Shown here one piece after another: positions 1 through 64,000 of a DNA stretch of 64,000 nucleotides; within the stretch, counting starts at the first letter, position 1; each line of letters begins with the position of its first letter. The notes beneath the pieces were generated by a model. That model was not told where the DNA came from, searched no databases, and worked only from the letters and a program-made list of their open reading frames with translations. The translations under genes were made by a program, and so were the position numbers. The stretch lies in assembly GCF_988243305.1 (NCBI RefSeq), contig NZ_OZ547136.1. One strand, 5' to 3'.

Positions 1-10
1 ATTTTTTCAT
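1..10 (-). CDS. cpsG: Probable 5' end of phosphomannomutase gene (cpsG/manB), truncated by the window edge
   Basis: Reverse complement of nt 1-10 is ATGAAAAAAT (M-K-K...), matching the MKK start of ManB, which follows cpsB in the colanic-acid operon. Only 10 nt are visible. Confidence 0.25.
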
Positions 11-100
11 GTCGTTACCCTTTTTCAGGCAATAGTTGGCCCTGACCGAAGCGGCCAATTTTGTTTTTGTCGTTATTTACACCGCGGTTTCGCATTCATT

Positions 101-290
<190 letters not shown>

Positions 291-1736
291 TTACACCCGT
301 CCGTAGCGATCCGCGAAGCGCACCACATCATCCTCTTCGAGATAAGAGCCGGAGCGCACTTCAATTAAATCGAGCGGAATTTTCCCCGGGTTTTCCAGGC
401 AATGCGTCGCCCCCAGCGGAATATAAATGGACTCGTTTTCACCAAGCAGTTTGATATCACCGTCGATAGTGACTTTTGCCGTTCCCGCGACCACCACCCA
501 GTGTTCCGCGCGGTGATGGTGCATCTGTACCGACAAGCCCTCGCCCGGTTTCACGGTGATGCGTTTCACCTGGTAGCGGTCGCCCGCGTCGATAGAGTCA
601 TATTTGCCCCACGGACGATACACTTCGCGATGCACCCGATGCTCATGGCGACCATCGGCTTTGATCTGCTCGACCACTTTTTTCACATCCTGCACCGCGT
701 TACGGTCGGCAATCAGCACCGCATCTTTGGTCTGCACCACTACCAGATCTTTCACCCCGACGGTGGTGACCAGGCCAGATTCGGCGTACACATAGCTGTT
801 TTCAGTTTTGTGATTAATCACATCACCGTGGCAAACGTTGCCCTCGGCGGTGTGGGCGCTGATCTCCCATAATGAAGACCAGGAACCGACATCGCTCCAG
901 CCCGCATCCATCGGCACCACAACGGCATCTGCCGTACGTTCCATGACCGCGTAATCCACCGACTCTTCCGGGCAGGCCAGAAACGCTTCTTCATCCACGC
1001 GAATAAAATCGAGATCCGGATCGACGGCGCTCATCGCTTGTTCACAGGCGTCGAGAATATCCGGGCGATATTTTTTCAGTTCTTCGAGATAGCGTCCGGC
1101 GCGGAACAGGAACATGCCGCTGTTCCAGTAATATTCGCCGCTTGCCACATAGGCCTGGGCGGTTTCCAGATTCGGTTTTTCGACAAACTGCGCCACTTCA
1201 AAGGCCACCGTATCCTGCTCACCCGCAGATACTTCACCGCGACGAATATAGCCATATCCGGTTTCAGGTAGATCCGGCACAATGCCGAAGGTCACCAGCT
1301 TGCCCGCTTCGGCATATGGCATGGCATTACGCACGGCGGTGCGAAAAGCGTCTTCATCGGCAATCACATGATCCGCCGCCAGCACCAGCATTAACGGGTC
1401 GCTCTCCGGGCTATGACGTTTTGCCGCCAGCGCCGCCAGCGCCGCCAGCGCAATGGCAGGTGCAGTGTTACGCCCTGCCGGTTCGAGAATAATGTTCTCG
1501 GTGAGTTTGTTCAGTTGGCGCAGCTGTTCCGCGACAATAAAGCGGTGCTGCTCATTGCAAATCACCACCGGGCTTTCGCACTCTACGCCTTTCAGGCGGC
1601 AGATGGTGGTTTGCAGCATGGTGAGATCGCCTTTCAGGCATAAAAACTGCTTGGGGTAAAGTACGCGGGAAAGCGGCCATAAGCGGCTACCGGAGCCACC
1701 TGCCATCACAACTGGATAGAGTTTCGACTGCGCCAT
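291..1736 (-). CDS. cpsB: Mannose-1-phosphate guanylyltransferase (GDP-mannose pyrophosphorylase), colanic acid pathway
   Basis: 481-aa ORF beginning [24 protein letters not shown] (nucleotidyltransferase G-rich motif) with a C-terminal cupin-type mannose-6-phosphate isomerase-like region. Position upstream of the cpsG start fits the cps operon. Confidence 0.9.
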
Positions 1737-1738
1737 AA

Positions 1739-2962
1739 TTATCCCCGAATATCATTTATAAATTGACGTAACACGTTCTCTTTATCGAGCGTGCGTTCGG
1801 CATATTCACGTGCCACCGTGTTGTGTTTGGGCAGCAGAAGCGCCTGACGGATCCCCGCCACCAGCGCCTCGACCGATTCCGGTTCTACGCAAACCGCAAT
1901 TCCCGGAAAGGTTTCGCAAAGCTGCCCCAGTTCTGTGTGGGCTTCCGCGGTAATCACCGCGTTACCGCCTACCGCCAGAATATTGGTCAGTTTCGACGGC
2001 AATACGGCATCTGCCGCGCCGCGTTTTTGCACCACCAGATGGCAATCGCCCATCTTCAGCAGTGCGGGTAAAGCGTCATACGATTGCAGCGGGAAAAATT
2101 GCATGTTGCGCAGTCCACGCTGCTGCGCCATTTTTTCCAGCCGCGCTTTGCCGCCGCCCTGCCCGACAATGGCAAAAATCAGCGGTTCATCGCGCAGGAG
2201 ATCGGCAGCTTCAATAACGTTTTCCAGCCCCTGCTTTTCACCAATATTGCCGGAGTAAAGAATGATTTTTTTGTTATCCGGCAGGCCAAGCTGGTTACGA
2301 AGAGCGTCAACATCGGCATCTGCAACATGCTGAAAACGGGCAATTTCCGACCAGTTGGGGAAGAAGATGACGTTTTCCGCCGCCACGCCTTTTTCGATGG
2401 CTTTATTCATCATCGAACGCGAAATCGTGGAGACGTTATCGACGTTATGCAGTCCGCTACGTTCGAACGCCGTTGCCAGCTGTGCCACTTTGCCGCCTTT
2501 GCCTTTTCCGGCAAGGCCCAGCCCCAGCATGGCGTCCACTTCGTAATCCTGAATATGCAGCACGGTACGCGCACCAGAGAGTTTCGCCAGCAGGCGCATT
2601 CCCGGCGTGCAAAACAGCGTTGGCACCACGCCAATAATGCGATCCGGCTTCCAGCGACGTTGCGCCATCAACGGGAAAAAACTGCTGACGGCAAAACTGC
2701 CGAGATGTAACAGGCGTTTCAGGGTGCTCGGCTGTTTTGGCACGTACAGCGGGCAGCGCCACACCGTAGCGGCCCCCTCTTCTCGTTTGTATCGCCAGGC
2801 GGAATAGTTCTCGCCCACCTGCCACTGCGGGTAGTAAGGTGGTGCGGTAATGACCCGCACCTCATGACCTTGTGCCGCCAGCCATTCCACCATCTCGCCG
2901 GTGTATTTGCCGATGCCGGTTAACTCCGGCGAGTAGTTAATGCCGTAGACCAGTATTTTCAT
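1739..2962 (-). CDS. wcaI: Colanic acid biosynthesis glycosyltransferase WcaI (GT4 family)
   Basis: 407-aa [27 protein letters not shown]...; operon position between gmm and cpsB. Confidence 0.9.
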
Positions 2963-3441
2963 AATCCGGGTACTCCGGCACGCTTCTCAGCGAGAAAATA
3001 GGCGCGGCTGTTAGCGTGAACATCGTTACTGGCGAGCAGCGCGTCCGGCGTCAGCCAGCGGTAATCGTCATGCTGCTCATCCGGCAGTATCAGATCTTCT
3101 TCAGCGACTCTGAAGCGAAAACCGAGCACCACATAGTGAGTGGTGAAATCCGTGCCGGAGAAGTTATCGTCATAAAAGTGCTGCCAGACACCGTAAAACT
3201 GGCCTGCTGTTATCGGCAGACGCAGCCCCAGTTCCGCCATCGTCAGCCGCTCGAATGCGGCTTCCAGCGTTTCGTCTTTCTGCACGCGCCCTCCCGGCAC
3301 AAACCAGTAACCCTGCGCCGGGCGGTTGGTTCTTTTGCCAAGCAGAAACTCGCCGCGACTGTTCTCGACAATAAAGTCGAGAGAGACAAGCGGGGTGGAG
3401 CGCACTACCGTGGCAAAGTCTTCCTGACGTAAAAACATCAT
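2959..3441 (-). CDS. gmm: GDP-mannose mannosyl hydrolase (Nudix family)
   Basis: 160-aa ORF with a Nudix-like box ([23 protein letters not shown]); 4-nt overlap with the wcaI start, 1-nt overlap with the fcl stop. Confidence 0.88.
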
Positions 3442-4406
3442 TACCCCCGAAAGCGGTCTTGATTCTCAAGGAACCACTGGTAAGTGCTGGCAAGCCCCGC
3501 TTCCAGTGAGATTTCGTGATACCAGCCAAGCTGATGCAGGCGCGTCACATCCAGCAGTTTGCGCGGCGTGCCATCCGGTTTGCTGGCATCAAAAACCACC
3601 CGGCCTTTGTAACCCACCACTTTGGCGATGGTTTGCGCCAGCTCGCGGATAGTGCAGTCAACGCCCGTGCCGACGTTAATGTGCGACAACATCGGCTGGG
3701 TGTTCTCCAGCCAGACTTCATGCGCCAGCTCCATGACATGAATGCTCGCCGCCGCCATATCATCGACGTGCAGAAATTCGCGCATCGGTGTACCGCTGCC
3801 CCATACCACCACGTCCGGCGCATTCTGTGCCGTCGCCTCGTGGAAGCGACGCAGCAATGCTGGGATCACATGCGAATTACTCGGGTGGAAGTTGTCGTGT
3901 GGCCCGTACAGGTTGGTCGGCATGACTGAGCGGTAATCGCGTCCGTACTGGCGGTTGTATGATTCGCACAGTTTGATCCCGGCGATTTTGGCAATAGCAT
4001 AAGGCTCGTTAGTCGGCTCCAGCGTGCCCTGCAACAACTCGCTTTCTGCCATCGGCTGTTTTGCCAGTTTCGGGTAGATGCAGGACGATCCGAGAAACAG
4101 CAGTTTGTTCACGTCGTTCTGATGCGCGGCGTGAATGATGTTGCTCTCAATCATCATGTTCTGGTAGATGAAATCCGCCGGATAGGTGTTGTTGGCAACA
4201 ATGCCGCCCACTTTCGCCGCCGCCAGATAGACCTGGTCAATACGTTCGCTGGCAAAGAAATCATGCACGGCGCGGCTGTCCAGCAGGTTCAGCTCGTCGC
4301 GGGTGCGTAATACCAGTTCCACATCACCGCGCTGTTCGAGCTGCCGCCTGATGGCAGAACCGACCATCCCGCGATGGCCAGCGATAAAAATGCGTTGTTT
4401 ACTCAT
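3441..4406 (-). CDS. fcl: GDP-L-fucose synthase (GDP-4-keto-6-deoxymannose epimerase/reductase)
   Basis: 321-aa [26 protein letters not shown] with a Rossmann GxxGxxG motif, short-chain dehydrogenase/epimerase fold; follows gmd. Confidence 0.92.
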
Positions 4407-4408
4407 GC

Positions 4409-5530
4409 TTATGACTCCAGCGCGATCGCCACGTCGTAGCCGTGAGATTTCAGCAGAGAGTGTTTTTTCGCCGCTTCGAGGTCATTAGCCACCATTTCAG
4501 ACACCATCTCTCTGAGGGTGATTTCCGGTTTCCAGCCCAGTTTTTCGTGCGCTTTGGTCGGGTCGCCGAGCAGCGTTTCAACTTCTGCCGGACGGAAGTA
4601 ACGCGGGTCAACGGCGATAATCACATCACCCGGTTTAACGCCCGGCGCGTCATGCCCGGTGACGGAAACCACAATGCCCTTCTCTTCAACACCCGTGCCT
4701 TCAAAGCGCAGTTTGATGCCCAGCTGTGCTGCCGCCATTTCCACGAACTGACGTACGGAGTACTGAACGCCGGTAGCGATAACAAAATCTTCCGGCTGTT
4801 CCTGTTGCAGCATCATCCACTGCATTTTTACGTAGTCTTTGGCATGGCCCCAGTCACGCAGGGAATCCATATTGCCGAGGTACAGACACGACTCCAGCCC
4901 CTGGGCGATGTTGGCGATTGCGCGGGTGATTTTGCGGGTAACGAAGGTTTCACCGCGGCGCGGGGATTCATGGTTGAAGAGAATACCGTTACAGGCGTAC
5001 ATGCCGTAGGATTCGCGGTAGTTAACGGTGATCCAGTAGGCGTACAGTTTGGCGACCGCATACGGAGATCGCGGGTAGAACGGCGTGGTCTCTTTCTGCG
5101 GAATTTCCTGCACCAGACCATACAGTTCAGAGGTGGAAGCCTGATAGAAACGAGTTTTCTTTTCCAGACCGAGGAAGCGGATCGCCTCCAGCAGGCGCAG
5201 CGTACCCATCGCGTCGACGTCAGCGGTATATTCTGGTGACTCAAAAGAGACCGCAACGTGGCTCATTGCGCCCAGGTTGTACACTTCATCCGGCTGTACT
5301 TCACGCAAAATGCGCGTCAGGTTAGAGGTATCACTCAGGTCGCCATAATGCAGATGGAATTTCGGGTTGCAGGTGTGCGGATCCTGATAAATGTGATCCA
5401 CGCGCTCGGTGTTGAATGACGATGCGCGACGCTTAATACCATGCACCTCGTAACCTTTTTCCAGCAGAAACTCTGCCAGGTAAGAACCGTCTTGTCCGGT
5501 TACACCGGTGATGAGAGCGACTTTTGACAT
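4409..5530 (-). CDS. gmd: GDP-mannose 4,6-dehydratase
   Basis: 373-aa [38 protein letters not shown], a canonical Gmd N-terminus. Confidence 0.93.
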
Positions 5531-5555
5531 GTCTTATTCCTCTGTATTTTTGAAT

Positions 5556-6104
5556 TTATTCAGTTTCAACGCGTTCGCGTATCACCACTGCGGGATTCCC
5601 CCGGCAAACCACATTTGCCGGAAGCGATTTAAAAACACTGCTTCGTGCACCCACGACGGTGCCGTCGCCGATTGTGACGCCTGGGGCAACAAAGACATCG
5701 GTTGCCAGCCAGCATTTCTCGCCAATCACAATAGGCGTGGCGTTAATGGTGAAATGTTGACTTGCATGGTCGTGGCTACCGGTGCATAAATAACTTTTTT
5801 GCGATATCACCGAATGTGCGCCAATGGTTATTTCACCGAGGGTATATAAATTGACGTCATCGCCGACCCACGCGTAATCACCTAAGGTTAATTTCCACGG
5901 ATAGGTAATTTTTACTGACGGACGAATAACTACGTTTTTTCCTATTTTTGCTCCGAATAAACGTAATAAAAAAGCCCGCCAGCGATACAATACTTGTGGC
6001 GACCAGGCAAATATTGTTGCCTGTACTGCCCACCATAATTGCACTTTAATAGCGTTGCCGCCCCGGAACCCTTTCGGCACCGAGAAACCGCTTAAATCTT
6101 GCAT
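5556..6104 (-). CDS. wcaF: Colanic acid biosynthesis acetyltransferase WcaF (hexapeptide-repeat family)
   Basis: 182-aa ORF with left-handed beta-helix hexapeptide repeats (IGAHSVISQKSYLCTGSHD...VIGEKCWLATDVFVAPGVTIGDGTVVGARSSV). Confidence 0.88.
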   Translation of the reverse strand: MQDLSGFSVPKGFRGGNAIKVQLWWAVQATIFAWSPQVLYRWRAFLLRLFGAKIGKNVVIRPSVKITYPWKLTLGDYAWVGDDVNLYTLGEITIGAHSVISQKSYLCTGSHDHASQHFTINATPIVIGEKCWLATDVFVAPGVTIGDGTVVGARSSVFKSLPANVVCRGNPAVVIRERVETE

Positions 6105-6119
6105 TGGTTTTCCTTATAT

Positions 6120-6866
6120 TCAGACTTTGTTATATAAGGCTTTCGTCTTTGAGGTAGTACGTTGGCGTAAATGCCAGGATAATTCAGCCCAAAAGCCAGG
6201 CACATGTAATATTTGTCGTTGGACTTTTTTCGCGTCAGCACACAATTCCATATTATTGGTGGTAGATACCCCACCCATGGAAAATTCAGACACCAGGCCA
6301 TTGAGTTTTTTAAATGCATAACCGGCTTTATACATTTTGGCTGCCAGCGCGTAGTCGGAAGAAACTTTATATTCCAGGTCATAACGCCATTTTTTCAAGC
6401 CGGATACAGGGAAAAATATCGCCTGATGACTGGCGGGCAGGCTGTGATAAATATACCAGCCCGGTTTGGCGCTACGTTTAATTTTATGCCCGTCGCCAAA
6501 ATCCAGCAGCGCATCGCCGGTGATCATCACGTTATCTTTTTGCATTTTTAACTTACGGACAAAATTTGCGGCATTCTGATGAAAAATATCGCCCGAATTG
6601 AGAAACAACGCGAACTTGCCTTGTGCCATCGCAATGCCTTTGTTCATGGCGTCGTAGATACCGTTATCTGGCTCGCTGACAAAGCGTAGGTTAAAGATAC
6701 CATTGAGATTTTCCAGATACTCACGGGTGCCGTCGTTGGAACCGCCATCGACAACAATCCATTCGAAGCTGATATCTTCCACCTGCGCCAGATGCGCCAG
6801 CGAGGCATGTGTTTTGACTATCCCTTCGAGGTTACGAAACGCGACAGTGATTATGCTAAGCAACAT
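6120..6866 (-). CDS. wcaE: Colanic acid biosynthesis glycosyltransferase WcaE (GT2 family)
   Basis: 248-aa [26 protein letters not shown]...[10 protein letters not shown], a GT2 signature; operon position. Confidence 0.88.
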
Positions 6867-6876
6867 GTTCTTATTC

Positions 6877-8094
6877 TTACCTCGTAATATTTAACGCTTT
6901 TCGCAAAATAAACGGACAGACGATTAAAAATGCATATTCCGGGCTAAATATCGAACCGGTAAAAAACAGCGATACCGGAGTAAAAAGATATAATTGCACG
7001 CGAAAATTGCGGTTATCACCAAAAGCGTTGATCATCATTTTTATCACTTTCCCCATGTACCACAGCGATAAAAACACTGCGAACCAGGAAAAATAAATAA
7101 TCAGCAGATACAAACCATTGTCTATGGTTTTTCCGACATCCGCACCGTTAAATATTCCGAATGATGCGACATATTCATAAAGTGAGCCAAATCTGACTAC
7201 ACCGTCAATATGGGTCAAAGAATAACCGACCATCACCAGCGGACCGACAATACGATAATACGATGACGATCCTTCCGTGCCTAAATCACCCAGACGGGTG
7301 GAAATATAAGGAAATGCAATTACCACACCAACCAGGAATACAGCCAGAGAAATCAATGCTAACGGTAACTTTTTCTTAATCGCCTCTTTATTCAGATATT
7401 GAAATGCCCACTCCAGCAAATAAAACAGGATAAAGGTCATAACCCCTGAAAACGATCCGGATAATATTATCCCTGCGAGAATCATAGCATCGGTTTTAGG
7501 GGTTTTGATACCAAACTGTTTGATGCTGAGCCAAATTGAGATTAATGCCAGAGCGAAAAATGCCGGTTCGAAATAAAGTGCTGTCGTGCGCTTGCCGCCG
7601 AATTTGATGAAATTCAGCACATAGCTGTTGCTGTAAATCAGATATTTCGAAATCGATTCCATAATACTGCTGCCGCCGGTGAGGATAATTTGCGCCATCT
7701 CCACCGCCGCCAGCGCCACCACCAACCCGACCACCAGATAAAAGAAACGTAATATCTTGCGATGGTTGTGTGGCGAAATCGTTTTAAAGCGAATACTCCA
7801 CACCATGCCAATAATGATCACAATATAGACAAACAGCATGGTTGAAGTGACGTATTTACTGGCATCCAACGACTGACCAAACAGGTAGTTAAACGCCGTG
7901 AGTCCCGCGCCAATCCCCAGGGCAATCATTAATTTTTTAACGCTGATGCGCTCTAAAAACAGCAGCAGCAAGACAGGTAAAAAAGTGACGATGGTGATGG
8001 GGAAACTTTCGCCCAGCTGGGCGATTTTGACGTTAACCAGCAGGTAAATCAGCGGCAGCAGCAGGTAGCTACAGATTCTGATAGAAGTTGACAT
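6877..8094 (-). CDS. wcaD: Putative colanic acid polymerase WcaD (polytopic membrane protein)
   Basis: The ORF track gives 429 aa; I place the start at the internal Met ([19 protein letters not shown]..., 405 aa, ATG at 8092-8094) because the 24-aa extension lies inside wcaC. Highly hydrophobic multi-TM sequence. Confidence 0.85.
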
Positions 8095-9286
8095 ACTCCT
8101 CCAGCATCTGTTGTCCACTGTAGGCGGCGCGGCTGCATTGGCTGAACTCAGCCAGCGTGGTGCCAAATATCGCCTTCGCGATTTCCGGTTTGCTTAACTG
8201 CACCAGTTGCAGCACGTCTTCTTCGCTGACGGTTTTACCGCCGGATTTTTGCAGCACTTCACGTGCCGCGTCGCTATGGGTGGCAATCACCGGCACGCCA
8301 ATCGATAGCGCCTCACACAAAATCAGCGGGTAGTTATCGACGCGAGAACTGAATACCAGCGCATCCATCTGATTGAGCGCGCTCATCAACTTGCGCTTGT
8401 CAGTTTCAAAGCCGTGATTAACCACGTTGCCAGCGGTGAACGGCGAGAACTTACCAAAGGTATGCAGTTCGATTTTGTCGCCCAGCGCCATCATCTCGCG
8501 TACCAGTTGCTGGTTAGTTTTGCCGTCGTAACGCAGATCATGCGCCACCACCGCGATTTTCGGCTTGCCCTGAGTTTCGCGCACCGGAGGCAGGTCCGCC
8601 AGAATCGCTTCGGTTGCCATATCAATGCCATTATTGATAATCCGGCAACGCCCTGGACCGTACAGACTATTGAAAGCATCAGCCACATGCTGGCTGGGGG
8701 AAATAAACTGACAGCCCAGCGCCAGCATCTCACGGAATAACTGGCGTTTGCCCGCCACCAGCTGGTGTGCGCGATCAATCTTCACCGGCGGATAGTTATT
8801 TAAGGTCGGGCATTTCTGGCAGCCCTTTTTCCAGCCTTCACAACCGTCGGTAAAGGCGCAGCGTCCGGTAACGCTCCAGTGATCGTGTAACGTCCAGACC
8901 AAAGTGACATTCGGTTTGTGGTTTTTCACCTTTTCGCAAAAGCGCACCACGCTCTTAAGATTCAACCAGTAGCTGTGCAGCACATGAAAATGCAGGACCA
9001 CCGGACCCGGTGTGCGAGTAATGGTGCGATATAACTCATTGAAATTGCCGAACAGATCGCGATTAAACAGACGAAACAGGGCAATGTTCGCCATCGCGGT
9101 CATCCGCGGCGTATGTTTGATGACCTGCGGATAGTTCTGATGGCTGACGCTCTCTTTGCCGCCTTTGCCGTAACCGTAGACAAAATGTGACGCCAGCCCC
9201 TGTTGCAGCGCACGCTGGTGGAGATCTAACGCCACACCTGCCGCCCCGCCTTCCGCCAGTCGCACATTAAATTGCAGAATATTCAT
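8069..9286 (-). CDS. wcaC: Colanic acid biosynthesis glycosyltransferase WcaC (GT4 family)
   Basis: 405-aa ORF MNILQFNVRLAEGGAAGVALDLHQRA...; operon position. Confidence 0.88.
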   Translation of the reverse strand: MNILQFNVRLAEGGAAGVALDLHQRALQQGLASHFVYGYGKGGKESVSHQNYPQVIKHTPRMTAMANIALFRLFNRDLFGNFNELYRTITRTPGPVVLHFHVLHSYWLNLKSVVRFCEKVKNHKPNVTLVWTLHDHWSVTGRCAFTDGCEGWKKGCQKCPTLNNYPPVKIDRAHQLVAGKRQLFREMLALGCQFISPSQHVADAFNSLYGPGRCRIINNGIDMATEAILADLPPVRETQGKPKIAVVAHDLRYDGKTNQQLVREMMALGDKIELHTFGKFSPFTAGNVVNHGFETDKRKLMSALNQMDALVFSSRVDNYPLILCEALSIGVPVIATHSDAAREVLQKSGGKTVSEEDVLQLVQLSKPEIAKAIFGTTLAEFSQCSRAAYSGQQMLEEYVNFYQNL

Positions 9287-9771
9287 TTAATTACCTTCAC
9301 TCGCGCTTTTTCTCCCACCACCAGCGCGTTGTCCGGGACAGAGTCGAGCACCACGCTGCCCGCGCCCACGGTGACGTTGTTACCAAGCGTGATATCACCA
9401 AGAATAATGACGTTGGCACCGAGCTCGACGCCGTTGCCAATGTGTGGACATGCCATGTTATCGGCACCACGATTGCCGATAGTGACGCCGTGGCGAATGG
9501 TGAAATCATCCCCCGCTACCACGTTTTTATTGATCACTACGGCGTAACCGTGATGGATAGTGAAACGGCGACCAATGGTTGCGGCTGCCTGGATTTCATA
9601 ACCGAAAAAGCATTCGGTGATAATGCGATACAGCACCAGCAGCGGGGCCGCCCAAATATTGTTGAGGACGTTCTTTTTGCGCCACACCGAACAAAAATGA
9701 GCGACGCGATAGGCAAGAACCATGCAGCACGGGCGTAAACTCCAGCTGTTGGCGCGCAGATCTTCCAGCAT
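9283..9771 (-). CDS. wcaB: Colanic acid biosynthesis acetyltransferase WcaB (serine acetyltransferase-like hexapeptide protein)
   Basis: 162-aa ORF with hexapeptide repeats (TIHHGYAVVINKNVVAGDDFTIRHGVTIGNRG...); 4-nt overlap with the wcaC start. Confidence 0.88.
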   Translation of the reverse strand: MLEDLRANSWSLRPCCMVLAYRVAHFCSVWRKKNVLNNIWAAPLLVLYRIITECFFGYEIQAAATIGRRFTIHHGYAVVINKNVVAGDDFTIRHGVTIGNRGADNMACPHIGNGVELGANVIILGDITLGNNVTVGAGSVVLDSVPDNALVVGEKARVKVIK

Positions 9772-9773
9772 CT

Positions 9774-10613
9774 TTAGCGCCCCCGAATACCATCAGCCAG
9801 ACGTTTGCCGTTACGCACCGACAGCAGCGTCAGCAAAGTGCGCCAGGTCATGCGTTTATTGCGGATCTGGTAGAGGGTAAACAGCTGATATTTTTTGCTG
9901 GCACGGTCGAATTTGTCTTTGTGCTTGCGGTAAAAGTGGAAGTACCCGGAGAATTTTTTCGGTGACGAGGTGATCTGCATTTCACCGTGATTGATATGCA
10001 GGATCTGCGTCGCCTCTTCCACTTTCCACGGTTCGCCATACTCCACCACCATCCGCAGGAAGATGTCGTAATCCTGTGCCGCTTTCAGTTCGGTATCAAA
10101 CAAACACTCTTTGAAACGCCATGCCCAGGTAAAGACCTGATTGCCAATGATATTGCGTTTGTAGAACAGGCGGCGTGAATACGGCGATTTGGGATACAGC
10201 GGTAAGCTTGCCGGTTGGGAATAGACTTCGCCCTGGCAAACGTAATCGTTAGCGTACAAAAAGGCGTGAGTGACCAGTTGCTGTTTATGGGCGAGGAAGA
10301 CGCTCAGACGGTTGGGGGTCCATTCATCATCATCATCGATCCCGGTGATGTATTCCCCTTGCGCCAGCATAATAGCCTGGTTACGTACCGCGCACGCCCC
10401 GCTGTTAATGTCGTTGTGAATGTAGGTAATACGCGGATCGTTGAGGGCGGTGACGTACTGTTGCAGTTGTTCCCAGGAGGTGGAGCAATCATCCACGACG
10501 ATCATCTCCCAGTTGTTGTAGTCCTGGCGCAGGACCGATTTTATCGCCCGAATCGCCAGTTGTTGGCGGTTCCAGGTCGGCATATAGATTGAGATCAGCG
10601 GATTGTCTTTCAT
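9774..10613 (-). CDS. wcaA: Colanic acid biosynthesis glycosyltransferase WcaA (GT2 family)
   Basis: 279-aa ORF MKDNPLISIYMPTWNRQQLAIRAIKSVLRQDYNNWEMIVVDDCS, a GT2 signature. Confidence 0.88.
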   Translation of the reverse strand: MKDNPLISIYMPTWNRQQLAIRAIKSVLRQDYNNWEMIVVDDCSTSWEQLQQYVTALNDPRITYIHNDINSGACAVRNQAIMLAQGEYITGIDDDDEWTPNRLSVFLAHKQQLVTHAFLYANDYVCQGEVYSQPASLPLYPKSPYSRRLFYKRNIIGNQVFTWAWRFKECLFDTELKAAQDYDIFLRMVVEYGEPWKVEEATQILHINHGEMQITSSPKKFSGYFHFYRKHKDKFDRASKKYQLFTLYQIRNKRMTWRTLLTLLSVRNGKRLADGIRGR

Positions 10614-10647
10614 AGGTTGTTCTCCCGGCTTATGAGCTGGTTTGCTT

Positions 10648-10720
10648 GCCGGATGCGGCGTGAGCGCCTTATCCGGCCTACGGGGCGGTGCGAATGCAGG
10701 CGTCGTTATTTCGCATCCGA
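10648..10720. repeat. REP palindromic elements between wzc and wcaA
   Basis: gccggatgcggcgtgagcgccttatccggcctac followed by a second partial palindrome (gcgaatgcaggcgtcgttatttcgcatccgac) that overlaps the wzc stop. Confidence 0.7.
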
Positions 10721-12868
10721 CTTATATTCGTATTCGTAATAGCCATAATCCTGATACGCGCTGGCGCGACGGAAGATGGAGTTCAGAATCACCCCTTTCA
10801 CCGGAATACCGTTTTGCTCAAAGCGGCTCAGACTGGTTTCCACTTCTTTCAATGTGTTGACCGCATAACGCGCCACCATTAACGTGGTTCCGACATGACG
10901 ACCAACAATTGCCGCATCGGTCACTGCCAGAATCGGCGGCGTATCAATCAACACCAGGTCATAGTTTTTACTCGCCCAGTTCACCAGTTCGGCAAAGCGT
11001 TCGCTCATCAACAGTTCAGAAGGATTTGGCGGTACCTGACCGCGCGGGATCAGGTCAAATTTGGCAATAGAGGTCGGTTTAGCAGCGGTAGTAATATCGC
11101 CCTGACCAATCAAAATTTCCGACAGGCCATTGACGTTATTGGTGCCCAACAGCTCGTGGGTGTAGCCTTTGCGCATATCGCAGTCGATCAACAACACCCG
11201 TTTATTGGTCTGACTGATCACCGCCGCCAGGTTAGCGCAGACAAAGGTTTTACCGATTGACGGGCTAACCCCGGTCATCATCAACACATTGTTCTGCGCC
11301 TGCATCATCGCGAAGTGCAGACTGGTACGCAGACTGCGGATGGCTTCAATCGCCAGATCGGTTGGATTCCCCACCGCCAGTAGCTGGCTCTGTTTATAGC
11401 GTTTAACCCCTTTGATGGTTTTGACGCTATCGCGCGCTTTCTGCCATTCCGACAGCGGGATGCTGGCATAGACGCTAATACCGTGTTCTTCCAGCACCTG
11501 TGGGCTTTCGATGCCGCGATTGAACAACGAGCGCAGCAGCACACCCACGATAGAGAGCATCAGGCCGAGGATAATCGCGCCGAGGATAATCAGCCCTTTC
11601 TTCGGTTTTAGCACGCCAGGCTGGGTGATTGCCGGGTCAACAATGCGCACATCGCCGACGGTGCTGGCCTCGGTGATTTTCAGCTCCTGCTCTTTATTCA
11701 GCAGTTGCATATAGACCTGTTGACCAGACTCGACATCGCGGGTCAGACGGACAATTTCCTGCTGGGTTTTCGGCATCGCCGTTACGCGACCGTTAAGTTT
11801 GGCTTTTTCGTCTTCCAGCGCCTGCCGTTTCTCCAGCAGCGTGCGGTACGCCGGGTGAACTTTGGTGTACAGCTTGGAGATTTCCGCTTCTTTAAAGGTC
11901 AGTTCGTTCAACTGCGCGTCGATGTTCACCATCGAATCGAGCACCGCTTTCGCTTCCAGCGGCAGATCAACAGAATCTTTATCCTGACGGAAGGCATTCA
12001 GTTTGTTTTCGGCAACATCGAGGCGGCTACGTACTTCCGGTAACTGTTGCGCGAGGAAAGCGAGGCTTTTCGACGCTTCCGCCGATTTGCGCTCAATATT
12101 TTGTTCCTGATAGTTACGGGCGATGCTGTTAAGAATGTCGCGGATCTGTTCGCGATCTTCACCGGTATAAGTCAGGCTCAAAACGCCAGCATCTTTGCCG
12201 TTCTCCGTTACCGTCAGGCTGTTTTGCAGTTGGTTGATCATCCCCAGCGTGGAGTATTTGGTGACGGTAAACTCACTGCCCGGGCTGGCGTGAATGGCTT
12301 CAACCATCAGCGTGACGCCTTCTTTTTTCAGCATCTGGCCCGCTTGCCCACGGGCGCTAAAGCCGCCATCACTGCTCAGGGTGTAGTTTTTGTCATCAAG
12401 CACATTAAGCGTAAACACCTGATCCGCCATCTCTTTCGGGCGGTTAAAGGTGGTCACTTTCACCGTCTCGTTCTGACGTCCCATCAGGCGATCCCAGCCC
12501 GCACCGAAAATCGGGAACGTGTTTTTGCTCACCGCAATATCGAGGTCGAGATCGTCCACCGTTTTACCAAGCACCAGACGCGAACGAATCAACTGGATCT
12601 CGGCGTCCGATGCTGGCGGTTTGTTGGCTAATGCCGAACCAATGTCCTGCACTAACGAATTGCCGCTGTTTTGCTCGATTTGTACCAGTGCGTCGGCACT
12701 ATAAATCGGCGTGGCGAAGAAGGTGTAAACCACGGCACAGAGGGCGAATACGGCAGTGATGCCAATTACCCACCAGCGCGCCTCAATGACGGTGCCAACC
12801 AGGCGACCAATATCGATTTCATCACTGCCCGTTACCGGAGCGGCATGTTGTTTTACTTTTTCTGTCAT
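10706..12868 (-). CDS. wzc: Tyrosine autokinase Wzc (polysaccharide co-polymerase with BY-kinase domain)
   Basis: ORF track gives 732 aa; I start at the internal MTEKVKQHAAPVTGSDEIDIGRL (720 aa, ATG at 12866-12868). Walker A GVSPSIGKT and a C-terminal Tyr-rich tail (YQDYGYYEYEYKSDAK). Confidence 0.92.
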   Translation of the reverse strand: MTEKVKQHAAPVTGSDEIDIGRLVGTVIEARWWVIGITAVFALCAVVYTFFATPIYSADALVQIEQNSGNSLVQDIGSALANKPPASDAEIQLIRSRLVLGKTVDDLDLDIAVSKNTFPIFGAGWDRLMGRQNETVKVTTFNRPKEMADQVFTLNVLDDKNYTLSSDGGFSARGQAGQMLKKEGVTLMVEAIHASPGSEFTVTKYSTLGMINQLQNSLTVTENGKDAGVLSLTYTGEDREQIRDILNSIARNYQEQNIERKSAEASKSLAFLAQQLPEVRSRLDVAENKLNAFRQDKDSVDLPLEAKAVLDSMVNIDAQLNELTFKEAEISKLYTKVHPAYRTLLEKRQALEDEKAKLNGRVTAMPKTQQEIVRLTRDVESGQQVYMQLLNKEQELKITEASTVGDVRIVDPAITQPGVLKPKKGLIILGAIILGLMLSIVGVLLRSLFNRGIESPQVLEEHGISVYASIPLSEWQKARDSVKTIKGVKRYKQSQLLAVGNPTDLAIEAIRSLRTSLHFAMMQAQNNVLMMTGVSPSIGKTFVCANLAAVISQTNKRVLLIDCDMRKGYTHELLGTNNVNGLSEILIGQGDITTAAKPTSIAKFDLIPRGQVPPNPSELLMSERFAELVNWASKNYDLVLIDTPPILAVTDAAIVGRHVGTTLMVARYAVNTLKEVETSLSRFEQNGIPVKGVILNSIFRRASAYQDYGYYEYEYKSDAK

Positions 12869-12870
12869 TC

Positions 12871-13314
12871 TTATACCTGCTCTGCGTTCAATGCCTGCGC
12901 CCACTGGCGGGCAGACCGTTCAAGTAATGTGTACACCGCTGCAAACGTTTCCCGGCTTTTGCGATACGGATCGGGGATTTCACATTCGTTATCCCAGTGA
13001 CCAAACAGCATCACTTTGCCGCGCATCTCAGGTGCCATCTCGCATAAGCGTTCGATATGGCGCTTTTCCATGGTCAAAATCAGGTCGTAGTTGCGACACA
13101 GGCGACGGCTGATTTGCCGTGCACAGTGACCTTCCAGAGACAGTTGATGTTCTGCGGCGACGCTGATAGCAGTAGGGTCAGCGCCCTTACCGACCAGCGC
13201 GCCGAGTCCAGCGGACTCCACTTTCAGCTCCGGGTGATAACGTTGCAGTAAGCGTTCCGCCGTCGGGGAACGGCAAATATTGCCGACACAGACAACTAAG
13301 ATGTTGTTAAACAT
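12871..13314 (-). CDS. wzb: Low-molecular-weight protein-tyrosine phosphatase Wzb
   Basis: 147-aa ORF MFNNILVVCVGNICRSPTAERLL containing the CxGNxCRS P-loop of LMW-PTPs. Confidence 0.93.
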   Translation of the reverse strand: MFNNILVVCVGNICRSPTAERLLQRYHPELKVESAGLGALVGKGADPTAISVAAEHQLSLEGHCARQISRRLCRNYDLILTMEKRHIERLCEMAPEMRGKVMLFGHWDNECEIPDPYRKSRETFAAVYTLLERSARQWAQALNAEQV

Positions 13315-13319
13315 GACGA

Positions 13320-14459
13320 TTACCAGTTATGAATGTCGCTGGCTGTATCCGTCATGTAACGGACACCGCTAATAGTTGGCAGCAACTGATTGATCAGACG
13401 GTTCCAGCGGGAAACCGGGGCGGTGGTGACATACACCACGTCATAAGGTTGCAGGCGGAATTCTGTCGCCATCACCAGCGACGTGGCATCGGACATATCC
13501 AGCTGGTAGATATTGGCAATCTTGCCGTTACGCCCACCCTCGCCTTTCAGCGGACGAATGACAAAGATGCCGCTGGCGTTGGAGGTGGTCATGTCGATGC
13601 CTTCAGCATTGCCCAGGGCTTCAGTCAGGGTCATGCCGCTAAAGTCCATTTTCAGGGTGCTCTGTTTTTTAACTTCACCCATCACAAATACTTTCAGATC
13701 ATCATTACGCGGCACGTAGAGAATATCGCCGGGGTAAAGCAGTCGGTTCTGATTGAGGTCGCCGTTTTGCATCAGCGCCTGCAAAGAAATGCGTTCTTCA
13801 CGACCATTGTGTGTTAGCACCACGTTGCGCCAGTCAGCGGTGTCGGTCAGACCACCTGCGGCGTTGATGGCATCGAGAATGGTCAGTGGTACGTTGGTGA
13901 TGGCCTGTTGACCGGATTTATTCACCTGACCTGAGATATACGCTTTTTGCGAGCGGAAGGCGGCGATATTAACGTCCACCTGCGGGTCAGCGATGTACGT
14001 CGCTAAGCGCCCGGTAATATCACTGCGGATTTCAGCGAGCGTTTTCCCCACCACGTGAACTTTGCCGATATACGGGTAGAACATGGTGCCGTCAGGCTGT
14101 ACCCAGTTGCCGGTGTCGCTGGAGCTGCGGTACTGACCGGCTGGCGTGGTAAGTTCCGGGTGATCCCAGACGGTGACATTAAGAACGTCCCCCGGCCCGA
14201 CGCGATACTGGTAATTCGCGATCTCGCTTTCCAGCGTCATATTGGGGCGCGCTACGTTGGGTCGTGGGCGTAATTGATCAATCAGGCGCGGGGTCAACGG
14301 ATAAACATTCACCATTTTGTCGAGATCGAAATCAGCGTCCTGCTGTTTGATGACGTCTTTGCCCATCGTCGACATATTGCTGCCCGGAAGTACTGTGCAA
14401 CCGCTTATCAAGGTTACTGACACCAATAATGGCATCAATTTCATTTTGGATTTCATCAT
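13320..14459 (-). CDS. wza: Outer-membrane polysaccharide export lipoprotein Wza
   Basis: 379-aa [26 protein letters not shown] (lipoprotein signal with lipobox Cys); first gene of the colanic acid operon. Confidence 0.93.
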
Positions 14460-14637
14460 TGTTTATTTATCACTTTGGCAGAGTAATTATCCTGTGCACT
14501 ATTAATAGCAATGTCGCCATGCACATTTACCTTGCAGTTAATTGAATAAAAATTTAACTGGCATCAGTCCTAAAAAAATTGATTTCATCCGCAGGCTATT
14601 GACAGAATAATTCAGACTGGTCTTTCAGGCATCCAGA

Positions 14638-14649
14638 CACGCTACCGCC
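14638..14649 (-). promoter_or_regulatory. ops element (GGCGGTAGCGTG) within a JUMPStart sequence in the wza leader; RfaH-dependent antitermination site
   Basis: Plus strand 14638-14649 reads cacgctaccgcc, whose reverse complement is GGCGGTAGCGTG, the 12-nt ops consensus. It lies about 180 nt upstream of the wza start on the coding strand. Confidence 0.75.
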
Positions 14650-15117
14650 CCTGGCTTTTTAGCTACCAATACACTGATTTAGCTTAATTTTTAAAACCCT
14701 CTCAACATACAGTCGTTGATGAGAAAGGGTTATTGCGGAAATTAACTTCCGAATATAAGGTGACATTATGGTAATTGAATATTGGCTCTCCAATAATGCA
14801 GGAGGAAGTGTTACAGCTAACGGAATAGCAGGCAAGGTAACAATTCGGCAATTGGCTATTTTTAAGAATTATATTAAGTGTCATTCAACATGGTTTTTAG
14901 GAGTTTCTTTAGGTTGACAATATTTAATATAGTGTCTCCACATGCGATATTTCTTAAATAATGTTTTATTATTACCACTTTTAATTCAGGGATAATGTGA
15001 GGTTATAAACCTCAAATAATATGAGATAAATAGTGCTGCAACATTGCATTTTTGCCCCGATTTATCCATGATCGAATTGTGACATTTGTCATACAACGAA
15101 TAGGTTTTGTACTTACT

Positions 15118-16701
15118 ATGGAATGGATTGCCGATCCGTCTATCTGGGCCGGGTTAATCACGCTGATTGTGATCGAACTGGTCCTCGGCATTGATAACCT
15201 GGTCTTTATTGCCATCCTCGCCGAAAAACTACCGCCGAAGCAGCGCGACCGCGCACGGGTTACCGGGCTGCTGCTGGCGATGTTAATGCGCCTGTTACTG
15301 CTGGCGTCAATCTCCTGGCTGGTCACCCTGACACAACCGCTATTCAGCTTTCGCTCGTTTACCTTTAGCGCCCGCGACTTAATCATGCTGTTTGGTGGTT
15401 TCTTCCTGCTGTTCAAAGCCACGATGGAGCTGAACGAACGGCTGGAAGGGAAAGACAGCAATAACCCCACGCAACGCAAAGGTGCGAAGTTCTGGGGGGT
15501 GGTGACACAAATTGTGGTACTGGACGCCATCTTCTCACTCGACTCGGTGATTACCGCCGTCGGGATGGTCGACCATTTACTGGTCATGATGGCCGCCGTC
15601 GTTATCGCTATTAGCCTGATGTTGATGGCCAGCAAGCCGTTAACGCAATTTGTTAACAGTCACCCGACGATCGTTATTCTCTGCTTAAGCTTCCTGTTGA
15701 TGATTGGCTTTAGCCTGGTGGCAGAAGGTTTCGGCTTCGTCATTCCGAAAGGCTACCTGTACGCTGCTATTGGTTTCTCGGTGATGATCGAGGCGCTCAA
15801 TCAGTTGGCTATCTTTAACCGGCGACGTTTTCTTTCCGCTAACCAGACACTGCGCCAGCGGACTACCGAAGCGGTAATGCGCCTGCTTAGCGGGCAAAAA
15901 GAAGATGCGGAACTGGACGCCGAAACCGCGTCCATGCTGGTGGATCATGGTAACCAGCAGATCTTTAATCCGCAGGAACGGCGGATGATTGAGCGGGTAC
16001 TTAATCTTAACCAGCGTACTGTCAGCAGCATTATGACGTCGCGCCACGATATTGAGCATATCGATCTCAACGCGCCGGAAGAAGAAATCCGCCAGTTGCT
16101 GGAGCGAAATCAGCATACGCGGTTGGTGGTTACCGACGGTGATGACGCAGAAGATTTGCTCGGTGTTGTTCACGTTATCGACCTGCTACAACAGTCACTG
16201 CGCGGCGAACCGCTCAACCTGCGGGTGTTGATTCGCCAGCCGCTGGTGTTCCCGGAAACCTTGCCGTTGTTACCTGCTTTGGAGCAGTTCCGTAATGCCC
16301 GCACACACTTTGCTTTTGTGGTGGATGAGTTTGGCTCGGTGGAAGGGATTGTGACATTAAGTGACGTCACGGAAACTATTGCCGGTAACTTGCCGAACGA
16401 AGTGGAAGAGATCGACGCCCGCCATGATATTCAGAAAAACGCCGACGGTTCCTGGACGGCGAATGGTCATATGCCACTGGAAGATCTGGTGCAATATGTG
16501 CCGCTACCGCTGGATGAGAAACGCGAATATCACACCATTGCCGGGCTGCTGATGGAATATTTGCAGCGTATTCCAAAACCTGGCGAAGAAGTTCAGGTGG
16601 GGGATTATTTGCTTAAAACGTTGCAGGTGGAAAGCCATCGCGTGCAGAAGGTGCAGATTATACCGCTGCGTAAGGATGGCGAGATGGAGTACGAGGTGTG
16701 A
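15118..16701 (+). CDS. yegH: Inner-membrane protein YegH (TerC-family integral membrane domain fused to CBS pair and CorC/HlyC-type transporter-associated domain)
   Basis: ORF track gives 549 aa; I start at [34 protein letters not shown] (527 aa, ATG 15118). Hydrophobic N-terminal half and soluble C-terminal half. Confidence 0.85.
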
Positions 16702-16934
16702 TGGTATCGCCATTTTACCCGATGCTGCGTAACGCCTTATAACTTCAGCAATGAAGCGATGTCTGTGGTACATGGACATCACAGCGGGGGTGTGGGTCCG
16801 GGTTGCCAGGGTGGTGGAGATTGAGCCACCCTGGCACGTTCACCGGCTTGAGCGTTCCATAGTAGCGAGGAACATCAAGTGAACGGAACAGCCTTCGATC
16901 TTACATATTCAGAATATAATGGTGCCGCCACGAA

Positions 16935-16972
16935 CGCCTGATGCGACGCTTTACGCGTCTTATCAGGCCTAC
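16935..16972. repeat. REP element downstream of asmA
   Basis: gcctgatgcgacgctttacgcgtcttatcaggcctaca palindrome. Confidence 0.7.
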
Positions 16973-16992
16973 AGGACAGGTCACCTGGTAAA

Positions 16993-18846
16993 CTACATCT
17001 TCTCCAGCAACTTCTTCACATCTTTGCCATTGCGGGAATCTTTATTCCGCTCGGCCCAGTCATTCAGGCGACGTTTCGCTTCGTCCTGTAGATGTTTGCG
17101 CAGCAGCTGGTCCACTTGCAGGCTGTAATTGAGTTGCTGCCAGTTGCCATAAACCCGCAGCGGTACTGGCGTTTCTTTGAGGAAATCAATCAGTTTGCTT
17201 TCTCCGTTCCATCCACCCACGACCCGAATATCAAACTGGGTGTCGCAGGTTTGCTCCGCCAGATTCAACGTACCAGCCCCGGAAAGCGCCAGCACAGGCG
17301 ATTGACCTTGCATGTCGTTTAACGTCACGACGCCATCCTTCAACGTCAAATAGGTGGTAAAGCGGTCAAGACGCGTCACGTTATCGAAGTTTTCAGCGGC
17401 CTTCACATCACCACCATTACGTTCTACCGCTTGCTGAATCATCTGCTGGAAGTTCATCCCTTCCATGCGTGTGTCGGTCATTTCGACATGTGCCTGTCCT
17501 TGCCAGTTGTGGCGGAATGCGTCGGCATCTATGTCAGCACCGGAGAAATCACCAGCCAGTGACATCTTTCCGGTCAACGAAATCGGATAGTTAAACGCCT
17601 TCAGAATGGTGCCTATCTCAACGTTTTCCAGCCGTGGCTGGAAGTTTATCCGCGGATTTATTGATGTCGCGTCCAGCGTGCCCGGCAGTGAAACCTGTCC
17701 ACCGTTAAGCTTGCCCTGCAGTTGAGTAATTTCCAGCAAACCCGACTTGTTGGTCATTTGCGTGGCAACATCTGTAAAATTCATTCCGCGCCAGCGCACG
17801 TTACTGGCCTGCAACAAAATATCAGCCGTAAAGCCTTGCAGTCCCTGATAGGCCGGTTCATCAATACGCGAAGAAATGACCGGGCGCGGCAACGTTGATT
17901 GGCTCTGCCCCTGCTGCGCGGCACCGTTTTCACCGTTCGCTGTTTCATTAAGCGGGATGAGGTTGTCAAGATTCAGTTGCGGGAATTGCAGTCTCAGCTG
18001 CCATTCCGGTTTCTCTGTCAACGTGACCTGTGCTTGCCCGCTCAGCGTACTGTCATTGGCGGTCAAACTAATTTGGTTAAATGAAAGGCGTTTATGTGAC
18101 TCCTGCCACTGGGCCTGGAAACTCCCCTGCCCCTGAATACCTTGTTTTGGTAAATCTGCACCCTGCAACTGCCAGTTAATTTGTTCAATAGCCGCCGTTA
18201 AATCATGCGGATAATCAGAAGCATCTACCGTACCGTTAAGGGATATCGTGAGATCGCGCTGATCGCGATTAACCCGCCCGGAGAACTCAAATGAGCCACG
18301 ATGTTGGGGATCTTGTTCCATTTGCAGACGGATATTGCGGATTGTCACCTGCTCGTCATCTTCATGCTGGAACACCAGCACGCTGTCCGCCACCTTAAGA
18401 CTGGATATATCAAACGACCATCCGCGATCGTCTGACAGATCCGGCAAGGTATTGTCGCGCGGTGCAACCGGAGCGTCTTCACTGCGCACCGCTTCCGTCT
18501 GCGGCGTCAGTTGGATCACTGCCCCTTTTAGCATCACCTGCTTAACGCTCAGTTGATGACTCAGTAGTGGTAAAAGCGCCACGTCCAGACGCATGTTGTC
18601 GGCGCGAACCAGTGGCTGGCTCGCGCCCTGGGCGGTGAGAGACATTCGCCCGGAGAGGATACTAAGCTGCGGCCAGACGTGCCAACGCAGTGGCCCGTCG
18701 AGCTGCAATTGATAACCGCTACGTGCAGCAACTTGCTTGACCATATAGTCGCGGAAATCATTCGGATTCACCAGCAACACTAACGCAGATAACCCGGCCA
18801 CCAGCACGACCAGGAGTATCATCAGCGTCGTCAGAAATCGTCTCAT
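16993..18846 (-). CDS. asmA: AsmA, outer-membrane protein assembly / AsmA-like lipid transport family protein
   Basis: 617-aa ORF MRRFLTTLMILLVVLVAGLSALVLLVNPNDFRDYM (N-terminal TM anchor); located upstream of dcd-udk as in E. coli. Confidence 0.88.
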   Translation of the reverse strand: MRRFLTTLMILLVVLVAGLSALVLLVNPNDFRDYMVKQVAARSGYQLQLDGPLRWHVWPQLSILSGRMSLTAQGASQPLVRADNMRLDVALLPLLSHQLSVKQVMLKGAVIQLTPQTEAVRSEDAPVAPRDNTLPDLSDDRGWSFDISSLKVADSVLVFQHEDDEQVTIRNIRLQMEQDPQHRGSFEFSGRVNRDQRDLTISLNGTVDASDYPHDLTAAIEQINWQLQGADLPKQGIQGQGSFQAQWQESHKRLSFNQISLTANDSTLSGQAQVTLTEKPEWQLRLQFPQLNLDNLIPLNETANGENGAAQQGQSQSTLPRPVISSRIDEPAYQGLQGFTADILLQASNVRWRGMNFTDVATQMTNKSGLLEITQLQGKLNGGQVSLPGTLDATSINPRINFQPRLENVEIGTILKAFNYPISLTGKMSLAGDFSGADIDADAFRHNWQGQAHVEMTDTRMEGMNFQQMIQQAVERNGGDVKAAENFDNVTRLDRFTTYLTLKDGVVTLNDMQGQSPVLALSGAGTLNLAEQTCDTQFDIRVVGGWNGESKLIDFLKETPVPLRVYGNWQQLNYSLQVDQLLRKHLQDEAKRRLNDWAERNKDSRNGKDVKKLLEKM

Positions 18847-18867
18847 GGTATCCTCAATGGGCCTGAA

Positions 18868-19449
18868 TTAGTCTTTATCGATTCGGCTGGCTACCGCGCC
18901 CTGCTGGTTGCGATATTTCGCATCTTCACGGCGGTTGTAAGGTCGCGCCGCCGGGCCGGAAAGCGGCTCAAAGCTCAGCGCACCAATTAACATGCCCGGA
19001 CGCAGCGCCAGCGGCAGCTTACCGGAGTTGTAGAACTCCAGCACAATACAGCCAGACCAGCCCGGATCGATACGGTGCGCGGTGACGTGCACCATAAGCC
19101 CCAGACGCGCCAGTGAGGAACGACCGTCCAGCCATCCCACCAGATCGGCTGGCAGCGTCACCGACTCCAGCGTCACCGCCAGCGCCAGCTCTCCTGGGTG
19201 AAGATAAAACGCCTCGCTTTCATCGAGTACGATCTCATCGCTCATCACGCGGTCAAGCGCGGCGCTCACTTCATCTTTGGGACCGCTCAGATCGATAAAC
19301 GCTGCCGTGTGACCACGGAAGGTACGAAATTTATTGCCCAGGCGCACATCCACCGTCGCGCCATTAATACGCTCCACTGGCGGACGTGGGTTGATCGACA
19401 AACGGCCTTCATCAAGCCAGGCTTCAATATCTCGGTCACACAGACGCAT
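18868..19449 (-). CDS. dcd: dCTP deaminase
   Basis: 193-aa [41 protein letters not shown], a canonical Dcd N-terminus. Confidence 0.93.
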
Positions 19450-19540
19450 GGCATTTTCTCCTTTCGTGCATCACTCCCTTAACGCCAATTACGTCAAGGG
19501 CATACCAGGTTATCACTGAACGGTACACAATTTATCAAGC

Positions 19541-20182
19541 TTATTCAAAGAACTGACTTATTTTCGCTTTCAATATATCGATGGCGATGCGGTTTTTCCC
19601 GCCGCGCGGCACGATAATGTCCGCATATTGTTTAGAAGGCTCAATGAATTGCAGGAACATCGGACGCACGGTTTTTTGATATTGCGCCATCACTGAATCC
19701 ATTGAACGCCCACGCTCGTTAACGTCACGCTTGATGCGGCGCATCAGGCAGATATCCAGCGGGGTATCAACGAAAATTGAGAAGTTAAGTTCATCACGCA
19801 AACGCGCATCCGTTAGCAGCAAAATGCCTTCGAGAATGATGACTTTCTTCGGCTCAACCGTCACCGTTTCTTTCATACGCGTATGTTCAACATAGCTGTA
19901 AACCGGCAGGTCAATTGCCGAGCCGCGTTTCAACGCTTGTAAATGCTCAAGCAGCAGGCTGTGATCCATCGCGCTGGGATGGTCGTAGTTGGTCTTAACG
20001 CGTTCTTCCATCGACAGATGGCTTTGATCTTTGTAATAGCAGTCTTCGGGAATTACGCCGATGTGTTCATCACCGACTTGCTCACGTAATTCACGATAAA
20101 GGGTACTGGCAATAAGACTCTTGCCGGAAGCCGATGCGCCAGCGATACCGATAATGACGCACTGATGAGACTGATCAGTCAT
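19541..20182 (-). CDS. udk: Uridine/cytidine kinase
   Basis: ORF track gives 234 aa; I start at [26 protein letters not shown] (213 aa, ATG 20180-20182), with Walker A GASASGKS. Confidence 0.92.
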
Positions 20183-20499
20183 ATATTTAGCGACCTGATT
20201 AACCTGGATGTTAGGAAGGGGGCGACGAAGCGCCAAACGCGGCAATTATAGGGATTTCATCCGCCTGATACCAGTCGAATAGCGTTGCCGCGCGCTCAGA
20301 GTTAATTGTTGACAAAGAATTCCCGGTGGCAAATTACGTTGATCAGTTTTATACAAGGTAAAAAATGTTATACGCCGTTGCGCAAATTATCCGCCTTTAC
20401 GTCACTTTATGAGCAATTCGCATATAAAATGTAAAACTTTTGTACTAGCATAAACACAGAAACGAATACTGGCGACCTGGTCTTGCGGATAAAGCGGTA

Positions 20500-23400
20500 A
20501 TGAGCAAACAATCACAGCATGTATTAATTGCCCTGCCCCACCCGCTGCTTCACCTGGTCAGTTTAGGTTTAGTCTCGTTTATCTTTACCCTTTTCTCGCT
20601 TGAGCTTTCGCAGTTTGGCACCCAACTCGCCCCACTGTGGTTCCCGACGTCCATCATGATGGTGGCGTTTTATCGCCATGCCGGGCGTATGTGGCCGGGG
20701 ATTGCGCTGAGCTGCTCACTGGGAAATATCGCCGCATCCATCCTGCTTTTTTCCACCAGCTCGCTGAACATGACCTGGACGACCATCAATATTGTTGAAG
20801 CCGTGGTCGGGGCAGTGCTACTGCGTAAATTGCTGCCGTGGTATAACCCATTGCAAAATCTGGCTGACTGGCTGCGTCTGGCACTCGGCAGCGCCATTGT
20901 TCCGCCTCTGTTGGGGGGTGTTCTGGTTATCCTGCTGACGCCCGGAGACGATCCTCTCAGGGCATTTTTGATATGGGTACTGTCAGAATCCATCGGCGCA
21001 CTGGCACTGGTGCCACTGGGATTGTTATTTAAACCACACTATCTGCTGCGCCATCGCAACCCAAGGTTGCTTTTTGAGTCGCTGCTCACGTTAGCCATCA
21101 CACTGACGTTAAGCTGGCTTTCGATGCTGTATCTGCCGTGGCCTTTTACTTTCATTATTGTGCTGTTGATGTGGAGCGCCGTGCGCCTGCCACGAATGGA
21201 AGCCTTTTTGATCTTCCTTACCACGGTGATGATGGTGTCACTGATGATGGCCGCGGATCCCTCCCTGCTTGCTACGCCGCGTACATACCTGATGAGCCAT
21301 ATGCCGTGGCTACCGTTTTTGCTGATCCTGCTGCCCGCCAACATCATGACCATGGTGATGTATGCCTTTCGTGCGGAACGCAAACACATTTCCGAAAGCG
21401 AAACCCGCTTTCGGAACGCGATGGAATATTCCGCTATCGGTATGGCGTTAGTGGGCACCGAGGGACAATGGCTGCAATCCAACAAAGCACTCTGCCAGTT
21501 TCTCGGTTACAGTCAGGAAGAGCTGCGCGGACTCACCTTTCAGCAACTGACCTGGCCGGAGGATCTCAATAAAGATCTGCAACAGGTTGAAAAGCTGATC
21601 AGCGGTGAAATAAACACCTATTCAATGGAAAAACGCTACTACAACCGCAATGGCGATGTTGTCTGGGCGTTGCTTGCCGTCTCACTGGTGCGCCACACGG
21701 ATGGCACGCCGCTCTATTTTATCGCTCAGATTGAAGACATTAACGAGCTAAAACGCACCGAACAGGTGAATCAGCAACTGATGGAGCGCATCACGCTGGC
21801 TAACGAAGCGGGCGGGATTGGCATCTGGGAGTGGGAGCTTAAGCCGAATATTTTTAGCTGGGATAAGCGGATGTTCGAGCTGTATGAAATTCCTCCGCAT
21901 ATCAAACCGAACTGGCAGGTGTGGTACGAGTGCGTGCTGCCGGAAGATCGCCAGCATGCCGAAAAAGTGATTCGTGATTCGTTGCAATCACGCTCTCCCT
22001 TTAAACTGGAATTTCGCATTACCGTGAAAGACGGCATTCGCCATATCCGCGCCCTCGCTAACCGGGTACTGAATAAAGAAGGCGAAGTCGAACGCCTGCT
22101 CGGCATTAATATGGATATGACCGAGGTAAAACAGCTTAACGAGGCATTGTTTCAGGAAAAAGAGCGCCTGCACATTACGCTGGATTCCATCGGCGAAGCC
22201 GTGGTCTGTATTGATATGGCAATGAAAATTACCTTTATGAATCCGGTGGCGGAGAAGATGAGCGGCTGGACGCAGGAAGAAGCGTTAGGTGTTCCACTCC
22301 TGACGGTGTTGCATATTACTTTTGGCGACAACGGACCATTAATGGAGAACATTTACAGTGCCGACACCTCACGTTCCGCGATTGAACAAGATGTGGTGTT
22401 GCACTGCCGAAGCGGCGGCAGCTACGACGTGCATTACAGTATTACGCCGTTAAGTACTCTGGACGGCAGCAATATTGGTTCGGTTCTGGTGATTCAGGAC
22501 GTCACCGAATCGCGCAAAATGCTGCGCCAGCTGAGCTACAGCGCCTCCCATGATGCACTGACGCATCTCGCCAATCGCGCCAGTTTTGAGAAGCAACTAC
22601 GCATCCTGCTGCAAACGGTAAACAGTACACATCAGCGACATGCACTGGTGTTTATCGATCTTGATCGCTTTAAAGCGGTGAATGACAGCGCCGGGCACGC
22701 CGCTGGCGACGCTTTACTGCGCGAACTGGCGTCATTGATGCTGAGTATGCTGCGCTCCAGCGACGTGCTGGCGCGACTCGGTGGCGATGAATTTGGTCTG
22801 CTGCTGCCAGATTGTAATGTCGAAAGTGCGCGTTTTATCGCTACACGCATTATCAGCGCCGTGAATGACTATCACTTTATCTGGGAAGGACGTGTACATC
22901 GGGTAGGTGCCAGTGCCGGGATTACCTTGATTGATGACAACAATCATCAGGCGGCTGAAGTGATGTCGCAGGCTGATATCGCCTGTTATGCCTCCAAAAA
23001 TGGTGGCCGGGGCCGGGTGACGATTTACGAACCGCAGCAAGCTGCCGCACATAGCGAACGGGCGGCGATGTCGCTTGATGAACAGTGGCGGATGATTAAA
23101 GAGAATCAGTTGATGATGATCGCCCACGGTGTCGCTTCGCCGCGGATCCCGCAAGCGCGTAATTTGTGGCTGATTTCACTTAAGCTCTGGAGTTGCGAAG
23201 GCGAGATTATTGATGAACAAACATTTCGTCGTAGCTTCAGCGATCCGGCACTTAGCCATGCTCTTGACCGACGGGTATTCCACGATTTTTTCCAGCAGGC
23301 CGCCAAAGCGGTTGCCAGTAAAGGTATAAGCATCGCCCTCCCGCTTTCCGTTGCCGGTTTGAGTAGCGCCACGCTGGTGAATGAACTAATTGAGCAGCTG

Positions 23401-23817
23401 GAAAATAGCCCTCTACCACCACGGTTATTACATCTGATTATTCCGGCAGACGCGATTTTAGATCACGCAGAAAGCGTGCAAAAACTGCGGCTGGCGGGAT
23501 GTCGGATCGTATTCAGTCAGGTGGGCCGCGATCTGCAAATCTTCAACTCGCTGAAAGCGAATATGGCAGATTACCTGCTACTTGATGGTGAGTTATGCGC
23601 CAACGTGCAGGGAAATTTGATGGATGAGATGCTGATTACGATCATTCAGGGGCACGCTCAGCGGCTCGGGATGAAGACCATCGCCGGGCCAGTAGTTTTA
23701 CCCCTGGTGATGGATACGCTTTCTGGCATCGGCGTCGATCTGATTTATGGCGATGTGATTGCCGATGCCCAACCGCTGGATTTGCTGGTGAATAGCAGTT
23801 ATTTCGCGATTAACTGA
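20500..23817 (+). CDS. dgcE: Multidomain diguanylate cyclase DgcE (YegE): N-terminal MASE1 membrane domain, PAS repeats, GGDEF and degenerate EAL domains
   Basis: 1105-aa ORF with a hydrophobic N-terminus, PAS-like segments, a GGDEF motif (ARLGGDEFGLLL) and a C-terminal EAL-like region. Confidence 0.88.
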   Translation: MSKQSQHVLIALPHPLLHLVSLGLVSFIFTLFSLELSQFGTQLAPLWFPTSIMMVAFYRHAGRMWPGIALSCSLGNIAASILLFSTSSLNMTWTTINIVEAVVGAVLLRKLLPWYNPLQNLADWLRLALGSAIVPPLLGGVLVILLTPGDDPLRAFLIWVLSESIGALALVPLGLLFKPHYLLRHRNPRLLFESLLTLAITLTLSWLSMLYLPWPFTFIIVLLMWSAVRLPRMEAFLIFLTTVMMVSLMMAADPSLLATPRTYLMSHMPWLPFLLILLPANIMTMVMYAFRAERKHISESETRFRNAMEYSAIGMALVGTEGQWLQSNKALCQFLGYSQEELRGLTFQQLTWPEDLNKDLQQVEKLISGEINTYSMEKRYYNRNGDVVWALLAVSLVRHTDGTPLYFIAQIEDINELKRTEQVNQQLMERITLANEAGGIGIWEWELKPNIFSWDKRMFELYEIPPHIKPNWQVWYECVLPEDRQHAEKVIRDSLQSRSPFKLEFRITVKDGIRHIRALANRVLNKEGEVERLLGINMDMTEVKQLNEALFQEKERLHITLDSIGEAVVCIDMAMKITFMNPVAEKMSGWTQEEALGVPLLTVLHITFGDNGPLMENIYSADTSRSAIEQDVVLHCRSGGSYDVHYSITPLSTLDGSNIGSVLVIQDVTESRKMLRQLSYSASHDALTHLANRASFEKQLRILLQTVNSTHQRHALVFIDLDRFKAVNDSAGHAAGDALLRELASLMLSMLRSSDVLARLGGDEFGLLLPDCNVESARFIATRIISAVNDYHFIWEGRVHRVGASAGITLIDDNNHQAAEVMSQADIACYASKNGGRGRVTIYEPQQAAAHSERAAMSLDEQWRMIKENQLMMIAHGVASPRIPQARNLWLISLKLWSCEGEIIDEQTFRRSFSDPALSHALDRRVFHDFFQQAAKAVASKGISIALPLSVAGLSSATLVNELIEQLENSPLPPRLLHLIIPADAILDHAESVQKLRLAGCRIVFSQVGRDLQIFNSLKANMADYLLLDGELCANVQGNLMDEMLITIIQGHAQRLGMKTIAGPVVLPLVMDTLSGIGVDLIYGDVIADAQPLDLLVNSSYFAIN

Positions 23818-23833
23818 GGCGTGCTTCCCCATC

Positions 23834-23858
23834 GCCTGATGCGGCGTATCAGGCCTAC
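23834..23858. repeat. REP element between dgcE and alkA
   Basis: gcctgatgcggcgtatcaggcctac palindrome immediately after the dgcE stop. Confidence 0.65.
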
Positions 23859-24712
23859 AATTCGTCCGTTCCGTCTGGTTGCCAGCCTTCCGTATACCAG
23901 ATATGCAACAGCGCATAAGAACGCCAGGGCTTCCAGCGTTCGGCATAACGGCGGATTTGTGCCGGTGTCATTCCCGGAAATCGCTGTTTAATCAGATAAT
24001 CATCCGGCAGGAAAACATCTTTCGCCTGCCAGCCACGTAAGGCGAAATAATTCGCCGTCCAGCGCCCGATACCCGGAAAAGTTTGCAGCGTTTTCATCGC
24101 TTGCTCTACGTCGCCCGGAAATGTCATTGGTAAGGTGCCCTCCAGCGCCGCATTTGCCAGATGAATCAGTGCCTCTGCCCGTTTCAACGGCATACCTAAC
24201 GCTTTTAATGCCTGCGGGTCGGCTGCAGCCAGCCGCTGAGGCGTGGGGAAGCAGACATAATCCGGAAAATCATCCAGCCGTTCGCCATAAAGCTGTGCCA
24301 CTCTGGCGGTCAATTTTGCCGCCATCGCCACGCTCACCAGTTGGCCTAAAATCGCCCGCACGCCCTGCTCAAAAGCATCAACACTGCCGGGTAAACGCAA
24401 TCCGGGCCGCGCCGCGCCTAACTTGCCCAACGCACCGTTAACAATCTGCGGGTTACATTGCAGATCAAACAGGCGGCTCATTTTCGCCAGACACTCTGCG
24501 GCAACAGGTTCTAAACCTGCACTTAAATTTATGTGCAGAGTATGGCGGGCTATATCCGGAATAGCAGTCACCACGCCGCGATATTCGCCCACCGCCAGAC
24601 TACGGGCATAATAATCGTCAGCGACCGTTTCCACACCGTTCACCGCACGGGCGGCGAGAAATCCCAACATCCACGACCAGTCATACGGCGGCTGCCAGTT
24701 CAGGGTATACAT
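23855..24712 (-). CDS. alkA: DNA-3-methyladenine glycosylase II
   Basis: 285-aa ORF MYTLNWQPPYDWSWMLGFLAARAV, a canonical AlkA N-terminus; helix-hairpin-helix glycosylase fold. Confidence 0.9.
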   Translation of the reverse strand: MYTLNWQPPYDWSWMLGFLAARAVNGVETVADDYYARSLAVGEYRGVVTAIPDIARHTLHINLSAGLEPVAAECLAKMSRLFDLQCNPQIVNGALGKLGAARPGLRLPGSVDAFEQGVRAILGQLVSVAMAAKLTARVAQLYGERLDDFPDYVCFPTPQRLAAADPQALKALGMPLKRAEALIHLANAALEGTLPMTFPGDVEQAMKTLQTFPGIGRWTANYFALRGWQAKDVFLPDDYLIKQRFPGMTPAQIRRYAERWKPWRSYALLHIWYTEGWQPDGTDEL

Positions 24713-24845
24713 CGCATCTCCTTGTTAATCCGCTTTCAGCATAAACGTTATTCAGACGTTACGCTTTGCTTTCATATTCCGGTTGTCGCGACGGCAACAT
24801 TTCGCTAAAGTCACGCCCCTTCTTCACCGGCATGGGGATTATTTC

Positions 24846-26198
24846 GTGTTTATTGGTTTTGATTACGGTACAGCAAACTGTTCAGTGGCGGTCATGCGCG
24901 ACGGTAAACCGCATTTGCTAAAAATGGAAAACGACAGCACGCTGCTGCCTTCAATGCTTTGCGCGCCAACGCGTGAAGCGGTAAGCGAATGGCTGTACCG
25001 CCATCATGATGTTCCGGCAGACGACGATGAAACGCAGGCGCTGCTGCGTCGGGCGATTCGTTATAACCGCGAAGAAGATATCGATGTTACGGCGAAAAGC
25101 GTGCAGTTCGGTCTTTCCTCACTGGCACAGTACATTGATGATCCAGAAGAAGTGTGGTTTGTGAAATCACCAAAATCGTTCCTCGGTGCCAGCGGCTTAA
25201 AACCGCAGCAGGTAGCGCTGTTTGAGGATCTGGTCTGCGCAATGATGTTGCACATTCGCCAGCAGGCGCAGGCACAGCTGCCAGAAGCGATTACTCAGGC
25301 GGTGATTGGTCGCCCTATCAACTTCCAGGGGCTGGGCGGCGATGAAGCAAACACCCAGGCGCAGGGGATTCTGGAACGCGCGGCGAAGCGTGCCGGGTTT
25401 AAGGATGTGGTATTCCAGTACGAGCCGGTCGCGGCTGGGCTGGATTACGAAGCCACCTTGCAGGAAGAAAAACGGGTGCTGGTGGTGGATATCGGCGGTG
25501 GTACGACTGACTGTTCATTGCTGCTGATGGGGCCGCAGTGGCGTTCGCGTCTCGATCGTGAAGCCAGCCTGCTGGGTCACAGTGGTTGCCGTATTGGCGG
25601 TAACGATCTGGATATCGCACTGGCGTTTAAAAACCTGATGCCGTTACTGGGCATGGGTGGCGAAACCGAAAAAGGCATCGCCCTGCCGATTCTGCCGTGG
25701 TGGAATGCGGTTGCCATCAACGACGTACCTGCGCAAAGTGATTTCTACAGTAGTGCCAACGGTCGTCTGCTTAACGATCTGGTACGCGATGCCCGCGAAC
25801 CGGAAAAAGTGGCCCTGTTACAGAAAGTCTGGCGTCAGCGTTTAAGCTATCGCCTGGTACGTAGCGCAGAAGAGAGCAAAATTGCGCTTTCAAGCGTAGC
25901 GGAAACCCGCGCCTCACTGCCGTTTATCAGCGATGAACTGGCTACGCTGATTAGCCAGCAAGGGCTGGAAAGCGCCCTCAACCAGCCACTGATGCGGATT
26001 CTGGAACAGGTGCAACTGGCGCTGGATAACGCCCAGGAAAAACCGGATGTCATCTACCTGACCGGCGGTAGCGCCCGTTCGCCGCTGATTAAAAAAGCGC
26101 TGGCAGAACAGTTGCCGGGCATTCCGATTGCAGGCGGCGATGACTTTGGCTCCGTCACCGCCGGGCTGGCACGCTGGGCGGAGGTGGTGTTTCGTTAA
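24846..26198 (+). CDS. yegD: Hsp70/actin-like ATPase family protein YegD
   Basis: Track ORF begins at an upstream ATG, but the K-12-like N-terminus MFIGFDYGTANCSVAV corresponds to a GTG start at 24846 (450 aa). DYGT and DIGGGTTD ATPase motifs of the sugar-kinase/Hsp70/actin superfamily. Confidence 0.82.
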   Translation: MFIGFDYGTANCSVAVMRDGKPHLLKMENDSTLLPSMLCAPTREAVSEWLYRHHDVPADDDETQALLRRAIRYNREEDIDVTAKSVQFGLSSLAQYIDDPEEVWFVKSPKSFLGASGLKPQQVALFEDLVCAMMLHIRQQAQAQLPEAITQAVIGRPINFQGLGGDEANTQAQGILERAAKRAGFKDVVFQYEPVAAGLDYEATLQEEKRVLVVDIGGGTTDCSLLLMGPQWRSRLDREASLLGHSGCRIGGNDLDIALAFKNLMPLLGMGGETEKGIALPILPWWNAVAINDVPAQSDFYSSANGRLLNDLVRDAREPEKVALLQKVWRQRLSYRLVRSAEESKIALSSVAETRASLPFISDELATLISQQGLESALNQPLMRILEQVQLALDNAQEKPDVIYLTGGSARSPLIKKALAEQLPGIPIAGGDDFGSVTAGLARWAEVVFR

Positions 26199-26210
26199 TT
26201 GAAAACTGGC

Positions 26211-28157
26211 TCAGCAACGGCTTAAATCAGCCTGCGCCTGAGCCAGTTTTTCTGCCGCCTGACGTAACGGTTCCATCAACGGCATGGTCCGTGCTGGAGC
26301 ATGAAGGCGGAATCGCTGCAACTCTGTCGCACCGACAGTCAGCGCCGATTCCAGCCGATGTCGTTTGGCGGCCATTTTTGCCATTACCGCTTGTCTGTCT
26401 GCAGGCGTTACCGCTTCGTTCGGCCTGAAAACAAAACGGCGTTCGCAACTCGCTTTCCAGTCGATAACCGCCTGGGTCAGATGATCACCAAAACCTTTTA
26501 CTTGCTTAACGCTCCGTCGGGTAACGTCTGCCGCCGTTTCAATACCAAAGGACCGTAACGCCGCTTTACGCGCAGGGCCAACGCCGGGAATAGAGGCAAC
26601 ATCAATAAAAAATCCCTCCAGAAACTTCTGCTTCTGCCGTTCCCTTGCGGTGTCCTGAAGTGCTGCCAGATCGCGCTTTTCTTCTTCCGGTAACCCAAGA
26701 ATTTCGTCCTTCATTTTTTCGAGCATCGTCCGTTTGGCGATAAAACCTTCCAGCCCGCCCAACCGTTGGATCTGGCTGACTAAATGGTCATAGTCCATTT
26801 TCGCGCGATTAAACGCCTCACGGCGTTGCTGGATTTCTGCTTTGTACGCTTTGCTTGTCAGGCTGCCAATAATCCAGATAGCCGCCAGCACAGGAACCAA
26901 AATAATATAACGCGGTTCTGCCTGAAGGCCGCAAAGCAACAGCGATAACGCTGACAGTGCGATCTCAATCAGAATGATGTATTCGCGCCGTAACAGGCCT
27001 AAAGGAAGCGGCCTGCCAGTCAGTTGGAAATGATCGGGTAATGGCAGTTGCAATGCTGGCGGTGCTACTGACGCCATCACCATCGCCCAGACTTTCGCCA
27101 GCACAAAATCACCGCTGGTGGTAATGACCTCTTCGCCGAGATCAATAAAATAGATAACGCCTTGATTATCCAGCGCACACCACGGGCAGTCAGTCAAATG
27201 ACCGGGGTAAACATGCATTGCCGAAACGGTACATTTCTTTAACTGTTGGCGTAGTAAATCAAGTGCCGCAACCCACGCTTTTGCCGTCGGACGCCCGGTT
27301 GCCACGCCACTTTCCGTGAATGCCTGCTGAAACATGGTTTCAACATCGCCCGGTAACATCGACAGCGGAATAGATCGTGGCGGCGGTTTTAAACCACGTC
27401 GCTGATTATCTGACGCGTAGGCATAACGGAAATGGGCAATATCCGTCTCCAGTGCATTACCCGCATCAGAGACAAGCGGTACACCGGAATAAGGATGCCG
27501 CCCACCAAACAAGACGTGAAAAATCAGCAACGCAAGGCCAAAATTATCGTGATTCGCGGTGCGTTCAAAGCCGACAAATGATGGCAAGGTTTGCAGCTCT
27601 GGCGGCGTAAAATGCGACACGCCGACTTCGCATAAATGCAGCGTGCCATTGGCGTTAATCTGAAAGGAGTCGCTATCAATCAACACCACTTTGCTGTCAC
27701 GGCCTACCATAAAGCTGTTCTGGTTTACGTCACCCACGACATGCCCGTGCTCGTGAACCGTAGCAAAAGATGAAGCAATATTGCGCGCAACATAGAGTAG
27801 AAAATCCCACGCACAATGAGGGTAACGTTGGCGACGATGTGCCGGGCTATAGATCATATGAATCGGTTCTTTACCAGAAACTTTTGGCATCATAAAACCG
27901 ATAACCTTTCCGCCTCGTCCACCGTGAAGCGTTGCCTGCGGCCAGGCGACATAATTCAACAATTGCGCGTCAGCTGTCGCAGCCATAAAGGCAAGTTTGT
28001 CCTGTTTTAAGGCGGGTGGCGGCGTGTGATAAATCTTGGCGACACTATCGACAAACTCCTCGATATCATAAACCGCGCCTTCGCCACCTTTTCCCAGTTC
28101 ACGCCCGAGAGTGGTCAATTCACCTGTCGATGTAAATACTTTTATATTTGTCTTCAT
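26211..28157 (-). CDS. yegI: Membrane-associated Ser/Thr protein kinase-like protein YegI (N-terminal kinase-like domain, two predicted TM helices, C-terminal helix-hairpin-helix region)
   Basis: 648-aa ORF. Gly-rich loop LGKGGEGAV (res 21-29), candidate catalytic region HGHVVGDVNQN (137-147) and LIDSDS (159-164). Hydrophobic stretches at res ~393-433 (YIILIEIALSALSLLLCG / YIILVPVLAAIWIIGSL). HhH-like motifs IPGVGPARKAALRSFGIETAADV and VKGFGDHLTQAV (res ~521-565). Confidence 0.85.
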   Translation of the reverse strand: MKTNIKVFTSTGELTTLGRELGKGGEGAVYDIEEFVDSVAKIYHTPPPALKQDKLAFMAATADAQLLNYVAWPQATLHGGRGGKVIGFMMPKVSGKEPIHMIYSPAHRRQRYPHCAWDFLLYVARNIASSFATVHEHGHVVGDVNQNSFMVGRDSKVVLIDSDSFQINANGTLHLCEVGVSHFTPPELQTLPSFVGFERTANHDNFGLALLIFHVLFGGRHPYSGVPLVSDAGNALETDIAHFRYAYASDNQRRGLKPPPRSIPLSMLPGDVETMFQQAFTESGVATGRPTAKAWVAALDLLRQQLKKCTVSAMHVYPGHLTDCPWCALDNQGVIYFIDLGEEVITTSGDFVLAKVWAMVMASVAPPALQLPLPDHFQLTGRPLPLGLLRREYIILIEIALSALSLLLCGLQAEPRYIILVPVLAAIWIIGSLTSKAYKAEIQQRREAFNRAKMDYDHLVSQIQRLGGLEGFIAKRTMLEKMKDEILGLPEEEKRDLAALQDTARERQKQKFLEGFFIDVASIPGVGPARKAALRSFGIETAADVTRRSVKQVKGFGDHLTQAVIDWKASCERRFVFRPNEAVTPADRQAVMAKMAAKRHRLESALTVGATELQRFRLHAPARTMPLMEPLRQAAEKLAQAQADLSRC

Positions 28158-28357
28158 AATGTTTTAAGGGCAGTCATATTATATTTTAATGAATAATAAC
28201 ACTGCCCATTATAATTATTTCCATATTGGAAGAGTCCCACTCAAGAATAAAAATGATAATGCAATTTCATCAGGATACAATTCAATTCCAACCTGATAAT
28301 GATTCACTTCCACAGATTTTTTGCTAACTTTTACTACACAGGGATTCTGGAAAAAAG

Positions 28358-28819
28358 ATGAAAAAGATATTACTTATGTTGAGTCTGCTATTTTTTACTA
28401 CCGCGGGCTTTAGTGAAGTTTCGGATACGTTAGTGACGGGAGGTTATGATAAACAAGCGATGTCTGACGCCATTCAACATGCGCGGAAAGAAACCGATCA
28501 ATTCATCGAAATTATGAATAAAAAAGATGCCGATACTTTCGCGGTCAAAGCCCCGATAACCGATCACGGAAGAACAGAGCATTTCTGGCTTACGGATGTC
28601 ACTTATTCTAACGGCATGTTTATTGGCGTAATAAGCAATGACCCTGGTATTGTTACAAACGTAGAATATGGTCAGGAGTGGAAAATCAAGAAAGAAGATA
28701 TTTCAGACTGGATGTATACGCGCGGGGATAAAATTTACGGCGGTTATACCATTGATCCTTTATTAGTCACCTATCCAAAAGAAGAAGCCGACGAGCTAAG
28801 AGCAAAATTAGTTCGCTAA
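28358..28819 (+). CDS. yegJ: Secreted/periplasmic DUF2314-family protein YegJ
   Basis: 153-aa ORF with an N-terminal signal peptide (MKKILLMLSLLFFTTAGFS); divergent from yegI and convergent with pphC. Confidence 0.75.
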   Translation: MKKILLMLSLLFFTTAGFSEVSDTLVTGGYDKQAMSDAIQHARKETDQFIEIMNKKDADTFAVKAPITDHGRTEHFWLTDVTYSNGMFIGVISNDPGIVTNVEYGQEWKIKKEDISDWMYTRGDKIYGGYTIDPLLVTYPKEEADELRAKLVR

Positions 28820-28846
28820 CCAGCCATTATATTGATTGCTTAAACT

Positions 28847-28874
28847 GGCGGTTGAACTGTTGTCTTCAACCGCC
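28847..28874. terminator. Perfect 10-bp stem hairpin between convergent yegJ and pphC (candidate bidirectional terminator)
   Basis: ggcggttgaa-ctgttgtc-ttcaaccgcc read directly; lies in the 64-bp gap between the two stop codons. No strong U-tract on either side. Confidence 0.5.
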
Positions 28875-28883
28875 ATGCGATGT

Positions 28884-29645
28884 TCATTCTGTCCACAGCG
28901 CCAGTGCCAACGTTTTATCATCATCCGTACGCTCGTTTACCGCCGGGCTGGACAAAAACTGCTTTAACAATTCAGGTAATAAATCGAGTTGTTCCTGCGT
29001 TGCTGACGCCAGTCCATTGAAAAACGGGGTAAAAAAAGGCACATGCGGAGAATTATTCAACATATTTAACGCCAGCCTCTGAATACCATCCGTAAATGCT
29101 GCAACTTTATGCGCACGCTCAGTACTGGTGTAAGTTTCCAGTCTGGAAACAGCATCGTCATCGGTAATGAAGTGCGTCATGTTGGCATATTCACCCACCA
29201 TCGGCGTGAGAGGCAATTGCAGACCGTGACCCAAATCTACCACCATGCCGCCATCGCCAATCTGCATAATCAAGGTGCCGTCAGGCGATGAAATCAGTCC
29301 CAGAAATGTACAGGCAAAATCGCGAACCGCTAATTCTTTGGCCTCTGCCTCGGCAAAAAGTCGCTGACGAATGGTCAGCACAATATCCGTGGCGAGGACA
29401 TCATTAAGCCCCAATTCCCCACCCTGCACTTTTTGCGACATATAAGCCATCGCTTCATTGACGGCGAGCATCGCGCCTTCGCCACCCTGCGAGACGCTGC
29501 CTGCGCCATCAGCGACAAATACCGACAATAATGGCTGCTGGTCATTTAACCAGGCAACCTGCATCTGGCAGGCATCCTGGCAAGGCAAGTCCGCGCTGAT
29601 GTGCGACGTTCCAACGGTTGATGCATAGACCAGACGCCAGCTCAC
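28884..29645 (-). CDS. pphC: PP2C-family Ser/Thr protein phosphatase PphC (YegK)
   Basis: 253-aa ORF with PP2C-like metal-binding aspartate motifs ([20 protein letters not shown]). Start codon overlaps the yegL stop by 4 nt. Confidence 0.85.
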
Positions 29646-30301
29646 ACTGACGTCCAGCCTTTTGGCGCTTCCAGCACAACTTCCGTTCCCGGCGTGGAGC
29701 GGGAAACCGAACGCAGCGAACTGGATAACCAGCTAAACAGTTCACGGAATTGTAATCCCTGCAGTGGCAAAGGCTGACGAACGCTGATTTGTGCCAAAGT
29801 CTTCATATCCGCCCCCTGAACACCGATGGAAAAGAAGGCAAACTTCTTATCTTCTTCCCCCTGAAACACTTTGTTGGCGGCAGCCTGCCACTCATCGGTT
29901 GGAGCGCCATCGGTGATCAGGAAAATCCACGGGCGATAATAGGAAATACCATTGGCGCGATACTCACGTTTGCGCTCCTCAACCATATCCAGGGCTTTGG
30001 TAATGGCGGCCCCCATTGGTGTATCGCCCTGGGCAAACAGGATGGGCGGGAAAAAATTAGCGGCGCTGGTAAAGGGTTGTTCCACATGCACCGGGCCGAA
30101 CGTCACAATACCGAGTTCCACTCTTTTTAAGGCCAGCGGATCGGCAAGCAGTTCATCGCGAAAGGTAACCAATCCGGCGTTAAGTTCATTAATAGGTCTA
30201 CCACTCATCGAACCAGAAACATCCAACAGCAAAATGCAGGGGCAACGTGGTTCCGGGTTACTGGCAAAATCGCTGGTGGCAAACGTGATTTGTTCGCTCA
30301 T
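29642..30301 (-). CDS. yegL: von Willebrand factor A (vWA) domain protein YegL, TerY-like
   Basis: 219-aa ORF with a MIDAS motif DVSGSMSG (res 27-34) and conserved v[11 protein letters not shown]. Confidence 0.85.
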
Positions 30302-30480
30302 AAGAAATCCTTTCTTAGAGAATTATTGAGGTCCGGTATCATACCGATTGCAATAATGAAATAAGAGCAAACGAAGAAACTTTCAGAATTAGGCCCGGCG
30401 GCGCAGAAAATTTTGCTATTCGCCTCGCAAGAACGGAGAGCCGTCGATTGACACTAAGGGCGGAGTGACATAATTTCAGG

Positions 30481-30628
30481 AGTGAGGGTTAGGGAGAGGT
30501 TTCTCCCTCCCCCTGGTGTTCTTAGTAAGCCTGGAAGCTAATCACTAAGAGTATCTCCAGTATGATGACGTGCTTCATCATAACCCTTTCCTTATTAAAA
30601 GCCCTCTTCTCCGGGAGAGGGTTTCCCG
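30481..30628 (+). ncRNA. sibA: Sib-family antisense sRNA (antitoxin), copy 1; boundaries approximate
   Basis: Plus-strand region fully antisense to the ibs ORF, preceded by a CATAAT -10-like hexamer (30469-30474) and ending at a GC-rich hairpin plus T-rich tract (gccctcttctccgggagagggtttcccgttt, ~30601-30628). Confidence 0.5.
30522..30581 (-). CDS. ibsA: Ibs-family type I toxin peptide, copy 1 (19 aa: MMKHVIILEILLVISFQAY)
   Basis: Minus-strand ATGATGAAG...TAA ORF read by hand; matches the Ibs hydrophobic peptide pattern MMK-h(15)-AY. Confidence 0.6.
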   Translation of the reverse strand: MMKHVIILEILLVISFQAY

Positions 30629-30815
30629 TTTCAGCGTCCCGCTGAAATCGTCGGCTTACCTCCTTTCGCCCTGAATGCAGTCTATCGCTAACGCGTGAAC
30701 AAAATAGTTTCCTCTGTGATTATTGCGTAACGACTCGCAAAGAATATTTGCTGGCAGGATCGCAGACTGAAAAGCCTGCAGATTGACAATCTTATCGTGA
30801 AGGCATAATTTCAGG

Positions 30816-30958
30816 AGTGAGGGTAGAGCGGGGTTTCCCCCGCCCTGGTAGTCTTAGTAAGCCGGGAAGCTTATGACTAAGAGCACCACGATGATGATCC
30901 ACTTCATCATGACCCTTTCCTTATTTAAGGCCCCTTCCTCGGGAGGGGCTTTCCCGTT
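30816..30958 (+). ncRNA. Sib-family antisense sRNA, copy 2; boundaries approximate
   Basis: Same arrangement as copy 1: CATAAT at 30804-30809, hairpin ggccccttcctcgggaggggcttt followed by a T-rich tract ending ~30958. Confidence 0.5.
30854..30910 (-). CDS. Ibs-family type I toxin peptide, copy 2 (18 aa: MMKWIIIVVLLVISFPAY)
   Basis: Minus-strand ORF read by hand inside repeat unit 2. Confidence 0.6.
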   Translation of the reverse strand: MMKWIIIVVLLVISFPAY

Positions 30959-31143
30959 TCAGCGTCCCGCTGAAATCGTCGGCTTACCTCCTTTCGCCCT
31001 GAATGCAGTCTATCGCTAACGCGTGAACAAAATAGTTTCCTCTGTGATTATTGCGTAACGACTCGCAAAGAATATTTGCTGGCAGGATCGCAGACTGCAA
31101 AGCCTGCAGATTGACAATCTTATCGTGAAGGCATAATTTCAGG

Positions 31144-31284
31144 AGTGAGGGTAGAGCGGGGTTTCCCCCGCCCTGGTAGTCTTAGTATGCTGGGTAGCTA
31201 ATCACTAAGAGCACCACGATGATGAGTAGCTTCATCATGACCCTTTCCTTATTTATGGCCCCTTCCTCGGGAGGGGCTTTCCCG
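31144..31284 (+). ncRNA. sibB: Sib-family antisense sRNA, copy 3; boundaries approximate
   Basis: Same arrangement: CATAAT at 31132-31137, hairpin and T-tract ending ~31284. Confidence 0.5.
31182..31238 (-). CDS. ibsB: Ibs-family type I toxin peptide, copy 3 (18 aa: MMKLLIIVVLLVISYPAY)
   Basis: Minus-strand ORF read by hand inside repeat unit 3; closest to IbsB as I recall it. Confidence 0.6.
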   Translation of the reverse strand: MMKLLIIVVLLVISYPAY

Positions 31285-31445
31285 TTTCAGCGTCCCGCTG
31301 AAATCATCGGCTTACCTCCTTTCGCCATGCACGTAGTCTATCGCTAACGCGTAGATAAAATAGTTTCATGTATTATTACTGGATGCGTGCTCGCAAATGT
31401 GCCCGCCATTCAGACGATTCCCGATAGTGTTTCATAATTCCTCCA

Positions 31446-31463
31446 TTTTTCTCCCTTATTGGC
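31446..31463 (+). promoter_or_regulatory. Candidate BaeR-binding box upstream of mdtA
   Basis: TTTTTCTCCCTTATTGGC read at 31446-31463 matches the reported BaeR box consensus TTTTTCTCCATDATTGGC at 16 of 18 positions; about 55 nt upstream of the mdtA ATG. Confidence 0.6.
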
Positions 31464-31516
31464 TGGCTACACTAGTATCATTCCGCGAAACGTTTCAGGA
31501 AGAGAAACTCTTAACG

Positions 31517-32764
31517 ATGAAAGGCAGTTATAAATCCCGTTGGGTAATCGTAATCGTGGTGGTTATCGCCGCCATCGCCGCATTCTGGTTCTGGCAAGGC
31601 CGCAATGACTCCCGGAGTGCAGCCCCAGGGGCGACGAAACAAGCGCAGCAATCGCCAGCGGGTGGTCGCCGTGGTATGCGTTCCGGCCCATTAGCCCCGG
31701 TTCAGGCGGCGACCGCCGTAGAACAGGCAGTTCCGCGTTACCTCACCGGGCTTGGCACCATTACCGCCGCTAATACTGTTACGGTGCGCAGCCGCGTGGA
31801 CGGTCAACTGATGGCGTTACATTTCCAGGAAGGCCAGCAGGTCAAAGCAGGCGATTTACTGGCAGAAATTGACCCAAGCCAGTTCAAAGTTGCATTAGCA
31901 CAAGCCCAGGGCCAACTGGCAAAAGATAAAGCCACGCTTGCCAACGCCCGCCGTGACCTGGCGCGTTATCAGCAACTGGCAAAAACCAATCTCGTATCTC
32001 GTCAGGAACTGGATGCCCAACAAGCGCTGGTCAGTGAAACCGAAGGCACCATTAAGGCTGATGAAGCAAGCGTCGCCAGCGCGCAGCTGCAACTCGACTG
32101 GAGCCGCATCACCGCACCAGTCGATGGTCGCGTTGGTCTCAAGCAGGTTGATGTTGGTAACCAAATCTCCAGTGGTGATACCACCGGGATTGTGGTGATC
32201 ACCCAGACGCATCCTATCGATTTGCTCTTTACCCTGCCGGAAAGCGATATCGCTACCGTAGTACAGGCGCAAAAAGCCGGAAAACCGCTGGTTGTTGAAG
32301 CCTGGGATCGCACCAACTCGAAGAAATTAAGTGAAGGCACGCTGTTAAGTCTCGATAACCAAATCGATGCCACTACCGGTACGATTAAAGTGAAAGCACG
32401 CTTTAATAATCAGGATGATGCGCTGTTTCCCAATCAGTTTGTTAACGCGCGTATGTTAGTCGACACCGAACAAAACGCCGTGGTGATCCCCACCGCCGCT
32501 CTGCAAATGGGCAACGAAGGCCATTTTGTCTGGGTGCTGAATAGCGAAAACAAGGTCAGCAAACATCTGGTGACGCCGGGCATTCAGGACAGTCAGAAAG
32601 TGGTGATCCGCGCAGGTATTTCTGCGGGCGACCGCGTAGTGACGGATGGCATTGATCGCCTGACCGAAGGGGCGAAAGTGGAAGTGGTGGAAGCCCAGAG
32701 CGCCACCACTTCGGAAGAGAAAGCCACCAGCCGCGAATACGCGAAAAAAGGAGCACGCTCCTGA
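31517..32764 (+). CDS. mdtA: Multidrug efflux RND membrane fusion (periplasmic adaptor) protein MdtA
   Basis: ORF track gives 455 aa; I start at [26 protein letters not shown] (415 aa, ATG 31517), preceded by an RBS. Confidence 0.9.
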
Positions 32765-35700
32765 TGCAGGTGTTACCCCCGAGCAGCACAGGCGGCCCGT
32801 CGCGCCTGTTTATTATGCGTCCTGTCGCCACCACGCTGCTGATGGTGGCGATCTTACTCGCCGGGATTATCGGTTATCGAGCACTGCCCGTTTCGGCGCT
32901 ACCGGAAGTGGACTATCCGACCATTCAGGTAGTCACGCTCTACCCAGGTGCGAGCCCGGATGTCATGACCTCTGCCGTTACCGCGCCGCTTGAACGCCAG
33001 TTTGGGCAGATGTCTGGCCTGAAACAGATGTCGTCGCAAAGTTCCGGCGGTGCGTCAGTTATCACCTTACAGTTCCAGCTAACATTACCGCTCGATGTCG
33101 CCGAGCAGGAAGTGCAGGCCGCGATTAACGCTGCGACCAACTTGTTGCCGAGCGATCTGCCTAACCCGCCGGTTTACAGCAAAGTGAACCCGGCAGATCC
33201 ACCAATCATGACGCTCGCCGTCACCTCAACCGCCATGCCAATGACGCAAGTGGAAGATATGGTGGAAACCCGCGTCGCGCAGAAAATCTCGCAGATTTCC
33301 GGCGTCGGCCTGGTGACACTTTCCGGCGGTCAGCGTCCGGCTGTTCGCGTCAAACTTAACGCTCAGGCGATTGCCGCCCTCGGCCTGACCAGCGAAACCG
33401 TGCGCACCGCCATTACCGGCGCTAACGTCAACTCGGCAAAAGGTAGCCTCGACGGCCCTTCTCGTGCGGTTACGCTTTCCGCGAACGACCAGATGCAATC
33501 CGCCGAAGAGTATCGCCAGCTAATCATCGCCTACCAGAACGGCGCACCGATTCGTCTGGGCGATGTCGCAACCGTAGAGCAAGGTGCAGAAAACAGCTGG
33601 CTTGGCGCATGGGCTAACAAAGAACAGGCCATTGTGATGAATGTTCAGCGCCAGCCCGGTGCTAACATTATCTCCACCGCCGACAGCATCCGGCAGATGC
33701 TGCCACAACTCACCGAGAGTTTGCCGAAATCGGTAAAAGTGACGGTACTTTCTGACCGTACCACCAATATTCGCGCATCCGTCGATGATACTCAGTTTGA
33801 ATTGATGATGGCTATCGCGCTGGTAGTCATGATTATCTACCTGTTTTTGCGTAATATTCCGGCGACTATCATTCCCGGCGTCGCAGTGCCGCTGTCGTTA
33901 ATCGGCACCTTCGCGGTCATGGTGTTTCTCGATTTTTCAATCAATAACCTGACGCTGATGGCGTTAACTATCGCCACCGGATTTGTGGTCGATGACGCCA
34001 TCGTGGTGATCGAAAACATTTCCCGCTATATCGAAAAAGGCGAAAAACCGTTGGCGGCGGCGCTCAAAGGCGCGGGTGAAATCGGCTTTACCATTATCTC
34101 GCTGACCTTCTCACTGATTGCAGTGTTGATCCCACTGCTATTTATGGGCGATATCGTCGGGCGACTGTTCCGCGAATTTGCTATTACTCTGGCAGTCGCG
34201 ATTTTGATCTCAGCCGTGGTGTCGCTGACTCTGACGCCGATGATGTGCGCGCGGATGCTCAGCCAGGAGTCGCTGCGTAAACAGAATCGCTTCTCCCGAG
34301 CCTCGGAGAAAATGTTCGACAGGATAATCGCCGCCTATGGTCGTGGACTGGCGAAAGTGCTGAATCATCCGTGGCTGACCTTAAGCGTGGCACTCAGCAC
34401 GCTGCTGCTTAGTGTTCTCTTGTGGGTATTCATTCCGAAAGGTTTCTTCCCGGTACAGGACAACGGCATTATTCAGGGCACTTTGCAGGCACCGCAATCC
34501 AGCTCCTTTGCCAATATGGCCCAGCGGCAACGCCAGGTCGCGGATGTGATTTTGCAGGATCCGGCAGTGCAAAGCCTGACCTCATTTGTTGGCGTTGATG
34601 GCACTAACCCGTCGCTGAACAGTGCGCGTTTGCAGATCAACCTCAAACCACTGGATGAACGAGATGACCGGGTGCAAAAAGTCATCGCCCGTCTGCAAAC
34701 GGCGGTGGATAAAGTGCCGGGCGTCGATCTCTTCCTGCAACCAACGCAGGACCTGACCATCGATACTCAGGTCAGCCGCACCCAGTACCAGTTTACCTTG
34801 CAGGCCACGTCACTGGATGCGCTCAGTACCTGGGTGCCACAGTTGATGGAAAAACTCCAGCAGCTGCCACAGCTTTCTGATGTCTCCAGCGACTGGCAGG
34901 ACAAAGGGCTGGTGGCGTATGTCAATGTCGACAGGGACAGCGCCAGCCGTCTGGGGATCAGCATGGCGGATGTCGATAACGCCCTGTACAACGCGTTTGG
35001 TCAGCGACTGATTTCCACTATTTATACTCAGGCTAACCAGTATCGCGTGGTGCTGGAACACAACACCGAAAATACCCCAGGCCTCGCGGCGCTGGATACC
35101 ATTCGCCTGACCAGCAGCGACGGTGGCGTGGTGCCGTTAAGCTCAATTGCCAAAATTGAGCAGCGTTTTGCGCCGCTTTCCATCAACCATCTGGATCAGT
35201 TCCCGGTAACGACTATCTCCTTTAACGTGCCGGATAACTATTCGCTGGGCGATGCGGTGCAGGCGATTATGGACACAGAGAAGACGCTGAATCTGCCGGT
35301 GGATATCACCACGCAGTTCCAGGGCAGCACCCTCGCCTTCCAGTCGGCATTGGGCAGCACTGTCTGGCTGATTGTCGCGGCGGTGGTGGCGATGTATATC
35401 GTGCTCGGCATTCTGTACGAGAGCTTTATTCACCCGATCACCATTCTCTCGACGCTACCCACCGCAGGGGTCGGCGCACTGCTGGCGTTAATGATTGCCG
35501 GTAGCGAGCTGGATGTGATTGCGATTATCGGCATTATTTTGCTGATCGGTATCGTGAAGAAGAACGCCATCATGATGATCGACTTCGCGCTGGCTGCTGA
35601 GCGCGAGCAAGGCATGTCGCCGCGCGAGGCAATCTACCAGGCTTGTCTGTTGCGTTTTCGTCCGATCCTGATGACCACTCTGGCGGCTCTGCTTGGCGCA

Positions 35701-35886
35701 CTGCCGCTGATGTTGAGTACCGGGGTCGGCGCGGAACTGCGTCGTCCGTTAGGTATCGGCATGGTCGGCGGTCTGATTGTCAGCCAGGTGCTGACGCTGT
35801 TTACCACGCCTGTGATTTATTTGCTGTTCGACCGCCTGGCATTGTGGACCAAAAGCCGCTTTGCTCGTCATGAAGAGGAGGCGTAA
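32764..35886 (+). CDS. mdtB: RND multidrug efflux transporter permease MdtB
   Basis: 1040-aa ORF, 12-TM RND architecture with large periplasmic loops; start overlaps the mdtA stop (TGATG). Confidence 0.92.
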
Positions 35887-38800
35887 GTGAAGTTTTTTGC
35901 CCTCTTCATTTACCGCCCGGTGGCGACGATTTTACTGTCGGTCGCCATTACCCTGTGCGGCATACTGGGCTTCCGTATGCTGCCGGTCGCCCCACTGCCG
36001 CAGGTCGATTTTCCGGTGATTATGGTCAGCGCCTCGCTGCCCGGTGCGTCACCAGAAACAATGGCGTCTTCCGTTGCCACGCCGCTGGAACGTTCGCTTG
36101 GGCGCATTGCCGGGGTCAGTGAAATGACCTCCAGCAGTTCGCTCGGCAGCACGCGCATTATTTTGCAGTTTGATTTTGACCGCGATATCAACGGCGCAGC
36201 GCGCGATGTGCAAGCGGCGATCAACGCCGCGCAAAGTTTGCTGCCCAGCGGGATGCCCAGCCGTCCGACCTATCGCAAAGCGAACCCGTCGGATGCGCCA
36301 ATTATGATCCTGACGCTAACATCCGATACTTATTCGCAAGGTGAACTGTACGATTTTGCCTCGACGCAGCTGGCTCCGACGATTTCGCAAATCGACGGTG
36401 TCGGTGATGTCGATGTTGGCGGCAGCTCGCTACCTGCGGTGCGCGTCGGGCTGAACCCGCAGGCGCTGTTTAATCAGGGCGTGTCGCTGGACGATGTGCG
36501 CACCGCCATCAGCAATGCCAACGTGCGTAAACCGCAGGGGGCGCTGGAAGATGATACTCACCGCTGGCAGATCCAGACTAACGATGAACTGAAAACCGCC
36601 GCTGAATATCAGCCGTTGATTATTCATTACAACAACGGCGGCGCGGTTCGTCTGGGCGATGTGGCGACGGTGACCGACTCTGTACAAGATGTACGTAACG
36701 CCGGGATGACCAACGCCAAACCGGCTATTTTGCTGATGATCCGCAAGCTGCCGGAAGCCAATATAATCCAGACGGTTGACAGCATCCGGGCAAAATTACC
36801 GGAGTTGCAGGAGACCATTCCGGCGGCGATTGATCTGCAAATTGCCCAGGATCGCTCCCCCACCATTCGCGCCTCGCTGGAAGAAGTCGAGCAAACGCTG
36901 ATTATCTCGGTGGCGCTGGTGATTCTGGTGGTGTTTTTATTCCTGCGCTCGGGTCGCGCCACTATTATTCCCGCCGTTGCGGTGCCGGTTTCGCTGATTG
37001 GTACGTTTGCGGCGATGTACCTGTGCGGATTCAGTCTCAATAACCTGTCGTTAATGGCGCTCACTATTGCTACTGGTTTCGTGGTGGATGACGCCATCGT
37101 GGTGCTGGAAAACATTGCCCGTCACCTGGAAGCGGGGATAAAACCACTACAGGCCGCACTGCAAGGTACTCGCGAAGTCGGTTTTACGGTGCTGTCGATG
37201 AGTCTTTCACTGGTGGCGGTGTTTCTGCCGCTGCTGTTGATGGGCGGATTGCCGGGCCGACTGTTACGCGAGTTTGCCGTGACGCTTTCTGTCGCCATTG
37301 GTATTTCGTTGCTGGTTTCCCTGACGCTAACGCCGATGATGTGTGGCTGGATGCTGAAAGCCAGCAAGCCGCGCGAGCAAAAGCGACTGCGTGGTTTTGG
37401 TCGCATGTTGGTAGCCCTGCAACAAGGCTATGGCAAGTCGCTGAAATGGGTGCTCAATCATACCCGTCTGGTGGGCGTGGTGCTGCTTGGCACCATTGCG
37501 CTGAATATCTGGTTATATATCTCGATCCCGAAAACCTTCTTCCCGGAGCAGGATACCGGCGTCCTGATGGGTGGGATACAGGCGGATCAGAGTATTTCGT
37601 TTCAGGCAATGCGCGGTAAGTTGCAGGATTTTATGAAAATTATCCGTGACGATCCGGCGGTGGATAATGTTACCGGCTTTACCGGCGGTTCGCGGGTGAA
37701 CAGCGGGATGATGTTTATCACGCTGAAGCCACGCGGCGAACGCAGCGAAACGGCGCAGCAAATTATCGACCGTCTGCGCGTGAAGCTGGCGAAAGAACCG
37801 GGGGCGAATCTGTTCCTGATGGCGGTACAGGATATTCGCGTTGGCGGACGTCAGTCGAACGCCAGCTACCAGTACACGTTGTTATCCGACGACCTGGCGG
37901 CACTGCGCGAATGGGAGCCGAAAATCCGCAAAAAACTGGCGACATTGCCGGAACTGGCGGACGTGAACTCCGACCAGCAGGATAACGGCGCGGAGATGAA
38001 TCTGGTTTACGACCGCGACACCATGGCACGGCTGGGAATCGACGTGCAAGCCGCCAACAGTCTGTTAAATAACGCCTTCGGTCAGCGGCAAATCTCGACC
38101 ATTTACCAGCCGATGAACCAGTATAAAGTGGTGATGGAAGTGGATCCGCGCTATACCCAGGACATCAGCGCGCTGGAAAAAATGTTCGTTATCAATAACG
38201 AAGGAAAAGCGATCCCGCTGTCGTATTTCGCTAAATGGCAACCGGCGAATGCTCCGCTGTCGGTGAATCATCAGGGATTATCGGCAGCCTCGACCATCTC
38301 GTTCAACCTGCCGACCGGGAAATCGCTCTCGGACGCCAGTGCAGCGATCGATCGCGCAATGACCCAGCTTGGTGTGCCTTCGACGGTGCGCGGTAGTTTT
38401 GCCGGCACGGCGCAGGTGTTCCAGGAGACGATGAACTCGCAGGTGATCCTGATTATCGCCGCCATCGCCACGGTGTATATCGTGCTGGGTATCCTTTACG
38501 AGAGTTACGTACATCCGCTGACGATTCTCTCCACCCTGCCCTCGGCGGGCGTTGGAGCGCTGCTGGCGCTGGAGCTGTTCAATGCCCCGTTCAGCCTAAT
38601 CGCCCTGATAGGGATCATGCTATTAATCGGCATCGTGAAGAAAAACGCCATTATGATGGTCGATTTTGCGCTTGAAGCCCAACGGCACGGTAACCTGACG
38701 CCGCAGGAAGCTATTTTCCAGGCCTGTCTGCTGCGTTTTCGCCCGATTATGATGACTACCCTGGCGGCGCTGTTTGGTGCGCTGCCGCTGGTATTGTCAG

Positions 38801-38964
38801 GCGGTGACGGCTCGGAGTTGCGGCAACCATTGGGGATCACCATTGTCGGCGGTCTGGTCATGAGCCAGCTTCTGACGCTGTATACCACGCCGGTGGTGTA
38901 TCTCTTTTTCGACCGTCTGCGGCTGCGTTTTTCGCGTAAACCTAAACAAACGGTAACCGAGTAA
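35887..38964 (+). CDS. mdtC: RND multidrug efflux transporter permease MdtC
   Basis: 1025-aa ORF paralogous to MdtB ([25 protein letters not shown]...). Confidence 0.92.
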
Positions 38965-40380
38965 ATGACAGATCTTCCCGACAGCACCCGCTGGCAATTG
39001 TGGATTGTGGCTTTCGGCTTCTTTATGCAGTCGCTGGACACCACCATCGTTAACACCGCGCTTCCCTCAATGGCGCAAAGTCTCGGGGAAAGTCCGTTGC
39101 ATATGCACATGGTCATTGTCTCTTATGTACTGACCGTGGCGGTGATGCTGCCCGCCAGCGGCTGGCTGGCGGACAAAGTCGGCGTGCGCAATATTTTCTT
39201 TACCGCCATCGTGCTGTTTACTCTCGGTTCACTGTTTTGCGCGCTTTCCGGCACGCTGAACGAACTGTTGCTGGCACGCGCGTTACAGGGCGTTGGCGGT
39301 GCGATGATGGTGCCGGTCGGCAGGTTGACGGTGATGAAAATCGTACCGCGCGAGCAATATATGGCGGCGATGACCTTTGTCACGTTACCCGGTCAGGTCG
39401 GGCCGCTGCTCGGTCCGGCGCTCGGCGGCCTGCTGGTGGAGTACGCCTCCTGGCACTGGATCTTTTTGATCAACATTCCGGTGGGGATTATCGGTGCGAT
39501 CGCCACACTGATGTTAATGCCGAACTACACCATGCAGACGCGGCGCTTTGATCTCTTCGGCTTTTTATTGCTGGCGGTTGGCATGGCGGTATTAACCCTG
39601 GCGCTGGACGGCAGTAAAGGTACAGGTTTATCGCCGCTGGCGATTGCTGGCCTGGTCGCAGTTGGCGTGGTAGCACTGGTGCTTTATCTGCTGCACGCCA
39701 GAAATAACAACCGCGCTCTTTTCAGTCTGAAACTGTTCCGTACTCGTACCTTTTCGCTGGGCCTGGCGGGGAGTTTTGCCGGACGTATCGGTAGCGGCAT
39801 GTTGCCCTTTATGACGCCGGTTTTCCTGCAAATTGGCCTTGGCTTCTCACCGTTTCATGCCGGACTGATGATGATCCCGATGGTGCTCGGCAGCATGGGG
39901 ATGAAGCGAATTGTGGTACAGGTGGTGAATCGCTTTGGTTATCGTCGGGTACTGGTGGCGACCACGCTGGGTCTGTCGCTGGTCACCCTGTTGTTTATGA
40001 CTACCGCCCTGCTGGGCTGGTACTACGTTTTGCCGTTCGTCCTGTTTTTACAAGGGATGGTCAACTCGACGCGTTTCTCCTCCATGAACACCCTGACGCT
40101 GAAAGATCTCCCGGACAATCTGGCGAGCAGCGGAAACAGCCTGCTGTCGATGATTATGCAATTGTCGATGAGTATCGGCGTCACCATCGCCGGGCTGTTG
40201 CTGGGACTTTTTGGTTCGCAGCATGTCAGCGTCGACAGCGGCACCACACAAACCGTCTTTATGTACACCTGGCTTAGCATGGCGTTTATCATTGCCCTTC
40301 CGGCGTTCATCTTTGCCAGAGTGCCGAACGATACGCATCAAAATGTAGCTATTTCGCGGCGAAAAAGGAGCGCGCAATGA
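38965..40380 (+). CDS. mdtD: MFS-family efflux transporter MdtD
   Basis: 471-aa hydrophobic ORF with MFS 14-TM features; immediately follows mdtC. Confidence 0.9.
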
Positions 40381-41780
40381 AGTTCTGGCGACCCGGTATT
40401 ACCGGCAAACTGTTTCTGGCGATTTTCGCCACCTGCATTGTCTTGCTGATCAGTATGCACTGGGCGGTGCGTATCAGTTTTGAGCGTGGCTTTATTGATT
40501 ACATCAAACACGGCAATGAACAGCGATTACAGCTGTTAAGTGATGCGCTTGGCGAGCAGTATGCGCAGCATGGCAACTGGCGCTTCCTGCGCAACAACGA
40601 TCGCTTTGTCTTTCAGATCCTGCGTTCATTTGAACACGATAATTCGGAAGATAAACCCGGCCCGGGTATGCCTCCGCACGGCTGGCGTACTCAGTTCTGG
40701 GTGATCGATCAAAACAACAAAGTGCTGGTTGGTCCGCGAGCGCCGATTCCACCTGACGGTACACGGCGACCCATTCTGGTCAACGGTGCGGAAGTGGGTG
40801 CGGTGATTGCCTCCCCTGTTGAGCGACTGACCCGCAATACTGATATCAATTTCGATAAACAACAGCGGCAAACCAGCTGGCTGATTGTCGCCCTGGCTAC
40901 GTTACTCGCGGCACTCGCCACCTTTCTGCTGGCGCGTGGTCTGTTGGCCCCGGTCAAACGGCTGGTGGACGGCACGCACAAACTGGCGGCGGGCGATTTC
41001 ACTACCCGCGTGACACCCACCAGTGAAGATGAACTGGGCAAACTGGCGCAAGACTTCAACCAGCTTGCCAGCACGCTGGAGAAAAACCAGCAAATGCGGC
41101 GCGATTTTATGGCCGATATTTCTCACGAACTGCGTACGCCATTAGCGGTGCTGCGCGGTGAACTGGAAGCCATTCAGGATGGCGTGCGTAAATTCACGCC
41201 GGAGACGGTGGCGTCTTTACAGGCGGAGGTCGGTACACTGACCAAACTGGTTGACGATCTCCATCAGTTGTCGATGTCTGATGAAGGCGCTCTCGCCTAT
41301 CAAAAAGCACCGGTAGATTTGATCCCACTGCTGGAAGTGGCGGGCGGCGCATTTCGCGAACGATTCGCCAGCCGTGGCCTGAAACTGCAATTTTCCCTGC
41401 CAGACAGTATTACCGTATTTGGCGATCGCGACCGTTTAATGCAGTTATTCAATAACTTACTGGAAAACAGCCTGCGCTACACTGACAGCGGCGGTAGCCT
41501 GAAAATCTCTGCCGAGCAGCACGACAAAACGGTGCGACTGACCTTTGCCGACAGCGCGCCGGGCGTCAGTGACGATCAGCTACAAAAATTGTTTGAACGT
41601 TTTTATCGCACCGAAGGTTCCCGCAACCGAGCCAGCGGCGGTTCCGGGCTGGGGCTGGCGATTTGCCTGAACATTGTTGAAGCACATAATGGTCGCATTA
41701 TTGCTGCCCATTCGCCTTTTGGCGGGGTAAGCATTACAGTAGAGTTACCGCTGGAACGGGATTTACAGAGAGAAGTATGA
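40377..41780 (+). CDS. baeS: Envelope-stress sensor histidine kinase BaeS
   Basis: 467-aa ORF with TM segments, H-box ISHELRTPL and an ATPase G-box (GSGLGLAI); 4-nt overlap with mdtD. Confidence 0.92.
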
Positions 41781-42499
41781 CCGAGTTACCAATCGACGAA
41801 AACACACCGCGTATTTTGATCGTGGAAGATGAACCGAAGCTGGGGCAGTTACTCATTGATTATCTGCGTGCTGCGAGCTATGCGCCAACGTTGATTAGCC
41901 ACGGCGATCAGGTACTGCCATATGTACGCCAGACACCACCGGATCTGATTCTGTTGGATCTTATGCTTCCTGGCACCGATGGCCTGACGCTGTGCCGGGA
42001 GATTCGTCGTTTTTCTGACATTCCGATCGTGATGGTGACAGCAAAAATCGAAGAGATCGACCGCCTGCTGGGGCTGGAAATTGGCGCAGATGACTACATC
42101 TGCAAACCGTACAGCCCACGGGAAGTGGTAGCGCGCGTCAAAACCATTTTGCGCCGTTGCAAACCGCAACGCGAACTTCAGCAACAGGATGCCGAAAGCC
42201 CGTTGATTATCGACGAAGGTCGTTTTCAGGCTTCATGGCGCGGTAAAATGCTTGACCTGACGCCTGCGGAATTTCGTCTGTTGAAAACGCTCTCTCATGA
42301 ACCAGGAAAAGTGTTCTCCCGCGAGCAATTGCTCAATCATCTTTATGACGACTACCGCGTAGTAACCGACCGCACCATCGACAGCCACATTAAAAACCTG
42401 CGTCGCAAGCTGGAATCTCTCGACGCCGAACAGTCCTTTATCCGTGCCGTTTACGGCGTCGGTTACCGCTGGGAAGCCGACGCCTGCCGCATCGTTTAA
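41777..42499 (+). CDS. baeR: OmpR-family response regulator BaeR
   Basis: 240-aa ORF with a receiver domain (ILIVEDEP...[11 protein letters not shown]) and a winged-helix C-terminus; overlaps the baeS stop. Confidence 0.93.
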
Positions 42500-42678
42500 C
42501 ATTTTTTCCTGCCGGAGAAGGCATTCACGCCGCATCCGGCAACATTATCCCACGCATGGTCAGCAAACTGACATTATCTCTCCGCCCTGGCAACCGCCTG
42601 AAAATCGCTCATACTTTAATCGGTAAACAGTTCTTTTAGATGCTGTTTTCGATACGCAATTTCAATCAAGGAGTCATT

Positions 42679-43011
42679 ATGGCTGGTTGGTTTGAACTCA
42701 GTAAGAGCAGTGATAATCAGTTCCGGTTTGTGCTAAAAGCGGGCAATGGTGAGACTATCCTCACCAGCGAGCTATATACCTCAAAAGCCTCTGCGGAAAA
42801 GGGTATCGCGTCGGTGCGTAGCAACAGCCCGCAAGAAGAACGCTATGAGAAAAAAACGGCAAGCAACGGCAAATTCTATTTCAATCTGAAAGCCGCCAAT
42901 CATCAAATTATCGGCTCCAGCCAGATGTACGCCACCGCGCAATCTCGTGAAACCGGAATTGCCTCCGTTAAAGCCAATGGCACAAGCCAGACGGTGAAAG
43001 ACAATACGTAA
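42679..43011 (+). CDS. yegP: UPF0339/DUF1508 family protein YegP (two internal repeats)
   Basis: ORF track start is upstream; I start at MAGWFELSKSSDNQFRFVLKAGNGETI (110 aa, ATG 42679), preceded by RBS aggagt. The two halves are homologous (FRFVLKAGNGETILTSELYTSKASAEKGIASVRSN vs FYFNLKAANHQIIGSSQMYATAQSRETGIASVKAN). Confidence 0.82.
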   Translation: MAGWFELSKSSDNQFRFVLKAGNGETILTSELYTSKASAEKGIASVRSNSPQEERYEKKTASNGKFYFNLKAANHQIIGSSQMYATAQSRETGIASVKANGTSQTVKDNT

Positions 43012-43158
43012 TTACGATGCCGGGCGTGGGTTGTTGGCGTCCGGCGCTTTACCAGCTCCCCCCTACAGCGCTACAATGCCCGCCCTTAAAGTGGGGGCAC
43101 TCCCCTGGCCGCTTCATCAGGTGAAGCGGATCTGACCTGTCATCAGAACGAGAGAATT

Positions 43159-44520
43159 ATGTTTAAACCGGAACTCCTTTCCCCGGCGGGAACGCTGAAA
43201 AATATGCGTTACGCTTTCGCTTATGGCGCAGATGCTGTTTATGCGGGCCAGCCGCGTTACTCCCTGCGTGTGCGCAACAACGAATTTAACCACGAAAATC
43301 TTCAGCTCGGCATCAATGAAGCCCACGCGCTGGGGAAAAAGTTTTATGTCGTGGTCAACATTGCACCGCACAACGCCAAGCTGAAAACCTTTATCCGTGA
43401 CCTGAAACCGGTGGTGGAAATGGGGCCGGATGCGCTGATTATGTCCGATCCGGGGCTGATTATGCTGGTGCGCGAGCACTTCCCTGAAATGCCGATCCAT
43501 CTCTCAGTACAGGCTAACGCCGTGAACTGGGCGACGGTGAAATTCTGGCAGCAAATGGGTCTGACCCGCGTGATCCTCTCTCGCGAACTGTCACTGGAAG
43601 AGATTGAAGAGATCCGCAATCAGGTGCCAGATATGGAGATCGAAATCTTCGTTCACGGCGCGCTGTGCATGGCCTACTCCGGTCGCTGCCTGCTCTCTGG
43701 CTATATCAACAAGCGCGACCCGAACCAGGGCACCTGCACCAACGCCTGCCGCTGGGAGTACAACGTCCAGGAAGGGAAAGAAGATGACGTTGGCAACATC
43801 GTGCACAAGTACGAGCCGATTCCGGTGCAAAATGTTGAGCCGACGCTGGGTATCGGCGCACCAACTGACAAAGTGTTTATGATCGAAGAAGCCCAGCGTC
43901 CGGGCGAGTATATGACCGCGTTTGAAGATGAGCACGGCACTTACATCATGAACTCGAAAGATCTGCGCGCTATCGCCCACGTTGAACGCCTGACCAAAAT
44001 GGGCGTGCATTCGCTGAAAATCGAAGGCCGTACTAAATCTTTCTACTATTGCGCACGCACCGCACAGGTTTACCGTAAAGCTATCGATGACGCCGCTGCG
44101 GGCAAACCGTTCGATACCAGCCTGCTGGAAACTCTGGAAGGTCTGGCGCATCGTGGCTATACCGAAGGTTTCCTGCGTCGTCATACTCACGACGATTATC
44201 AGAACTACGAATACGGTTATTCAGTTTCTGACCGCCAGCAGTTTGTTGGTGAGTTTACCGGTGAGCGCAAGGGCGACCTCGCGGCGGTAGCGGTGAAAAA
44301 TAAATTCTCCGTTGGCGACAGCCTTGAGCTGATGACGCCGCAAGGGAACATTAACTTTACCCTTGAGCAGATGGAAAACGCCAAAGGCGAAGCAATGCCG
44401 GTCGCACCGGGCGATGGTTATACTGTGTGGATCCCGGTCCCGCAGGATCTTGAGCTAAATTACGCGCTGCTGATGCGTAATTTCTCCGGGGAAACCACGC
44501 GTAACCCACACGGTAAGTGA
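43159..44520 (+). CDS. yegQ: Peptidase U32-family protein YegQ (TrhP; associated with tRNA ho5U34 hydroxylation)
   Basis: 453-aa ORF MFKPELLSPAGTLKNMRYAFAYGADAVYAGQPRYSLR, a typical U32 N-terminus. Confidence 0.88.
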   Translation: MFKPELLSPAGTLKNMRYAFAYGADAVYAGQPRYSLRVRNNEFNHENLQLGINEAHALGKKFYVVVNIAPHNAKLKTFIRDLKPVVEMGPDALIMSDPGLIMLVREHFPEMPIHLSVQANAVNWATVKFWQQMGLTRVILSRELSLEEIEEIRNQVPDMEIEIFVHGALCMAYSGRCLLSGYINKRDPNQGTCTNACRWEYNVQEGKEDDVGNIVHKYEPIPVQNVEPTLGIGAPTDKVFMIEEAQRPGEYMTAFEDEHGTYIMNSKDLRAIAHVERLTKMGVHSLKIEGRTKSFYYCARTAQVYRKAIDDAAAGKPFDTSLLETLEGLAHRGYTEGFLRRHTHDDYQNYEYGYSVSDRQQFVGEFTGERKGDLAAVAVKNKFSVGDSLELMTPQGNINFTLEQMENAKGEAMPVAPGDGYTVWIPVPQDLELNYALLMRNFSGETTRNPHGK

Positions 44521-44604
44521 TTAATTTCGATTATTTTTCCCGGATGGAAAATTCTTAGAAACCGATCACATACAGCTGCATTTATTAAGGTTATCATCCG
44601 TTTC

Positions 44605-44691
44605 GCTGAAAAACATAACCCATAAAATGCTAGCTGTACCAGGAACCACCTCCTTAGCCTGTGTAATCTCCCTTACACGGGCTTATTTTTT
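44605..44691 (+). ncRNA. cyaR: CyaR (RyeE) Hfq-dependent, CRP-activated sRNA
   Basis: GCTGAAAAACATAACCCATAAAATGCTAGCTGTACCAGGAACCACCTCCTTAGCCTGTGTAATCTCCCTTACACGGGCTTATTTTTT read on the plus strand matches my recollection of E. coli CyaR, including the terminator hairpin and U-tract. Confidence 0.8.
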
Positions 44692-44849
44692 ATGCATAGG
44701 CCCTATCCCTGGTCACCGTCTTCCATTGACCACATCGATAGAATCTCCCTTCATAGCACGATGCCTTTCACGTAACGGCATCGTGCTCGCACTAGTTCCG
44801 GCTAAGCACAACCAGAACGCGCATGTTTGACGCTTACCAAAAAATATTC

Positions 44850-45167
44850 TCACTCTCCACATTTGAATGTCAGACGAGCGACGCCATGTAATCCTGCACC
44901 TTCTGTCTTCAGGTCAACTATCTGCATTTTTTTGCCCTGAGTAACACAGAAATGAGCTGCATCATTTTTTACTATATTTTCTGCACCAGATATTCTGCCC
45001 CTGGCTAAAGAAGCTTCGGCTTCGGTGTAGTATTGGTTATCGAGTTTACGCTGAATATTACTTTTATATGCAAGACCAAATTTACCGATACTTGTCTCAT
45101 CATTATGTACAGCACACCCAGACATAAGAAAAACACTAATTAATGATATAGCAGCTATCTTTTTCAT
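44850..45167 (-). CDS. yegR: Small lipoprotein YegR
   Basis: Track ORF 125 aa; I start at MKKIAAISLISVFLMSGCAVHN (105 aa, ATG 45165-45167), which carries a lipobox. Confidence 0.8.
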   Translation of the reverse strand: MKKIAAISLISVFLMSGCAVHNDETSIGKFGLAYKSNIQRKLDNQYYTEAEASLARGRISGAENIVKNDAAHFCVTQGKKMQIVDLKTEGAGLHGVARLTFKCGE

Positions 45168-45581
45168 CTTACCTTCCCCCATTAAATACCAACGACACGC
45201 TCTGGTGTTAAAATATAATAATGGCATGATTATTATAATTGAATAGGATTATAATAAATGTTCTGTACAACATTTCCTACATAAGTAGGAATTACAAACA
45301 TGAAGCCCTGCCCAGGTATCCCCATGAGGGCTTTAATATATTTAGAATAAGATAGTGAAGATGCCACTGTTTAGTTGAATATTAGGTATATGCTCTTTTT
45401 TGAAATTTACCGGTGGCTACCGTTAACATTCACTGTCCCCATTGCAAGCTCCTGGTGGTAACCACTGAATCCTCCATACTTGAACTGACTTTTTATCCTC
45501 CGACTTTCATCCTGTTCTGACTCCACCTTTTCTTTTCTGCTCTACACTATCTACAGACCAATCATAAAGGCACATACGATC

Positions 45582-46481
45582 ATGGCAGAATTTCCCGCCA
45601 GCTTACTGATTCTTAATGGCAAAAGTACTGACAATTTACCATTGCGCGAAGCAATTATGCTGTTGCGTGAGGAAGGAATGACGATCCATGTGCGGGTCAC
45701 CTGGGAGAAAGGCGATGCCGCACGATATGTAGAGGAGGCCCGGAAGTTGGGCGTCGCAACGGTGATTGCCGGTGGTGGCGATGGCACCATTAATGAAGTT
45801 TCTACGGCGTTGATTCAGTGTGAGGGGGATGACATACCCGCGCTGGGAATTTTGCCATTAGGAACCGCCAATGATTTTGCCACCAGTGTAGGGATTCCTG
45901 AGGCACTGGATAAGGCGCTGAAACTGGCAATTGCCGGTAACGCCATTGCGATAGATATGGCGCAGGTCAACAAACAAACCTGTTTTATTAATATGGCGAC
46001 AGGCGGGTTTGGGACGCGTATTACCACAGAAACGCCGGAAAAATTAAAAGCCGCGCTGGGTGGCGTCTCTTACATCATTCATGGCTTAATGCGCATGGAC
46101 ACTCTGCAACCGGACCGTTGTGAGATCCGCGGTGAAAACTTTCACTGGCAAGGTGACGCCCTGGTCATTGGTATTGGTAACGGGCGTCAGGCCGGTGGCG
46201 GTCAACAATTGTGCCCGAACGCGTTAATTAACGATGGCTTGCTGCAACTGCGCATTTTTACCGGCGATGAAATTCTTCCGGCTCTCGTATCAACCTTAAA
46301 ATCTGACGAAGATAACCCGAATATTATCGAAGGCGCTTCGTCGTGGTTTGATATACAAGCCCCACACGAAATCACTTTTAATCTTGATGGCGAACCGTTG
46401 AGCGGACAAAACTTTCATATTGAAATACTTCCGGCGGCGTTGCGTTGTCGATTACCACCGGATTGTCCATTATTGCGTTAA
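45582..46481 (+). CDS. yegS: Lipid kinase YegS (diacylglycerol-kinase-like catalytic domain)
   Basis: 299-aa [21 protein letters not shown]...GGDGTINEV, a DAGK_cat signature. Confidence 0.9.
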
Positions 46482-46519
46482 TCAAACTATTCTCTCTTGA
46501 ACCAGGGAGAAACAGTTAT

Positions 46520-46553
46520 GCCGGATGCGGTATAAACACCTTATCCGGCCTAC
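46520..46553. repeat. REP element between yegS and gatR
   Basis: gccggatgcggtataaacaccttatccggcctac palindrome. Confidence 0.65.
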
Positions 46554-46562
46554 TGAACAATA

Positions 46563-47342
46563 CTACACCGTAATTAATTTCACCCGTGTCTTCTGCAATG
46601 CCAGTTTATCCACCTCTGACACGGCATCATCGGTAATAATAATGTCGATTTTTTCGATTGGCAGTACCTGATTAAAACCGCGACGATTAAATTTCGATGA
46701 ATCGAGAACGGCAATCACTTTATTTGCGGCTGTGACCATCGCCCCGCTAATCGAATAACCTTCATTAAAGGTCGTAATACCATTAACCGCATCAATACCA
46801 TCAGCACCGACAAACATTAAATCGGCATTAATATCCTGCAATGAACGCTCGGCAATGGAACCATGCATCGAGCGTGTTTTATGGCGGACGGTCCCACCAC
46901 AGACGACCAGAGTAATGTCTTTATTTTCGGAAAGGGCAAACGCCGCCGGGAGACTGTTGGTAATCACCGTGATATTTTTGGCGGTCATTAAACCTTCGGC
47001 GATAAGCATTGTGGTACTTCCGCTGTCGAGAATAACGGTCATCCCTTCGTGGATCATTTTGACTGCCGCCTGCGCTATTCTGTTTTTTGGCGCACTGGCG
47101 AGCTGAAATCGCTCTTTAAACCCAACTTCCTGGGTCTCGGTTTCACTATTACCGGACATTATTTTCGCCGCACCGCCATGAAAGCGCGTAACTACGCCTT
47201 TTTGTTCGAGAAAGCGCAAATCGGCACGGATTGTCGCTTCCGAGGCAGCAAATACTCCCGCCAGATCCTGAACAAGCACGGTTCCCTGTTCATTCACTAA
47301 TTGGATGATCTTATTCCTTCGCTCGAATGAATTCATCGTCAT
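46563..47342 (-). CDS. gatR: DeoR-family transcriptional repressor of the galactitol operon (intact)
   Basis: 259-aa uninterrupted ORF MTMNSFERRNKIIQLVNEQGTVLVQDLAGVFAASEATIRADLRFLEQKGVV (DeoR HTH) plus a C-terminal sugar-binding domain. Confidence 0.88.
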   Translation of the reverse strand: MTMNSFERRNKIIQLVNEQGTVLVQDLAGVFAASEATIRADLRFLEQKGVVTRFHGGAAKIMSGNSETETQEVGFKERFQLASAPKNRIAQAAVKMIHEGMTVILDSGSTTMLIAEGLMTAKNITVITNSLPAAFALSENKDITLVVCGGTVRHKTRSMHGSIAERSLQDINADLMFVGADGIDAVNGITTFNEGYSISGAMVTAANKVIAVLDSSKFNRRGFNQVLPIEKIDIIITDDAVSEVDKLALQKTRVKLITV

Positions 47343-47441
47343 TTACCCATATTCAATTGTGGCTAGTGTAAACGAAGGGGGACCATTGGTGAATGATCTG
47401 TTTTGCACAATACCGGGCCAGCATCACGCTGGCCCGCGGTT

Positions 47442-48482
47442 TCAGGGAATGAGCAACACTTTGCCCGGCATAGCATTACGAGCGATGTCACGCACCGCCT
47501 GGGCGAAGCTTTCAAAGCTTCCACGGTGAGCGATTAATGGCTCCAGGCTTAACTTACGTTCTGTCAGCAACCGGCTCGCCGTTTCCCACTCCTGCCCCGG
47601 CCAAGGGCTGGAGTAGTTCATCCAGCTGCCGATAACCGTCAGCTCTTTACGCAATATTTTGCCAAACGTTGCCGATGTTAAATGCAGATCCTGATGCAAC
47701 GTGCCCACCAGCGCCAGCTGGGCATGAGGCCCGGCAATCTCTACCGCCAGTTCGACGGTTTGCGGGACGCCAGCCGTCTCGAGGATAAGCTGATTAAAGC
47801 GCAGTTCGCGTAAAACGCTCTGCATTTGCGGCGCGCTCATTTCGCTACTGTTAAATGTTTGCATCGCACCGAAAGATTTTGCCAGTGCCAGTTTTTCTGA
47901 GCTAATGTCGATAGCCGTCACACTCTTTGCTCCCAGCGCGACAGCGCACTGAATTGCCAGCAGGCCAATGGTTCCGGCACCAATAATAATAACGTTTTTA
48001 TTCTCACAACCTTGCGCTAAATGAAAAGCATGCAGGCCAACGGTAATCGGTTCAATAAAAGCCCCATCCTCAATAGGCATATCCGTGGGTAGAGCAAAGA
48101 CATTTTTTCGCTTAACGACAATATATTCAGCAAATCCACCATCACGCCGCGAGCCAATAAAATCATATTTTGCGCACTGGGAATAAAACCCTTTCAAACA
48201 CTCTGGACAAGTAAAACAGGGTAATAACGGCACACAGGCAACCGCATCGCCAGGGTGTAAATCATCAACACCGGATCCCACCGCATCAATATAGCCGCTA
48301 AATTCATGGCCTAACGTTATTGGATAATAATGTGCACCATTTTTAAATATCCTGGGTAAATCGGAACCACATAAGCCCGAGCTGGTAATTTTTACCCGTA
48401 CCTCATCCTGATGTTTAATTTCAGGAATGACGCTTTCTGCAACGCGCACGATACCATCAGTATCATTCACCACTGATTTCAT
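47442..48482 (-). CDS. gatD: Galactitol-1-phosphate 5-dehydrogenase (Zn-dependent MDR family)
   Basis: 346-aa ORF with MDR zinc-ligand motifs (GHEFSG, CxxCxxC) and a Rossmann GAGTIG motif. Confidence 0.92.
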   Translation of the reverse strand: MKSVVNDTDGIVRVAESVIPEIKHQDEVRVKITSSGLCGSDLPRIFKNGAHYYPITLGHEFSGYIDAVGSGVDDLHPGDAVACVPLLPCFTCPECLKGFYSQCAKYDFIGSRRDGGFAEYIVVKRKNVFALPTDMPIEDGAFIEPITVGLHAFHLAQGCENKNVIIIGAGTIGLLAIQCAVALGAKSVTAIDISSEKLALAKSFGAMQTFNSSEMSAPQMQSVLRELRFNQLILETAGVPQTVELAVEIAGPHAQLALVGTLHQDLHLTSATFGKILRKELTVIGSWMNYSSPWPGQEWETASRLLTERKLSLEPLIAHRGSFESFAQAVRDIARNAMPGKVLLIP

Positions 48483-48529
48483 AAAAACTCCTGATTGTTA
48501 AGGGGGATTACCTCCCCCTCAGGTAAAAA

Positions 48530-49885
48530 TTATTCTGCGAGAACGGCTTTCTCTTGTTTAATAAAACCACGCGCTCTACGCCAGGTCATGAAAATACCGG
48601 TCAGATAAATTGCGCCGATAATAATGAAACCGGGAATATTTTGCGGGGAGAAAACCTGAATCAGTAACCAGGTAATGGGAGAACCGCCCTGATCCATTGA
48701 AGCCACCATACCCCCGGCTTTTAACGCCCCAGCATTAGCCGCCAGTTGGGTGTGCAAACCAATAGTTTGCGTCGCGATCCACAGGGTGATGCTCATAATG
48801 ATGACACCCGAGATTAAGGTGCGGAACAGATTTCCACGATGCACGGCAACTGCCATCGCCACAAAGAAGCCGATAGTTGCAAGATCGCCAAACGGCAGCA
48901 CCTGATTACCCGGCACACAAACAGCAATTAAAATGGTGAGCGGGATAAAAATCAGGCTTGCCGATACCACCGCCGTATGCCCCAGCAGCAACGCCGGATC
49001 AAGGCCAATCAGGAACTCCTGACCGCCGAACTTCGCCTGTAAACGACTACGGGCCTGCTTAGCGATGGGCGTTAAACCATCCATGATGGGTTTAATCACC
49101 CGTGGCATCAGCAGCATCACCGCCGCCGTTTTTACCGCCAGCTGCAATACACCTTTGACATCGTAACCCGCGAGGATGCCGATAATCAGCCCCATCACAA
49201 AACCCACGGTGACAGGCTCGCCAAACGGACCAAATTTGCGCTGAATATCGTCGGCGCTAAATTTAATACGGTTAACGCCTGGGATTTTCTCGATGATAGC
49301 ATCCACCAGCACCGCAATTGGCCCCAGATACGCCGACGTACCGTGCGGAATAGCAATGCCTTCCAGCTCAAAGAAATTTCGGGTATCGCGGGCAAACCAG
49401 TCGCCGAGCTTATAAACAAACGCCGCGTGAATTACCACACCCGCCATCCCTATCATCCATGAACCGGTTGCCAGATGCAGCAACGCGCCGGTGAAGGTCA
49501 TATGCCAGATATTCCAGATATCAACATTTACCACCCGCGTCATACGGGTCAGTAGCATCGCCACGTTAACCAGAATCGCAATCGGAATCGCCACCAGCGC
49601 AATTTGCGACGCCCAGGTCATTGGTGAAGAGCCCGGCCAACCGACATCGACCACATGCAGATTCAGGTCGAAATTTTCCGCCATCGCTTTCGCCGCCGGG
49701 CCAATGGAATCCAGCATTAAGCCAATCACAAGGCCAATGCCAACAAAGCCAATCCCGATATGCAGACCTGCTTTAAAGCAATCGCCTGCCTTCATGCCTA
49801 ATATTTTAGAAAAAATAATGATGACAATCGGTAGCATCACCGTAGGGCCGAGGTCGAGAATATAACGCATGACTTCTGAAAACAT
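48530..49885 (-). CDS. gatC: PTS galactitol-specific EIIC component
   Basis: 451-aa polytopic membrane ORF within the gat operon. Confidence 0.92.
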   Translation of the reverse strand: MFSEVMRYILDLGPTVMLPIVIIIFSKILGMKAGDCFKAGLHIGIGFVGIGLVIGLMLDSIGPAAKAMAENFDLNLHVVDVGWPGSSPMTWASQIALVAIPIAILVNVAMLLTRMTRVVNVDIWNIWHMTFTGALLHLATGSWMIGMAGVVIHAAFVYKLGDWFARDTRNFFELEGIAIPHGTSAYLGPIAVLVDAIIEKIPGVNRIKFSADDIQRKFGPFGEPVTVGFVMGLIIGILAGYDVKGVLQLAVKTAAVMLLMPRVIKPIMDGLTPIAKQARSRLQAKFGGQEFLIGLDPALLLGHTAVVSASLIFIPLTILIAVCVPGNQVLPFGDLATIGFFVAMAVAVHRGNLFRTLISGVIIMSITLWIATQTIGLHTQLAANAGALKAGGMVASMDQGGSPITWLLIQVFSPQNIPGFIIIGAIYLTGIFMTWRRARGFIKQEKAVLAE

Positions 49886-49888
49886 AGG

Positions 49889-50173
49889 TCACCCCTGTAA
49901 GATAGTCAGAATTTTATTTTGTAATGCTTCGATACCGACACCAGAAACAAAAGGCATGCCGTGAACTAACGGAATATCGCCAAAACTACGGTCAACTTTG
50001 GCGGTAGTACATATCAAATGCACGCCATCCATATAGGTTTCTATTTCATTAACCCGACACTGGATTAATTCAACAGGAATATTATGACTCTGACACAACT
50101 CTTTAATTTCTTCCGCCGCCATCGTAGAGGTCGCAACCGCGCCTCCGCAAGCGACAATAATCTTGCGTTTCAT
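49889..50173 (-). CDS. gatB: PTS galactitol-specific EIIB component
   Basis: 94-aa [26 protein letters not shown], with the EIIB active-site Cys region. Confidence 0.92.
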
Positions 50174-50203
50174 AAATAGTCCTTTTTATTGTTACAGAGG
50201 GAT

Positions 50204-50656
50204 TTATTCGTCTGAATCTAAAACATACTTTGTGAAGTATTCCTTTAACTGGGTTTCAGGAAGAGTGATTAGTGTCTCGACGATATCGGGCTGTTGTAAC
50301 TTGCCAAATAAACAGCGTAAAAGTTTCAATTGCTGCTGCGGATTTTCCACAATCAACGCAATAACCAACGATACCGCCACGTCATTATCATCATCCGCTT
50401 GCTGAAAATGAACTTTATTTGTTGGCCTTAACAGATAAATGGCTGACGACTTAGCATGAATCGCCTCACAATGCGGTATTGCGATGGCGTGCTGCTCAAG
50501 CATTATCCCGGTAGGGAATTCTGCTTCTCTGGCAATTAATGCCTGTGGCCAGGTATCATGAACCACACCTTTCGCGAGCATCTCATTACCGATATGGGTT
50601 AAAACTTCGCTACGATCGGCAAAAGAAATTCCGCTACGAACAAACAGGTTAGTCAT
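50204..50656 (-). CDS. gatA: PTS galactitol-specific EIIA component
   Basis: 150-aa ORF; operon position between gatZ and gatB. Confidence 0.9.
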   Translation of the reverse strand: MTNLFVRSGISFADRSEVLTHIGNEMLAKGVVHDTWPQALIAREAEFPTGIMLEQHAIAIPHCEAIHAKSSAIYLLRPTNKVHFQQADDDNDVAVSLVIALIVENPQQQLKLLRCLFGKLQQPDIVETLITLPETQLKEYFTKYVLDSDE

Positions 50657-50665
50657 ATACCATCC

Positions 50666-52865
<2,200 letters not shown>

Positions 52866-53041
52866 TTAAATGTCGAGATAACGATCACAAAAACGACAAT
52901 ATGAAAATTGTTCGAGGAGTGAAAGGCAAAAAAAACGGCCTCCCGATAGGGAAGCCGTAGCAAAGTGCGCGTGTTTTTATGCCGGATGCGACGTAAACGC
53001 CTTTTCCGTCATACGTGGTAGTGCTGTTCGTATAAGGCGTA

Positions 53042-54094
53042 TCAGGCGATAGTAATTTTGCTATCGAGATAAACGTCCTGCACGGCGTTAATCAGTTTCA
53101 CGCCGTCAGCCATCGATTTCTTGAACGCCTTACGTCCAAGAATCAGCCCCATTCCGCCAGCGCGTTTGTTGATGACCGCAGTACGCACTGCATCGCTGAG
53201 GTCAGTTTCACCGCCTGCAGCACCGCCGGAGTTTATCAACCCTGCCCGGCCCATATAGCAGTTAGCTAACTGATAACGCACCAGATCAATCGGGTTTTCG
53301 CTGGTCAATTTGCTATAAACACGATCGTCGGTATAACCGTAATTAATCGCTTTATAGCCGCCGTTATTTTCCGCCATTTTTTGTTTGACGATATCCGCAC
53401 CTATAGTCGCCGCCAGATGGTTTGCCTGACCGGTCAGGTCGGCGGAAACATGGTAATCAACGCCATCTTTCTTAAAGGCGGAGTTACGCAAATAGGCCCA
53501 CAGCACTGTCACCATGCCCAGCTCGTGCGCACGTTCAAAAGCCGCAGAAATTTCTTCAATCTGGCGTCGTGACTCTTCCGAGCCAAAATAGATAGTCGCC
53601 CCAACCGCCACCGCGCCCATGTTGAACGCCTGCTCCACGCTGGCATACAGCGTTTGATCGTAGGTATTCGGGTAACTTAGCGTCTCGTTGTGATTAAGTT
53701 TGACGAGGAATGGAATGCGATGCGCGTAACGCCGCGATACCGACGCCAGCACGCCGTAAGTTGACGCCACGCAGTTACAGCCCGCTTCGATCGCCAGTTC
53801 AACAATGTTTTTCGGGTCAAAGTAGAGCGGGTTAGCGGCAAATGAAGCTCCGGCAGAGTGCTCAACGCCCTGGTCAACCGGCAGAATAGAAAGATATCCT
53901 GTGCCAGCCAGACGCCCAGTGTTGTACAACGTCTGCATATTACGTAACACCGCTGGCGGGCGATTATTGTCAATCATCACGCGGTCTACGTAGTCATGTC
54001 CGGGGAGATAAAGCTGGTCAGAAGGAATAGTCATACAACGGTGCTGTAAAAGGTTGTCGGCGTCTTTGCCAAGCAACTGCGCAATATCTGTCAT
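53042..54094 (-). CDS. fbaB: Fructose-bisphosphate aldolase class I
   Basis: Track ORF 374 aa; I start at [32 protein letters not shown] (350 aa, ATG 54092-54094). Confidence 0.9.
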
Positions 54095-54350
54095 TACTAT
54101 GCTCCCGTAAATTCCGATTGGATATCGGCTATGGATTGTCCTGGCCCGCCTTTTGCGGGCAATCATAATCCTGGTCGTTACAGGCGAGTTTTTCCATCTT
54201 TTGGATGTTTTTTCAGCGTTTTCTGTTGGCTCGATTCATCAGAAAAAATGTTACCGCGGTCAAGTTTTCACCGCAAAGGTATTTAAAAGGTATTATTAAA
54301 TGGTATTGTCATCGCGTACCTTACATTACCTGTCATGAAGGAATTAAAAG

Positions 54351-55628
54351 ATGAAAACAACAGCAAAGCTGTCGTTCATGATGTTTGTTGAATGGTTTAT
54401 CTGGGGCGCGTGGTTTGTGCCATTGTGGTTGTGGTTAAGTAAAAGCGGTTTTAGTGCCGGAGAAATTGGCTGGTCGTATGCCTGTACCGCCATTTCGGCG
54501 ATCCTGTCGCCAATTCTGGTTGGCTCCATCACTGACCGCTTTTTCTCGGCGCAGAAAGTGCTGGCGGTATTGATGTTCGCTGGCGCGGTACTGATGTATT
54601 TCGCTGCGCAACAGACCACTTTTGCCGGGTTCTTCCCGTTACTGCTGGCCTACTCGCTAACCTATATGCCGACCATTGCGCTGACTAACAGTATCGCTTT
54701 TGCCAACGTGCCGGATGTGGAGCGTGATTTCCCACGCATTCGTGTGATGGGCACTATCGGCTGGATTGCCTCCGGTCTGGCATGTGGATTTTTGCCGCAA
54801 ATGCTGGGTTATGCCGATATCTCTCCGACTAACATCCCGCTGCTGATTACCGCCGGAAGTTCTGCTCTGCTCGGTGTGTTTGCGTTTTTCCTGCCCGACA
54901 CGCCGCCAAAAAGCACCGGCAAAATGGACATTAAAGTCATGCTCGGCCTGGATGCGCTGATCCTGCTGCGCGATAAAAACTTCCTCGTCTTTTTCTTCTG
55001 TTCATTTCTGTTTGCGATGCCACTGGCGTTCTATTACATCTTTGCCAACGGTTATCTGACCGAAGTTGGCATGAAAAACGCCACCGGCTGGATGACGCTC
55101 GGCCAGTTCTCTGAAATCTTCTTTATGCTGGCATTGCCGTTTTTTACCAAACGCTTTGGTATCAAAAAGGTATTATTGCTTGGTCTGGTCACCGCTGCGA
55201 TCCGCTATGGCTTCTTTATTTACGGTAGTGCGGATGAATATTTCACCTACGCGTTACTGTTCCTCGGTATTTTGCTTCACGGCGTAAGTTACGATTTTTA
55301 CTACGTTACCGCTTACATCTATGTCGATAAAAAAGCCCCCGTGCATATGCGTACCGCCGCGCAGGGGCTGATCACGCTCTGCTGCCAGGGCTTCGGCAGT
55401 TTGCTCGGCTATCGTCTTGGCGGTGTGATGATGGAAAAGATGTTCGCTTATCAGGAACCGGTAAACGGGCTGACCTTCAACTGGGCCGGGATGTGGACTT
55501 TTGGCGCGGTGATGATTGCCATTATCGCCGTGCTGTTCATGATTTTTTTCCGCGAATCCGACAACGAAATTACGGCTATCAAGGTCGATGATCGCGATAT
55601 TGCGTTGACACAAGGGGAAGTTAAATGA
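54351..55628 (+). CDS. yegT: Nucleoside:H+ symporter-family MFS transporter YegT
   Basis: 425-aa hydrophobic ORF MKTTAKLSFMMFVEWFIWGAWFVPLWLWL, resembling the NupG/XapB family. Confidence 0.85.
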   Translation: MKTTAKLSFMMFVEWFIWGAWFVPLWLWLSKSGFSAGEIGWSYACTAISAILSPILVGSITDRFFSAQKVLAVLMFAGAVLMYFAAQQTTFAGFFPLLLAYSLTYMPTIALTNSIAFANVPDVERDFPRIRVMGTIGWIASGLACGFLPQMLGYADISPTNIPLLITAGSSALLGVFAFFLPDTPPKSTGKMDIKVMLGLDALILLRDKNFLVFFFCSFLFAMPLAFYYIFANGYLTEVGMKNATGWMTLGQFSEIFFMLALPFFTKRFGIKKVLLLGLVTAAIRYGFFIYGSADEYFTYALLFLGILLHGVSYDFYYVTAYIYVDKKAPVHMRTAAQGLITLCCQGFGSLLGYRLGGVMMEKMFAYQEPVNGLTFNWAGMWTFGAVMIAIIAVLFMIFFRESDNEITAIKVDDRDIALTQGEVK

Positions 55629-56629
55629 AAACAGAACGTATTCTCGGTGCTCTTTACGGGCAGGCGTTAGGGGATGCGATGGGGATGCCCTCCGAGCTTT
55701 GGCCACGCAGCCGCGTTAAAGCACACTTTGGCTGGATTGACCGTTTTCTGCCTGGACCAAAGGAGAATAACGCGGCCTGTTATTTTAACCGCGCCGAATT
55801 CACCGACGATACCTCGATGGCGCTGTGTCTGGCGGATGCGTTGCTGGAACGTGAAGGCAAGATCGATCCGGATCTGATTGGGCGTAATATTCTCGACTGG
55901 GCGCTACGTTTCGACGCCTTCAACAAAAACGTGCTAGGTCCGACCTCGAAGATTGCGCTTAACGCCATTCGCGACGGTAAACCCGTTGCTGAACTGGAAA
56001 ACAACGGCGTGACCAACGGCGCAGCGATGCGCGTCTCGCCATTAGGTTGTTTGCTTCCGGCGCGCGATGTTGATTCCTTTATTGATGATGTGGCGCTGGC
56101 GTCCAGCCCGACCCATAAATCCGATCTGGCGGTTGCAGGTGCGGTAGTCATCGCGTGGGCAATTTCTCGTGCCATTGACGGAGAAAGCTGGTCAGCGATT
56201 GTTGATTCTCTACCCTCGATTGCGCGACATGCACAGCAAAAACGCATCACCACCTTCAACGCCTCACTGGCGGCGCGGCTGGAGATTGCGCTGAAAATTG
56301 TGCGCAATGCCGACGGCACCGAATCCGCCAGCGAACAGCTTTACCAGGTCGTTGGCGCAGGTACCAGCACTATTGAGTCCGTTCCGTGCGCCATTGCGCT
56401 GGTTGAACTGGCTCAAACCGACCCGAACCGTTGCGCCGTCCTGTGCGCTAACCTTGGCGGCGACACAGACACCATCGGTGCTATGGCAACAGCAATTTGC
56501 GGCGCGTTGCATGGCGTTAAAGCAATCGATCCTGCGTTAAAGACGGAACTGGATGCGGTAAATCAGCTTGATTTCAACCGCTATGCCACAGCGCTGGCGA
56601 AATATCGTCAACAACGGGAGGCGGTATGA
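55625..56629 (+). CDS. yegU: ADP-ribosylglycohydrolase-family protein YegU
   Basis: 334-aa ORF MKTERILGALYGQALGDAMGMP, the typical DraG/ARH family N-terminus; overlaps the yegT stop by 4 nt. Confidence 0.85.
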   Translation: MKTERILGALYGQALGDAMGMPSELWPRSRVKAHFGWIDRFLPGPKENNAACYFNRAEFTDDTSMALCLADALLEREGKIDPDLIGRNILDWALRFDAFNKNVLGPTSKIALNAIRDGKPVAELENNGVTNGAAMRVSPLGCLLPARDVDSFIDDVALASSPTHKSDLAVAGAVVIAWAISRAIDGESWSAIVDSLPSIARHAQQKRITTFNASLAARLEIALKIVRNADGTESASEQLYQVVGAGTSTIESVPCAIALVELAQTDPNRCAVLCANLGGDTDTIGAMATAICGALHGVKAIDPALKTELDAVNQLDFNRYATALAKYRQQREAV

Positions 56630-57591
56630 GCGGCGCTCGATTACACACGCTGCTGCCTGAATTAACCACGCGTCAGTCGGTGATGGTCGTCGGCGCGGCG
56701 GTCATTGACGTGATCGCCGACGCTTATGCCCTCCCCTGGCGTGGGTGCGATATCGAACTGAAACAGCAGAGCGTTAACGTTGGCGGCTGCGCACTGAATA
56801 TTGCCGTGGCGTTAAAGCGCCTCGGCATCGAAGCGGGTAATGCCCTGCCGCTCGGTCAGGGCGTGTGGGCGGAGATTATTCGCAACCGGATGGCGAAAGA
56901 GGGGTTAATCAGCCTGATCGATAACGCTGAAGGCGATAACGGCTGGTGTCTGGCGCTGGTTGAGCCGGATGGCGAACGCACTTTTATGTCATTCAGTGGT
57001 GTGGAAAATCAGTGGAATCGCGAATGGCTGGCGCGATTAACCGTTGCGCCTGGCAGCCTGCTCTATTTTTCCGGTTATCAACTGGCCTCGCCCTGCGGCG
57101 AATTGTTAGTGGAATGGCTGGAAGAGCTGCAAGACGTGACGCCGTTTATCGATTTTGGCCCACGTATTGGTGATATCCCGGATGCATTACTTGCGCGGAT
57201 CATGGCCTGTCGACCTGTCGTATCACTCAATCGTCAAGAGGCTGAGATTGCCGCCGAACGTTTTGCTTTATCCGCAGAGATAACAACGCTTGGCAAGCAA
57301 TGGCAGGAAAAATTTGCCGCGTCGTTGATCGTTCGTCTCGATAAAGAAGGTGCCTGGTATTTCAGCGACAACACGTCAGGCTGCGCTCCCGCATTTCCAA
57401 CGCAAGTTGTAGACACCATTGGCGCAGGTGATAGCCACGCAGGTGGCGTACTTGCCGGGCTGGCCTCCGGTCTGCCACTGGCGGATGCCGTATTACTGGG
57501 CAATGCAGTGGCATCGTGGGTTGTCGGACATCGGGGCGGTGATTGCGCGCCGACGCGCGAGGAACTACTCCTCACACACAAAAACGTATAG
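56626..57591 (+). CDS. yegV: PfkB-family carbohydrate/nucleoside kinase YegV
   Basis: 321-aa ORF with the PfkB C-terminal motif DTIGAGDSHAGG; overlaps the yegU stop by 4 nt. Confidence 0.85.
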   Translation: MSGARLHTLLPELTTRQSVMVVGAAVIDVIADAYALPWRGCDIELKQQSVNVGGCALNIAVALKRLGIEAGNALPLGQGVWAEIIRNRMAKEGLISLIDNAEGDNGWCLALVEPDGERTFMSFSGVENQWNREWLARLTVAPGSLLYFSGYQLASPCGELLVEWLEELQDVTPFIDFGPRIGDIPDALLARIMACRPVVSLNRQEAEIAAERFALSAEITTLGKQWQEKFAASLIVRLDKEGAWYFSDNTSGCAPAFPTQVVDTIGAGDSHAGGVLAGLASGLPLADAVLLGNAVASWVVGHRGGDCAPTREELLLTHKNV

Positions 57592-58311
57592 ATCGCTACG
57601 ACAGTGGCTGATGCTGTACTCAATAGGCCGTTGCTGTTGGTCAAGTGCCACTTGCTTGATCACCAGCACCGGTATTTTGCTATCTAACTGAATATGTGAC
57701 TGAAACTCAGCATCCGGCATTCGGGCGCTAACACGGGAACGGGTACGCTTTGGAAAAATATGCTGACTGCGAAAGTAGTCATAGAGAGAAATACCGATGG
57801 CATCAACATCATGAATTAAATGCGCCGGAACCCACGATTCCTCAATGGATACCGCGTCTTCATCGACATAGCGAATACGCTTAAGCAAAAAGACATCACT
57901 GCCCGCTTCGACCGCCAGTTGCTGCGCCACCTCTTCAGGGCATTTAACCACTCGCTTGTTAACCCACAGCGTATCGGGCTTTTTCCCGCGCAACACCACC
58001 TGTTGAGAAAAACCTCGCGCTTCTTTCAACGAGTATTCAAAGATGTTGTTGATCTGCGTGCCGTAACCACGCGAACGTGTCACCACGCCCTCTTCTTCCA
58101 GCGCCTGCATCGCCTTGCGCACCGTAATACGCGAAACGCCGGTTAACTGACTTAAATCACGCTCGCCGGGTAAAATATTGCCATGTTCCAGCACCCCGCT
58201 GCGCACGGCATTTTTTACCGTTTCGGCAAACTTAATATAAAGCGGCGTGTTGTCCGCCGCTAAAATACGTTCATTCAGTTGAGCAATAAGCTGGGTATGC
58301 GCTTGTTCCAT
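57565..58311 (-). CDS. yegW: GntR/HutC-family transcriptional regulator YegW
   Basis: 248-aa ORF with an N-terminal GntR HTH (LPGERDLSQLTGVSRITVRKAMQALEEEGVV) and a UTRA-like C-terminal domain. Confidence 0.85.
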   Translation of the reverse strand: MEQAHTQLIAQLNERILAADNTPLYIKFAETVKNAVRSGVLEHGNILPGERDLSQLTGVSRITVRKAMQALEEEGVVTRSRGYGTQINNIFEYSLKEARGFSQQVVLRGKKPDTLWVNKRVVKCPEEVAQQLAVEAGSDVFLLKRIRYVDEDAVSIEESWVPAHLIHDVDAIGISLYDYFRSQHIFPKRTRSRVSARMPDAEFQSHIQLDSKIPVLVIKQVALDQQQRPIEYSISHCRSDLYVFVCEE

Positions 58312-58362
58312 TTGTCTTTTTCCAGGCGATGAGTCTGGAGGAAGTATATCACTGCTGGTTAT

Positions 58363-59181
58363 TTAAGGCGTTTCTTTAATGTCATCAACGAAAGCCTGCA
58401 ATTCCTCCACCTTGCCATTAAACACATTAAAATCCACCGGACCATTAATGCCATCTACCTGTCCACGGTCGGAATGCTGCCAGAAGTGCCAGGCCATTCC
58501 GTCATTGTCCGGACGACGTTGATAATAGTGCGCCACCCACCACGGATACTCATTGAAATACCCCGCCAGATTCGTGTGATAAAACACGGCTCCGGAGTAA
58601 ATAATCGGCTTTTTTCCCGTGCTTTTTTCGACCATTTTTAGCCACTGACTTACCCGCTTGCGTAATTCTTTTGCCGATAATTTTCCTCGCTCTTCTACGT
58701 CCAGCACGGCAGGGAAATCGCCGTGGGCAAAATCCACCGTTTGCAGAAATAATCTGGCCTGAACTGAAGCGGATACCGACGGGGAAAAATAATGATACGC
58801 CCCGCGCAGCAGGCCATTTTCGCGGCTTAGTTGCCAGTTACGCGAAAAATAGGGGTCCACCAGCTTTTCGCCTTCCGTCGCCTTAATAAAGGCAAATTGT
58901 AAGCGAATACCGTTATCGCGCATTTTTGCCACCCGCTGCCAGTCGATCCGTTCCTGCCAGCGCGAAACATCTATTCCGTGAATGGTGTAACTGGCAGGAA
59001 TGCGAATAGCGAAAGATTTAACCGGGCGATAACCGTAGAAGTGGATGTAGTCTTTAATCTGAATTGCTGTCGAATAGAAAAAATTCACCGTCTGACGCGG
59101 ATGAATCGCAACGATGGAAATTAGCCCAAGAGAGCATAATAAAGCGGTGAATTTTTTTCGACTGGTGATTCTAAGCTGCAT
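58363..59181 (-). CDS. yegX: Glycoside hydrolase family 25 (lysozyme-like) protein YegX
   Basis: Start placed at MQLRITSRKKFTALLCSLGLISIV (272 aa); an ATG three codons upstream (59188-59190) is an alternative. GH25-like DVSRWQ motif after the signal/anchor sequence. Confidence 0.8.
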   Translation of the reverse strand: MQLRITSRKKFTALLCSLGLISIVAIHPRQTVNFFYSTAIQIKDYIHFYGYRPVKSFAIRIPASYTIHGIDVSRWQERIDWQRVAKMRDNGIRLQFAFIKATEGEKLVDPYFSRNWQLSRENGLLRGAYHYFSPSVSASVQARLFLQTVDFAHGDFPAVLDVEERGKLSAKELRKRVSQWLKMVEKSTGKKPIIYSGAVFYHTNLAGYFNEYPWWVAHYYQRRPDNDGMAWHFWQHSDRGQVDGINGPVDFNVFNGKVEELQAFVDDIKETP

Positions 59182-59245
59182 TGGTTTCATCCCTGAATGT
59201 CAGCGCCAAAGACTGACAATAACCAAAGCAGCTATAGTAAGGTGC

Positions 59246-60046
59246 TCACCACCACGCGTGGAAGTGGTGAACCGGACCAATACCGTGACCAACTTCCAGC
59301 GTGTCGGCCTGGGCTAACGCCGATGAAAGCCAGCTTTTTGCCTCCTGTACGGTGTCAGCCCAGTTTGTATGGCGCGGGCGTAGTGCAGCCAACGCCGCAG
59401 AGAGTGTACAACCAGTGCCGTGGGTGTTTTTGGTCATAATGCGCGGTGCGGTAAACCGTTGTTCACCCTCGCGGGTAAACAGCCAGTCCGGGCTTTGCTC
59501 ATCATCCAGATGACCACCTTTCATTAGCACTGCGCCACAGCCCATCGCCAACAGCGATCGCCCTTGTTCCAGCATTTCCTGTTCGGTGCGCGCGTGTGGC
59601 GCGTCGAGCAAGGCGGCAGCTTCGGGCAAGTTTGGCGTTATTAATGAAACCTGTGGCAATAATCGACTGCGCAGCGTAGCAACCGCCGAAGGTGAAAGCA
59701 GCGGGTCGCCGCTTTTTGCCAGCATAACGGTGTCGAGTACCACGTTTTGGATCTGATAACGTTGCAACCTTTCTGCCACCGCTTCAACAATATCGGTTTC
59801 CGCCAACATACCGATTTTAGTGGTGTCGATTCGCACATCGCTGAACACCGAATCGAGCTGGGCGGCGACAAAATCAGGCTCAATGCGATACACCGACTGT
59901 ACGCCACGGGTATTTTGCGCCACCAGTGCAGTAATCACTGAGCAACCATAAGCGCCAAGTGCCGAGAAGGTTTTAAGATCGGCCTGAATCCCCGCACCAC
60001 CACTCGGATCAGTACCGGCAATCGTCAGAGCGTTAATTCGTTTCAT
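59246..60046 (-). CDS. thiD: Hydroxymethylpyrimidine/phosphomethylpyrimidine kinase
   Basis: 266-aa [37 protein letters not shown], a canonical ThiD N-terminus. Confidence 0.93.
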
Positions 60047-60831
60047 GCCTGCACCTCCTGCGTCAATTGCCAGAGCGCATCAAGGAAATGTGGAACAAAA
60101 CTGCCTGGCCCCTCGCTTCTGGCGGCTGCGCGTTCTCCGGCTTGTTTCATCCAGTGACAGGCAGATGCGACATTTTCCAGCATATCGCCTGGTAACGCAC
60201 AACAGGCAGCGACAACCGCCGATAATGCACAGCCAGTTCCTACCACTTTGGTCATTAACGGATCGCCACCGTGAATACCAATGATACGATGTCCATCGGT
60301 AACATAATCCATCTCGCCAGTGACCACGACGATTGCGCCAGTTTCCCGTGCCAGTGTTTGTGCAGCGGGTATCGCGTTAGCTGCGGCGTCAGTGGTATCC
60401 ACTCCCCGTCCACCATTAGCAACGCCAGCTAATGCCATGATTTCCGAAGCATTACCACGTATGGCGGTTGGCTTATGAGACAGAAGTTCCAGACAAAAAC
60501 GGCGGCGATAATCGAGTGCACCCACCGCTACTGGATCAAGCATCCAGGGTGTTTGAGAGCGTTTTGCCTGTTCAACGGCGGCACGCATCGCCTGTGCGCG
60601 TGGCTGCGTCAGTGTGCCAACGTTAATCAGCAACGCACTGGCGATAGCCGCAAACTGACTGGCCTCTTCGGTTTCGATGACCATTGCTGGCGATGCACCG
60701 AGCGCCAGTAAGGTATTGGCAGTAAAGGTTTGCACCACATCGTTGGTCATGCAGTGCACAAGAGGGGAATGTTGGTGAAAAAGGTGTAACGCGTGCGCAG
60801 ATTGCGCGGAACTCAGCAGGTCGACTTGCAT
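60043..60831 (-). CDS. thiM: Hydroxyethylthiazole kinase
   Basis: 262-aa [39 protein letters not shown]; 4-nt overlap with thiD. Confidence 0.93.
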
Positions 60832-60975
60832 AGTTTGCTCCTGCCATAACGTGAAGAAGCAATGACCTGGTGGTCCGTGACTTCCCTACGCTGGCATTAT
60901 CCAGATCAGGTGATACGGGTATTTCTCAGCCTTCACGCAGAAGGGCACCCCGAGTCGTTTGATTGCGATGATAAA
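60832..60975 (-). promoter_or_regulatory. TPP (thi-box) riboswitch in the thiM 5' leader
   Basis: Reverse complement of ~60878-60955 reads GACTCGGGGTGCCCTTCTGCGTGAAGGCTGAGAAATACCCGTATCACCTGATCTGGATAATGCCAGCGTAGGGAAGTC, containing the conserved CTGAGA and thi-box core and lying directly upstream of thiM. Confidence 0.9.
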
Positions 60976-61053
60976 TCGCAGAGGAGGATGGTAATGTCCA
61001 GCGCACGCGTTGTAAACGAGGAAAAACGGCAGTTTTACAATAGCGTTAATAAA

Positions 61054-61326
61054 TTATTTGATATAAGAATCCAGCACCTTCAGAACGACATCCAGATCTT
61101 CTTCACGTTTTAGCTCATCCCCCTGGTGAACGATGTGTTCCGTCAGATGACCTTTAATCACTTCCCGCATCAGACCGTTTACCGCGCCACGGATAGCAGC
61201 AATCTGTTGTAAAACTGCAGCGCATTCGTGCGGCTCGTCGAGCATTTTCTTGAGCGCCACGACCTGGCCCTGAATCTTACTGGCACGCGCTTTCAGTTTC
61301 TGTTTATCACGGATGGTATGAGACAT
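61054..61326 (-). CDS. rcnR: Ni(II)/Co(II)-responsive transcriptional repressor RcnR (CsoR/RcnR family)
   Basis: 90-aa [32 protein letters not shown]...; divergent from rcnA. Confidence 0.92.
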
Positions 61327-61374
61327 GGCAACACCTGGTTAATAAGAATATGAAAAATCATAGCACTATTAATC

Positions 61375-61409
61375 TACTGGGGGGTAGTATCAGGTACTGG
61401 GGGGGAGTA
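61375..61409. promoter_or_regulatory. Two RcnR operator sites (TACT-G6/7-N-AGTA) in the rcnR-rcnA intergenic region
   Basis: TACTGGGGGGTAGTA at 61375-61389 and TACTGGGGGGGAGTA at 61395-61409, read directly; matches the known G-tract-containing RcnR operator. Confidence 0.85.
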
Positions 61410-61446
61410 GAATCAGATTGCCGAATTAATACTAAGAATTATTATC

Positions 61447-62271
61447 ATGACCGAATTTACAACTCTTCTTCAGCAAGGAAACGCCTGGTTCTTCATCCCC
61501 AGCGCCATCTTACTTGGTGCGCTTCATGGCCTGGAACCAGGGCACTCAAAAACGATGATGGCGGCGTTTATCATCGCCATCAAAGGCACCATTAAACAGG
61601 CGGTGATGCTCGGACTGGCAGCAACCATTTCGCATACCGCAGTGGTCTGGTTGATTGCCTTTGGCGGGATGGTGATCAGCAAGCGCTTTACTGCTCAATC
61701 AGCAGAACCGTGGCTCCAGTTGATTTCCGCAGTGATCATTATTGGCACCGCGTTCTGGATGTTCTGGCGTACCTGGCGCGGCGAACGAAACTGGCTGGAG
61801 AATATGCACGAGCATGATCATGAGCATCATCACCACGATCACGAAGATCACCACGACCATGGACATCATCACCATCACGAACATGGCGAGTATCAGGATG
61901 CCCATGCACGAGCCCATGCCAATGACATTAAACGACGCTTTGATGGTAGAGAGGTCACCAACTGGCAAATTTTGTTATTTGGCTTAACCGGTGGCCTTAT
62001 CCCCTGCCCGGCAGCAATTACCGTGCTGTTGATTTGCATTCAGTTGAAAGCCCTGACACTGGGCGCAACACTGGTCGTCAGTTTCAGCATTGGCCTGGCG
62101 TTAACGCTGGTCACCGTAGGCGTTGGCGCAGCAATCAGCGTTCAGCAGGTCGCAAAACGCTGGAGCGGATTTAACACTCTCGCTAAACGCGCCCCCTATT
62201 TTTCCAGTCTGTTGATTGGCTTAGTTGGTGTGTATATGGGCGTACATGGCTTCATGGGCATAATGCGATAA
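61447..62271 (+). CDS. rcnA: Nickel/cobalt efflux protein RcnA with His-rich cytoplasmic loop
   Basis: 274-aa ORF MTEFTTLLQQGNAWFFIPSAILLGALHGLEPGHSK with the loop HEHDHEHHHHDHEDHHDHGHHHHHEHGEY. Confidence 0.93.
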   Translation: MTEFTTLLQQGNAWFFIPSAILLGALHGLEPGHSKTMMAAFIIAIKGTIKQAVMLGLAATISHTAVVWLIAFGGMVISKRFTAQSAEPWLQLISAVIIIGTAFWMFWRTWRGERNWLENMHEHDHEHHHHDHEDHHDHGHHHHHEHGEYQDAHARAHANDIKRRFDGREVTNWQILLFGLTGGLIPCPAAITVLLICIQLKALTLGATLVVSFSIGLALTLVTVGVGAAISVQQVAKRWSGFNTLAKRAPYFSSLLIGLVGVYMGVHGFMGIMR

Positions 62272-62489
62272 CTCAATCCTTTAGGCTTGCATGTTATCTT
62301 CAGCCCAGGATGATTCTTAAATCAGCTATTTCCGCTGACTCTCTGCTCGCTAAGGATGCTTTTAGGGCATCCTTTCATTTACACTTTTTACGAAATCATG
62401 GGATCACTAACAAAATATCGCTTGTCAGTTATATTGTATGGCAGGAAAGATATGCGACTGATATTACAGATCCCCAAAGTGGAGAGTTT

Positions 62490-62670
62490 ATGACCATTAA
62501 AAATAAGATGTTGCTGGGTGTGCTTTTGCTGGTTACCAGTGCCGCCTGGGCCGCACCAGCCACCGCGGGTTCGACCAATACCTCGGGAATTTCTAAGTAT
62601 GAGTTAAGCAGTTTCATTGCTGACTTTAAGCATTTCAAACCAGGCGATACCGTCCCAGAGATGTACCGCA
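62490..62670 (+). pseudogene. rcnB: rcnB (yohN) 5' fragment, interrupted after about codon 60 by IS10
   Basis: MTIKNKMLLGVLLLVTSAAWAAPATAGSTNTSGISKYELSSFIADFKHFKPGDTVPEMYR, then the frame runs into IS10 terminal sequence (..IRRSPHNFPKA*). RBS ggagag precedes the ATG at 62490. The remainder of the gene would lie beyond the window. Confidence 0.8.
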
Positions 62671-63999
62671 TAAGGAGATCCCCTCATAATTTCCCCAAAG
62701 CGTAACCATGTGTGAATAAATTTTGAGCTAGTAGGGTTGCAGCCACGAGTAAGTCTTCCCTTGTTATTGTGTAGCCAGAATGCCGCAAAACTTCCATGCC
62801 TAAGCGAACTGTTGAGAGTACGTTTCGATTTCTGACTGTGTTAGCCTGGAAGTGCTTGTCCCAACCTTGTTTCTGAGCATGAACGCCCGCAAGCCAACAT
62901 GTTAGTTGAAGCATCAGGGCGATTAGCAGCATGATATCAAAACGCTCTGAGCTGCTCGTTCGGCTATGGCGTAGGCCTAGTCCGTAGGCAGGACTTTTCA
63001 AGTCTCGGAAGGTTTCTTCAATCTGCATTCGCTTCGAATAGATATTAACAAGTTGTTTGGGTGTTCGAATTTCAACAGGTAAGTTAGTTGCTAGAACCCA
63101 TGGCTCCTTTGCCGACGCTGAGTAGATTTTAGGTGACGGGTGGTGACAATGAGTCCGTGTCGAGCGCTGATTTTTTCGGCCTTTAGAGCGAGATTTATAC
63201 AATAGAATTTGGCATGAGATTGGATTGCTTTTAGTCAGCCTCTTATAGCCTAAAGTCTTTGAGTGACTAGATGACATATCATGTAAGTTGCTGATAGGTT
63301 TCCAGTTTTCCGCTCCTAGGTCTGCATATTGTACTTTTCCTCTTACTCGACTTAACCAGTACCAACCCAGCTTCTCAACGGATTTATACCATGGCACTTT
63401 AAAGCCAGCATCACTGACAATGAGCGGTGTGGTGTTACTCGGTAGAATGCTCGCAAGGTCGGCTAGAAATTGGTCATGAGCTTTCTTTGAACATTGCTCT
63501 GAAAGCGGGAACGCTTTCTCATAAAGAGTAACAGAACGACCGTGTAGTGCGACTGAAGCTCGCAATACCATAAGTCGTTTTTGCTCACGAATATCAGACC
63601 AGTCAACAAGTACAATGGGCATCGTATTGCCCGAACAGATAAAGCTAGCATGCCAACGGTATACAGCGAGTCGCTCTTTGTGGAGGTGACGATTACCTAA
63701 CAATCGGTCGATTCGTTTGATGTTATGTTTTGTTCTCGCTTTGGTTGGCAGGTTACGGCCAAGTTCGGTAAGAGTGAGAGTTTTACAGTCAAGTAATGCG
63801 TGGCAAGCCAACGTTAAGCTGTTGAGTCGTTTTAAGTGTAATTCGGGGCAGAATTGGTAAAGAGAGTCGTGTAAAATATCGAGTTCGCACATCTTGTTGT
63901 CTGATTATTGATTTTTGGCGAAACCATTTGATCATATGACAAGATGTGTATCTACCTTAACTTAATGATTTTTACCAAAATCATTAGGGGATTCATCAG
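62671..63999 (-). mobile_element. IS10 insertion sequence (IS4 family), about 1329 bp
   Basis: Right terminus at 63999 matches the IS10 outside end (reverse complement CTGATGAATCCCCTAATGATTTTGGTAAAAATCATTAAG). Left end contains GAGATCCCCTCATAATTTCCCCAAAGCGTAACC, the IS10 inside end. Left junction is placed to within a few nt. Confidence 0.88.
62684..63892 (-). CDS. IS10 transposase
   Basis: 402-aa ORF MCELDILHDSLYQFCPELHLKRLNSLTLACHALLDCKTLTLTELGRNLPTKARTKHNIKRIDRLLGNRHLHKERLAVYRWH..., full length and apparently intact. Confidence 0.93.
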   Translation of the reverse strand: MCELDILHDSLYQFCPELHLKRLNSLTLACHALLDCKTLTLTELGRNLPTKARTKHNIKRIDRLLGNRHLHKERLAVYRWHASFICSGNTMPIVLVDWSDIREQKRLMVLRASVALHGRSVTLYEKAFPLSEQCSKKAHDQFLADLASILPSNTTPLIVSDAGFKVPWYKSVEKLGWYWLSRVRGKVQYADLGAENWKPISNLHDMSSSHSKTLGYKRLTKSNPISCQILLYKSRSKGRKNQRSTRTHCHHPSPKIYSASAKEPWVLATNLPVEIRTPKQLVNIYSKRMQIEETFRDLKSPAYGLGLRHSRTSSSERFDIMLLIALMLQLTCWLAGVHAQKQGWDKHFQANTVRNRNVLSTVRLGMEVLRHSGYTITREDLLVAATLLAQNLFTHGYALGKL

Positions 64000-64000
64000 T

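What the first reader, a model, noticed from the sequence alone, without database searches (positions are those of the whole stretch)
30522..30581. First Ibs copy carries polar substitutions in the hydrophobic core (possibly attenuated toxin)
Copy 1 translates to MMKHVIILEILLVISFQAY, with Glu in the middle of the predicted membrane helix and Gln near the C-terminus, whereas copies 2 and 3 are fully hydrophobic with Pro near the C-terminus (MMKWIIIVVLLVISFPAY, MMKLLIIVVLLVISYPAY). A charged residue within an ~18-aa membrane-inserting toxin might reduce toxicity, so this copy may be degenerating or functionally divergent.
Basis: inference. Interest (0 to 1): 0.35.

Follow-up and report, generated by a model that had tools for sequence, protein, structure and literature searches.

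The report
Rare Val9Glu allele of IbsA toxin
This is the well-known E. coli ibsA/SibA toxin-antitoxin gene pair carrying a rare single-base variant that puts a charged glutamate in the middle of the tiny membrane toxin. The variant probably weakens the toxin, but this is untested and the locus is otherwise ordinary.

Summary
Window 30522-30581 (minus strand) encodes MMKHVIILEILLVISFQAY, inside a full-score SIB_RNA (Rfam RF00113) antisense gene. It is the first of three tandem ibs/Sib units between yegL and mdtA, which is the ibsA/SibA position of E. coli.

The two "polar substitutions" are of different kinds:
- **Gln17** is the canonical IbsA residue. K-12 IbsA is MMKHVIILVILLVISFQAY, and Q is one of four normal residues (P/A/Q/H) at that position across the family.
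- **Glu9** is the only real difference. It is one base change, GTG>GAG, at window 30556.

Glu9 is rare. It occurs in 15 of 5,426 complete E. coli genomes, against 4,309 with the K-12 ORF base for base. It is always linked to a second SNP at 30504, and RefSeq already holds it as WP_072146903.1. In 150 natural Ibs ORFs sampled from metagenomes, position 9 is always V or I and no charged residue occurs at positions 5-16.

The ribosome-binding site, start, stop and SibA promoter show no other change, so there is no further sign of decay. The best reading is a lineage-restricted missense allele, carried on a shared ~670-nt tract, that probably attenuates the toxin. Toxicity cannot be tested here, and Ibs peptides are known to tolerate many mutations. 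This is a known system of low novelty.

The parts
30522..30581 (-). ibsA ORF (19 codons plus stop), V9E allele: MMKHVIILEILLVISFQAY
   Evidence: Translation. 59 of 60 nt identical to K-12 ibsA b4667. Same position between yegL and mdtA.
30556..30556 (.). The SNP that makes Glu9. It is T on the + strand (K-12 has A), so codon 9 is GAG instead of GTG. It is also position +73 of SibA.
   Evidence: Present in 15 of 5,426 complete E. coli genomes, against 4,459 with the K-12 41-mer.
30504..30504 (.). Second SNP (T; K-12 has C) at SibA +21, which is in the ibsA 3' UTR hairpin. It is in complete linkage with 30556.
   Evidence: The 81-nt haplotype query gives 15 exact matches, and the next best matches are at 97.5%, so no genome carries only one of the two SNPs.
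30484..30627 (+). SibA antitoxin sRNA (144 nt), fully antisense to ibsA including its ribosome-binding site
   Evidence: Coordinates transferred from the K-12 sibA annotation b4436 (alignment). Rfam SIB_RNA match at 30448-30596, 145.9 bits; the model also covers the promoter TTGACA...CATAAT.
30854..30910 (-). Second ibs ORF (18 aa), MMKWIIIVVLLVISFPAY
   Evidence: Identical to RefSeq WP_012767741.1 in strain TR01.
30783..30925 (+). Second Sib RNA gene, including its promoter
   Evidence: Rfam SIB_RNA, 141.6 bits.
31182..31238 (-). Third ibs ORF (18 aa, ibsB-like), MMKLLIIVVLLVISYPAY
31111..31253 (+). Third Sib RNA gene, including its promoter
   Evidence: Rfam SIB_RNA, 143.1 bits.
30333..31001 (.). 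669-nt tract identical to E. coli KE55, one of the 15 genomes with the Glu9 allele. The flanks are 2-6% divergent.
   Evidence: Flank divergence from the E9 carriers: yegL 14/657, pphC 48/761 (shown for two of them).
29642..30301 (-). yegL (vWA-domain protein), the upstream neighbour that fixes the locus as ibsA
   Evidence: ORF. Annotation in K-12 and other genomes.
31518..32765 (+). mdtA, the downstream neighbour

Best explanation
The feature is the ibsA toxin gene of the SibA/IbsA type I toxin-antitoxin unit, the first of three tandem ibs/Sib units between yegL and mdtA.

**How the system works (established knowledge).** ibsA encodes a 19-residue single-helix inner-membrane peptide. The 144-nt SibA RNA is transcribed from the opposite strand. 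It pairs with the ibsA mRNA over the ORF and the ribosome-binding site, blocking translation and triggering decay.

**What is different here (shown).** This copy carries a rare natural allele, V9E (GTG>GAG). It sits on a ~670-nt haplotype tract shared with a small set of E. coli genomes.

**What it most likely does (inferred).**
- A glutamate in the centre of the otherwise purely aliphatic core raises the cost of membrane insertion by roughly 3 kcal/mol.
- This most likely attenuates toxicity, partly or fully.
- The antitoxin stays fully complementary, because the change is mirrored on both strands.
- The allele is tolerated because ibsA is the most dispensable Ibs paralogue. In K-12, cells lacking SibA are viable.

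Gln17 is not part of the variant. It is the normal IbsA residue.
For: **Identity of the locus**
- Rfam SIB_RNA matches at 145.9, 143.1 and 141.6 bits.
- 59 of 60 nt identical to K-12 ibsA, with the same neighbours.

**Rarity**
- The Glu9 41-mer is in 15 of 5,426 genomes, against 4,459 for Val9.
- 4,309 genomes have the K-12 ORF 60/60.

**Real and heritable**
- 15 assemblies from several continents share the exact 81-nt haplotype.
- The 10 carriers I fetched are all annotated WP_072146903.1.
- The window is identical to KE55 over 669 nt.

**Unusual for the family**
- In 133 19-aa Ibs ORFs, position 9 is V (89) or I (44). No charged residue occurs at positions 5-16 in any of 150 ORFs.
- Core hydropathy of the Glu9 peptide is below the minimum of 45 distinct natural Ibs peptides (Kyte-Doolittle 3.02 against 3.19, z = -2.8). 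A Hessa-scale core sum goes from -4.46 to -1.47.

**Literature**
- The hydrophobic centre of IbsC determines toxicity. Toxicity needs residues 6-19 and at least 10 hydrophobic residues (PMC9860968, PMC8309996, both citing Mok 2010).
- SibA-deficient cells are viable, and ibsA expression in a delta-ibsA/sibA strain had no effect on survival (PMC2943612).
Against:
- The ibsC gene tolerates extensive mutation, and even frameshifted IbsC remains toxic (PMC7192591, PMC9860968).
- In the Salmonella IbsA alanine scan, only H3A and L11A abolished activity; I9A did not (bioRxiv 10.1101/2025.05.26.656083).
- The Glu9 peptide still has 10 hydrophobic residues in positions 5-16, and its core is still net hydrophobic.
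- A protonated Glu can sit in a membrane.
- The allele shows no follow-on decay. The ribosome-binding site, start, stop and SibA promoter are unchanged. This is equally compatible with a functional peptide.
Confidence: 0.55

Rival explanations
1. Glu9 is a neutral, hitch-hiking polymorphism and the peptide is still about as toxic as wild type. The allele is rare only because it is young and confined to one lineage or recombination tract.
For: Ibs peptides tolerate many substitutions, and even frameshifts (PMC7192591). I9A in Salmonella IbsA keeps its activity (bioRxiv 10.1101/2025.05.26.656083). All 10 E. coli carriers I fetched share one upstream haplotype, which is consistent with a single origin. 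No other decay is seen in the unit.
Against: Position 9 is V or I in 133 of 133 19-aa Ibs ORFs, and no natural Ibs in the sample has a charge at positions 5-16. Reviews of Mok 2010 name the hydrophobic centre as the determinant of toxicity (PMC9860968, PMC8309996).
Confidence: 0.3
2. The change matters at the RNA level. A73U in SibA, and the mirrored change in ibsA mRNA, opens the base of the P5 stem (CUGGUG/CACCAG) that carries the TRD1 recognition loop. This would alter pairing kinetics, RNA stability or cross-talk with other Sib RNAs, and the amino-acid change would be a by-product.
For: ViennaRNA predicts loss of the U34-A73 pair. On the K-12 background the SibA MFE goes from -54.7 to -51.0 kcal/mol. 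In the mRNA-sense fragment it goes from -56.2 to -52.0, with loss of the mirrored stem. The position is a conserved A in the Rfam consensus. The ibsA ORF is nearly invariant at the nucleotide level, synonymous sites included, which implies constraint on the RNA. In SibC, TRD1 lies in the P5 loop (PMC2943612).
Against: Cis-encoded complementarity is kept automatically. The pair lies outside the four-pair P5 stem in Rfam's consensus structure. The SNP lies just 3' of where SibC's TRD1 (+46 to +68, PMC2943612) would map. The linked SNP at 30504 gives no compensatory effect. The folds are predictions on assumed transcript ends.
Confidence: 0.08
3. The Glu codon is a sequencing or assembly error in this window.
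For: It is a single-base difference from the reference.
Against: The identical 41-nt and 81-nt haplotypes occur in 15 independent complete assemblies, always with the same linked SNP at 30504.
Confidence: 0.01

Closest known systems
E. coli K-12 ibsA (b4667) / sibA (b4436) type I toxin-antitoxin pair
   Same: Same chromosomal position (yegL - ibsA/sibA - ... - mdtA). 59 of 60 ORF bases identical. SibA differs at 3 of 144 bases. Same ribosome-binding site, start, stop and promoter boxes.
   Different: Codon 9 is GAG (Glu) instead of GTG (Val). Linked C>T at SibA +21. One G/C change strengthens the SibA terminator stem. The window has three tandem units where K-12 has two.
RefSeq WP_072146903.1 (ibsA, 'type I toxin-antitoxin system Ibs family toxin') in E. 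coli KE55, MS 69-1, NRZ14408, O7:H15 strain ST70 and others
   Same: Identical Glu9 allele and identical 150-nt SibA/ibsA unit. KE55 is identical over 669 nt.
   Different: Those genomes lack yegJ and differ from the window by 2-6% in yegL and pphC, and by about 2% in mdtA.
IbsC/SibC (E. coli) and Salmonella IbsA
   Same: Same family. A 19-aa MMx-hydrophobic-core-SF-x-A/T-Y peptide with a fully overlapping Sib antisense RNA. These are the experimentally studied members (PMC2943612, PMC8309996, bioRxiv 10.1101/2025.05.26.656083).
   Different: Paralogous loci with different residues at positions 3-4, 9-10, 13-14 and 17. None carries a charge in the core.

Membership tests
Ibs/Sib type I toxin-antitoxin family (Rfam RF00113 SIB_RNA plus Ibs peptide) | Antisense Sib sRNA gene matching the family covariance model above its gathering score | tested here: met
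   145.9 bits against a gathering score of 56, covering the full model 1-147.
Ibs/Sib type I toxin-antitoxin family (Rfam RF00113 SIB_RNA plus Ibs peptide) | An 18-19-codon ORF on the opposite strand, entirely inside the Sib gene, with the AAGGAAAGGG ribosome-binding site and an ATGATG start | tested here: met
   The pattern matches all three units and none of 100 shuffles.
Ibs/Sib type I toxin-antitoxin family (Rfam RF00113 SIB_RNA plus Ibs peptide) | Uninterrupted aliphatic core (positions 5-14 are V/I/L, rarely T or S) with no charged residue | tested here: not met
   Glu at position 9. Of 150 natural Ibs ORFs, none has a charged residue at positions 5-16, and position 9 is always V or I. 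Core hydropathy is outside the natural range. This does not change which family the gene belongs to. It lowers confidence that the peptide is a working toxin.
Ibs/Sib type I toxin-antitoxin family (Rfam RF00113 SIB_RNA plus Ibs peptide) | Growth arrest and membrane depolarisation on overexpression, relieved by the cognate Sib RNA | not testable with these tools
   Needs an induction assay.
ibsA orthologue (as opposed to ibsB-E) | First unit downstream of yegL, 19 aa, MMKHVIIL-ILLVISFQAY, near-identical nucleotide sequence | tested here: met
   59 of 60 nt identical to K-12 ibsA, with the same synteny. PGAP assigns the gene symbol ibsA to the identical allele.
Ibs protein family models (NCBIfam/Pfam) | Score above the curated cut-off of the family HMM | not testable with these tools
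Indirect evidence: PGAP names the identical peptide 'Ibs family toxin' but not 'toxin IbsA'.

The most novel reading that the evidence does not exclude
Glu9 is not a defect but a functional change. One possibility is that a mid-membrane carboxylate drives tighter self-association of the 19-residue helix. Another is that it alters contact with the Fo a/b subunits that Salmonella IbsA is reported to bind. Either would give a toxin with different potency, ion selectivity or pH dependence, and the allele would have been kept and passed between lineages by recombination because it is advantageous.
Probability: 0.07. Interest if true: 0.45.

Novelty: already known. Interest (0 to 1): 0.15.

Why it matters
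The practical value is modest. It gives a naturally occurring single-residue variant of one of the smallest known toxins, present in clinical and environmental E. coli. It could serve as a ready-made test of whether an uninterrupted hydrophobic core is required for Ibs toxicity. It could also test whether ibsA is under weaker selection than its paralogues. It does not reveal a new system or mechanism. The locus, the RNA family and the allele itself (WP_072146903.1) are already in public databases.

Tried and rejected
**Searches that failed or were wasted**
- The exact 41-mer of the Glu9 allele against GTDB species-representative genomes gave 0 hits, so the source genome was not identified.
- A family-wide pattern against the same collection was wasted by my own spacing error: 8 N where 7 were needed. 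I corrected the pattern, checked it on the window, and ran it on metagenome contigs instead.
For the same reason I could not run the Pfam or NCBIfam scans, the look-up of encoding contigs or structure prediction.
- The primary papers were not held: Mok et al. 2010 (PMC3009890) and Fozo et al. 2008 (PMC2597788). Their results are cited only through reviews and Han 2010. One look-up used a wrong PMC id.

**Ideas considered and rejected**
- *The ~790-bp extra segment at 28106-28892 is an IS element and the window is Shigella.* Rejected: it is yegJ, as in K-12, and the window has no long repeats apart from the ibs units and REP elements.
- *The two linked SNPs compensate each other in the SibA fold.* Rejected: C21U changes the MFE by only 0.3 kcal/mol and does not rescue A73U.
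- *The simple sigma-70 scan would find the Sib promoters.* It did not, because their spacer is outside the 16-18 nt it allows. The promoter boxes are seen in the Rfam alignment instead.

Full report
**1. Observation**

The minus strand of window 30522-30581 translates to MMKHVIILEILLVISFQAY followed by a stop. The other two copies are at 30854-30910 (MMKWIIIVVLLVISFPAY) and 31182-31238 (MMKLLIIVVLLVISYPAY).

Each ORF lies antisense inside a full-length match to Rfam RF00113 (SIB_RNA): 145.9, 141.6 and 143.1 bits against a gathering score of 56. Each is preceded by AAGGAAAGGG-NN-ATGATG. The three units lie between yegL (29642-30301, minus strand) and mdtA (starting at 31518, plus strand).

**2. 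What it is**

This is the ibsA/sibA - ibsB/sibB locus of E. coli. In K-12 the order is yegL, sibA/ibsA, sibB/ibsB, mdtA. Most other E. coli genomes carry three units here, annotated ibsA plus two 'Ibs family toxin' genes.

Copy 1 is the ibsA orthologue. It matches K-12 ibsA at 59 of 60 bases. The single difference is GTG>GAG in codon 9, at window 30556 (T on the plus strand, where K-12 has A). K-12 IbsA is MMKHVIILVILLVISFQAY. The Gln near the C-terminus is therefore the reference residue and not a substitution.

Those are 18-residue ibsB-like paralogues with Pro at the equivalent position.

**3. How unusual is each residue?**

*Among E. coli genomes.* In 5,426 complete genomes:

| ibsA status | Genomes | Source |
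|---|---|---|
| 60-nt ORF identical to K-12 | 4,309 | |
| 1-3 mismatches to K-12 | 181 | |
| No ibsA orthologue (best hit is ibsE at about 78-80%) | about 866 | |

I used a 41-nt megablast query centred on the SNP, so that every 28-nt seed word must contain it. It finds the Glu allele in 15 genomes and the Val allele in 4,459.

*Across the family.* I collected 150 Ibs ORFs, 45 of them distinct, from 120 metagenome contigs using a pattern that constrains only the ribosome-binding site and codons 1-2 and 5-7.
- In the 133 peptides of 19 residues, position 9 is V (89) or I (44).
- Positions 8, 11 and 12 are invariant L.
- No peptide has D, E, K or R anywhere in positions 5-16.
- Position 17 is P (78), A (37), Q (12) or H (6).

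So Gln17 is ordinary. Glu9 has no counterpart in this sample.

*Hydropathy.* The Kyte-Doolittle hydropathy of the Glu9 core is 3.02. That is below the minimum (3.19) of the 45 natural peptides (z = -2.8). A position-independent sum on the Hessa 2005 scale goes from -4.46 to -1.47 kcal/mol. The Hessa scale values were recalled from memory, so this figure is approximate.

**4. Is it real, and where did it come from?**

All 15 carriers have the exact 81-nt haplotype of the window. That haplotype includes a second SNP at 30504 (C>T, SibA +21). The next-best genomes are at 97.5% identity, so no genome carries only one of the two changes.

I fetched 10 of the 15 carriers.
- The isolates come from human blood, urine, faeces, colon and a wound swab, from Japan, the USA, Italy and Taiwan (some records give no source or country). 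One of the five carriers not fetched was isolated from an Australian possum.
- All annotate the peptide as WP_072146903.1, gene ibsA, 'type I toxin-antitoxin system Ibs family toxin'.
- They share one upstream haplotype: identical yegD, yegI and pphC proteins in all ten, an identical yegL protein in nine (TUM1226 differs by one base), and no yegJ.
- They fall into at least six downstream haplotypes.

The window is on a different background.
- It has yegJ (28358-28819), as K-12 does.
- It differs from the E9 carriers I compared at 48/761 positions in pphC and 14/657 in yegL.
- Its 150-nt SibA/ibsA unit is identical to theirs (0/150).
- It is identical to strain KE55 over 30333-31001, a run of 669 nt.
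- Its best overall relative, Res13-Lact-PER13-34, differs at 7 positions in that same tract.

The Glu9 unit is therefore shared by descent and has been moved between backgrounds by homologous recombination. It is old enough to be geographically widespread. A sequencing error is excluded.

**5. Mechanism**

*Established knowledge.*
- Ibs peptides are 18-19-residue single-helix inner-membrane toxins. Overproduction depolarises the membrane.
- Sib RNAs (about 140 nt) are fully complementary to the ibs mRNA. They repress it through two recognition domains: TRD1 in the P5 loop, pairing within the ORF, and TRD2, pairing at the translation-initiation region (PMC2943612, PMC4147584, PMC8309996).
- For IbsC, the hydrophobic centre determines toxicity. 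A minimal toxic peptide needs residues 6-19 and at least 10 hydrophobic residues (PMC8309996 and PMC9860968, both citing Mok 2010).
- ibsA is the exception among the five K-12 pairs. SibA-deficient cells are viable, and ibsA expression in a delta-ibsA/sibA strain did not affect survival (PMC2943612).
- Salmonella IbsA is reported to bind the Fo a/b subunits and to need His3 and Leu11 (bioRxiv 10.1101/2025.05.26.656083).

*Inference.* A glutamate in the middle of the helix should make insertion or stable residence in the bilayer less favourable, and so lower toxicity. Because the change is mirrored on both strands, SibA stays perfectly complementary.

*Arguments against.*
- Ibs toxicity is very tolerant of sequence change, including frameshifts (PMC7192591).
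- I9A in Salmonella IbsA stays active (bioRxiv 10.1101/2025.05.26.656083).
- The Glu9 core is still net hydrophobic.
- The unit shows no secondary decay. The ribosome-binding site, start, stop and SibA -35/-10 are unchanged, and the SibA terminator is slightly stronger.

I put attenuation at about 0.55 and 'still toxic, neutral polymorphism' at about 0.3.

**6. RNA-level effect**

In the ViennaRNA minimum-free-energy fold of K-12 SibA, A73 pairs with U34. This extends the P5 stem to CUGGUG/CACCAG. The U allele breaks that pair, and the MFE goes from -54.7 to -51.0 kcal/mol on the K-12 background.

The mirrored stem is lost in an mRNA-sense fragment, where the MFE goes from -56.2 to -52.0. The linked C21U change is energetically negligible and not compensatory.

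The near-invariance of the ORF at the nucleotide level, with 4,309 of 4,490 genomes identical, shows that the DNA is constrained beyond the peptide. An RNA-level role for the SNP therefore cannot be dismissed. However, the pair lies outside Rfam's four-pair consensus stem, and the transcript ends used for the mRNA fold are assumed. I give this rival about 0.08.

**7. Comparison with what is known, and novelty**

The locus is a textbook member of the Ibs/Sib family and the orthologue of K-12 ibsA/sibA. The one family property it fails is the uninterrupted aliphatic core. That affects the claim 'working toxin', not the claim 'ibsA gene'. The allele is already in RefSeq.

The remaining point of interest is a rare natural charge-in-core variant of a 19-residue toxin, which has not been characterised experimentally in anything I could find in the held literature. 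Verdict: known system, ordinary locus, low interest (0.15).

Noticed in passing
window 30988-31088 vs 30660-30760: The spacer between units 2 and 3 is identical to the spacer between units 1 and 2 (0/101 differences). In the three other genomes checked (Res13-Lact-PER13-34, KE55 and WP4-S18-ESBL-07), the two spacers differ at 10-11 positions. This accounts for the cluster of 10 SNPs at 31002-31061 seen against every genome I compared. It suggests intralocus gene conversion or unequal crossing-over in this lineage.
   Followed up: partly
window 18001-43000: The best match among 5,426 complete E. coli genomes is only 98.0-98.2% identical over 25 kb. The intergenic region peaks at 98.5%. The source lineage is therefore not represented in that collection. 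Its identity was not established: there was no hit among GTDB species representatives.
   Followed up: partly
window 28106-28892 (yegJ ORF 28358-28819, + strand): yegJ is a presence/absence polymorphism. It is present here, in K-12 and in Res13-Lact-PER13-34. It is absent, with yegI abutting pphC, in all 10 Glu9 carriers fetched and in O157:H7 TR01.
   Followed up: partly
L009 601-660 (E. coli X14-3); L010 601-660 (E. coli 400660): Other rare ibsA alleles also introduce charged residues: Y19D (MMKHVIILVILLVISFQAD) and M2R (MRKHVIILVILLVISFQAY). C-terminal ...TD variants of other Ibs paralogues also occur in metagenome contigs. The remaining ~164 non-reference alleles were not enumerated.
   Followed up: partly
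window 30504 and 30556: The two SNPs that distinguish this SibA/ibsA unit from the common one are in complete linkage across 5,426 genomes, with no intermediates. Folding gives no sign that one compensates for the other.
   Followed up: yes
window 101-276: Two tandem 88-nt copies, 99% identical, of a REP/BIME-like palindromic element (GCCTGATGCGACGCTG...GCCGCATCCGACA).
   Followed up: no
E. coli genome collection: About 866 of 5,426 complete E. coli genomes have no ibsA-type ORF at all (their best hit is ibsE at 78-80%). Yet 5,220 genomes still cover at least 80% of the three-unit intergenic query. In those strains the first unit is presumably a different Ibs type.
   Followed up: no

Follow-up and report, generated by a model that had tools for sequence, protein, structure and literature searches.

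In the 64,000-nucleotide stretch of DNA analyzed here (the window), yegP is likely to be a monocistronic gene of the RpoS regulon rather than a member of the BaeSR operon that precedes it, and to encode a binding module in which two DUF1508 units form a pseudo-dimer. Earlier work has already recorded the gene, the two-domain architecture and structure of its product, and its dependence on RpoS, and as a discovery the finding matters little. It serves instead as a correction: adjacency to baeSR, from which the first-pass annotation had suggested a place in the envelope-stress regulon, should not be taken as regulon membership. The protein concerned is a highly induced, near-universal stress protein of E. 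coli, and its module recurs on the effectors of defense systems.

The yegP gene and its chromosomal site

The gene and its immediate surroundings on the window are as follows:

41777 to 42499, plus strand: baeR, the last gene of mdtABCD-baeSR (open reading frame, annotation)
42668 to 42673, plus strand: Shine-Dalgarno sequence AAGGAG, 5 nt before the ATG of yegP
42679 to 43011, plus strand: yegP coding sequence, YegP/UPF0339/DUF1508 family (333-nt open reading frame, 110 amino acids plus stop)
43159 to 44520, plus strand: trhP (yegQ), tRNA U34 hydroxylase (open reading frame, annotation)

PGAP annotates an identical 333-nt coding sequence, located between baeR and trhP/yegQ, as "YegP family protein," and the encoded protein is identical to the chain of PDB 2K8E ("UPF0339 protein yegP") at 109 of 110 residues. 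When a 901-bp query (42400-43300) was used to search complete E. coli genomes, matches were obtained in 5423 of 5426, with baeR, yegP and trhP/yegQ annotated there. Because of these annotated matches and the PGAP call, the region is identified as E. coli mdtBCD-baeSR-yegP-trhP; and with this distribution (5423/5426), yegP is a near-universal core gene of E. coli that occupies one fixed chromosomal site. Of 5425 E. coli records, no more than 14 reached 99% identity over the same 901 bp, and most fell between 95 and 99%; the window therefore either belongs to an E. coli lineage that is sequenced less often or carries an unusually variable spacer.

We also considered a mobile or defense-related origin for the gene, and rejected it. 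No PADLOC model matched. A search of 50,697 phage records gave just 3 with a YegP homologue, and two of these are probably contaminated with chromosomal DNA. The E. coli matches labeled as plasmids were mostly records as large as a chromosome would be (up to 4.9 Mb).

The K-12 protein (UniProt P76402; PDB 2K8E) is the product of the same gene at the same locus, with the same PGAP name and two DUF1508 domains. It differs by one substitution at codon 37 (42787-42789), where the window strain has A37 and 2K8E/K-12 has T37. In K-12 YegP, phosphorylation has been reported at T37 (PMC8055822). Position 37 is variable among YegP homologues, and the phosphosite is therefore not conserved.

An upstream in-frame ATG at 42640, which would add 42640-42678 and give a protein of 123 residues, was rejected as the start codon on three grounds. 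First, top-down mass spectrometry has detected a YegP proteoform with a monoisotopic mass of 11,885.99 Da (PMC11705214), while the mass calculated for the 110-residue K-12 protein minus Met1 is 11,885.93 Da and those of the 123-residue forms are ~13.4-13.5 kDa. Second, YegP homologues all start with MAGW or MSGW. Third, the ribosome-binding site lies before 42679, and the sequence that contains it, ATCAAGGAGT, was invariant in six enterobacterial loci. Together with the PGAP coding sequence, these observations bear out the extent first given for the gene (42679-43011), and the ribosome-binding site that had been described as strong is real. The chain of 2K8E carries 16 residues before Met1 and may thus stem from a construct that used the older 123-residue start (42640) plus a short tag.

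Promoter and expression of yegP

Three elements in the two spacers that flank yegP are relevant to its transcription:

42587 to 42615, plus strand: yegP promoter CTGGCA-17-CATACT (-35-like element 42587-42592, -10 element 42610-42615)
43019 to 43045, plus strand: GC-rich 9-bp hairpin followed by GCUUUACC, 8 nt past the yegP stop (RNA fold)
43048 to 43077: sigma-70-like TTTACC-18-TACAAT in the yegP-trhP spacer, a promoter-like site for trhP

The first of these was located within the baeR-yegP spacer by published genomic SELEX, with binding by the RpoD holoenzyme (PMC3946193). We aligned the spacer from six loci covering at least four genera (the window, E. albertii, a divergent E. coli, Citrobacter, Kluyvera and an enteric MAG). 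Mean column identity was 53%, yet the -10 element CATACT was invariant in 6/6 loci. A C at position -8, as in ATACT, is typical of sigma-S promoters. The published site and the conserved CATACT thus show that yegP has a promoter of its own with a -10 element of the sigma-S/sigma-70 type. A strict sigma-70 consensus scan called no yegP promoter, the CTGGCA and CATACT elements lying below its threshold.

RpoS-dependent expression of yegP is documented in the literature. In stationary-phase EDL933, the wild type/rpoS ratio for yegP was 185 and the gene was listed as RpoS-regulated (PMC2907692); in O157 Sakai, it was up 4.47 at the growth transition; and in multi-stress and zinc studies, it co-varied with dps, osmY, elaB, otsB and yeaG.

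At the other end of the gene, the hairpin at 43019-43045 may, judging by its predicted fold, form a weak, terminator-like end of the yegP transcript; a terminator scan found no qualifying T-run there. When a ΔzraR mutant was compared with the wild type in LB, yegP changed by -6.65 log2 and yegQ by +1.65 log2 (PMC7657598 supplement). These opposite changes suggest that the two genes are transcribed separately, and also that the RpoS state differs in that mutant.

The two DUF1508 units and their possible ligand

The first-pass annotation had described YegP as two tandem DUF1508-like repeats derived from a duplicated module of ~50 amino acids, and this description stands. The repeats lie as follows:

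42688 to 42840, plus strand: repeat 1, residues 4-54 (Pfam stretch 11-57, self-alignment, AF2 beta-beta-beta-alpha unit)
42841 to 42993, plus strand: repeat 2, residues 55-105, at a 51-residue offset (self-alignment, AF2, mirrored conserved positions)

The Pfam model DUF1508 (PF07411) matched two stretches of YegP with a score of 153.1 bits, far above its cut-off of 22 (E = 1.7e-45). When the N and C halves were aligned with each other by BLASTP, 19 of 44 positions were identical (43%; E = 7e-11). Smith-Waterman alignment of the halves gave a score of 88, compared with a mean of 23.7 (sd 4.7, maximum 55; z = 13.6) for 5000 shuffles of the C half, of which 0/5000 reached 88. The self-similarity thus passes a formal alignment test. 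In the AF2 model, the first repeat is made up of strands 4-9, 15-20 and 26-29 and a helix at 36-49, and the second of strands 56-60, 66-71 and 77-80 and a helix at 87-100; this beta-beta-beta-alpha fold agrees with the solved structures of the family.

Residue conservation was assessed in an alignment of 28 homologues of 110 amino acids, extending down to 48% identity. Conserved positions were mirrored between the two halves at the 51-residue offset, giving the pairs F17/F68, L19/L70, A21/A72, N23/N74, I27/I78, S30/S81, Y33/Y84, G42/G93 and V46/V97. At the DNA level, the repeats aligned in register were 51% identical overall and 36% identical at third codon positions, and the duplication must therefore be old. 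Moreover, orthologous repeats (N-N 54%, C-C 54%) resembled each other more than paralogous ones did (N-C 41% within a protein and 40% between proteins), which indicates a single old duplication with no concerted evolution or homogenization. The internal duplication is already known: both the Pfam entry and the solved structures display the tandem architecture, and tandem DUF1508 domains were described as a pseudo-dimer in a 2024 preprint (bioRxiv 10.1101/2024.11.21.623966).

One pair of equivalent positions departs from the mirrored pattern. L28 (codon 42760-42762) and G79 (codon 42913-42915) were each invariant in the 28 homologues and yet differ from each other, and the halves of YegP are therefore not equivalent. 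The pair represents a fixed asymmetry within an otherwise mirrored pseudo-dimer.

Single-domain UPF0339 chains, such as HVO_2922 (6Q2Z), NMB1088 (3BID) and Atu0232 (2K7I), form homodimers. YegP differs from them in that two units are fused in one chain and have diverged, both overall (41% identity) and at L28 and G79. A single ancient tandem duplication gave rise to the two DUF1508 units, which most likely pack as an intramolecular pseudo-dimer. The YegP chain would thereby reproduce the homodimer of its single-domain relatives, and the fusion would fix the dimer while letting the halves diverge.

Among the homologues, only L, Y, G, S and N residues were invariant; no invariant Cys, His, Asp or Glu was found in the 28-homologue alignment, so that catalysis or metal binding is less plausible. 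YegP may instead act as a non-enzymatic binding module, in which the polar pairs N23/N74, S30/S81 and Y33/Y84, invariant and mirrored, would line a pseudo-twofold binding surface and the L28/G79 pair would set the two halves apart. The use of the tandem module as an N-terminal part of effector proteins and the weak match in a TrpRS family, both described below, also speak for this reading. As ligand, we infer that a single-stranded nucleic acid, or a protein partner accumulating in stationary phase or during stress, is most likely. That YegP binds nucleic acid in particular is less likely than not. The pI of E. coli YegP is 9.4 (6.2 for the N half and 9.8 for the C half), but a basic pI is not kept across the family, where it ranges from 5.3 to 10.1, and this argues against purely electrostatic nucleic-acid binding. 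A more specific proposal, and one that we regard as rather unlikely, is that YegP is a pseudo-dimeric binder of ssRNA, tRNA or ssDNA in stationary phase; the same module would then serve as the sensor head of defense effectors and as a tRNA-binding appendage of some TrpRS enzymes, with L28 and G79 contributing to a single composite site.

A related reading, to which we assign only a small chance, makes YegP a PC4/Whirly-like binder of single-stranded nucleic acid, possibly tRNA, that is functionally tied to trhP. A published comparison calls the dimeric beta-sheet-plus-helix arrangement of tandem DUF1508 topologically similar to the sPC4/Whirly superfamily (PMC12065111), and the C-terminal extension of a TrpRS family model contains a weakly matching DUF1508-like stretch; the basic pI of the E. 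coli protein also fits. No significant structural match of YegP to PC4/Whirly members was obtained, however, and the pI is not conserved. As to the link with trhP, we examined 80 species loci encoding a two-domain YegP, and yegP and trhP were adjacent in only six (6/80). Besides the enteric adjacency, one of these, in the unrelated Burkholderiaceae MAG L022, speaks for a connection: a TrhP homologue (58% identical, 4189-5496) lies ~500 nt upstream of yegP (6001-6330) on the same strand, the sole such adjacency outside enterics among the 80 loci. Against it stand the promoter-like site that trhP has for itself and the opposite changes of yegP and yegQ in the ΔzraR mutant, although the latter come from one comparison.

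We also weighed a role for YegP as a free-standing sensor or adaptor in a conflict pathway, either anti-phage or DNA-damage related. Tandem DUF1508 heads are found at the N-terminus of Menshen NsnA (PMC12065111) and of the ubiquitin-like proteins (Ubl) of Bub operons (bioRxiv 10.1101/2024.11.21.623966), and in our own set an N-terminal tandem DUF1508 was fused to a HEPN RiboL-PSP domain (P0253, 323 aa). In addition, yegP homologues come after capK+capS in 57 cases (PMC13373217), and YegP has a full-length match to PHROG 1422. These associations are outweighed by the behavior of yegP itself: presence at one fixed site in nearly all E. coli genomes is that of a core gene and unlike that of defense islands, PADLOC models do not match, and phage records with a homologue are rare. 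Among the 80 loci, no neighbor was conserved across genera; the neighbors in other genera were of housekeeping type and only genus-specific, as in Pseudomonas and Acinetobacter. We therefore consider a stand-alone conflict sensor improbable, and favor an RpoS-controlled binding module.

Larger architectures built from the same domain were also observed. P0186 (544 aa) has a tandem DUF1508 fused to a proprotein-convertase P domain, and giant DUF1508 arrays occur, with 10 domains in P0121 (1476 aa) and 8 each in P0123 (501 aa) and P0126 (597 aa); the YegP query also matched 5-9 stretches in each of many representatives that are 900-1560 aa long.

Adjacency to baeSR

The remaining alternative is that yegP belongs to the BaeSR regulon, either because transcription of mdtABCD-baeSR continues into it or because it carries its own BaeR site. 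The BaeSR regulon includes mdtABCD-baeSR, spy and acrD, and yegP adjoins the 3' end of the operon on the same strand, as the first-pass annotation had pointed out when it placed the gene just downstream of baeSR after a REP-containing gap. That description is accurate. The gap from the end of baeR (42499) to yegP is 179 nt and contains one such element:

42510 to 42545, minus strand: REP hairpin just past the baeR stop (core match, RNA fold)

Its core (42518-42540, minus strand) matched GCCGGATGCGGCGTRAAYGCCTT with 0 mismatches, and six copies of this core were present in the window against 0 expected. An Rfam search of the intergenic regions gave only one match, to the REP-derived naRNA4, and its 26.4 bits fell short of the gathering score of 59.5. 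No strong intrinsic terminator was detected between baeR and yegP, where the only structures were the REP hairpin and a weak 5-bp stem, and low-level read-through from the bae operon is thus possible in principle. The baeSR-yegP order is, moreover, kept in Escherichia, Citrobacter, Kluyvera and one enteric MAG.

This order did not extend far beyond those relatives. Among the 80 species loci, mdtD-baeS-baeR-yegP-trhP was found in five, all of them close enteric relatives, and the baeSR-yegP-trhP order was absent in Erwinia, Rosenbergiella, Pseudomonas, Acinetobacter, Stenotrophomonas, Shewanella and others. With 5/80 loci, linkage to baeSR is not conserved across taxa. In Shewanella, for instance, the homologue SO_3888 of S. 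oneidensis (PDB 2K49) is 65% identical to YegP, while yegP at the Shewanella locus examined (L073) lies beside neither baeSR nor trhP.

Published expression and binding data also separate yegP from BaeR. When ΔbaeR was compared with the wild type by RNA-seq in ethanol, mdtA, mdtB, mdtC, mdtD and spy changed by -4.0, -3.8, -3.6, -3.4 and -5.8 log2, respectively (PMC7657598). Thus mdtA-D fell 10-16-fold, while yegP (b2080) was absent from the differentially expressed genes of ΔbaeR; the whole supplement of that study names it once, in the ZraR comparison. There was likewise no yegP entry among the BaeR ChIP-exo peaks of the same study, in which mdtA and spy were present. yegP was also missing from the RegulonDB list for BaeR (eight genes) and was not mentioned in a BaeR overproduction study in which eight genes were up (PMC2731931), and the published operon annotation stops at baeR. 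BaeR-dependent expression of yegP is therefore not seen in the published lists, the conditions covered being those of the ethanol and overproduction studies; this is the outcome that the first-pass annotation had named as refuting its suggestion.

The predicted properties of the protein are in keeping with this separation. YegP is a 12-kDa hydrophilic protein (GRAVY -0.69), and no N-terminal hydrophobic, signal-peptide-like stretch was found in its sequence; for these two reasons it is probably cytoplasmic, unlike a typical envelope-stress effector. Spy, a BaeR target, is periplasmic.

We also searched for BaeR boxes, using motifs presumed to represent the site. Two of these, TTTTTCTCCATDATTGAAAG and TCTNCANAA, were discarded because they did not detect the mdtA promoter, which served as the positive control. 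The third, TTTTTCTCCNTDATTG, which we presume to be the core of the box, is a motif trimmed after inspection of the mdtA promoter and is by itself a weak test. In a scan of the 64 kb, its sole exact match was at the mdtA promoter (31446-31461, 0 mismatches), and nothing was found in 42500-42680 at up to 3 mismatches. The BaeR-box-like sequence at the mdtA promoter reads TTTTTCTCCCTTATTG and lies ~60 nt ahead of the start of mdtA (31518), which fits the published ChIP-exo peaks at mdtA.

With its own conserved promoter, RpoS dependence, a spacer that contains no BaeR-box-like sequence, no reported effect of BaeR on its expression and a restricted synteny, yegP is very unlikely to belong to the envelope-stress (Bae) regulon, and that part of the initial reading is not upheld.

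The spacer between baeR and yegP is itself variable, and 42500-42560 represents an insertion site. The REP element was present only in Escherichia (the window and E. albertii). The spacers of Citrobacter, Kluyvera and the enteric MAG carried neither the REP nor the different insert of ~100 bp, with the palindrome CCCTCTCTGAAAAAGAGAGGG, that was found in the divergent E. coli (L002:5780-5880).

Follow-up and report, generated by a model that had tools for sequence, protein, structure and literature searches.

Several structured RNA genes carry phages at their 3' ends, among them tRNA genes, the tmRNA gene ssrA and the small RNA gene rybB, the last being used by other P2-like phages. Phage P2 integrates by means of Int, a tyrosine recombinase that binds the core and the arm sites of attP and, together with host IHF, recombines the attP core with an identical chromosomal core. 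The primary attachment site of P2 was reportedly characterized in E. coli C, in 1989 and 1992, and free sites have been known since the P2 attachment sites and the K-12 remnant were described. We take the attB of E. coli C considered here to be the one called locI in the P2 literature, the K-12 copy of which is reported to be blocked by a P2 remnant.

The RNA gene used by P2 and its relatives is cyaR, also known as ryeE, which serves as insertion site for Wphi2 (P2) in strain W, for 'ogr-D'' in K-12 and for P2*B in B, and which is empty in Crooks (Archer et al. 2011, PMC3032704, Table 2). In E. coli, ryeE has also been treated as an already known phage target, citing Wassarman et al. 2001, in a work that discusses the general rule that integrases target the conserved ends of RNA genes (Bobay et al. 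2013, PMC3603311). Since both sources cover cyaR/ryeE as a P2 target of variable occupancy, the observation of a free site is established knowledge. As at other RNA-gene attachment sites, core and conserved terminator or stem overlap, so that insertion rebuilds the RNA gene and the target is kept across hosts; the difference from tRNA sites is that the target here is the terminator of CyaR. Here we describe this site in a 64-kb stretch of E. coli DNA (hereafter the window) and compare it with occupied, remnant-bearing and empty sites in other genomes. The only element that is mildly new is that the reference 'empty' site appears to be itself the scar of an older insertion, which would be of modest interest if confirmed.

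Gene layout around cyaR

The interval is organized as follows.

43159-44520, plus strand: yegQ/trhP (tRNA hydroxylase), conserved left neighbour of cyaR; 453-aa ORF, E. coli annotation of matching features
44521-44604, plus strand: yegQ-cyaR spacer, which holds the cyaR promoter region; identical to K-12
44605-44691, plus strand: cyaR (ryeE) small RNA gene; RF00112 and coordinate transfer from K-12
44656-44691, plus strand: intrinsic terminator of CyaR, with an 11-pair stem, a 6-nt loop and a T-run; terminator scan and Rfam consensus paired region
44757-44790, no strand assigned: perfect 11-bp inverted repeat downstream of yegR (AGCACGATGCC...GGCATCGTGCT); sequence inspection
44850-45167, minus strand: yegR, 105-aa putative lipoprotein of the YegR family PF27694; ORF and annotation in matching genomes
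45582-46481, plus strand: yegS (lipid kinase), conserved right neighbour; 299-aa ORF, yegS annotation in K-12 and E. coli C

The Rfam family CyaR_RyeE (RF00112) matches 44603-44688 on the plus strand with 100.7 bits, against a gathering threshold of 47 (E 9.6e-20), and the match covers model positions 1-85 of 85. Carrying over the K-12 annotation (b4438, positions 3115-3201 of the K-12 locus L001) by pairwise alignment places the gene at 44605-44691, the same coordinates that an earlier note, made from the letters of the window, had given. From the yegQ stop codon to the end of cyaR (44521-44691) all 171 positions match K-12, including the region upstream of cyaR. CyaR expression is activated by CRP-cAMP and is Hfq-dependent; the K-12 identity of gene and promoter predicts CRP dependence and Hfq-dependent expression for the window copy as well.

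The stop codon of yegR is the lowest coordinate, 44850, of its minus-strand ORF. The 158 bp between cyaR and yegR (44692-44849) hold no genes, as the earlier note had stated, the ORF list giving short mechanical ORFs only; the note had given the same position for the yegR stop. Sequence of ogrK or yegZ is absent from these 158 bp. The terminator of CyaR (44656-44683 plus the T-run) is the sole terminator-like site that the terminator scan reports within 44500-45600. The inverted repeat at 44757-44790 lies 60-90 nt past the end of yegR, and the fold of the surrounding 123 nt on the minus strand (44730-44852) has a z score of -3.2. As a canonical terminator this repeat was rejected: the scan skips it because no T-run follows. 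Beyond yegS, the repressor gene gatR (46563-47342) is intact in the window as a 259-aa ORF; in K-12 it is split by IS3E.

The P2 attachment core

The last 27 bases of cyaR, that is, the 3' half of the terminator hairpin together with the T-run, form the P2 core.

44665-44691, no strand assigned: P2 attachment core (attB, unoccupied), 27 bp, AATCTCCCTTACACGGGCTTATTTTTT; identity to the attP core of P2 AF063097

The window agrees with the annotated attP core of AF063097 at 27 of 27 positions, or at 28 of 28 when counted through 44692. In the 64-kb window the core occurs as one exact copy, still as one when up to three mismatches are allowed, with a chance expectation of none, and the flanking sequences are contiguous. 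The two main proposals of the earlier note, a P2-type attachment site at the 3' end of cyaR and its being unoccupied in the window, are thus supported. Around attP, AF063097 is annotated in the order int, P' arm, Cox sites, core, IHF site, P arm, ogr terminator and ogr, which agrees with the gene order in the prophage of strain A7 and in the K-12 remnant PR-X.

Between cyaR and yegR, K-12 MG1655 carries this 'cryptic prophage PR-X', 629 bp as annotated, with ogrK and the pseudogene yegZ, which bears out the remnant that the earlier note had placed there. Direct adjacency of cyaR and yegR, which was looked for in K-12 as the finding that would speak against the note, is not seen there, since PR-X intervenes. 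The remnant is bounded by an exact core at the cyaR end and by a degenerate core on the yegR side, and in the alignment to the window the cyaR gene of K-12 is unchanged despite the insertion. K-12 and the window share the integration point, identical copies of cyaR and its core, and the right flank, which in K-12 comes after the remnant; the window, in contrast, carries neither the remnant nor the degenerate second core. The alignments to K-12 and to the P2 attachment sequences that the earlier note had proposed show PR-X as a single gap, with no matching ORFs in the window, and a core equal to that of attP.

Strain A7 shows the fully occupied state, a complete P2-like prophage at the cyaR-yegR junction, where the integrase gene adjoins yegR and a second exact core precedes the same right flank as in the window. 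The P2-like prophages at cyaR (Wphi2 in W and P2*B in B, PMC3032704, and that of A7) use the same core and have int on the yegR side and ogr and D on the cyaR side, whereas in the window the core stands as a single copy and int, ogr and D are absent. The classical P2 host, E. coli C, is likewise empty; it shares with the window the yegQ-cyaR-yegR layout, the 27-bp core and the right flank together with the arm-like stretch described below. The window differs from it by a T-run of 6 instead of 7 T and by about 10 substitutions in the 158-bp flank, the core of the window being complete.

We therefore read 44521-44850 as the yegQ-yegR intergenic region with an intact cyaR and an unoccupied P2 attB inside its terminator, and assign this reading a probability of about 0.93; none of the evidence contradicts an empty attB. 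The window strain is thus neither of the K-12 remnant type nor a lysogen at this site. By what is known of P2, Int and IHF would carry out strand exchange at 44665-44691 between attP and attB, whose cores are identical, and because the core is duplicated the prophage would come to lie between cyaR and yegR with the 3' end of CyaR rebuilt unchanged. PR-X, consisting of ogrK and the gene D fragment yegZ, would represent the decayed ogr-side end of such a P2-like prophage. Judged from the sequence, P2-type phages and integrase-based tools could be expected to integrate at this core without damage to CyaR.

Natural variation of the core was seen within the terminator stem. At 44679, A replaces G in ST131 and in one divergent Escherichia, ACACAGGC standing for ACACGGGC, so that an A-U pair takes the place of a G-U pair and the P2 core acquires one mismatch. 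Most other genera have ACGCAGGC or ACGCGGGC in the same stretch. The attachment core thus co-varies with the terminator stem of CyaR. A 10-mer at 44741-44750, AATCTCCCTT, repeats the start of the core and was considered as a nested attachment remnant; we give it no weight, as K-12 and E. coli C read AATCCTCCTT and the exact match is therefore lineage-specific.

A decayed P2 arm next to the core

Two features were recognized immediately to the right of the core.

44692-44739, no strand assigned: vestige of a P2-type attP right arm, comprising the IHF-site region with a 16-nt gap and then the Int 'P arm' site; alignment to P2 and PR-X
44728-44735, plus strand: surviving copy of the Int arm-type motif, GACCACAT; motif G(T/A)CCACA(C/T)

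The earlier note had stated that no P2-like remnant lies between cyaR and yegR. This is right for ogrK and yegZ, but it does not hold for 44692-44739, where the P2 attP arm survives in decayed form. Local alignment of this stretch to P2 and PR-X gives 27 matching columns out of 31 with two 1-nt gaps, and a score of 38 against a mean of 15.8 (sd 2.2) for shuffled sequences, none of 2000 shuffles scoring as high. In a multiple alignment with four attP/attL arms the match reaches back to the core: ATGCAT stands against ACGCGT, the 16-nt gap in the IHF-site region follows, and further on CTGGTCACCGTCTTCCATTGACCACATCGA stands against CTGGTCACGTCCACACATTGACCACATCGA. The P2 segment matched by the window flank is the one annotated in AF063097 as the Int 'P arm' binding site. 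K-12, E. coli C, ST131 and A7 have this arm-like flank as well.

The motif G(T/A)CCACA(C/T) is present in both annotated Int arm sites of P2, and its shorter form G(T/A)CCACA occurs twice in the P' arm. The window flank keeps one intact repeat, at 44728-44735, and one decayed repeat; the window as a whole shows no enrichment of the motif. Because the motif is also found in the P' arm it is intrinsic to the phage, which makes transfer from phage to chromosome the likelier direction. It is a speculative idea that the surviving arm-type site beside the core might influence the use of the site by P2.

Two records in which core and flank sequences are filed under phage names were set aside. The phage record vB_EcoM-720R8 matches the core and the right flank but was rejected as evidence for a phage origin of the flank, being a prophage cut-out with host yegR, yegS and gatR, and 'Phage TP' AY639599 is a K-12-like chromosomal fragment and was rejected as phage evidence.

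The low-GC island between cyaR and yegS

The arm vestige is the left end of a longer stretch that sets E. coli apart from its relatives.

44692-45500, no strand assigned: low-GC island of 809 bp, made up of the arm vestige, the hairpin, yegR and an AT-rich region; comparison with E69 and Enterobacter
45168-45467, no strand assigned: AT-rich region upstream of yegR, part of the island; GC content and homology search
45468-45494, no strand assigned: possible degenerate second attachment core at the right end of the island, AATCCTCCATACTTGAACTGACTTTTT; 18/27 ungapped identity to the core

A CyaR pattern scan across species, with one genome per species, returned at least 120 loci, E. fergusonii, E. 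marmotae and E. ruysiae not being among the loci listed. In 'E. coli E69', a divergent Escherichia that is 90-95% identical to the window, and in two Enterobacter loci, the yegS upstream region, homologous to the window from 45501/45504 on, sets in within 2-7 nt of the core. Relative to these genomes the window has an insertion of 809 bp that starts exactly at the 3' edge of the core. The island has a GC content of 39.9%, against 51.7% for the whole window, with 38.7% in yegR and 36.6% in 45168-45500, and it is absent from all 120 CyaR loci listed outside E. coli.

The direct cyaR-yegS junction of the E69 type was found in none of 5,423 complete E. coli genomes (0/5,423), so the island appears to be fixed in E. 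coli. In the single genome where the E69-type junction query was covered to 80% or more, about 500 bp separate its halves. NZ_CP068155.1 (FDAARGOS_1077) is the only complete E. coli genome with the cyaR and yegS halves within about 730 bp, which indicates a partial deletion inside the yegR island.

At the right end, the similarity of 45468-45494 to the core is a weak match, with P of about 0.01 against random 36-mers of the window and about 0.03 against shuffled sequences. It ends 6 nt before the yegS-upstream homology begins, and the core of E69 ends 7 nt before the same homology, so that its place fits that of a second core. Neither the ORFs nor phage homology gave an integrase or any other phage gene in the island, the sole gene of which is yegR, and no homology of 45168-45467 to the native context of yegR (see below) or to bona fide phages was found.

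Given that a decayed P2 arm follows the core and that an E. coli-specific low-GC spacer begins at the edge of the core, the 'empty' site is probably scarred by an older insertion into this same core. References for an 'empty attB' may thus already hold phage-derived sequence, and the scar would be a small example of how attachment sites in RNA genes gather layers of debris.

Origin of yegR

YegR belongs to a near-orphan family, PF27694, that is found almost solely in E. coli and Shigella; the local Pfam copy gave no match above threshold for YegR, and the family was assigned from precomputed annotation of its homologs. The closest homologs outside E. coli, with 68-82% identity, come from metagenome and run assemblies (L142-L145), where yegR stands in the order glutaminase, yegR, a 110-aa lipoprotein ORF, nitroreductase, ivy and acs. 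The glutaminase-to-acs neighbourhood is conserved and is apparently the native context of yegR, and it suggests a two-gene lipoprotein cassette consisting of yegR and the 110-aa ORF. Homology of the window to this context is confined to the coding sequence of yegR. Remoter homologs of YegR lie in further unrelated contexts. One of 51% identity, in Enterobacter sp. BIDMC 29, is found in an IS-rich region together with an omptin gene, transposases of the Tn3 family, the IS110 family and IS3 type (rve), and an MFS transporter, and from this context the family also occurs in transposon-rich, possibly mobile DNA.

A trace of the cassette is found in some E. coli strains.

44845/44846, no strand assigned: 170-bp indel, the extra bases being present in ST131/Nissle-type strains and missing in the window; pairwise alignment

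In ST131/Nissle-type genomes the extra 170 bp (positions 1946-2115 of the locus L002) have a GC content of 30% and adjoin the yegR stop codon, and they were seen in about 6 of 30 evenly sampled genomes. The stretch is a relic of the N-terminus of the 110-aa neighbour gene (tblastn E 2e-7; 67% identity over 175 nt). The survival of this relic in ST131-type strains means that E. coli acquired a truncated fragment of the two-gene cassette; in the lineage of the window, as in K-12 and in E. coli C, the relic was lost afterwards. The resulting length difference of about 170 bp had been considered as an event at the attachment core and was rejected as such, being a separate indel.

Neither tblastn nor blastn found yegR or other DNA of the island in bona fide phages. 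YegR does match PHROG 21109 (E 2e-72), but this was treated as a host-flank artefact because yegR is found only in the records vB_EcoM-720R8 and AY639599. The fragment may have arrived as cargo of a P2-type element, or by insertion into an older remnant.

The first route belongs to a fuller scenario, in which the cyaR-yegS spacer, with yegR and in some lineages the relic of its partner, entered through an ancient P2-type integration, left the 48-nt arm and became fixed in E. coli, the pristine cyaR-yegS junction being retained in a divergent Escherichia lineage. We hold this scenario tentatively, at somewhat under even odds. The second route, according to which the yegR fragment entered a resident, decaying P2-like remnant by illegitimate or homologous recombination, so that the arm and the degenerate core merely frame yegR, is one that we regard as less likely than not. 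It agrees with the lack of phage genes in the interior of the island, with homology to the native yegR context that ends at the ends of the coding sequence, with a neighbour-gene relic truncated as a random fragment would be, and with the further indels seen in the spacer in the window flank, ST131 and K-12 alike. It still needs, however, an earlier P2-type integration at the core, and the arrival of yegR is the one point on which it departs from the reading of the site as a scar. The position of the orphan gene yegR is apparently due to the attachment hotspot.

Occupancy in complete E. coli genomes

The earlier note had suggested surveying this junction across E. coli for integrated elements, and this survey was run. 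The percentages below refer to 5,423 complete E. coli genomes with a match, a set biased to laboratory and clinical strains, so that the figures are descriptive.

Contiguous (empty) junction; 161-bp query, core and right flank; 4,212/5,423 (77.7%)
P2-type int-side junction; query of int, P' arm, core and flank; 817/5,423 (15.1%)
K-12-type remnant junction; query of yegZ, degenerate core and flank; 357/5,423 (6.6%)
None of the three junction classes; by subtraction; about 37/5,423 (0.7%)

The three classes together account for 99.3% of the genomes, and the empty site is the commonest state in E. coli. The window genome thus has its primary P2 integration site free, as have about four in five sequenced E. 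coli. Strain elppa10, which matches with the left half only, was considered as a 'pristine' junction and rejected; it is a lysogen without the right flank and one of the unclassed genomes.

These frequencies bear on the possibility that the site is empty because an earlier P2-like prophage or PR-X-like remnant was cleanly removed, by Int/Cox excision or by recombination between cores. Precise excision restores attB exactly and leaves no trace, and the P2-type int junctions in 15% of complete genomes speak for active turnover at the site. Nevertheless, emptiness is the majority state, a remnant like PR-X, which has no integrase and a degenerate right-hand core, is a poor candidate for clean removal, and the window itself holds no positive evidence for such an event, which makes this history unlikely.

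The earlier note had also expected the empty site to be useful for strain placement. The state does rule out a remnant of the K-12 type (6.6%) and lysogeny at this site (15%), but it says little beyond that, because 78% of the genomes share it. More can be learned from the nucleotide divergence of the window. None of 5,426 complete RefSeq E. coli genomes exceeds 98.3% identity to either of two 20-kb segments, 2000-22000 and 36000-56000, and the top-scoring strains differ between the two segments; the lineage of the window seems to be poorly represented among complete E. coli genomes.

CyaR loci in other hosts

Among the CyaR loci listed, those of Citrobacter youngae, C. amalonaticus and Citrobacter sp. 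R56 have a P2-type arm immediately after the core, and weaker or truncated arm matches follow it in an Enterobacter species, in Salmonella diarizonae and in E. albertii. The host core there differs by two or three bases. As arms adjoin the core in several genera, the CyaR terminator is a shared target of P2-like phages across the Enterobacteriaceae, in line with the rule on RNA-gene ends cited above.

That an ancestor of P2 instead captured host DNA beside the core by imprecise excision, 44692-44739 being the original host flank, is a reading for which it can be said that aberrant excision with packaging of flanking host DNA is a known process in temperate phages and that similarity itself carries no direction, but we consider it very improbable, given that the phage segment matched by the flank is annotated as an arm-binding site of Int and has a motif that recurs in the P' arm, that the full-length arm is found in phages and prophages of several genera while the host copy shows the gap of 16 nt in its IHF region and the decay of one repeat, and that the host flank is wholly missing in E69 and Enterobacter and restricted to E. 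coli among the 120 loci listed.

Two further loci were noted. E. albertii NBRC 107761 has about 3.4 kb of unrelated DNA between the CyaR core and yegS; this insert begins with a P2-type IHF region, its arm is truncated after GTCCAC, and, lying at the same site in a sister species, it is a decayed remnant of independent origin. The 9.7-kb contig JAIJJM010000051.1, labelled 'MAG: Collinsella sp.', has 100% identity to 44594-44691 of the window, the exact core and a full-length P2 arm, and is almost certainly a mis-binned E. coli/P2 contig.

Follow-up and report, generated by a model that had tools for sequence, protein, structure and literature searches.

An uninterrupted gatR gene at the galactitol locus of an Escherichia coli contig

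The gat cluster and the gatR reading frame

The window analysed here is a stretch of 64,000 nucleotides from contig NZ_OZ547136.1 of RefSeq assembly GCF_988243305.1. Its galactitol region, which adjoins the colanic-acid (wca) cluster, comprises gatYZABCD and gatR, the latter flanked by yegS (45582-46481, plus strand) and gatD (47442-48482, minus strand). The order yegS / gatR-gatD-gatC-gatB-gatA-gatZ-gatY / fbaB is common to the window, K-12, HS, ECA64, Ch1 and NCM3722, and the gene is located where a GatR orthologue is expected, i.e., at the 3' end of gatYZABCD, adjoining yegS. The initial annotation had placed gatR upstream of gatD. Given that both genes lie on the minus strand, this has to be reversed: gatR is 3' of gatD and closes the gatYZABCD-gatR cluster. 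The features considered are as follows.

46563..47342, minus strand: gatR coding sequence; the longest ORF has 259 aa and an ATG start, and a start at 47336 gives 257 aa (WP_001295426.1)
46629..47090, minus strand: DeoRC effector (sugar-phosphate sensor) region, residues 85-238, PF00455
47038..47040, no strand given: empty IS3E target site, with one GTC copy at codons about 101-102; MG1655 has the triplet on both sides of IS3E
47163..47321, minus strand: DeoR-type helix-turn-helix DNA-binding region, residues 8-60 of the 259-aa ORF, PF08220; coordinates converted from residue numbers
47343..47441, minus strand: gatD-gatR spacer, with a hairpin and the presumed gatR promoter and ribosome-binding site; almost invariant
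47442-48482, minus strand: gatD, intact
48530-49885, minus strand: gatC, intact
49889-50173, minus strand: gatB, intact
50204-50656, minus strand: gatA, intact
50666-51928, minus strand: gatZ, intact
51957-52811, minus strand: gatY, intact
52812..52965, minus strand: gatY upstream control region, presumed GatR target; aligns to K-12, HS and Ch1
62684-63892, minus strand: IS4-family transposase ORF of 402 aa, within an IS10-type element

The six gatYZABCD genes are full length and have no internal stops, and their lengths match those of HS and K-12. The exception is gatC of MG1655, which is 2 bp longer, frameshifted and annotated as a pseudogene. In comparison with HS, the proteins present between 1 and 10 amino-acid substitutions each.

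A continuous DeoR-family ORF of 259 aa had been described at this locus, and the description is confirmed: a single minus-strand ORF spans 46563..47342 and contains both Pfam domains. Both the ORF listing and the raw sequence were re-read for a frameshift or premature stop between these positions, either of which would have overturned the initial annotation, and none was seen. The HTH_DeoR domain (PF08220) matches GatR residues 8-60 (E=1.3e-16; 60.5 bits, cut-off 21), and the DeoRC domain (PF00455) matches residues 85-238 (E=2.5e-51; 174.2 bits, cut-off 31.8). Because both domains match, the ORF is a genuine DeoR-family gene and a chance ORF is excluded. GatR presents the two parts by which DeoR/GlpR regulators are recognised (i.e., an N-terminal HTH and a C-terminal DeoRC sensor/oligomerisation domain), and a sequence search for solved relatives gave one only, 7l6l, the C-terminal domain of DeoR (E=1.9e-11).

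With respect to the start codon, RefSeq uses the second in-frame ATG (third codon, 47336) in other genomes, which yields the 257-aa protein WP_001295426.1. In the likely ribosome-binding site, the GGG is located 9 nt from the second ATG and only 3 nt from the first, and this spacing favours the 257-aa product as the more plausible one.

At the far end of the window, an IS10-type insertion sequence occupies 62671-63999, its IS10 outside end finishing at 63999. The element interrupts rcnB after approximately 181 nt of the gene, the match to rcnB from other strains ends at 62670, and the other flank is outside the window.

gatR in MG1655 and in complete E. coli genomes

That gatR of K-12 MG1655 is split by an IS element had been stated in the initial annotation, and the MG1655 record bears this out, the element being IS3E. 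In NC_000913.3, gatR (b4498) is a pseudogene in two pieces, 2169693-2170167 and 2171429-2171727, separated by an IS3E of 1258 bp (2170171-2171428) that carries insE5/insF5. The K-12 junctions read AATAACG GTC/TGATCTTACCCA and TGGGTAGGATCA/GTC ATCCCTTCG, with the slash marking the boundary of the element, and present a 3-bp GTC duplication. The window reads GAATAACGGTCATCCCTTCG at the same site, uninterrupted, and does not carry the MG1655-type gatR::IS3E allele (i.e., IS3E at GTC with the 3-bp duplication).

The alignment to K-12 gatR proposed in the initial annotation hence gives an interrupted MG1655 copy and an uninterrupted window copy, whose proteins are equal once IS3E is removed: with the element and one GTC copy taken out, K-12 GatR is identical to the window protein at 257/257 aa. 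The two genes differ by 20 nucleotides, all of them synonymous and at positions divisible by three. The same holds for E. coli HS, whose GatR is identical at 257/257 aa while the gene carries 20 synonymous nucleotide changes. In all, the GatR protein is 100% identical in the window, K-12 (IS removed), NCM3722, HS, ECA64, Ch1 and RM13322, and the window protein equals both the named K-12 GatR and the functionally tested HS allele, as an orthologue would. The original description of GatR is that of Nobelmann and Lengeler in 1996 (J Bacteriol 178:6790).

It had also been proposed that an identical intact gene in K-12 would count against a difference between the window and K-12. This does not apply to MG1655, where gatR is split, but the K-12 strain NCM3722 does have the same intact protein (WP_001295426.1), together with an intact gatC. 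Both genes have also been reported intact in that strain (PMC3045373), and the gat locus is described as a hotspot of IS disruption in MG1655 and W3110 (PMC9997739).

A gatR match was obtained in 5109 of the 5426 complete E. coli genomes. In 4756 of these 5426 genomes the match is contiguous (i.e., one match covers at least 80% of gatR), an upper bound on intact copies given that pseudogenes caused by point mutations also pass; a 1.2-kb query returned the same count. A 126-nt probe for the K-12 gatR/IS3E junction was covered in 345/5426 complete genomes, and the junction matches listed are mostly laboratory K-12 derivatives. By arithmetic from these counts, gatR is missing altogether from approximately 317 of the complete genomes and truncated in some other way in roughly nine. 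In a public protein collection, the exact 259-aa and 257-aa GatR sequences are each found on at least 1000 contigs, under the name galactitol utilization operon repressor. An uninterrupted gatR is the ordinary state in E. coli and the split MG1655 copy is the exception, so the intact gatR of the window is not distinctive.

Two further matches are recorded on their own account. In the human isolate E. coli HS-01 (NZ_CP172817.1), the junction probe matches at approximately 2099829-2099948 with only 96% identity and a length difference, and its gatR may have an independent or variant IS3 insertion. Contig DXKH01000116.1, from a metagenome-assembled genome labelled Citrobacter sp. (HRGM_Genome_0066), is 97.6% identical to the window over the gatR-gatD region, which is within the E. 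coli strain range; it seems to be an E. coli contig that was wrongly binned with this assembly, or else the product of a recent transfer.

Variation within gatR was assessed on ten alleles, namely those of the window, MG1655 (IS removed), NCM3722, HS, ECA64, Ch1, MS15236, A36, RM13322 and an O157:H7 strain. Given that 42 of the 44 variable sites are third-position sites and that I196V and E241D are the only amino-acid variants, the alleles indicate that the GatR protein is a working one under strong purifying selection.

Strain background and control regions

The initial annotation took the intact gatR as a sign of a background other than MG1655. The conclusion is right, but the marker is weak, given the 4756/5426 contiguous matches and the intact copy of NCM3722: an intact gatR excludes only the MG1655-type sublineage, i.e., the 345 genomes with the junction. 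Better evidence for a non-K-12 background is the nucleotide divergence of approximately 2-3%, together with the missing PR-X remnant. Over the region they share, the window has approximately 97% identity to K-12 and to HS, and it does not have this remnant (ogrK/yegZ, approximately 600 bp, beside cyaR), which is carried by MG1655 and NCM3722.

Were the window derived from an NCM3722-like relative of K-12 in which IS3E never inserted or was lost, the intact gatR would be uninformative as to a non-K-12 background. The intact gatR and gatC of NCM3722 and its identical GatR protein (PMC3045373) are what such a derivation would lead one to expect, yet MG1655 and NCM3722 each present 20 synonymous gatR differences from the window (98.281% identity in both cases), identity to K-12 across the locus is approximately 97%, the PR-X remnant is present in both K-12 strains and absent from the window, and no complete E. 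coli genome exceeds approximately 98% over 16-24 kb. The locus identity and the 20 gatR differences refute an NCM3722-like origin, to which we attach a negligible probability.

None of the 5426 complete E. coli genomes is more than approximately 98% identical to the window over 16-24 kb, as evaluated on 1-16000 and 36000-60000, and the identity profile to them is mosaic, ranging from 94.7 to 99.7% per 2 kb. The draft assembly GCA_054357115.1, in turn, is 99.985% identical over 13.3 kb and shares the intact gatR of the window. The exact GatZ protein of the window is indexed in 187 blocks of a public protein collection, and an exact 120-nt match for its gatR allele returned nothing among species-representative genomes. 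The source lineage is missing from the complete-genome set, though present in draft assemblies.

The P2-family prophage attachment region (44603-44850), next to cyaR (44603-44688), is empty in the window. Strain ECA64 has a full P2-like prophage at this site and K-12 has the PR-X remnant, whereas the window has neither.

The window, K-12 and HS have the same gatD-gatR spacer (100% identity), in which the ten alleles present one variable site, and a hairpin (CGGGCCAGC/GCTGGCCCG) is located in it at 47414-47436, directly after the gatD stop. Most of this spacer, together with the first approximately 143 nt of gatR, forms a 227-nt tract (47194-47419) with no variable site among the ten E. coli alleles, synonymous sites included, where about 13 would be expected from the gatR-wide density of 44/774. 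In E. whittamii and Escherichia sp. E1V33, divergence from the window is 1-2% in the spacer and 3-4% in the 5' part of gatR, against 12% in the rest of gatR and about 9.5% in gatD; in these other Escherichia species the tract diverges 3-6 times slower than flanking coding DNA. This pattern indicates constraint at the nucleotide level, the most likely cause of which would be the gatR promoter and operator, or possibly an mRNA element. The tract might hold a further regulatory element in addition to a usual promoter, e.g., an auto-operator that reaches into the gatR reading frame or a 5' stretch of the mRNA subject to post-transcriptional targeting, but this seems to us doubtful, with a chance of about one in five.

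In a RIL-seq study, the targets listed for the candidate sRNA AceK-int include gatR (PMC8175672). A consensus scan for promoters and terminators over 46400-47600 gave background-level matches only, none of them in the spacer, and the promoter assigned to the spacer is a presumed one. An Rfam search of 47100-47700 at E<=1 yielded no match; at gathering thresholds, CyaR (44603-44688) was the only family matched in 43000-54000. When folded, the spacer RNA showed no significant gain in stability over shuffled sequences (z=-1.5).

The region upstream of gatY (52812..52965) is 96-97.5% identical to K-12, HS and Ch1, with one 1-nt indel in a T-run. Its core of approximately 130 nt differs from HS by four substitutions and one T-run length difference, and three assemblies belonging to the same lineage as the window match the region at 100% identity, with the four substitutions fixed. 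A word in this region, AAAACAAATCATT, resembles AAAACAGATCATT upstream of gatR and is taken as a lead only; the motif shared by both upstream regions, AAAACARATCATT, is not claimed as an operator, since its position varies among strains. In the fbaB-gatY intergenic region (52960-53000), the window does not have a 78-bp REP-like block that is present in K-12 and HS, the core gatY upstream region being otherwise conserved.

Regulation of galactitol use

With a probability of approximately 0.93, we consider the window's gatR to be a wild-type, functional DeoR-family repressor of the gat genes, in a strain that is galactitol-positive and inducible, whereas MG1655 is constitutive through IS3E. The claim that the IS-split gatR leads to constitutive gat expression in MG1655 agrees with the literature (PMC5850726; PMC3045373; bioRxiv 10.64898/2026.01.05.697630), in which higher gat expression in MG1655 is put down to the gatR disruption (PMC3045373). 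When HS gatR was swapped for the MG1655 pseudogene, regulated gat expression was restored (PMC5850726). Galactitol catabolism had been called probably repressible, a prediction that is well founded, since the gene is uninterrupted and its protein equals the HS allele that restores regulation in MG1655. Given this identity and the six intact gatYZABCD genes, inducible galactitol use is the best prediction for the window strain. The purifying selection on GatR and the conservation of the gatY upstream region agree with this.

In the mechanism suggested by family knowledge and published work, the N-terminal HTH would attach to operator sequences at the promoter of gatY, and probably of gatR itself, thereby blocking transcription. 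The C-terminal DeoRC domain would bind a phosphorylated intermediate, going by family behaviour either galactitol-1-phosphate or tagatose-6-phosphate, upon which the repressor would be released, and the gat genes would be switched on only with galactitol available. In MG1655, IS3E at codon about 101 would destroy the repressor and make the operon constitutive.

A different outcome would be that GatR is intact and binds DNA, yet the operon stays locked off in the strain's natural setting, so that galactitol use is repressed rather than regulated. [quoted passage not shown] The identical HS protein, however, gave regulated, galactitol-positive behaviour in MG1655 (PMC5850726), and the transporter and the enzymes needed for making the inducer are all intact in the window, so we consider a locked-off operon improbable. 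Silencing of gatR in the same two clinical strains gave a strong phenotype (bioRxiv 10.64898/2026.01.05.697630), hence gatR is an active repressor in wild strains.

The identity of the repressor itself could be questioned on the basis of its family scores. The highest NCBIfam scores of the window protein are for AgaR (232.9 bits) and SrlR (226.3 bits), with full-length alignments to the AgaR model (E=3e-69) and the SrlR model (E=4e-67), and the RefSeq name is merely 'DeoR/GlpR family', which might suggest an AgaR- or SrlR-like paralogue instead of the galactitol repressor. Both scores, however, are under the curated cut-offs of 260 and 350, and it is because no NCBIfam equivalog reaches its cut-off for the window GatR that the RefSeq name is so general. 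The gene is at the gatR position and its protein is 100% identical to K-12 GatR (b4498) without the IS, which rules out such a paralogue and leaves it with next to no chance of being correct.

The reading of a functional gat repressor implies that the window strain is predicted to regulate galactitol catabolism normally, which matters little beyond correct annotation. With gatR split by IS3E and gatC frameshifted, MG1655 is an atypical reference at the gat locus; therefore, where the window differs from K-12 it presents the ancestral state, and the differences are no peculiarity of the new strain. In the mouse gut, the constitutive K-12 gat operon is costly and rapidly lost, and a strain with gatR restored keeps the operon, the restored gatR acquiring new IS insertions within days (PMC5850726).

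In comparison with E. coli GatR (WP_001295426.1), which is functional in HS, NCM3722 and many others, the window's gatR is identical in its 257 aa, its position and its operon context. It differs from MG1655 gatR in that it has neither IS3E nor the 3-bp GTC duplication. GatR of Salmonella Typhimurium is likewise a DeoR-type repressor of gat promoters, in another species and locus context, and deletion of its HTH region abolishes their repression (PMC7972205). Finally, AgaR, SrlR (GutR) and DeoR of E. coli share the HTH_DeoR and DeoRC architecture with GatR, but they control other operons and have other effectors.

Follow-up and report, generated by a model that had tools for sequence, protein, structure and literature searches.

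Which compound is handled by the products of yegT, yegU and yegV, and in which order do the two enzymes act on it? The question is raised by a locus at positions 54351-59181 of a 64,000-nt stretch of DNA (GCF_988243305.1 NZ_OZ547136.1), hereafter the window. The locus is the E. coli yegTUV operon with its repressor YegW/GgaR; it is already known, and its regulation has been published. An ORF check of the window confirmed all five open reading frames at the coordinates given below, and the same five genes were present in the RefSeq annotation of 5,421 of 5,426 complete E. coli genomes. The allele in the window is divergent, with at most 93.8 % identity to every complete E. coli genome between positions 57000 and 58500. 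Pfam assigned the proteins to Nuc_H_symport, ADP_ribosyl_GH, PfkB, GntR plus UTRA and Glyco_hydro_25, in agreement with the family labels of an earlier note on this DNA. Both junctions, yegT/yegU and yegU/yegV, are ATGA start/stop overlaps, the 4-nt overlaps that the note had described; purine-rich Shine-Dalgarno-like stretches lie just 5' of yegU (GGGGAA) and of yegV (GGGAGG). Since ATGA overlaps are frequent in bacterial operons, they have little weight alone. Co-transcription of the three genes is documented by a single 3.3-kb mRNA in a Northern blot (PMC10819704), and the gene arrangement is kept in other Enterobacteriaceae. The 3' end of yegW overlaps the 3' end of yegV convergently by 27 nt, an overlap likewise kept in other Enterobacteriaceae, and the pair has been catalogued as an excludon (PMC12288877). 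The earlier note had called the regulator convergent in its text and divergent in its title, contradicting itself; the 3'/3' overlap upholds the text.

YegU (55625-56629, plus strand; 334 aa) is an ARH-fold protein, predicted to be a metal-dependent ribosyl hydrolase, with a match to PF03747 (ADP_ribosyl_GH) at 1e-66 and 225.7 bits (gathering score 26.2). The closest solved structure was MJ1187 (1T5J), followed by ARH3. Ligands of the binuclear metal site and the catalytic glutamate were found throughout 79 distinct homologues: D17, E24, T60-D61-D62 and G279-D280-T-D282-T283 varied little or not at all (T281 was kept in 78 of them), and T60-D61-D62, D280/D282/T283 and E24, all invariant, aligned to T76-D77-D78, the GGDTDT motif and Glu41 of ARH3. 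The adenine clamp of ARH3 (F143/Y149) was missing in the alignment; YegU has E123 and V129 instead, positions that vary across the family as E/Q/A/P and V/L/I. A family-specific motif, N102-x-L-G-P-[TS]-S-K109, was present. YegU belonged to neither of the characterised subfamilies DraG and Tri1, scoring 79.7 bits for DraG (TIGR02662, cut-off 337) and 69.8 bits for Tri1 (NF041672, cut-off 490). Possibly, YegU acts on a small-molecule riboside or ribotide and not on an ADP-ribosylated macromolecule, and it would then be the first ARH-fold enzyme to do so.

The kinase YegV (56626-57591, plus strand; 321 aa) matched PF00294 (PfkB) at 5e-56 and 190.6 bits. It has the hallmarks of the PfkB/ribokinase family, namely the GG dipeptide, the NxxE motif and, in DTxGAGD, the anion hole and the catalytic aspartate; across 71 homologues, D28, G53-G54, N58, N202...E205 and D263-T-I-G-A-G-D269 showed little or no variation. 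The top full-length PDB and NCBIfam matches were ribokinases (4e-15, 2e-13, and TIGR02152 at 8e-23), and these fit a hydrolysis before the phosphorylation equally well as the reverse order. All 17 NCBIfam matches, equivalog models included, remained far under their cut-offs, the highest being ribokinase with 81 bits (cut-off 300), and YegV fell into no subfamily of known substrate such as ribokinase, KdgK, 1-PFK or nucleoside kinase. That the substrate is not established, as the earlier note held, agrees with a 2025 paper in which YegV is still listed as uncharacterised.

YegT (54351-55628, plus strand; 425 aa) is a homologue of the NHS-family nucleoside:H+ symporters, with 608.7 bits for PF03825 (Nuc_H_symport; 6e-183, cut-off 25.9) and 651 bits for TIGR00889 (cut-off 446). 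It matched PDB entry 8ZOJ, the crystal structure of YegT (Xiao et al. 2025, PMC11979927), at 5e-281. The GxxxD motif was found in TM10 as GVSYD (residues 311-315, G311 and D315), and D315 has been described as the protonation site (PMC11979927). When purified YegT was titrated with uridine, adenosine, cytidine or guanosine in ITC, no significant binding signal appeared; the uridine-contact residues of NupG are not conserved in YegT and the cavity residues differ (PMC11979927).

Genomic neighbourhoods were compared at 84 loci from Gammaproteobacteria, Betaproteobacteria, Firmicutes, Coriobacteriia and Actinobacteria. A YegV-like PfkB kinase adjoined the YegU homologue at 74 of these, and a GntR/UTRA regulator was near the pair at 63; besides Enterobacterales, the pair is conserved in gut Clostridia, Bacillales and Sutterella. 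In nine of ten long homologues scanned, the ARH and PfkB domains were fused in one polypeptide, in both domain orders. The transporter beside this core was swapped: NHS type at 40 loci, NCS1 at 19 and the PnuC family at 14, the PnuC-type neighbour reaching 150 bits for an equivalog cut-off of 42, while ECF transporters accompanied the pair at further loci. PnuC-type facilitators rely on a cytosolic kinase for the trapping of their substrate (PnuC/NadR), which speaks for a kinase whose substrate is the imported compound itself. A few neighbourhoods hint at the class of the substrate. Leuconostoc holzapfelii presented the order NrtR-family regulator, MFS transporter, NadC (277 bits, cut-off 198), YegU, NCS1, YegV. 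Another locus combined NCS1, an isochorismatase-family amidohydrolase, which is not clearly PncA, and an ARH/PfkB fusion; a DeoD-like PNP, DeoB or DeoC adjoined the pair at others. The neighbours related to NAD were each seen at a single locus. No NAD+, cobalamin or other riboswitch adjoined the module at the 18 loci scanned. The conservation of the pair, the fusions, the swapping of transporters and the catalytic residues are shown here. Adjacency and fusion sustain the linkage of import, cleavage and phosphorylation proposed in the earlier note; its inclusion of yegX is not supported. The product of yegX (58363-59181, minus strand) is GH25 muramidase-like, with an N-terminal hydrophobic segment, a match to PF01183 (Glyco_hydro_25; 5e-54, 183.8 bits) and the GH25 motifs GIDVS at residue 72 and LDVEE at residue 163. 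Its longest open reading frame spans 58363-59190; the RefSeq start is the ATG at 59181, identical to the end chosen in the earlier note. BLASTP and TBLASTN located yegX at three of the 84 loci, the E. coli ones only, and TBLASTN revealed none elsewhere, E. albertii included. In Citrobacter, Enterobacter, Kluyvera and others, yegW directly abuts thiD. Thus yegX lies inside the locus coordinates but outside the conserved module.

YegW (57565-58311, minus strand; 248 aa) has the architecture of the HutC subfamily, an N-terminal GntR winged helix-turn-helix (PF00392, 59 bits) and a C-terminal UTRA domain (PF07702, 122 bits). It was renamed GgaR in 2024 as a single-target repressor of yegTUV, on the basis of ChIP-chip, EMSA and Northern analyses, with ADP-glucose as proposed effector (Saito et al. 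2024, PMC10819704). Neither this characterisation nor the structure 8ZOJ was mentioned in the earlier note. ADP-glucose, the sole GgaR ligand reported (10-100 µM, EMSA), is not a riboside of the type proposed below. An operator motif for GgaR was not defined in that work (PMC10819704). A sigma-70 promoter (TTCACC, 18-nt spacer, TATTAT; 54267-54296, plus strand) was predicted 55 nt 5' of the yegT ATG by a consensus scan that overall had no enrichment (5 sites, 4.7 expected); it is a prediction only. It is overlapped by a conserved motif, AAAGGTATTtAAAAGGTATTattaaatGGTATTgtcatcgcGTACC (54275-54320, plus strand), which consists of three direct GGTAT repeats, spaced by 11 and 13 bp, with an inverted GTACC after them. 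This predicted operator, new here, overlaps the predicted -10 hexamer and falls inside the 190-bp EMSA probe-2 that was bound by GgaR (PMC10819704); the GGTAT motif is kept 5' of yegT in Enterobacteriaceae, Budvicia, Providencia, Pectobacterium and Vibrio. A secondary intragenic candidate site, GGTATCAAAAAGGTATTATT (55158-55176, plus strand; yegT nt 808-826), has the 13-mer AAAAGGTATTATT in common with the promoter operator and is located inside the weaker-binding probe-5 (nt 571-869; PMC10819704). Roughly every second orthologue from enterobacteria retained its double GGTAT, although the encoded peptide RFGIKKVLLLG was invariant where found, except for one VLMLG.

On balance, yegTUV probably serves the salvage or catabolism of a small molecule that carries a non-canonical ribosyl linkage or aglycone; the module would be induced by its substrate, which is imported, phosphorylated by YegV and hydrolysed by YegU. 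The compound would enter with a proton through YegT. YegV would phosphorylate it, most likely at the ribose 5'-OH, and thereby also trap it inside the cell. With the ARH-type two-metal site and the conserved glutamate, YegU would then hydrolyse the bond at ribose C1 to yield ribose-5-phosphate and the aglycone. GgaR would repress the operon via the GGTAT repeats that overlap the -10 hexamer until a phosphorylated ligand releases it. Three points of this scheme are inferred: which enzyme acts first, phosphorylation at the 5'-OH, and what the substrate is. As leading candidate we tentatively name a nicotinamide- or nicotinate-type (pyridine) riboside, perhaps as an uncommon anomer or a derivative, with other alpha-linked ribosides as further, open candidates. 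Only alpha-1'' linkages are cleaved by ARH1 and ARH3, whereas ordinary nucleosides and nicotinamide riboside are beta-configured, which argues against a simple beta-riboside.

The same enzymes could also act in the opposite order. YegU would then split the imported riboside into aglycone and free ribose, and YegV would be a dedicated ribokinase, as in operons of the Corynebacterium uriR-rbsK2-uriT-uriH type. The ribokinases among the top matches of YegV and the conservation of its ribose-diol aspartate (D28), GG motif and catalytic aspartate point in this direction, and the ARH+PfkB fusions are compatible with either order. However, the score of YegV is far under the ribokinase equivalog cut-off, E. 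coli already has the ribokinase RbsK, and PnuC-type facilitators require a kinase for the imported molecule itself. Regulators of the HutC type (NagR, TreR, DasR) usually sense a phosphorylated pathway intermediate. We regard hydrolysis before phosphorylation as rather unlikely. It is very improbable that YegU is a genuine de-ADP-ribosylase for proteins or nucleic acids, like DraG, Tri1 or ARH3, and linked to yegT and yegV only incidentally: its PF03747 membership, the full ARH metal and catalytic site and the weak matches to the DraG and Tri1 models would suit such an enzyme, but these scores are far under the cut-offs, the adenine-stacking residues of ARH3 are not conserved, no ADP-ribosyltransferase neighbour was seen at the loci examined, and the linkage or fusion to a PfkB kinase and the association with small-molecule transporters hold across phyla.

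In the published model the function is another one: ADP-glucose is the signal for GgaR, and it is imported, produced or otherwise acted on by YegT, YegU and YegV, which raises glycogen synthesis. GgaR was freed from the fbaB/yegT probe by 10-100 µM ADP-glucose, not by glucose or ADP; the deletion of ggaR increased the yegTUV mRNA about 30-fold and glycogen 2- to 3-fold, and a yegV deletion was among the low-glycogen mutants of a screen (PMC10819704). The effector panel consisted, however, of these three compounds and did not include ADP-ribose, NMN or riboside phosphates, and none of the three proteins YegT, YegU and YegV is known to act on ADP-glucose. The glycogen phenotype coincided with poor growth and could in our view be an indirect effect of the 30-fold overexpression of two enzymes together with a membrane transporter. 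Other phyla pair the enzymes with PnuC, NCS1 or ECF transporters, whose known cargo is small vitamins, bases and ribosides and not nucleotide sugars, and glg genes were not among the neighbours at any locus examined. A function in ADP-glucose metabolism thus seems unlikely. If YegU does act on a small-molecule riboside or ribotide, it would form with YegV a route, widespread among gut bacteria, for the use of a riboside that is alpha-linked or in another way non-canonical. Such a riboside could be a nicotinamide or nicotinate riboside of unusual type, 2'-O-alpha-ribosyl-adenosine from the breakdown of poly(ADP-ribose) or tRNA, or the alpha-riboside of a cobamide lower ligand. YegU might also be a source of the NMN-nucleosidase-type activity that, to our knowledge, is an orphan.

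The closest known system is the same locus in strain K-12, yegTUV/GgaR, which agrees in gene content, gene order, overlaps and flanks (fbaB, thiD-thiM; PMC10819704; PMC11979927). The window differs from it by its divergent allele, and the published work contains neither an operator motif nor a cross-phylum context. In Salmonella, STM4065-STM4066-STM4067 encode an aminoimidazole riboside kinase (STM4066) and a putative ADP-ribosylglycohydrolase (STM4067), and the STM4067 mutant was attenuated in the pig gut (PMC3161100). This operon shares with yegTUV the architecture of transporter, PfkB kinase and ARH-family protein; its kinase accepts a riboside, and the physiological substrate is likewise not established. 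PDB entry 1TYY, which we take to be STM4066, was absent from the PDB matches of YegV at E<=1e-5, so the kinases fall into different PfkB subfamilies. Salmonella also carries its own yegU orthologue (84 % identity), and the STM4065-STM4067 module is analogous or paralogous, not orthologous. In pseudouridine catabolism, the PfkB kinase YeiC (PsuK) forms the 5'-phosphate of a non-canonical nucleoside, from which the metal-dependent glycosidase YeiN (PsuG) releases ribose-5-phosphate and the base. By analogy, this logic matches the kinase-first order proposed for YegU and YegV, but YeiN, with its IndA-like fold, breaks a C-C glycosidic bond, whereas YegU has the ARH fold. With ARH3, ARH1, DraG and Tri1, YegU has in common the fold, the TDDT and GGDTDT metal motifs and the catalytic glutamate; in contrast to ARH3 it lacks the aromatic adenine clamp and has its own N102-K109 motif, and its partners, by operon or fusion, are a kinase and transporters, not an ADP-ribosyltransferase. 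PnuC-NadR, finally, resembles the module in the combination of facilitator and cytosolic kinase. A transporter of the PnuC equivalog comes after the yegUV-type pair at 14 loci. The yegUV-type kinase is, however, a PfkB protein and not the RNK domain of NadR, a hydrolase is added, and, with the exception of the Leuconostoc locus, an inducible HutC-type repressor takes the place of the NAD-sensing NadR, NiaR or NrtR.

The genes yegT (54351-55628), yegU (55625-56629) and yegV (56626-57591) on the plus strand matched the Pfam models Nuc_H_symport, ADP_ribosyl_GH and PfkB, and on the minus strand yegW (57565-58311) matched GntR plus UTRA and yegX (longest ORF 58363-59190) Glyco_hydro_25, all far over the cut-offs. 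The RefSeq start of yegX is the second ATG at 59181, the end coordinate of the region in the earlier note. ATGA overlaps at the yegT/yegU and yegU/yegV junctions, each with a purine-rich stretch on its 5' side, were visible in the ORF listing and the junction sequences and bore out the described layout of the three genes. The note had placed yegW convergently in its text and divergently in its title; the former is correct, as the terminal 27 nt of yegW overlap the end of yegV. The stretch is present, with the same gene names annotated, in 5,421 of 5,426 complete genomes of E. coli. The five genes have gatY and fbaB as neighbours at one end and thiD, thiM, rcnR and rcnA at the other, and the thiM TPP riboswitch is the sole Rfam match in the window. 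On the minus strand, thiM, thiD, yegX and yegW lie head-to-tail (57565-60962) with gaps of 55 nt (thiD-yegX) and 51 nt (yegX-yegW), a terminator-like site was not detected between these genes, and in other Enterobacteriaceae thiD adjoins yegW directly (gap ~41 nt), thus transcription of thiMD, which the TPP riboswitch controls, may run on into yegW. The thiD-thiM adjacency was rejected as a functional clue, the synteny being confined to Enterobacteriaceae. None of 5,424 complete genomes of E. coli was more than 93.8 % identical to positions 57000-58500, the 3' half of yegV and the whole of yegW; elsewhere in the window, 20000-24000 showed 99.9 % identity to E. coli strains. Most of the changes in 57000-58500 were synonymous (35 synonymous and 3 non-synonymous codons in yegW), every ORF was intact, and L010 and L011, divergent representatives of Escherichia, were no nearer. 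This stretch resembles a rare, divergent allele that probably came by recombination from an unsampled Escherichia lineage.

The locus and its regulation are already known. The earlier functional reading, a transporter, a ribosyl hydrolase and a kinase under a GntR-type regulator, was essentially right and partly out of date for the regulator: YegW was characterised and renamed GgaR by Saito et al. 2024 (PMC10819704). GgaR has one genomic target by ChIP-chip, binds the fbaB/yegT spacer and, more weakly, a region within yegT (nt 571-869), and represses a single 3.3-kb yegTUV mRNA about 30-fold (PMC10819704). The structure of YegT is available (PDB 8ZOJ, Xiao et al. 2025); isothermal titration calorimetry gave no significant binding of uridine, adenosine, cytidine or guanosine, and several uridine-contact residues of NupG are not conserved (PMC11979927). 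ExcludonFinder includes yegV-yegW in its list of E. coli transcription units that overlap convergently (PMC12288877), and YegV was still treated as uncharacterised in a 2025 paper. No paper that assigns a substrate turned up in literature searches on ADP-ribosylglycohydrolases together with PfkB/nucleoside, PnuC or ribosides, or on yegT together with nicotinamide, so the note was right to call the substrate not established.

A repeat element 5' of yegT, AAAGGTATTtAAAAGGTATTattaaatGGTATTgtcatcgcGTACC (54275-54320), overlaps a predicted -10 hexamer (TATTAT, 54291-54296); promoter and terminator predictions were not enriched over shuffled sequences and serve as a pointer only. The sequence AAGGTATT is present in six copies in the window, where 1.5 would be expected, two of them at 54275-54320 and one at 55167 within yegT, and a 13-mer, AAAAGGTATTATT, is common to the promoter site and yegT nt 814-826, which falls within the weaker EMSA probe of PMC10819704. 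The promoter motif is kept across Enterobacterales and also in Vibrio, there with one GGTAT repeat inverted (TGGTAT-N11-ATACCA in loci L037-L039). About half of the enterobacterial orthologues retain the intragenic pair. The palindromes of Firmicute loci are different ones: Lachnospiraceae have ACTTATTATAATAAGT and Bacillales AACTCATACGTATGAGTT. As PMC10819704 defines no operator motif, the candidate GgaR operator is a small new detail.

Among 1.84 billion representative proteins, 1,719 YegU relatives were found at E<=1e-10. Nine of ten long relatives scanned were ADP_ribosyl_GH-PfkB fusions, with the domains in either order; the long relative P0161 (692 aa) has a tandem pair of ADP_ribosyl_GH domains instead. 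Eighty-four loci, each with a YegU relative of 39-99 % identity, were collected from Enterobacterales, Vibrio, Aeromonas, Chromobacterium and Sutterella/Parasutterella as well as from Bacillales, Lactobacillales, Lachnospiraceae and other Clostridia, Dialister, Coriobacteriia and Leifsonia, and neighbours were counted by ORF clustering. A YegV-like PfkB protein was adjacent in 74 loci and a YegW-like GntR/UTRA regulator in 63. The transporter varied: an NHS protein of the YegT type was found in 40 loci, NCS1 in 19 and a PnuC-family protein in 14 (PF04973 match; 150 bits against the NCBIfam PnuC equivalog cut-off of 42), and additional look-ups revealed ECF transporters flanking the YegU-YegV pair or fusion. 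No further enzyme was consistently beside the pair among the 84 loci. The earlier inclusion of yegX in the module had to be given up: it was adjacent in three loci, all E. coli, and TBLASTN did not find it in E. albertii, Citrobacter, Enterobacter or the others, where yegW adjoins thiD directly. By this distribution yegX is an E. coli-specific insertion outside the module. In four Edwardsiella and Serratia loci (L044, L046, L047, L057) the YegU homologue (61-65 % identity) adjoins a YegW-like regulator, without adjacent kinase or transporter and beside phoPQ-like and purB/hflD genes; these are a stripped-down variant of the module. In the Vibrio loci L037-L039, yegW points the same way as yegV, and an extra MFS transporter (ORF cluster c50, PF07690) lies between them.

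Some neighbours bear on the substrate. In Leuconostoc holzapfelii, a co-directional run of genes encodes, in this order, an NrtR-family regulator (NUDIX plus NrtR_WHD), an MFS transporter, NadC (277 bits; cut-off 198), YegU, NCS1 and YegV. An nrtR-niaP arrangement is known from the NAD regulons of related lactic acid bacteria (PMC2330246). One metagenomic locus combines NCS1 and an ARH/PfkB fusion with an isochorismatase-family hydrolase, which gave weak partial matches only, to several cysteine hydrolases, and no assignment to PncA. In other loci a DeoD-like phosphorylase, or DeoB and DeoC, adjoin the module. Riboswitches (NAD+, cobalamin, TPP and others) were absent next to the module in the 18 non-enterobacterial loci scanned. 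Taken together, the neighbours suggest that the substrate is a small riboside related to vitamins or cofactor precursors. The context evidence narrows the candidates; a pyridine riboside is the best single guess, on evidence from few loci. yegTUV belongs to the conserved E. coli operons with known regulator and transporter structure, but not chemistry, and the pairing of hydrolase and kinase occurs widely in gut Firmicutes, Sutterella and Dialister. In Salmonella, an analogous operon helps the bacterium to persist in the pig gut (PMC3161100). With the substrate identified, three E. coli y-genes would gain a function and the ARH family would reach into small-molecule metabolism; the exchange of a nutrient or cofactor precursor in the gut might also come to light.

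The published model explains GgaR and yegTUV physiologically by ADP-glucose. The release of GgaR in EMSA at 10-100 µM ADP-glucose is real data, but the comparison was limited to three compounds, the others being glucose and ADP, and the support includes no enzyme activity; glycogen was raised by ggaR deletion, but this phenotype comes with slow growth (PMC10819704). The transporter families beside the YegU-YegV pair elsewhere are also unlike those expected for a nucleotide sugar, and we consider this explanation improbable.

For a riboside substrate, the order of the two enzymatic steps has to be weighed. The catalytic PfkB motifs are complete in YegV, which matched no subfamily of known specificity (best ribokinase, 81 bits against a cut-off of 300). 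A close relationship to the aminoimidazole riboside kinase STM4066 was rejected, as it was not matched at E<=1e-5. PnuC-type facilitators depend on a cytosolic kinase for trapping the imported molecule, E. coli already possesses a ribokinase, and HutC-type repressors typically sense phosphorylated intermediates. On these grounds, a kinase-first order is favoured, in which the riboside would be phosphorylated to the riboside 5'-phosphate and then cleaved to ribose-5-phosphate and the aglycone. The reverse order, hydrolysis before phosphorylation, is a serious rival, though we regard it as rather unlikely.

Among solved structures, the uncharacterised MJ1187 (1T5J) is nearest to YegU, with ARH3 and DraG next. 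Invariant or nearly so in 79 distinct homologues are D17, E24, T60-D61-D62, N131, G132, M135, R136, T163-H164 and G279-D280-T-D282-T283 (T281 in 78). As the conserved residues align with the metal ligands and the essential Glu41 of ARH3, YegU should be catalytically active. Residues 102-109 (window about 55928-55951) form a nearly invariant N-x-L-G-P-[TS]-S-K in the 79 members that is absent from ARH3, a candidate phosphate- or substrate-recognition loop. Selectivity for the alpha-1'' linkage is a property of ARH1 and ARH3; if their geometry is kept, the substrate of YegU would be an alpha-riboside, a caveat for ordinary beta-nucleosides and beta-nicotinamide riboside. In ARH3 the adenine is clamped by the aromatic residues F143 and Y149, whereas the counterparts in YegU are E123 and V129, which argues against an ARH3-like recognition of ADP-ribose.

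Follow-up and report, generated by a model that had tools for sequence, protein, structure and literature searches.

The locus analyzed here most closely resembles the rcnR-rcnA-rcnB locus of Escherichia coli K-12, where two RcnR operators accompany an rcnA gene (yohM, b2106) whose 274-residue product contains a 28-residue loop with 17 histidines. RcnA has been described as an efflux system that works with a periplasmic partner, RcnB, and the RcnR operators follow the consensus TACT-G6-N-AGTA (PMC7055735). A central, cytoplasmic His-rich loop has been predicted for RcnA homologues, that of the E. coli protein is given as containing 17 histidines, and the mechanism of RcnA resistance is described as unsettled, since the protein might either export metal or chelate it by means of the His-rich loop (PMC11247825). 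The RcnA proteins of cable bacteria share this family architecture, in that their His-rich loop is central, probably cytoplasmic and of a length that depends on the lineage; these loops are 100–123 aa long, contain 33–53 His, are fixed throughout one clade and have been proposed to be linked to a Ni cofactor, whereas the differences seen in E. coli occur within the species and are far smaller (PMC11247825).

Repeat variation in the orthologous genes of other enteric bacteria provides a second set of precedents. STTR5, a standard MLVA locus of Salmonella, is a CACGAC repeat within yohM (PMC5183578, PMC1781188); it resembles the repeats of the E. coli rcnA loop in being a His-Asp hexanucleotide in the orthologous gene, with a copy number that differs between close isolates. 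S. Typhimurium isolates recovered after in vivo passage carried a 54-nt, (HD)9 deletion in rcnA (PMC6760104). In Klebsiella pneumoniae, rcnA holds MLVA locus 27, a highly diverse repeat of the unit CATGGT in 0–19 copies (PMC3948817); as in E. coli, a hexanucleotide varies in copy number within this gene, but the species and the unit (CATGGT rather than GACCAC) are different. In the searchable literature we found no paper that links rcnA to an MLVA locus of E. coli. Both the His-rich loop of RcnA and length variation in the orthologous repeats are already known, and the finding described below is real but ordinary.

Disordered His-rich loops between the transmembrane helices of a metal exporter also occur in CDF transporters, such as plant MTP1 and the ZnT family, and to our knowledge these loops are the sole precedent for the idea that such a loop tunes specificity. 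The CDF transporters are unrelated to RcnA in fold and family, RcnA belonging to the NicO family (PF03824); a Pfam scan of the RcnA protein studied here returned only NicO, DsbD_2 and SfLAP, without Cation_efflux, and so places it outside the CDF family.

The window, by which we mean the whole 64,000-nucleotide stretch of contig NZ_OZ547136.1 that was analyzed, contains rcnA at 61447–62271 (+), an open reading frame of 274 codons plus stop. Its product is RcnA of the NicO family, as indicated by a match to PF03824 over residues 13–273 (E=6.2e-70, 236 bits, cutoff 27.7) and by a full-length match, above the curated threshold, to the nickel/cobalt efflux transporter profile NF007454 of NCBIfam (560.5 bits, cutoff 195, residues 1–274). 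The gene is 100% identical in DNA to that annotated as rcnA by RefSeq in E. coli NRZ14408. Divergently encoded upstream is rcnR (61054–61326, −), the Ni(II)/Co(II)-responsive repressor (PF02583; NCBIfam equivalog NF011613, 197 bits), and the rcnR-rcnA intergenic region holds two candidate RcnR operators (61375–61409) that were read off the sequence as matches to TACT-G6-N-AGTA: TACTGGGGGGTAGTA at 61375–61389 and TACTGGGGGGGAGTA at 61395–61409, 5 nt apart. RcnR would control rcnA through these two operators. On the 3′ side follows rcnB, of which only the 5′ part remains ahead of an insertion sequence. The operon context is thus that of K-12, apart from the disruption of rcnB. Nickel and cobalt efflux and resistance are known for K-12 RcnA, with which the window protein shares about 98.5% amino acid identity; the two genes differ at 13 nt and 4 of 274 aa, and three of the four substitutions (E122G, H125Y and D134H, window residue first) lie in the loop. 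Two further open reading frames overlap the loop and were rejected as genes: one of 89 aa at 61699–61968 (−), whose V/M-rich product is what the antisense of His codons yields, and one of 81 aa at 61742–61987 (+, in another frame), whose I/T-rich product reflects frameshifted His codons.

The disruption of rcnB sets the window apart from K-12. The 5′ part of the gene, codons 1–60 of 112, occupies 62490–62670 (+); identity to the rcnB of NRZ14408 ends at offset 181, and BLAST alignment extends to query position 399, which corresponds to 62670. Alignment to other copies identifies what follows, at 62671–63999 (−), as a 1329-bp IS10-family (ISVsa5-like) element, with a transposase ORF at 62684–63892 (−; NCBIfam IS4-family transposase, 404 bits) and an Rfam match to RNA-OUT at 63885–63954. 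A search of 5,426 complete genomes of E. coli recovered this rcnB/IS junction in none of them, rcnB homology stopping at 62670 in every match. The target duplication predicted for the insertion is TGTACCGCA; its second copy is not visible because the window ends at 64000. The inside end of the element (62671–62674) reads TAAGGAGATCC in place of the usual CTGAGAGATCC, so that the window has TAAG-GAGATCCCC where strain YPE10 has the usual CTGA-GAGATCCCC. The same variant end is present in E. coli strain 142 (positions 301–304 of the fetched locus), whose copy is 100% identical over the aligned element and is flanked by a 9-bp duplication, TGCTCTGCA; this duplication suggests that the variant end is transposition-competent. 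The strain from which the window comes would probably count as a natural mutant of rcnB, and such a loss of rcnB could itself alter Ni/Co handling.

Rfam matches to a TPP riboswitch upstream of thiM (60866–60962, −), the CyaR sRNA (44603–44688, +) and a JUMPstart element (14638–14676, −) are ordinary and consistent with an E. coli chromosomal region. In the window the riboswitch is followed by thiM-thiD (60043–60831 and 59246–60046), whereas in NRZ14408 (347–5516 of the fetched locus) a TPP riboswitch beside rcnR is followed by genes for a tyrosine recombinase, a DUF1837 protein and a DEAD/DEAH helicase; the differing neighbors indicate that NRZ14408 has an inserted island at that position. 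Three tandem matches to the antitoxin sRNA family SIB (141–146 bits each) lie at 30448–31253 (+). At the corresponding locus K-12 presumably has two SIB genes, sibA and sibB, and SIB copy number may therefore differ between the window and K-12.

The loop of the window protein comprises residues 121–148 (61807–61890, +) and has the sequence HEHDHEHHHHDHEDHHDHGHHHHHEHGE: 28 residues, of which 17 are His, 4 Asp, 5 Glu and 2 Gly, followed by Y149, which ends at 61893. The preliminary description had drawn attention to a His/Asp/Glu-rich segment at 61790–61915 and taken it for the known metal-binding loop of RcnA. The string that it quoted is present in RcnA and lies within the coordinates given, with margins of 17 and 22 nt, and the segment is indeed the known His-rich loop of RcnA. 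Histidine makes up only 6 of the 246 residues outside the loop; at this background of 2.3%, the binomial probability of at least 17 His in 28 residues is about 2e-21, and the His content of the loop is therefore far beyond chance. The loop codons are CAT (9), CAC (8), GAG (3), GAT (3), GAA (2), GAC, GGA and GGC (1 each), in essential agreement with the earlier picture of repetitive CAT/CAC/GAT/GAA codons. Being made up of His, Asp and Glu codons (CAY, GAY and GAR), the loop-encoding DNA forms a low-complexity repeat in phase with the codons.

This repetition is imperfect. Tandem Repeats Finder reported arrays of period 18 (3.2 copies, 74% match), period 9 (3.1 copies, 78%) and period 12 (1.9 copies, 90%), all of them with mismatches. 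The longest perfect tandem repeats are CAT over 8 nt (2.67 copies) and CATCAC over 12 nt (2 copies), and the perfect tracts of greatest length read CATCATCA and CATCACCATCAC. The several perfect head-to-tail copies that characterize a VNTR are not found in the window allele, which in this respect is unlike STTR5, as it has only 1–2 copies of such a unit and no perfect array.

Alignment divides the loop into two parts. Residues 122–139 (61810–61863, +) form a hypervariable part, in which the indels were located both in an alignment of 18 protein alleles and in the nucleotide loops of 9 alleles. Residues H140–Y149 (HHHHHEHGEY; 61864–61893, +) form the core at the C-terminal side of the loop, with HHHHHEHG conserved in all alleles and no change at H140, H142, H144, E145, H146 or G147 in any aligned allele (n=18). 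Substitutions are likewise unevenly distributed: the window and K-12 alleles differ at 4 of 84 nt in the loop and at 9 of 741 nt elsewhere (Fisher p=0.035), which marks the loop as a substitution hot spot, as would fit a disordered segment rich in ligands that is under relaxed constraint outside its conserved core. A 10-nt direct repeat, ATGCACGAGC, flanks the loop at 61804 and 61904 and was considered as a deletion substrate; it was dismissed because the 100-nt spacing would break the reading frame and because such an allele was not seen. A separate 8-nt direct repeat, GCCCATGC, with 12-nt spacing lies at 61900–61919 and encodes AHARAH immediately C-terminal to the loop. A 270-aa protein record from E. 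coli (P0006) lacks exactly four residues (AHAR) at this site, which therefore represents a second small in-frame indel site.

The loop is flanked by hydrophobic segments, one ending near residue 107 and the next starting near residue 175. By a crude hydropathy and charge count, the long hydrophilic stretch at about 108–175 contains 8 Lys and Arg residues, more than any other RcnA loop, and a cytoplasmic location therefore fits the positive-inside rule. The loop is most likely cytoplasmic and disordered. A PDB sequence search turned up no solved NicO-family relative, returning only weak and seemingly spurious matches to the His-rich segment, namely His-tag-like sequences and a cobaltochelatase aligned over residues 53–148, and the searchable literature on the RcnA His-rich loop consists of descriptive mentions, with no experimental dissection found. 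As the central loop of an inner-membrane Ni(II)/Co(II) efflux protein, it would offer many imidazole and carboxylate ligands, which may bind Ni and Co and then either hand the metal to the membrane pathway or gate that pathway. Alternatively, the loop could be a cytoplasmic sponge or chelator that buffers or stores metal outside the transport pathway, in which case its length would set binding capacity only. The exporter and chelator roles of RcnA are, as noted above, both under consideration (PMC11247825), and 17 His with 9 Asp and Glu in 28 residues resembles Ni-storage sequences. Nevertheless, we consider the sponge function improbable: the loop sits within a conserved polytopic membrane protein of the NicO family that hardly varies in its transmembrane parts, RcnA is partnered by periplasmic RcnB in what is described as an efflux system (PMC7055735), and an induced membrane protein would seem an inefficient buffer.

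Length variation between strains had been anticipated in the preliminary description, which regarded identical loops in all sequenced alleles as the outcome that would overturn it. In E. coli the loop varies in both length and sequence, ranging from 15 to 43 aa with 8–23 His, and the span of the region differs from that of the window allele by −27 to +45 nt. Of the complete genomes of E. coli, 5,426 in all, 5,365 contain rcnA, and about 60 lack it or have only part of it. A systematic sample taken down the ranking (60 of the 5,365) contained 51 genes of 825 nt, seven of other lengths (804, 831, 849 twice, 852, 858 and 870 nt), one frameshifted pseudogene of 868 nt and one remnant. The K-12 loop, HGHDYEHHHHDHEHHHDHGHHHHHEHGE, shares the 28-aa length of the window loop. 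Longer loops are those of an N3-type allele (30 aa), of an allele with a duplicated 18-nt DHEHHQ unit (36 aa, or 42 aa with three copies in a pseudogene) and of O157-type alleles with (DH)6, (DH)7 and (DH)9 (37, 39 and 43 aa, respectively); shorter ones are found in a (HE)4-type allele (21 aa) and in protein records of the same 90% cluster, which has 1,397 distinct members (15–17 aa). Among the translated, aligned alleles, all length differences lie within the loop and are multiples of 3, and RcnA outside the loop is almost invariant.

Some long-read assemblies are error-prone at low-complexity repeats, and the sample included one allele annotated as frameshifted, which raises the question of whether the length polymorphism is an artefact of assembly or polishing. 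This is most improbable. The loop differences are all multiples of 3, with (GACCAC)n changing in steps of whole 6-nt units; each allele recurs, in a lineage-specific manner, across independent complete genomes that number from tens to hundreds; loop-confined variation is also present in independent protein records; and in Salmonella and Klebsiella the variation of the orthologous repeat is detected by PCR-based MLVA. The frameshift, in the rcnA of E. coli 2017.06.05CC, lies near codon 46 and thus outside the 42-aa loop with its three 18-nt units. Another E. coli copy of rcnA is interrupted by an IS3-family element, and these two cases indicate that the gene is inactivated now and then. Loop indels themselves keep the reading frame, unlike those of a phase-variable contingency locus, where a shift in frame or in promoter spacing turns expression on and off.

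The frequency of the different lengths was estimated with a 204-nt query comprising the loop and its 60-nt flanks, which matched 5,363 complete E. coli genomes. This census consists of identity bands together with systematic samples of 40–60 rows per search, rather than of every allele. Identity was at least 99% in 1,860 genomes, 95–99% in 2,826, 90–95% in 128 and 80–90% in 549. All 52 sampled rows at or above 95% identity had the length of the window allele, whereas all seven sampled full-length rows below 95% differed from it (by +15, +24, +24, −21, +21, +27 and +33 nt). From the identity bands and the lengths of the sampled rows on either side of 95%, about 87% of the 5,363 genomes, from many lineages, share the 28-aa length, and about 677 (12.6%) differ by at least 12 nt. 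With the K-12 allele as query the genomes divided in the same way, and 1,504 of them were within 1% of this allele. Small indels were rare in the 28-aa class, 1 (+6 nt) among about 103 sampled rows; indels of 3–9 nt in the 95–99% band can be put, as an estimate only, at roughly 1%. The dominance of one length could reflect stabilizing selection rather than a low mutation rate.

Three families of other lengths were isolated by E-value-restricted searches: an O157-type (GACCAC)n family in 242 genomes (spans of 231, 237, 243 and 249 nt), a family with the 18-nt DHEHHQ unit in 171 genomes (228, 219 and 216 nt) and a short (CACGAG)4 family in 141 genomes (183, 189, 177 and 186 nt). In the fetched alleles the O157-type spans correspond to n=6, 7, 8 and 9 copies of GACCAC, which is the CACGAC unit of Salmonella STTR5 in another register. 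The strains of this family are overwhelmingly labelled O157:H7. Against an n=7 query, 64 of its genomes were at least 99% identical and 158 were 95–99% identical, the sampled ones among the latter mostly having n=6. Copy number (n=6–9) thus differs among genomes labelled O157:H7, and in this respect the locus as a whole behaves as expected of a VNTR.

The number of perfect copies distinguishes the alleles: 6.3–9.3 of GACCAC in the O157-type, 4.3 of CACGAG and 2.6 of the 18-nt unit, against at most 2–3.7 of any unit in the window and K-12 alleles. Long perfect arrays occur in precisely the alleles that vary in length. The copy-number differences within O157:H7 are the clearest sign of ongoing slippage, and mutation pressure that scales with repeat perfection would explain this pattern without selection on length. 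The earlier proposal that the codon run is prone to slippage therefore applies to the O157-type (GACCAC)6–9 alleles; it does not extend to the window allele, which is degenerate, with no perfect array beyond 2–2.7 copies, and hence is a poor slippage substrate. With no long perfect array and an approximately 87% majority class, the window codon run looks stable in length.

The same observations bear on whether loop-length alleles are adaptive, the number and spacing of His, Asp and Glu tuning the specificity or capacity of RcnA and the codon run serving as an evolvability device. The His-rich loops of CDF transporters, e.g. AtMTP1, influence metal selectivity, which we count in favor of this proposal. 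The wide range of His counts in E. coli loops (8–23), the changes in GACCAC copy number among O157:H7 genomes and the location in the loop of three of the four amino acid differences between the window and K-12 proteins point in the same direction. Authors working on Salmonella have speculated that Ni/Co resistance may be affected when STTR5 is of extreme length or when (HD)9 is deleted (PMC5183578, PMC6760104). However, about 87% of genomes, in many lineages, keep one length, and the alleles that vary are precisely the ones whose arrays are perfect, the outcome expected from mutation pressure by itself. Since each repeat unit is a whole number of codons, an in-frame outcome is automatic and uninformative about selection, and on/off switching is absent; functional data on RcnA loop alleles were not found in the searchable literature. 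For the statement in the preliminary description that length variation can tune metal specificity, neither our computations nor that literature gave any support. On balance, adaptive tuning seems unlikely. A bolder version would make the alleles non-neutral in a specific manner, with the number and spacing of His and Asp ligands setting an efflux threshold or a Ni-versus-Co preference, perfect (GACCAC)n arrays in O157-type E. coli and STTR5 in Salmonella acting as a fast-mutating tuning knob for metal homeostasis across hosts or niches, and an effect in the source strain of the window that adds to the rcnB knock-out; this we regard as improbable.

We therefore favor, with a probability of roughly 0.8, the explanation that the segment is the His-rich Ni/Co loop of RcnA, in which slippage has generated a series of in-frame alleles around a degenerate majority form. 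Replication slippage, or unequal recombination between repeats, would add or remove whole codons, and the loop would tolerate such changes, giving an in-frame allele series of 15–43 aa around the HHHHHEHG core. We infer that these length changes are nearly neutral. The rate would be set by repeat perfection, such that the perfect (GACCAC)6–9 alleles vary among O157:H7 genomes, and the degenerate 28-aa allele of the window would represent a long-lived majority form.

The importance of these observations beyond good annotation is small, since the loop is a textbook feature and the orthologous repeat already serves to type strains of Salmonella and Klebsiella. If loop length were shown to change Ni/Co handling, the repeat would turn from a typing marker into a functional polymorphism, but nothing here points in that direction. 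What our analysis adds for E. coli is a rough census, in which the 28-aa class is dominant, at least three other families are present, and (GACCAC)n is variable within O157:H7.
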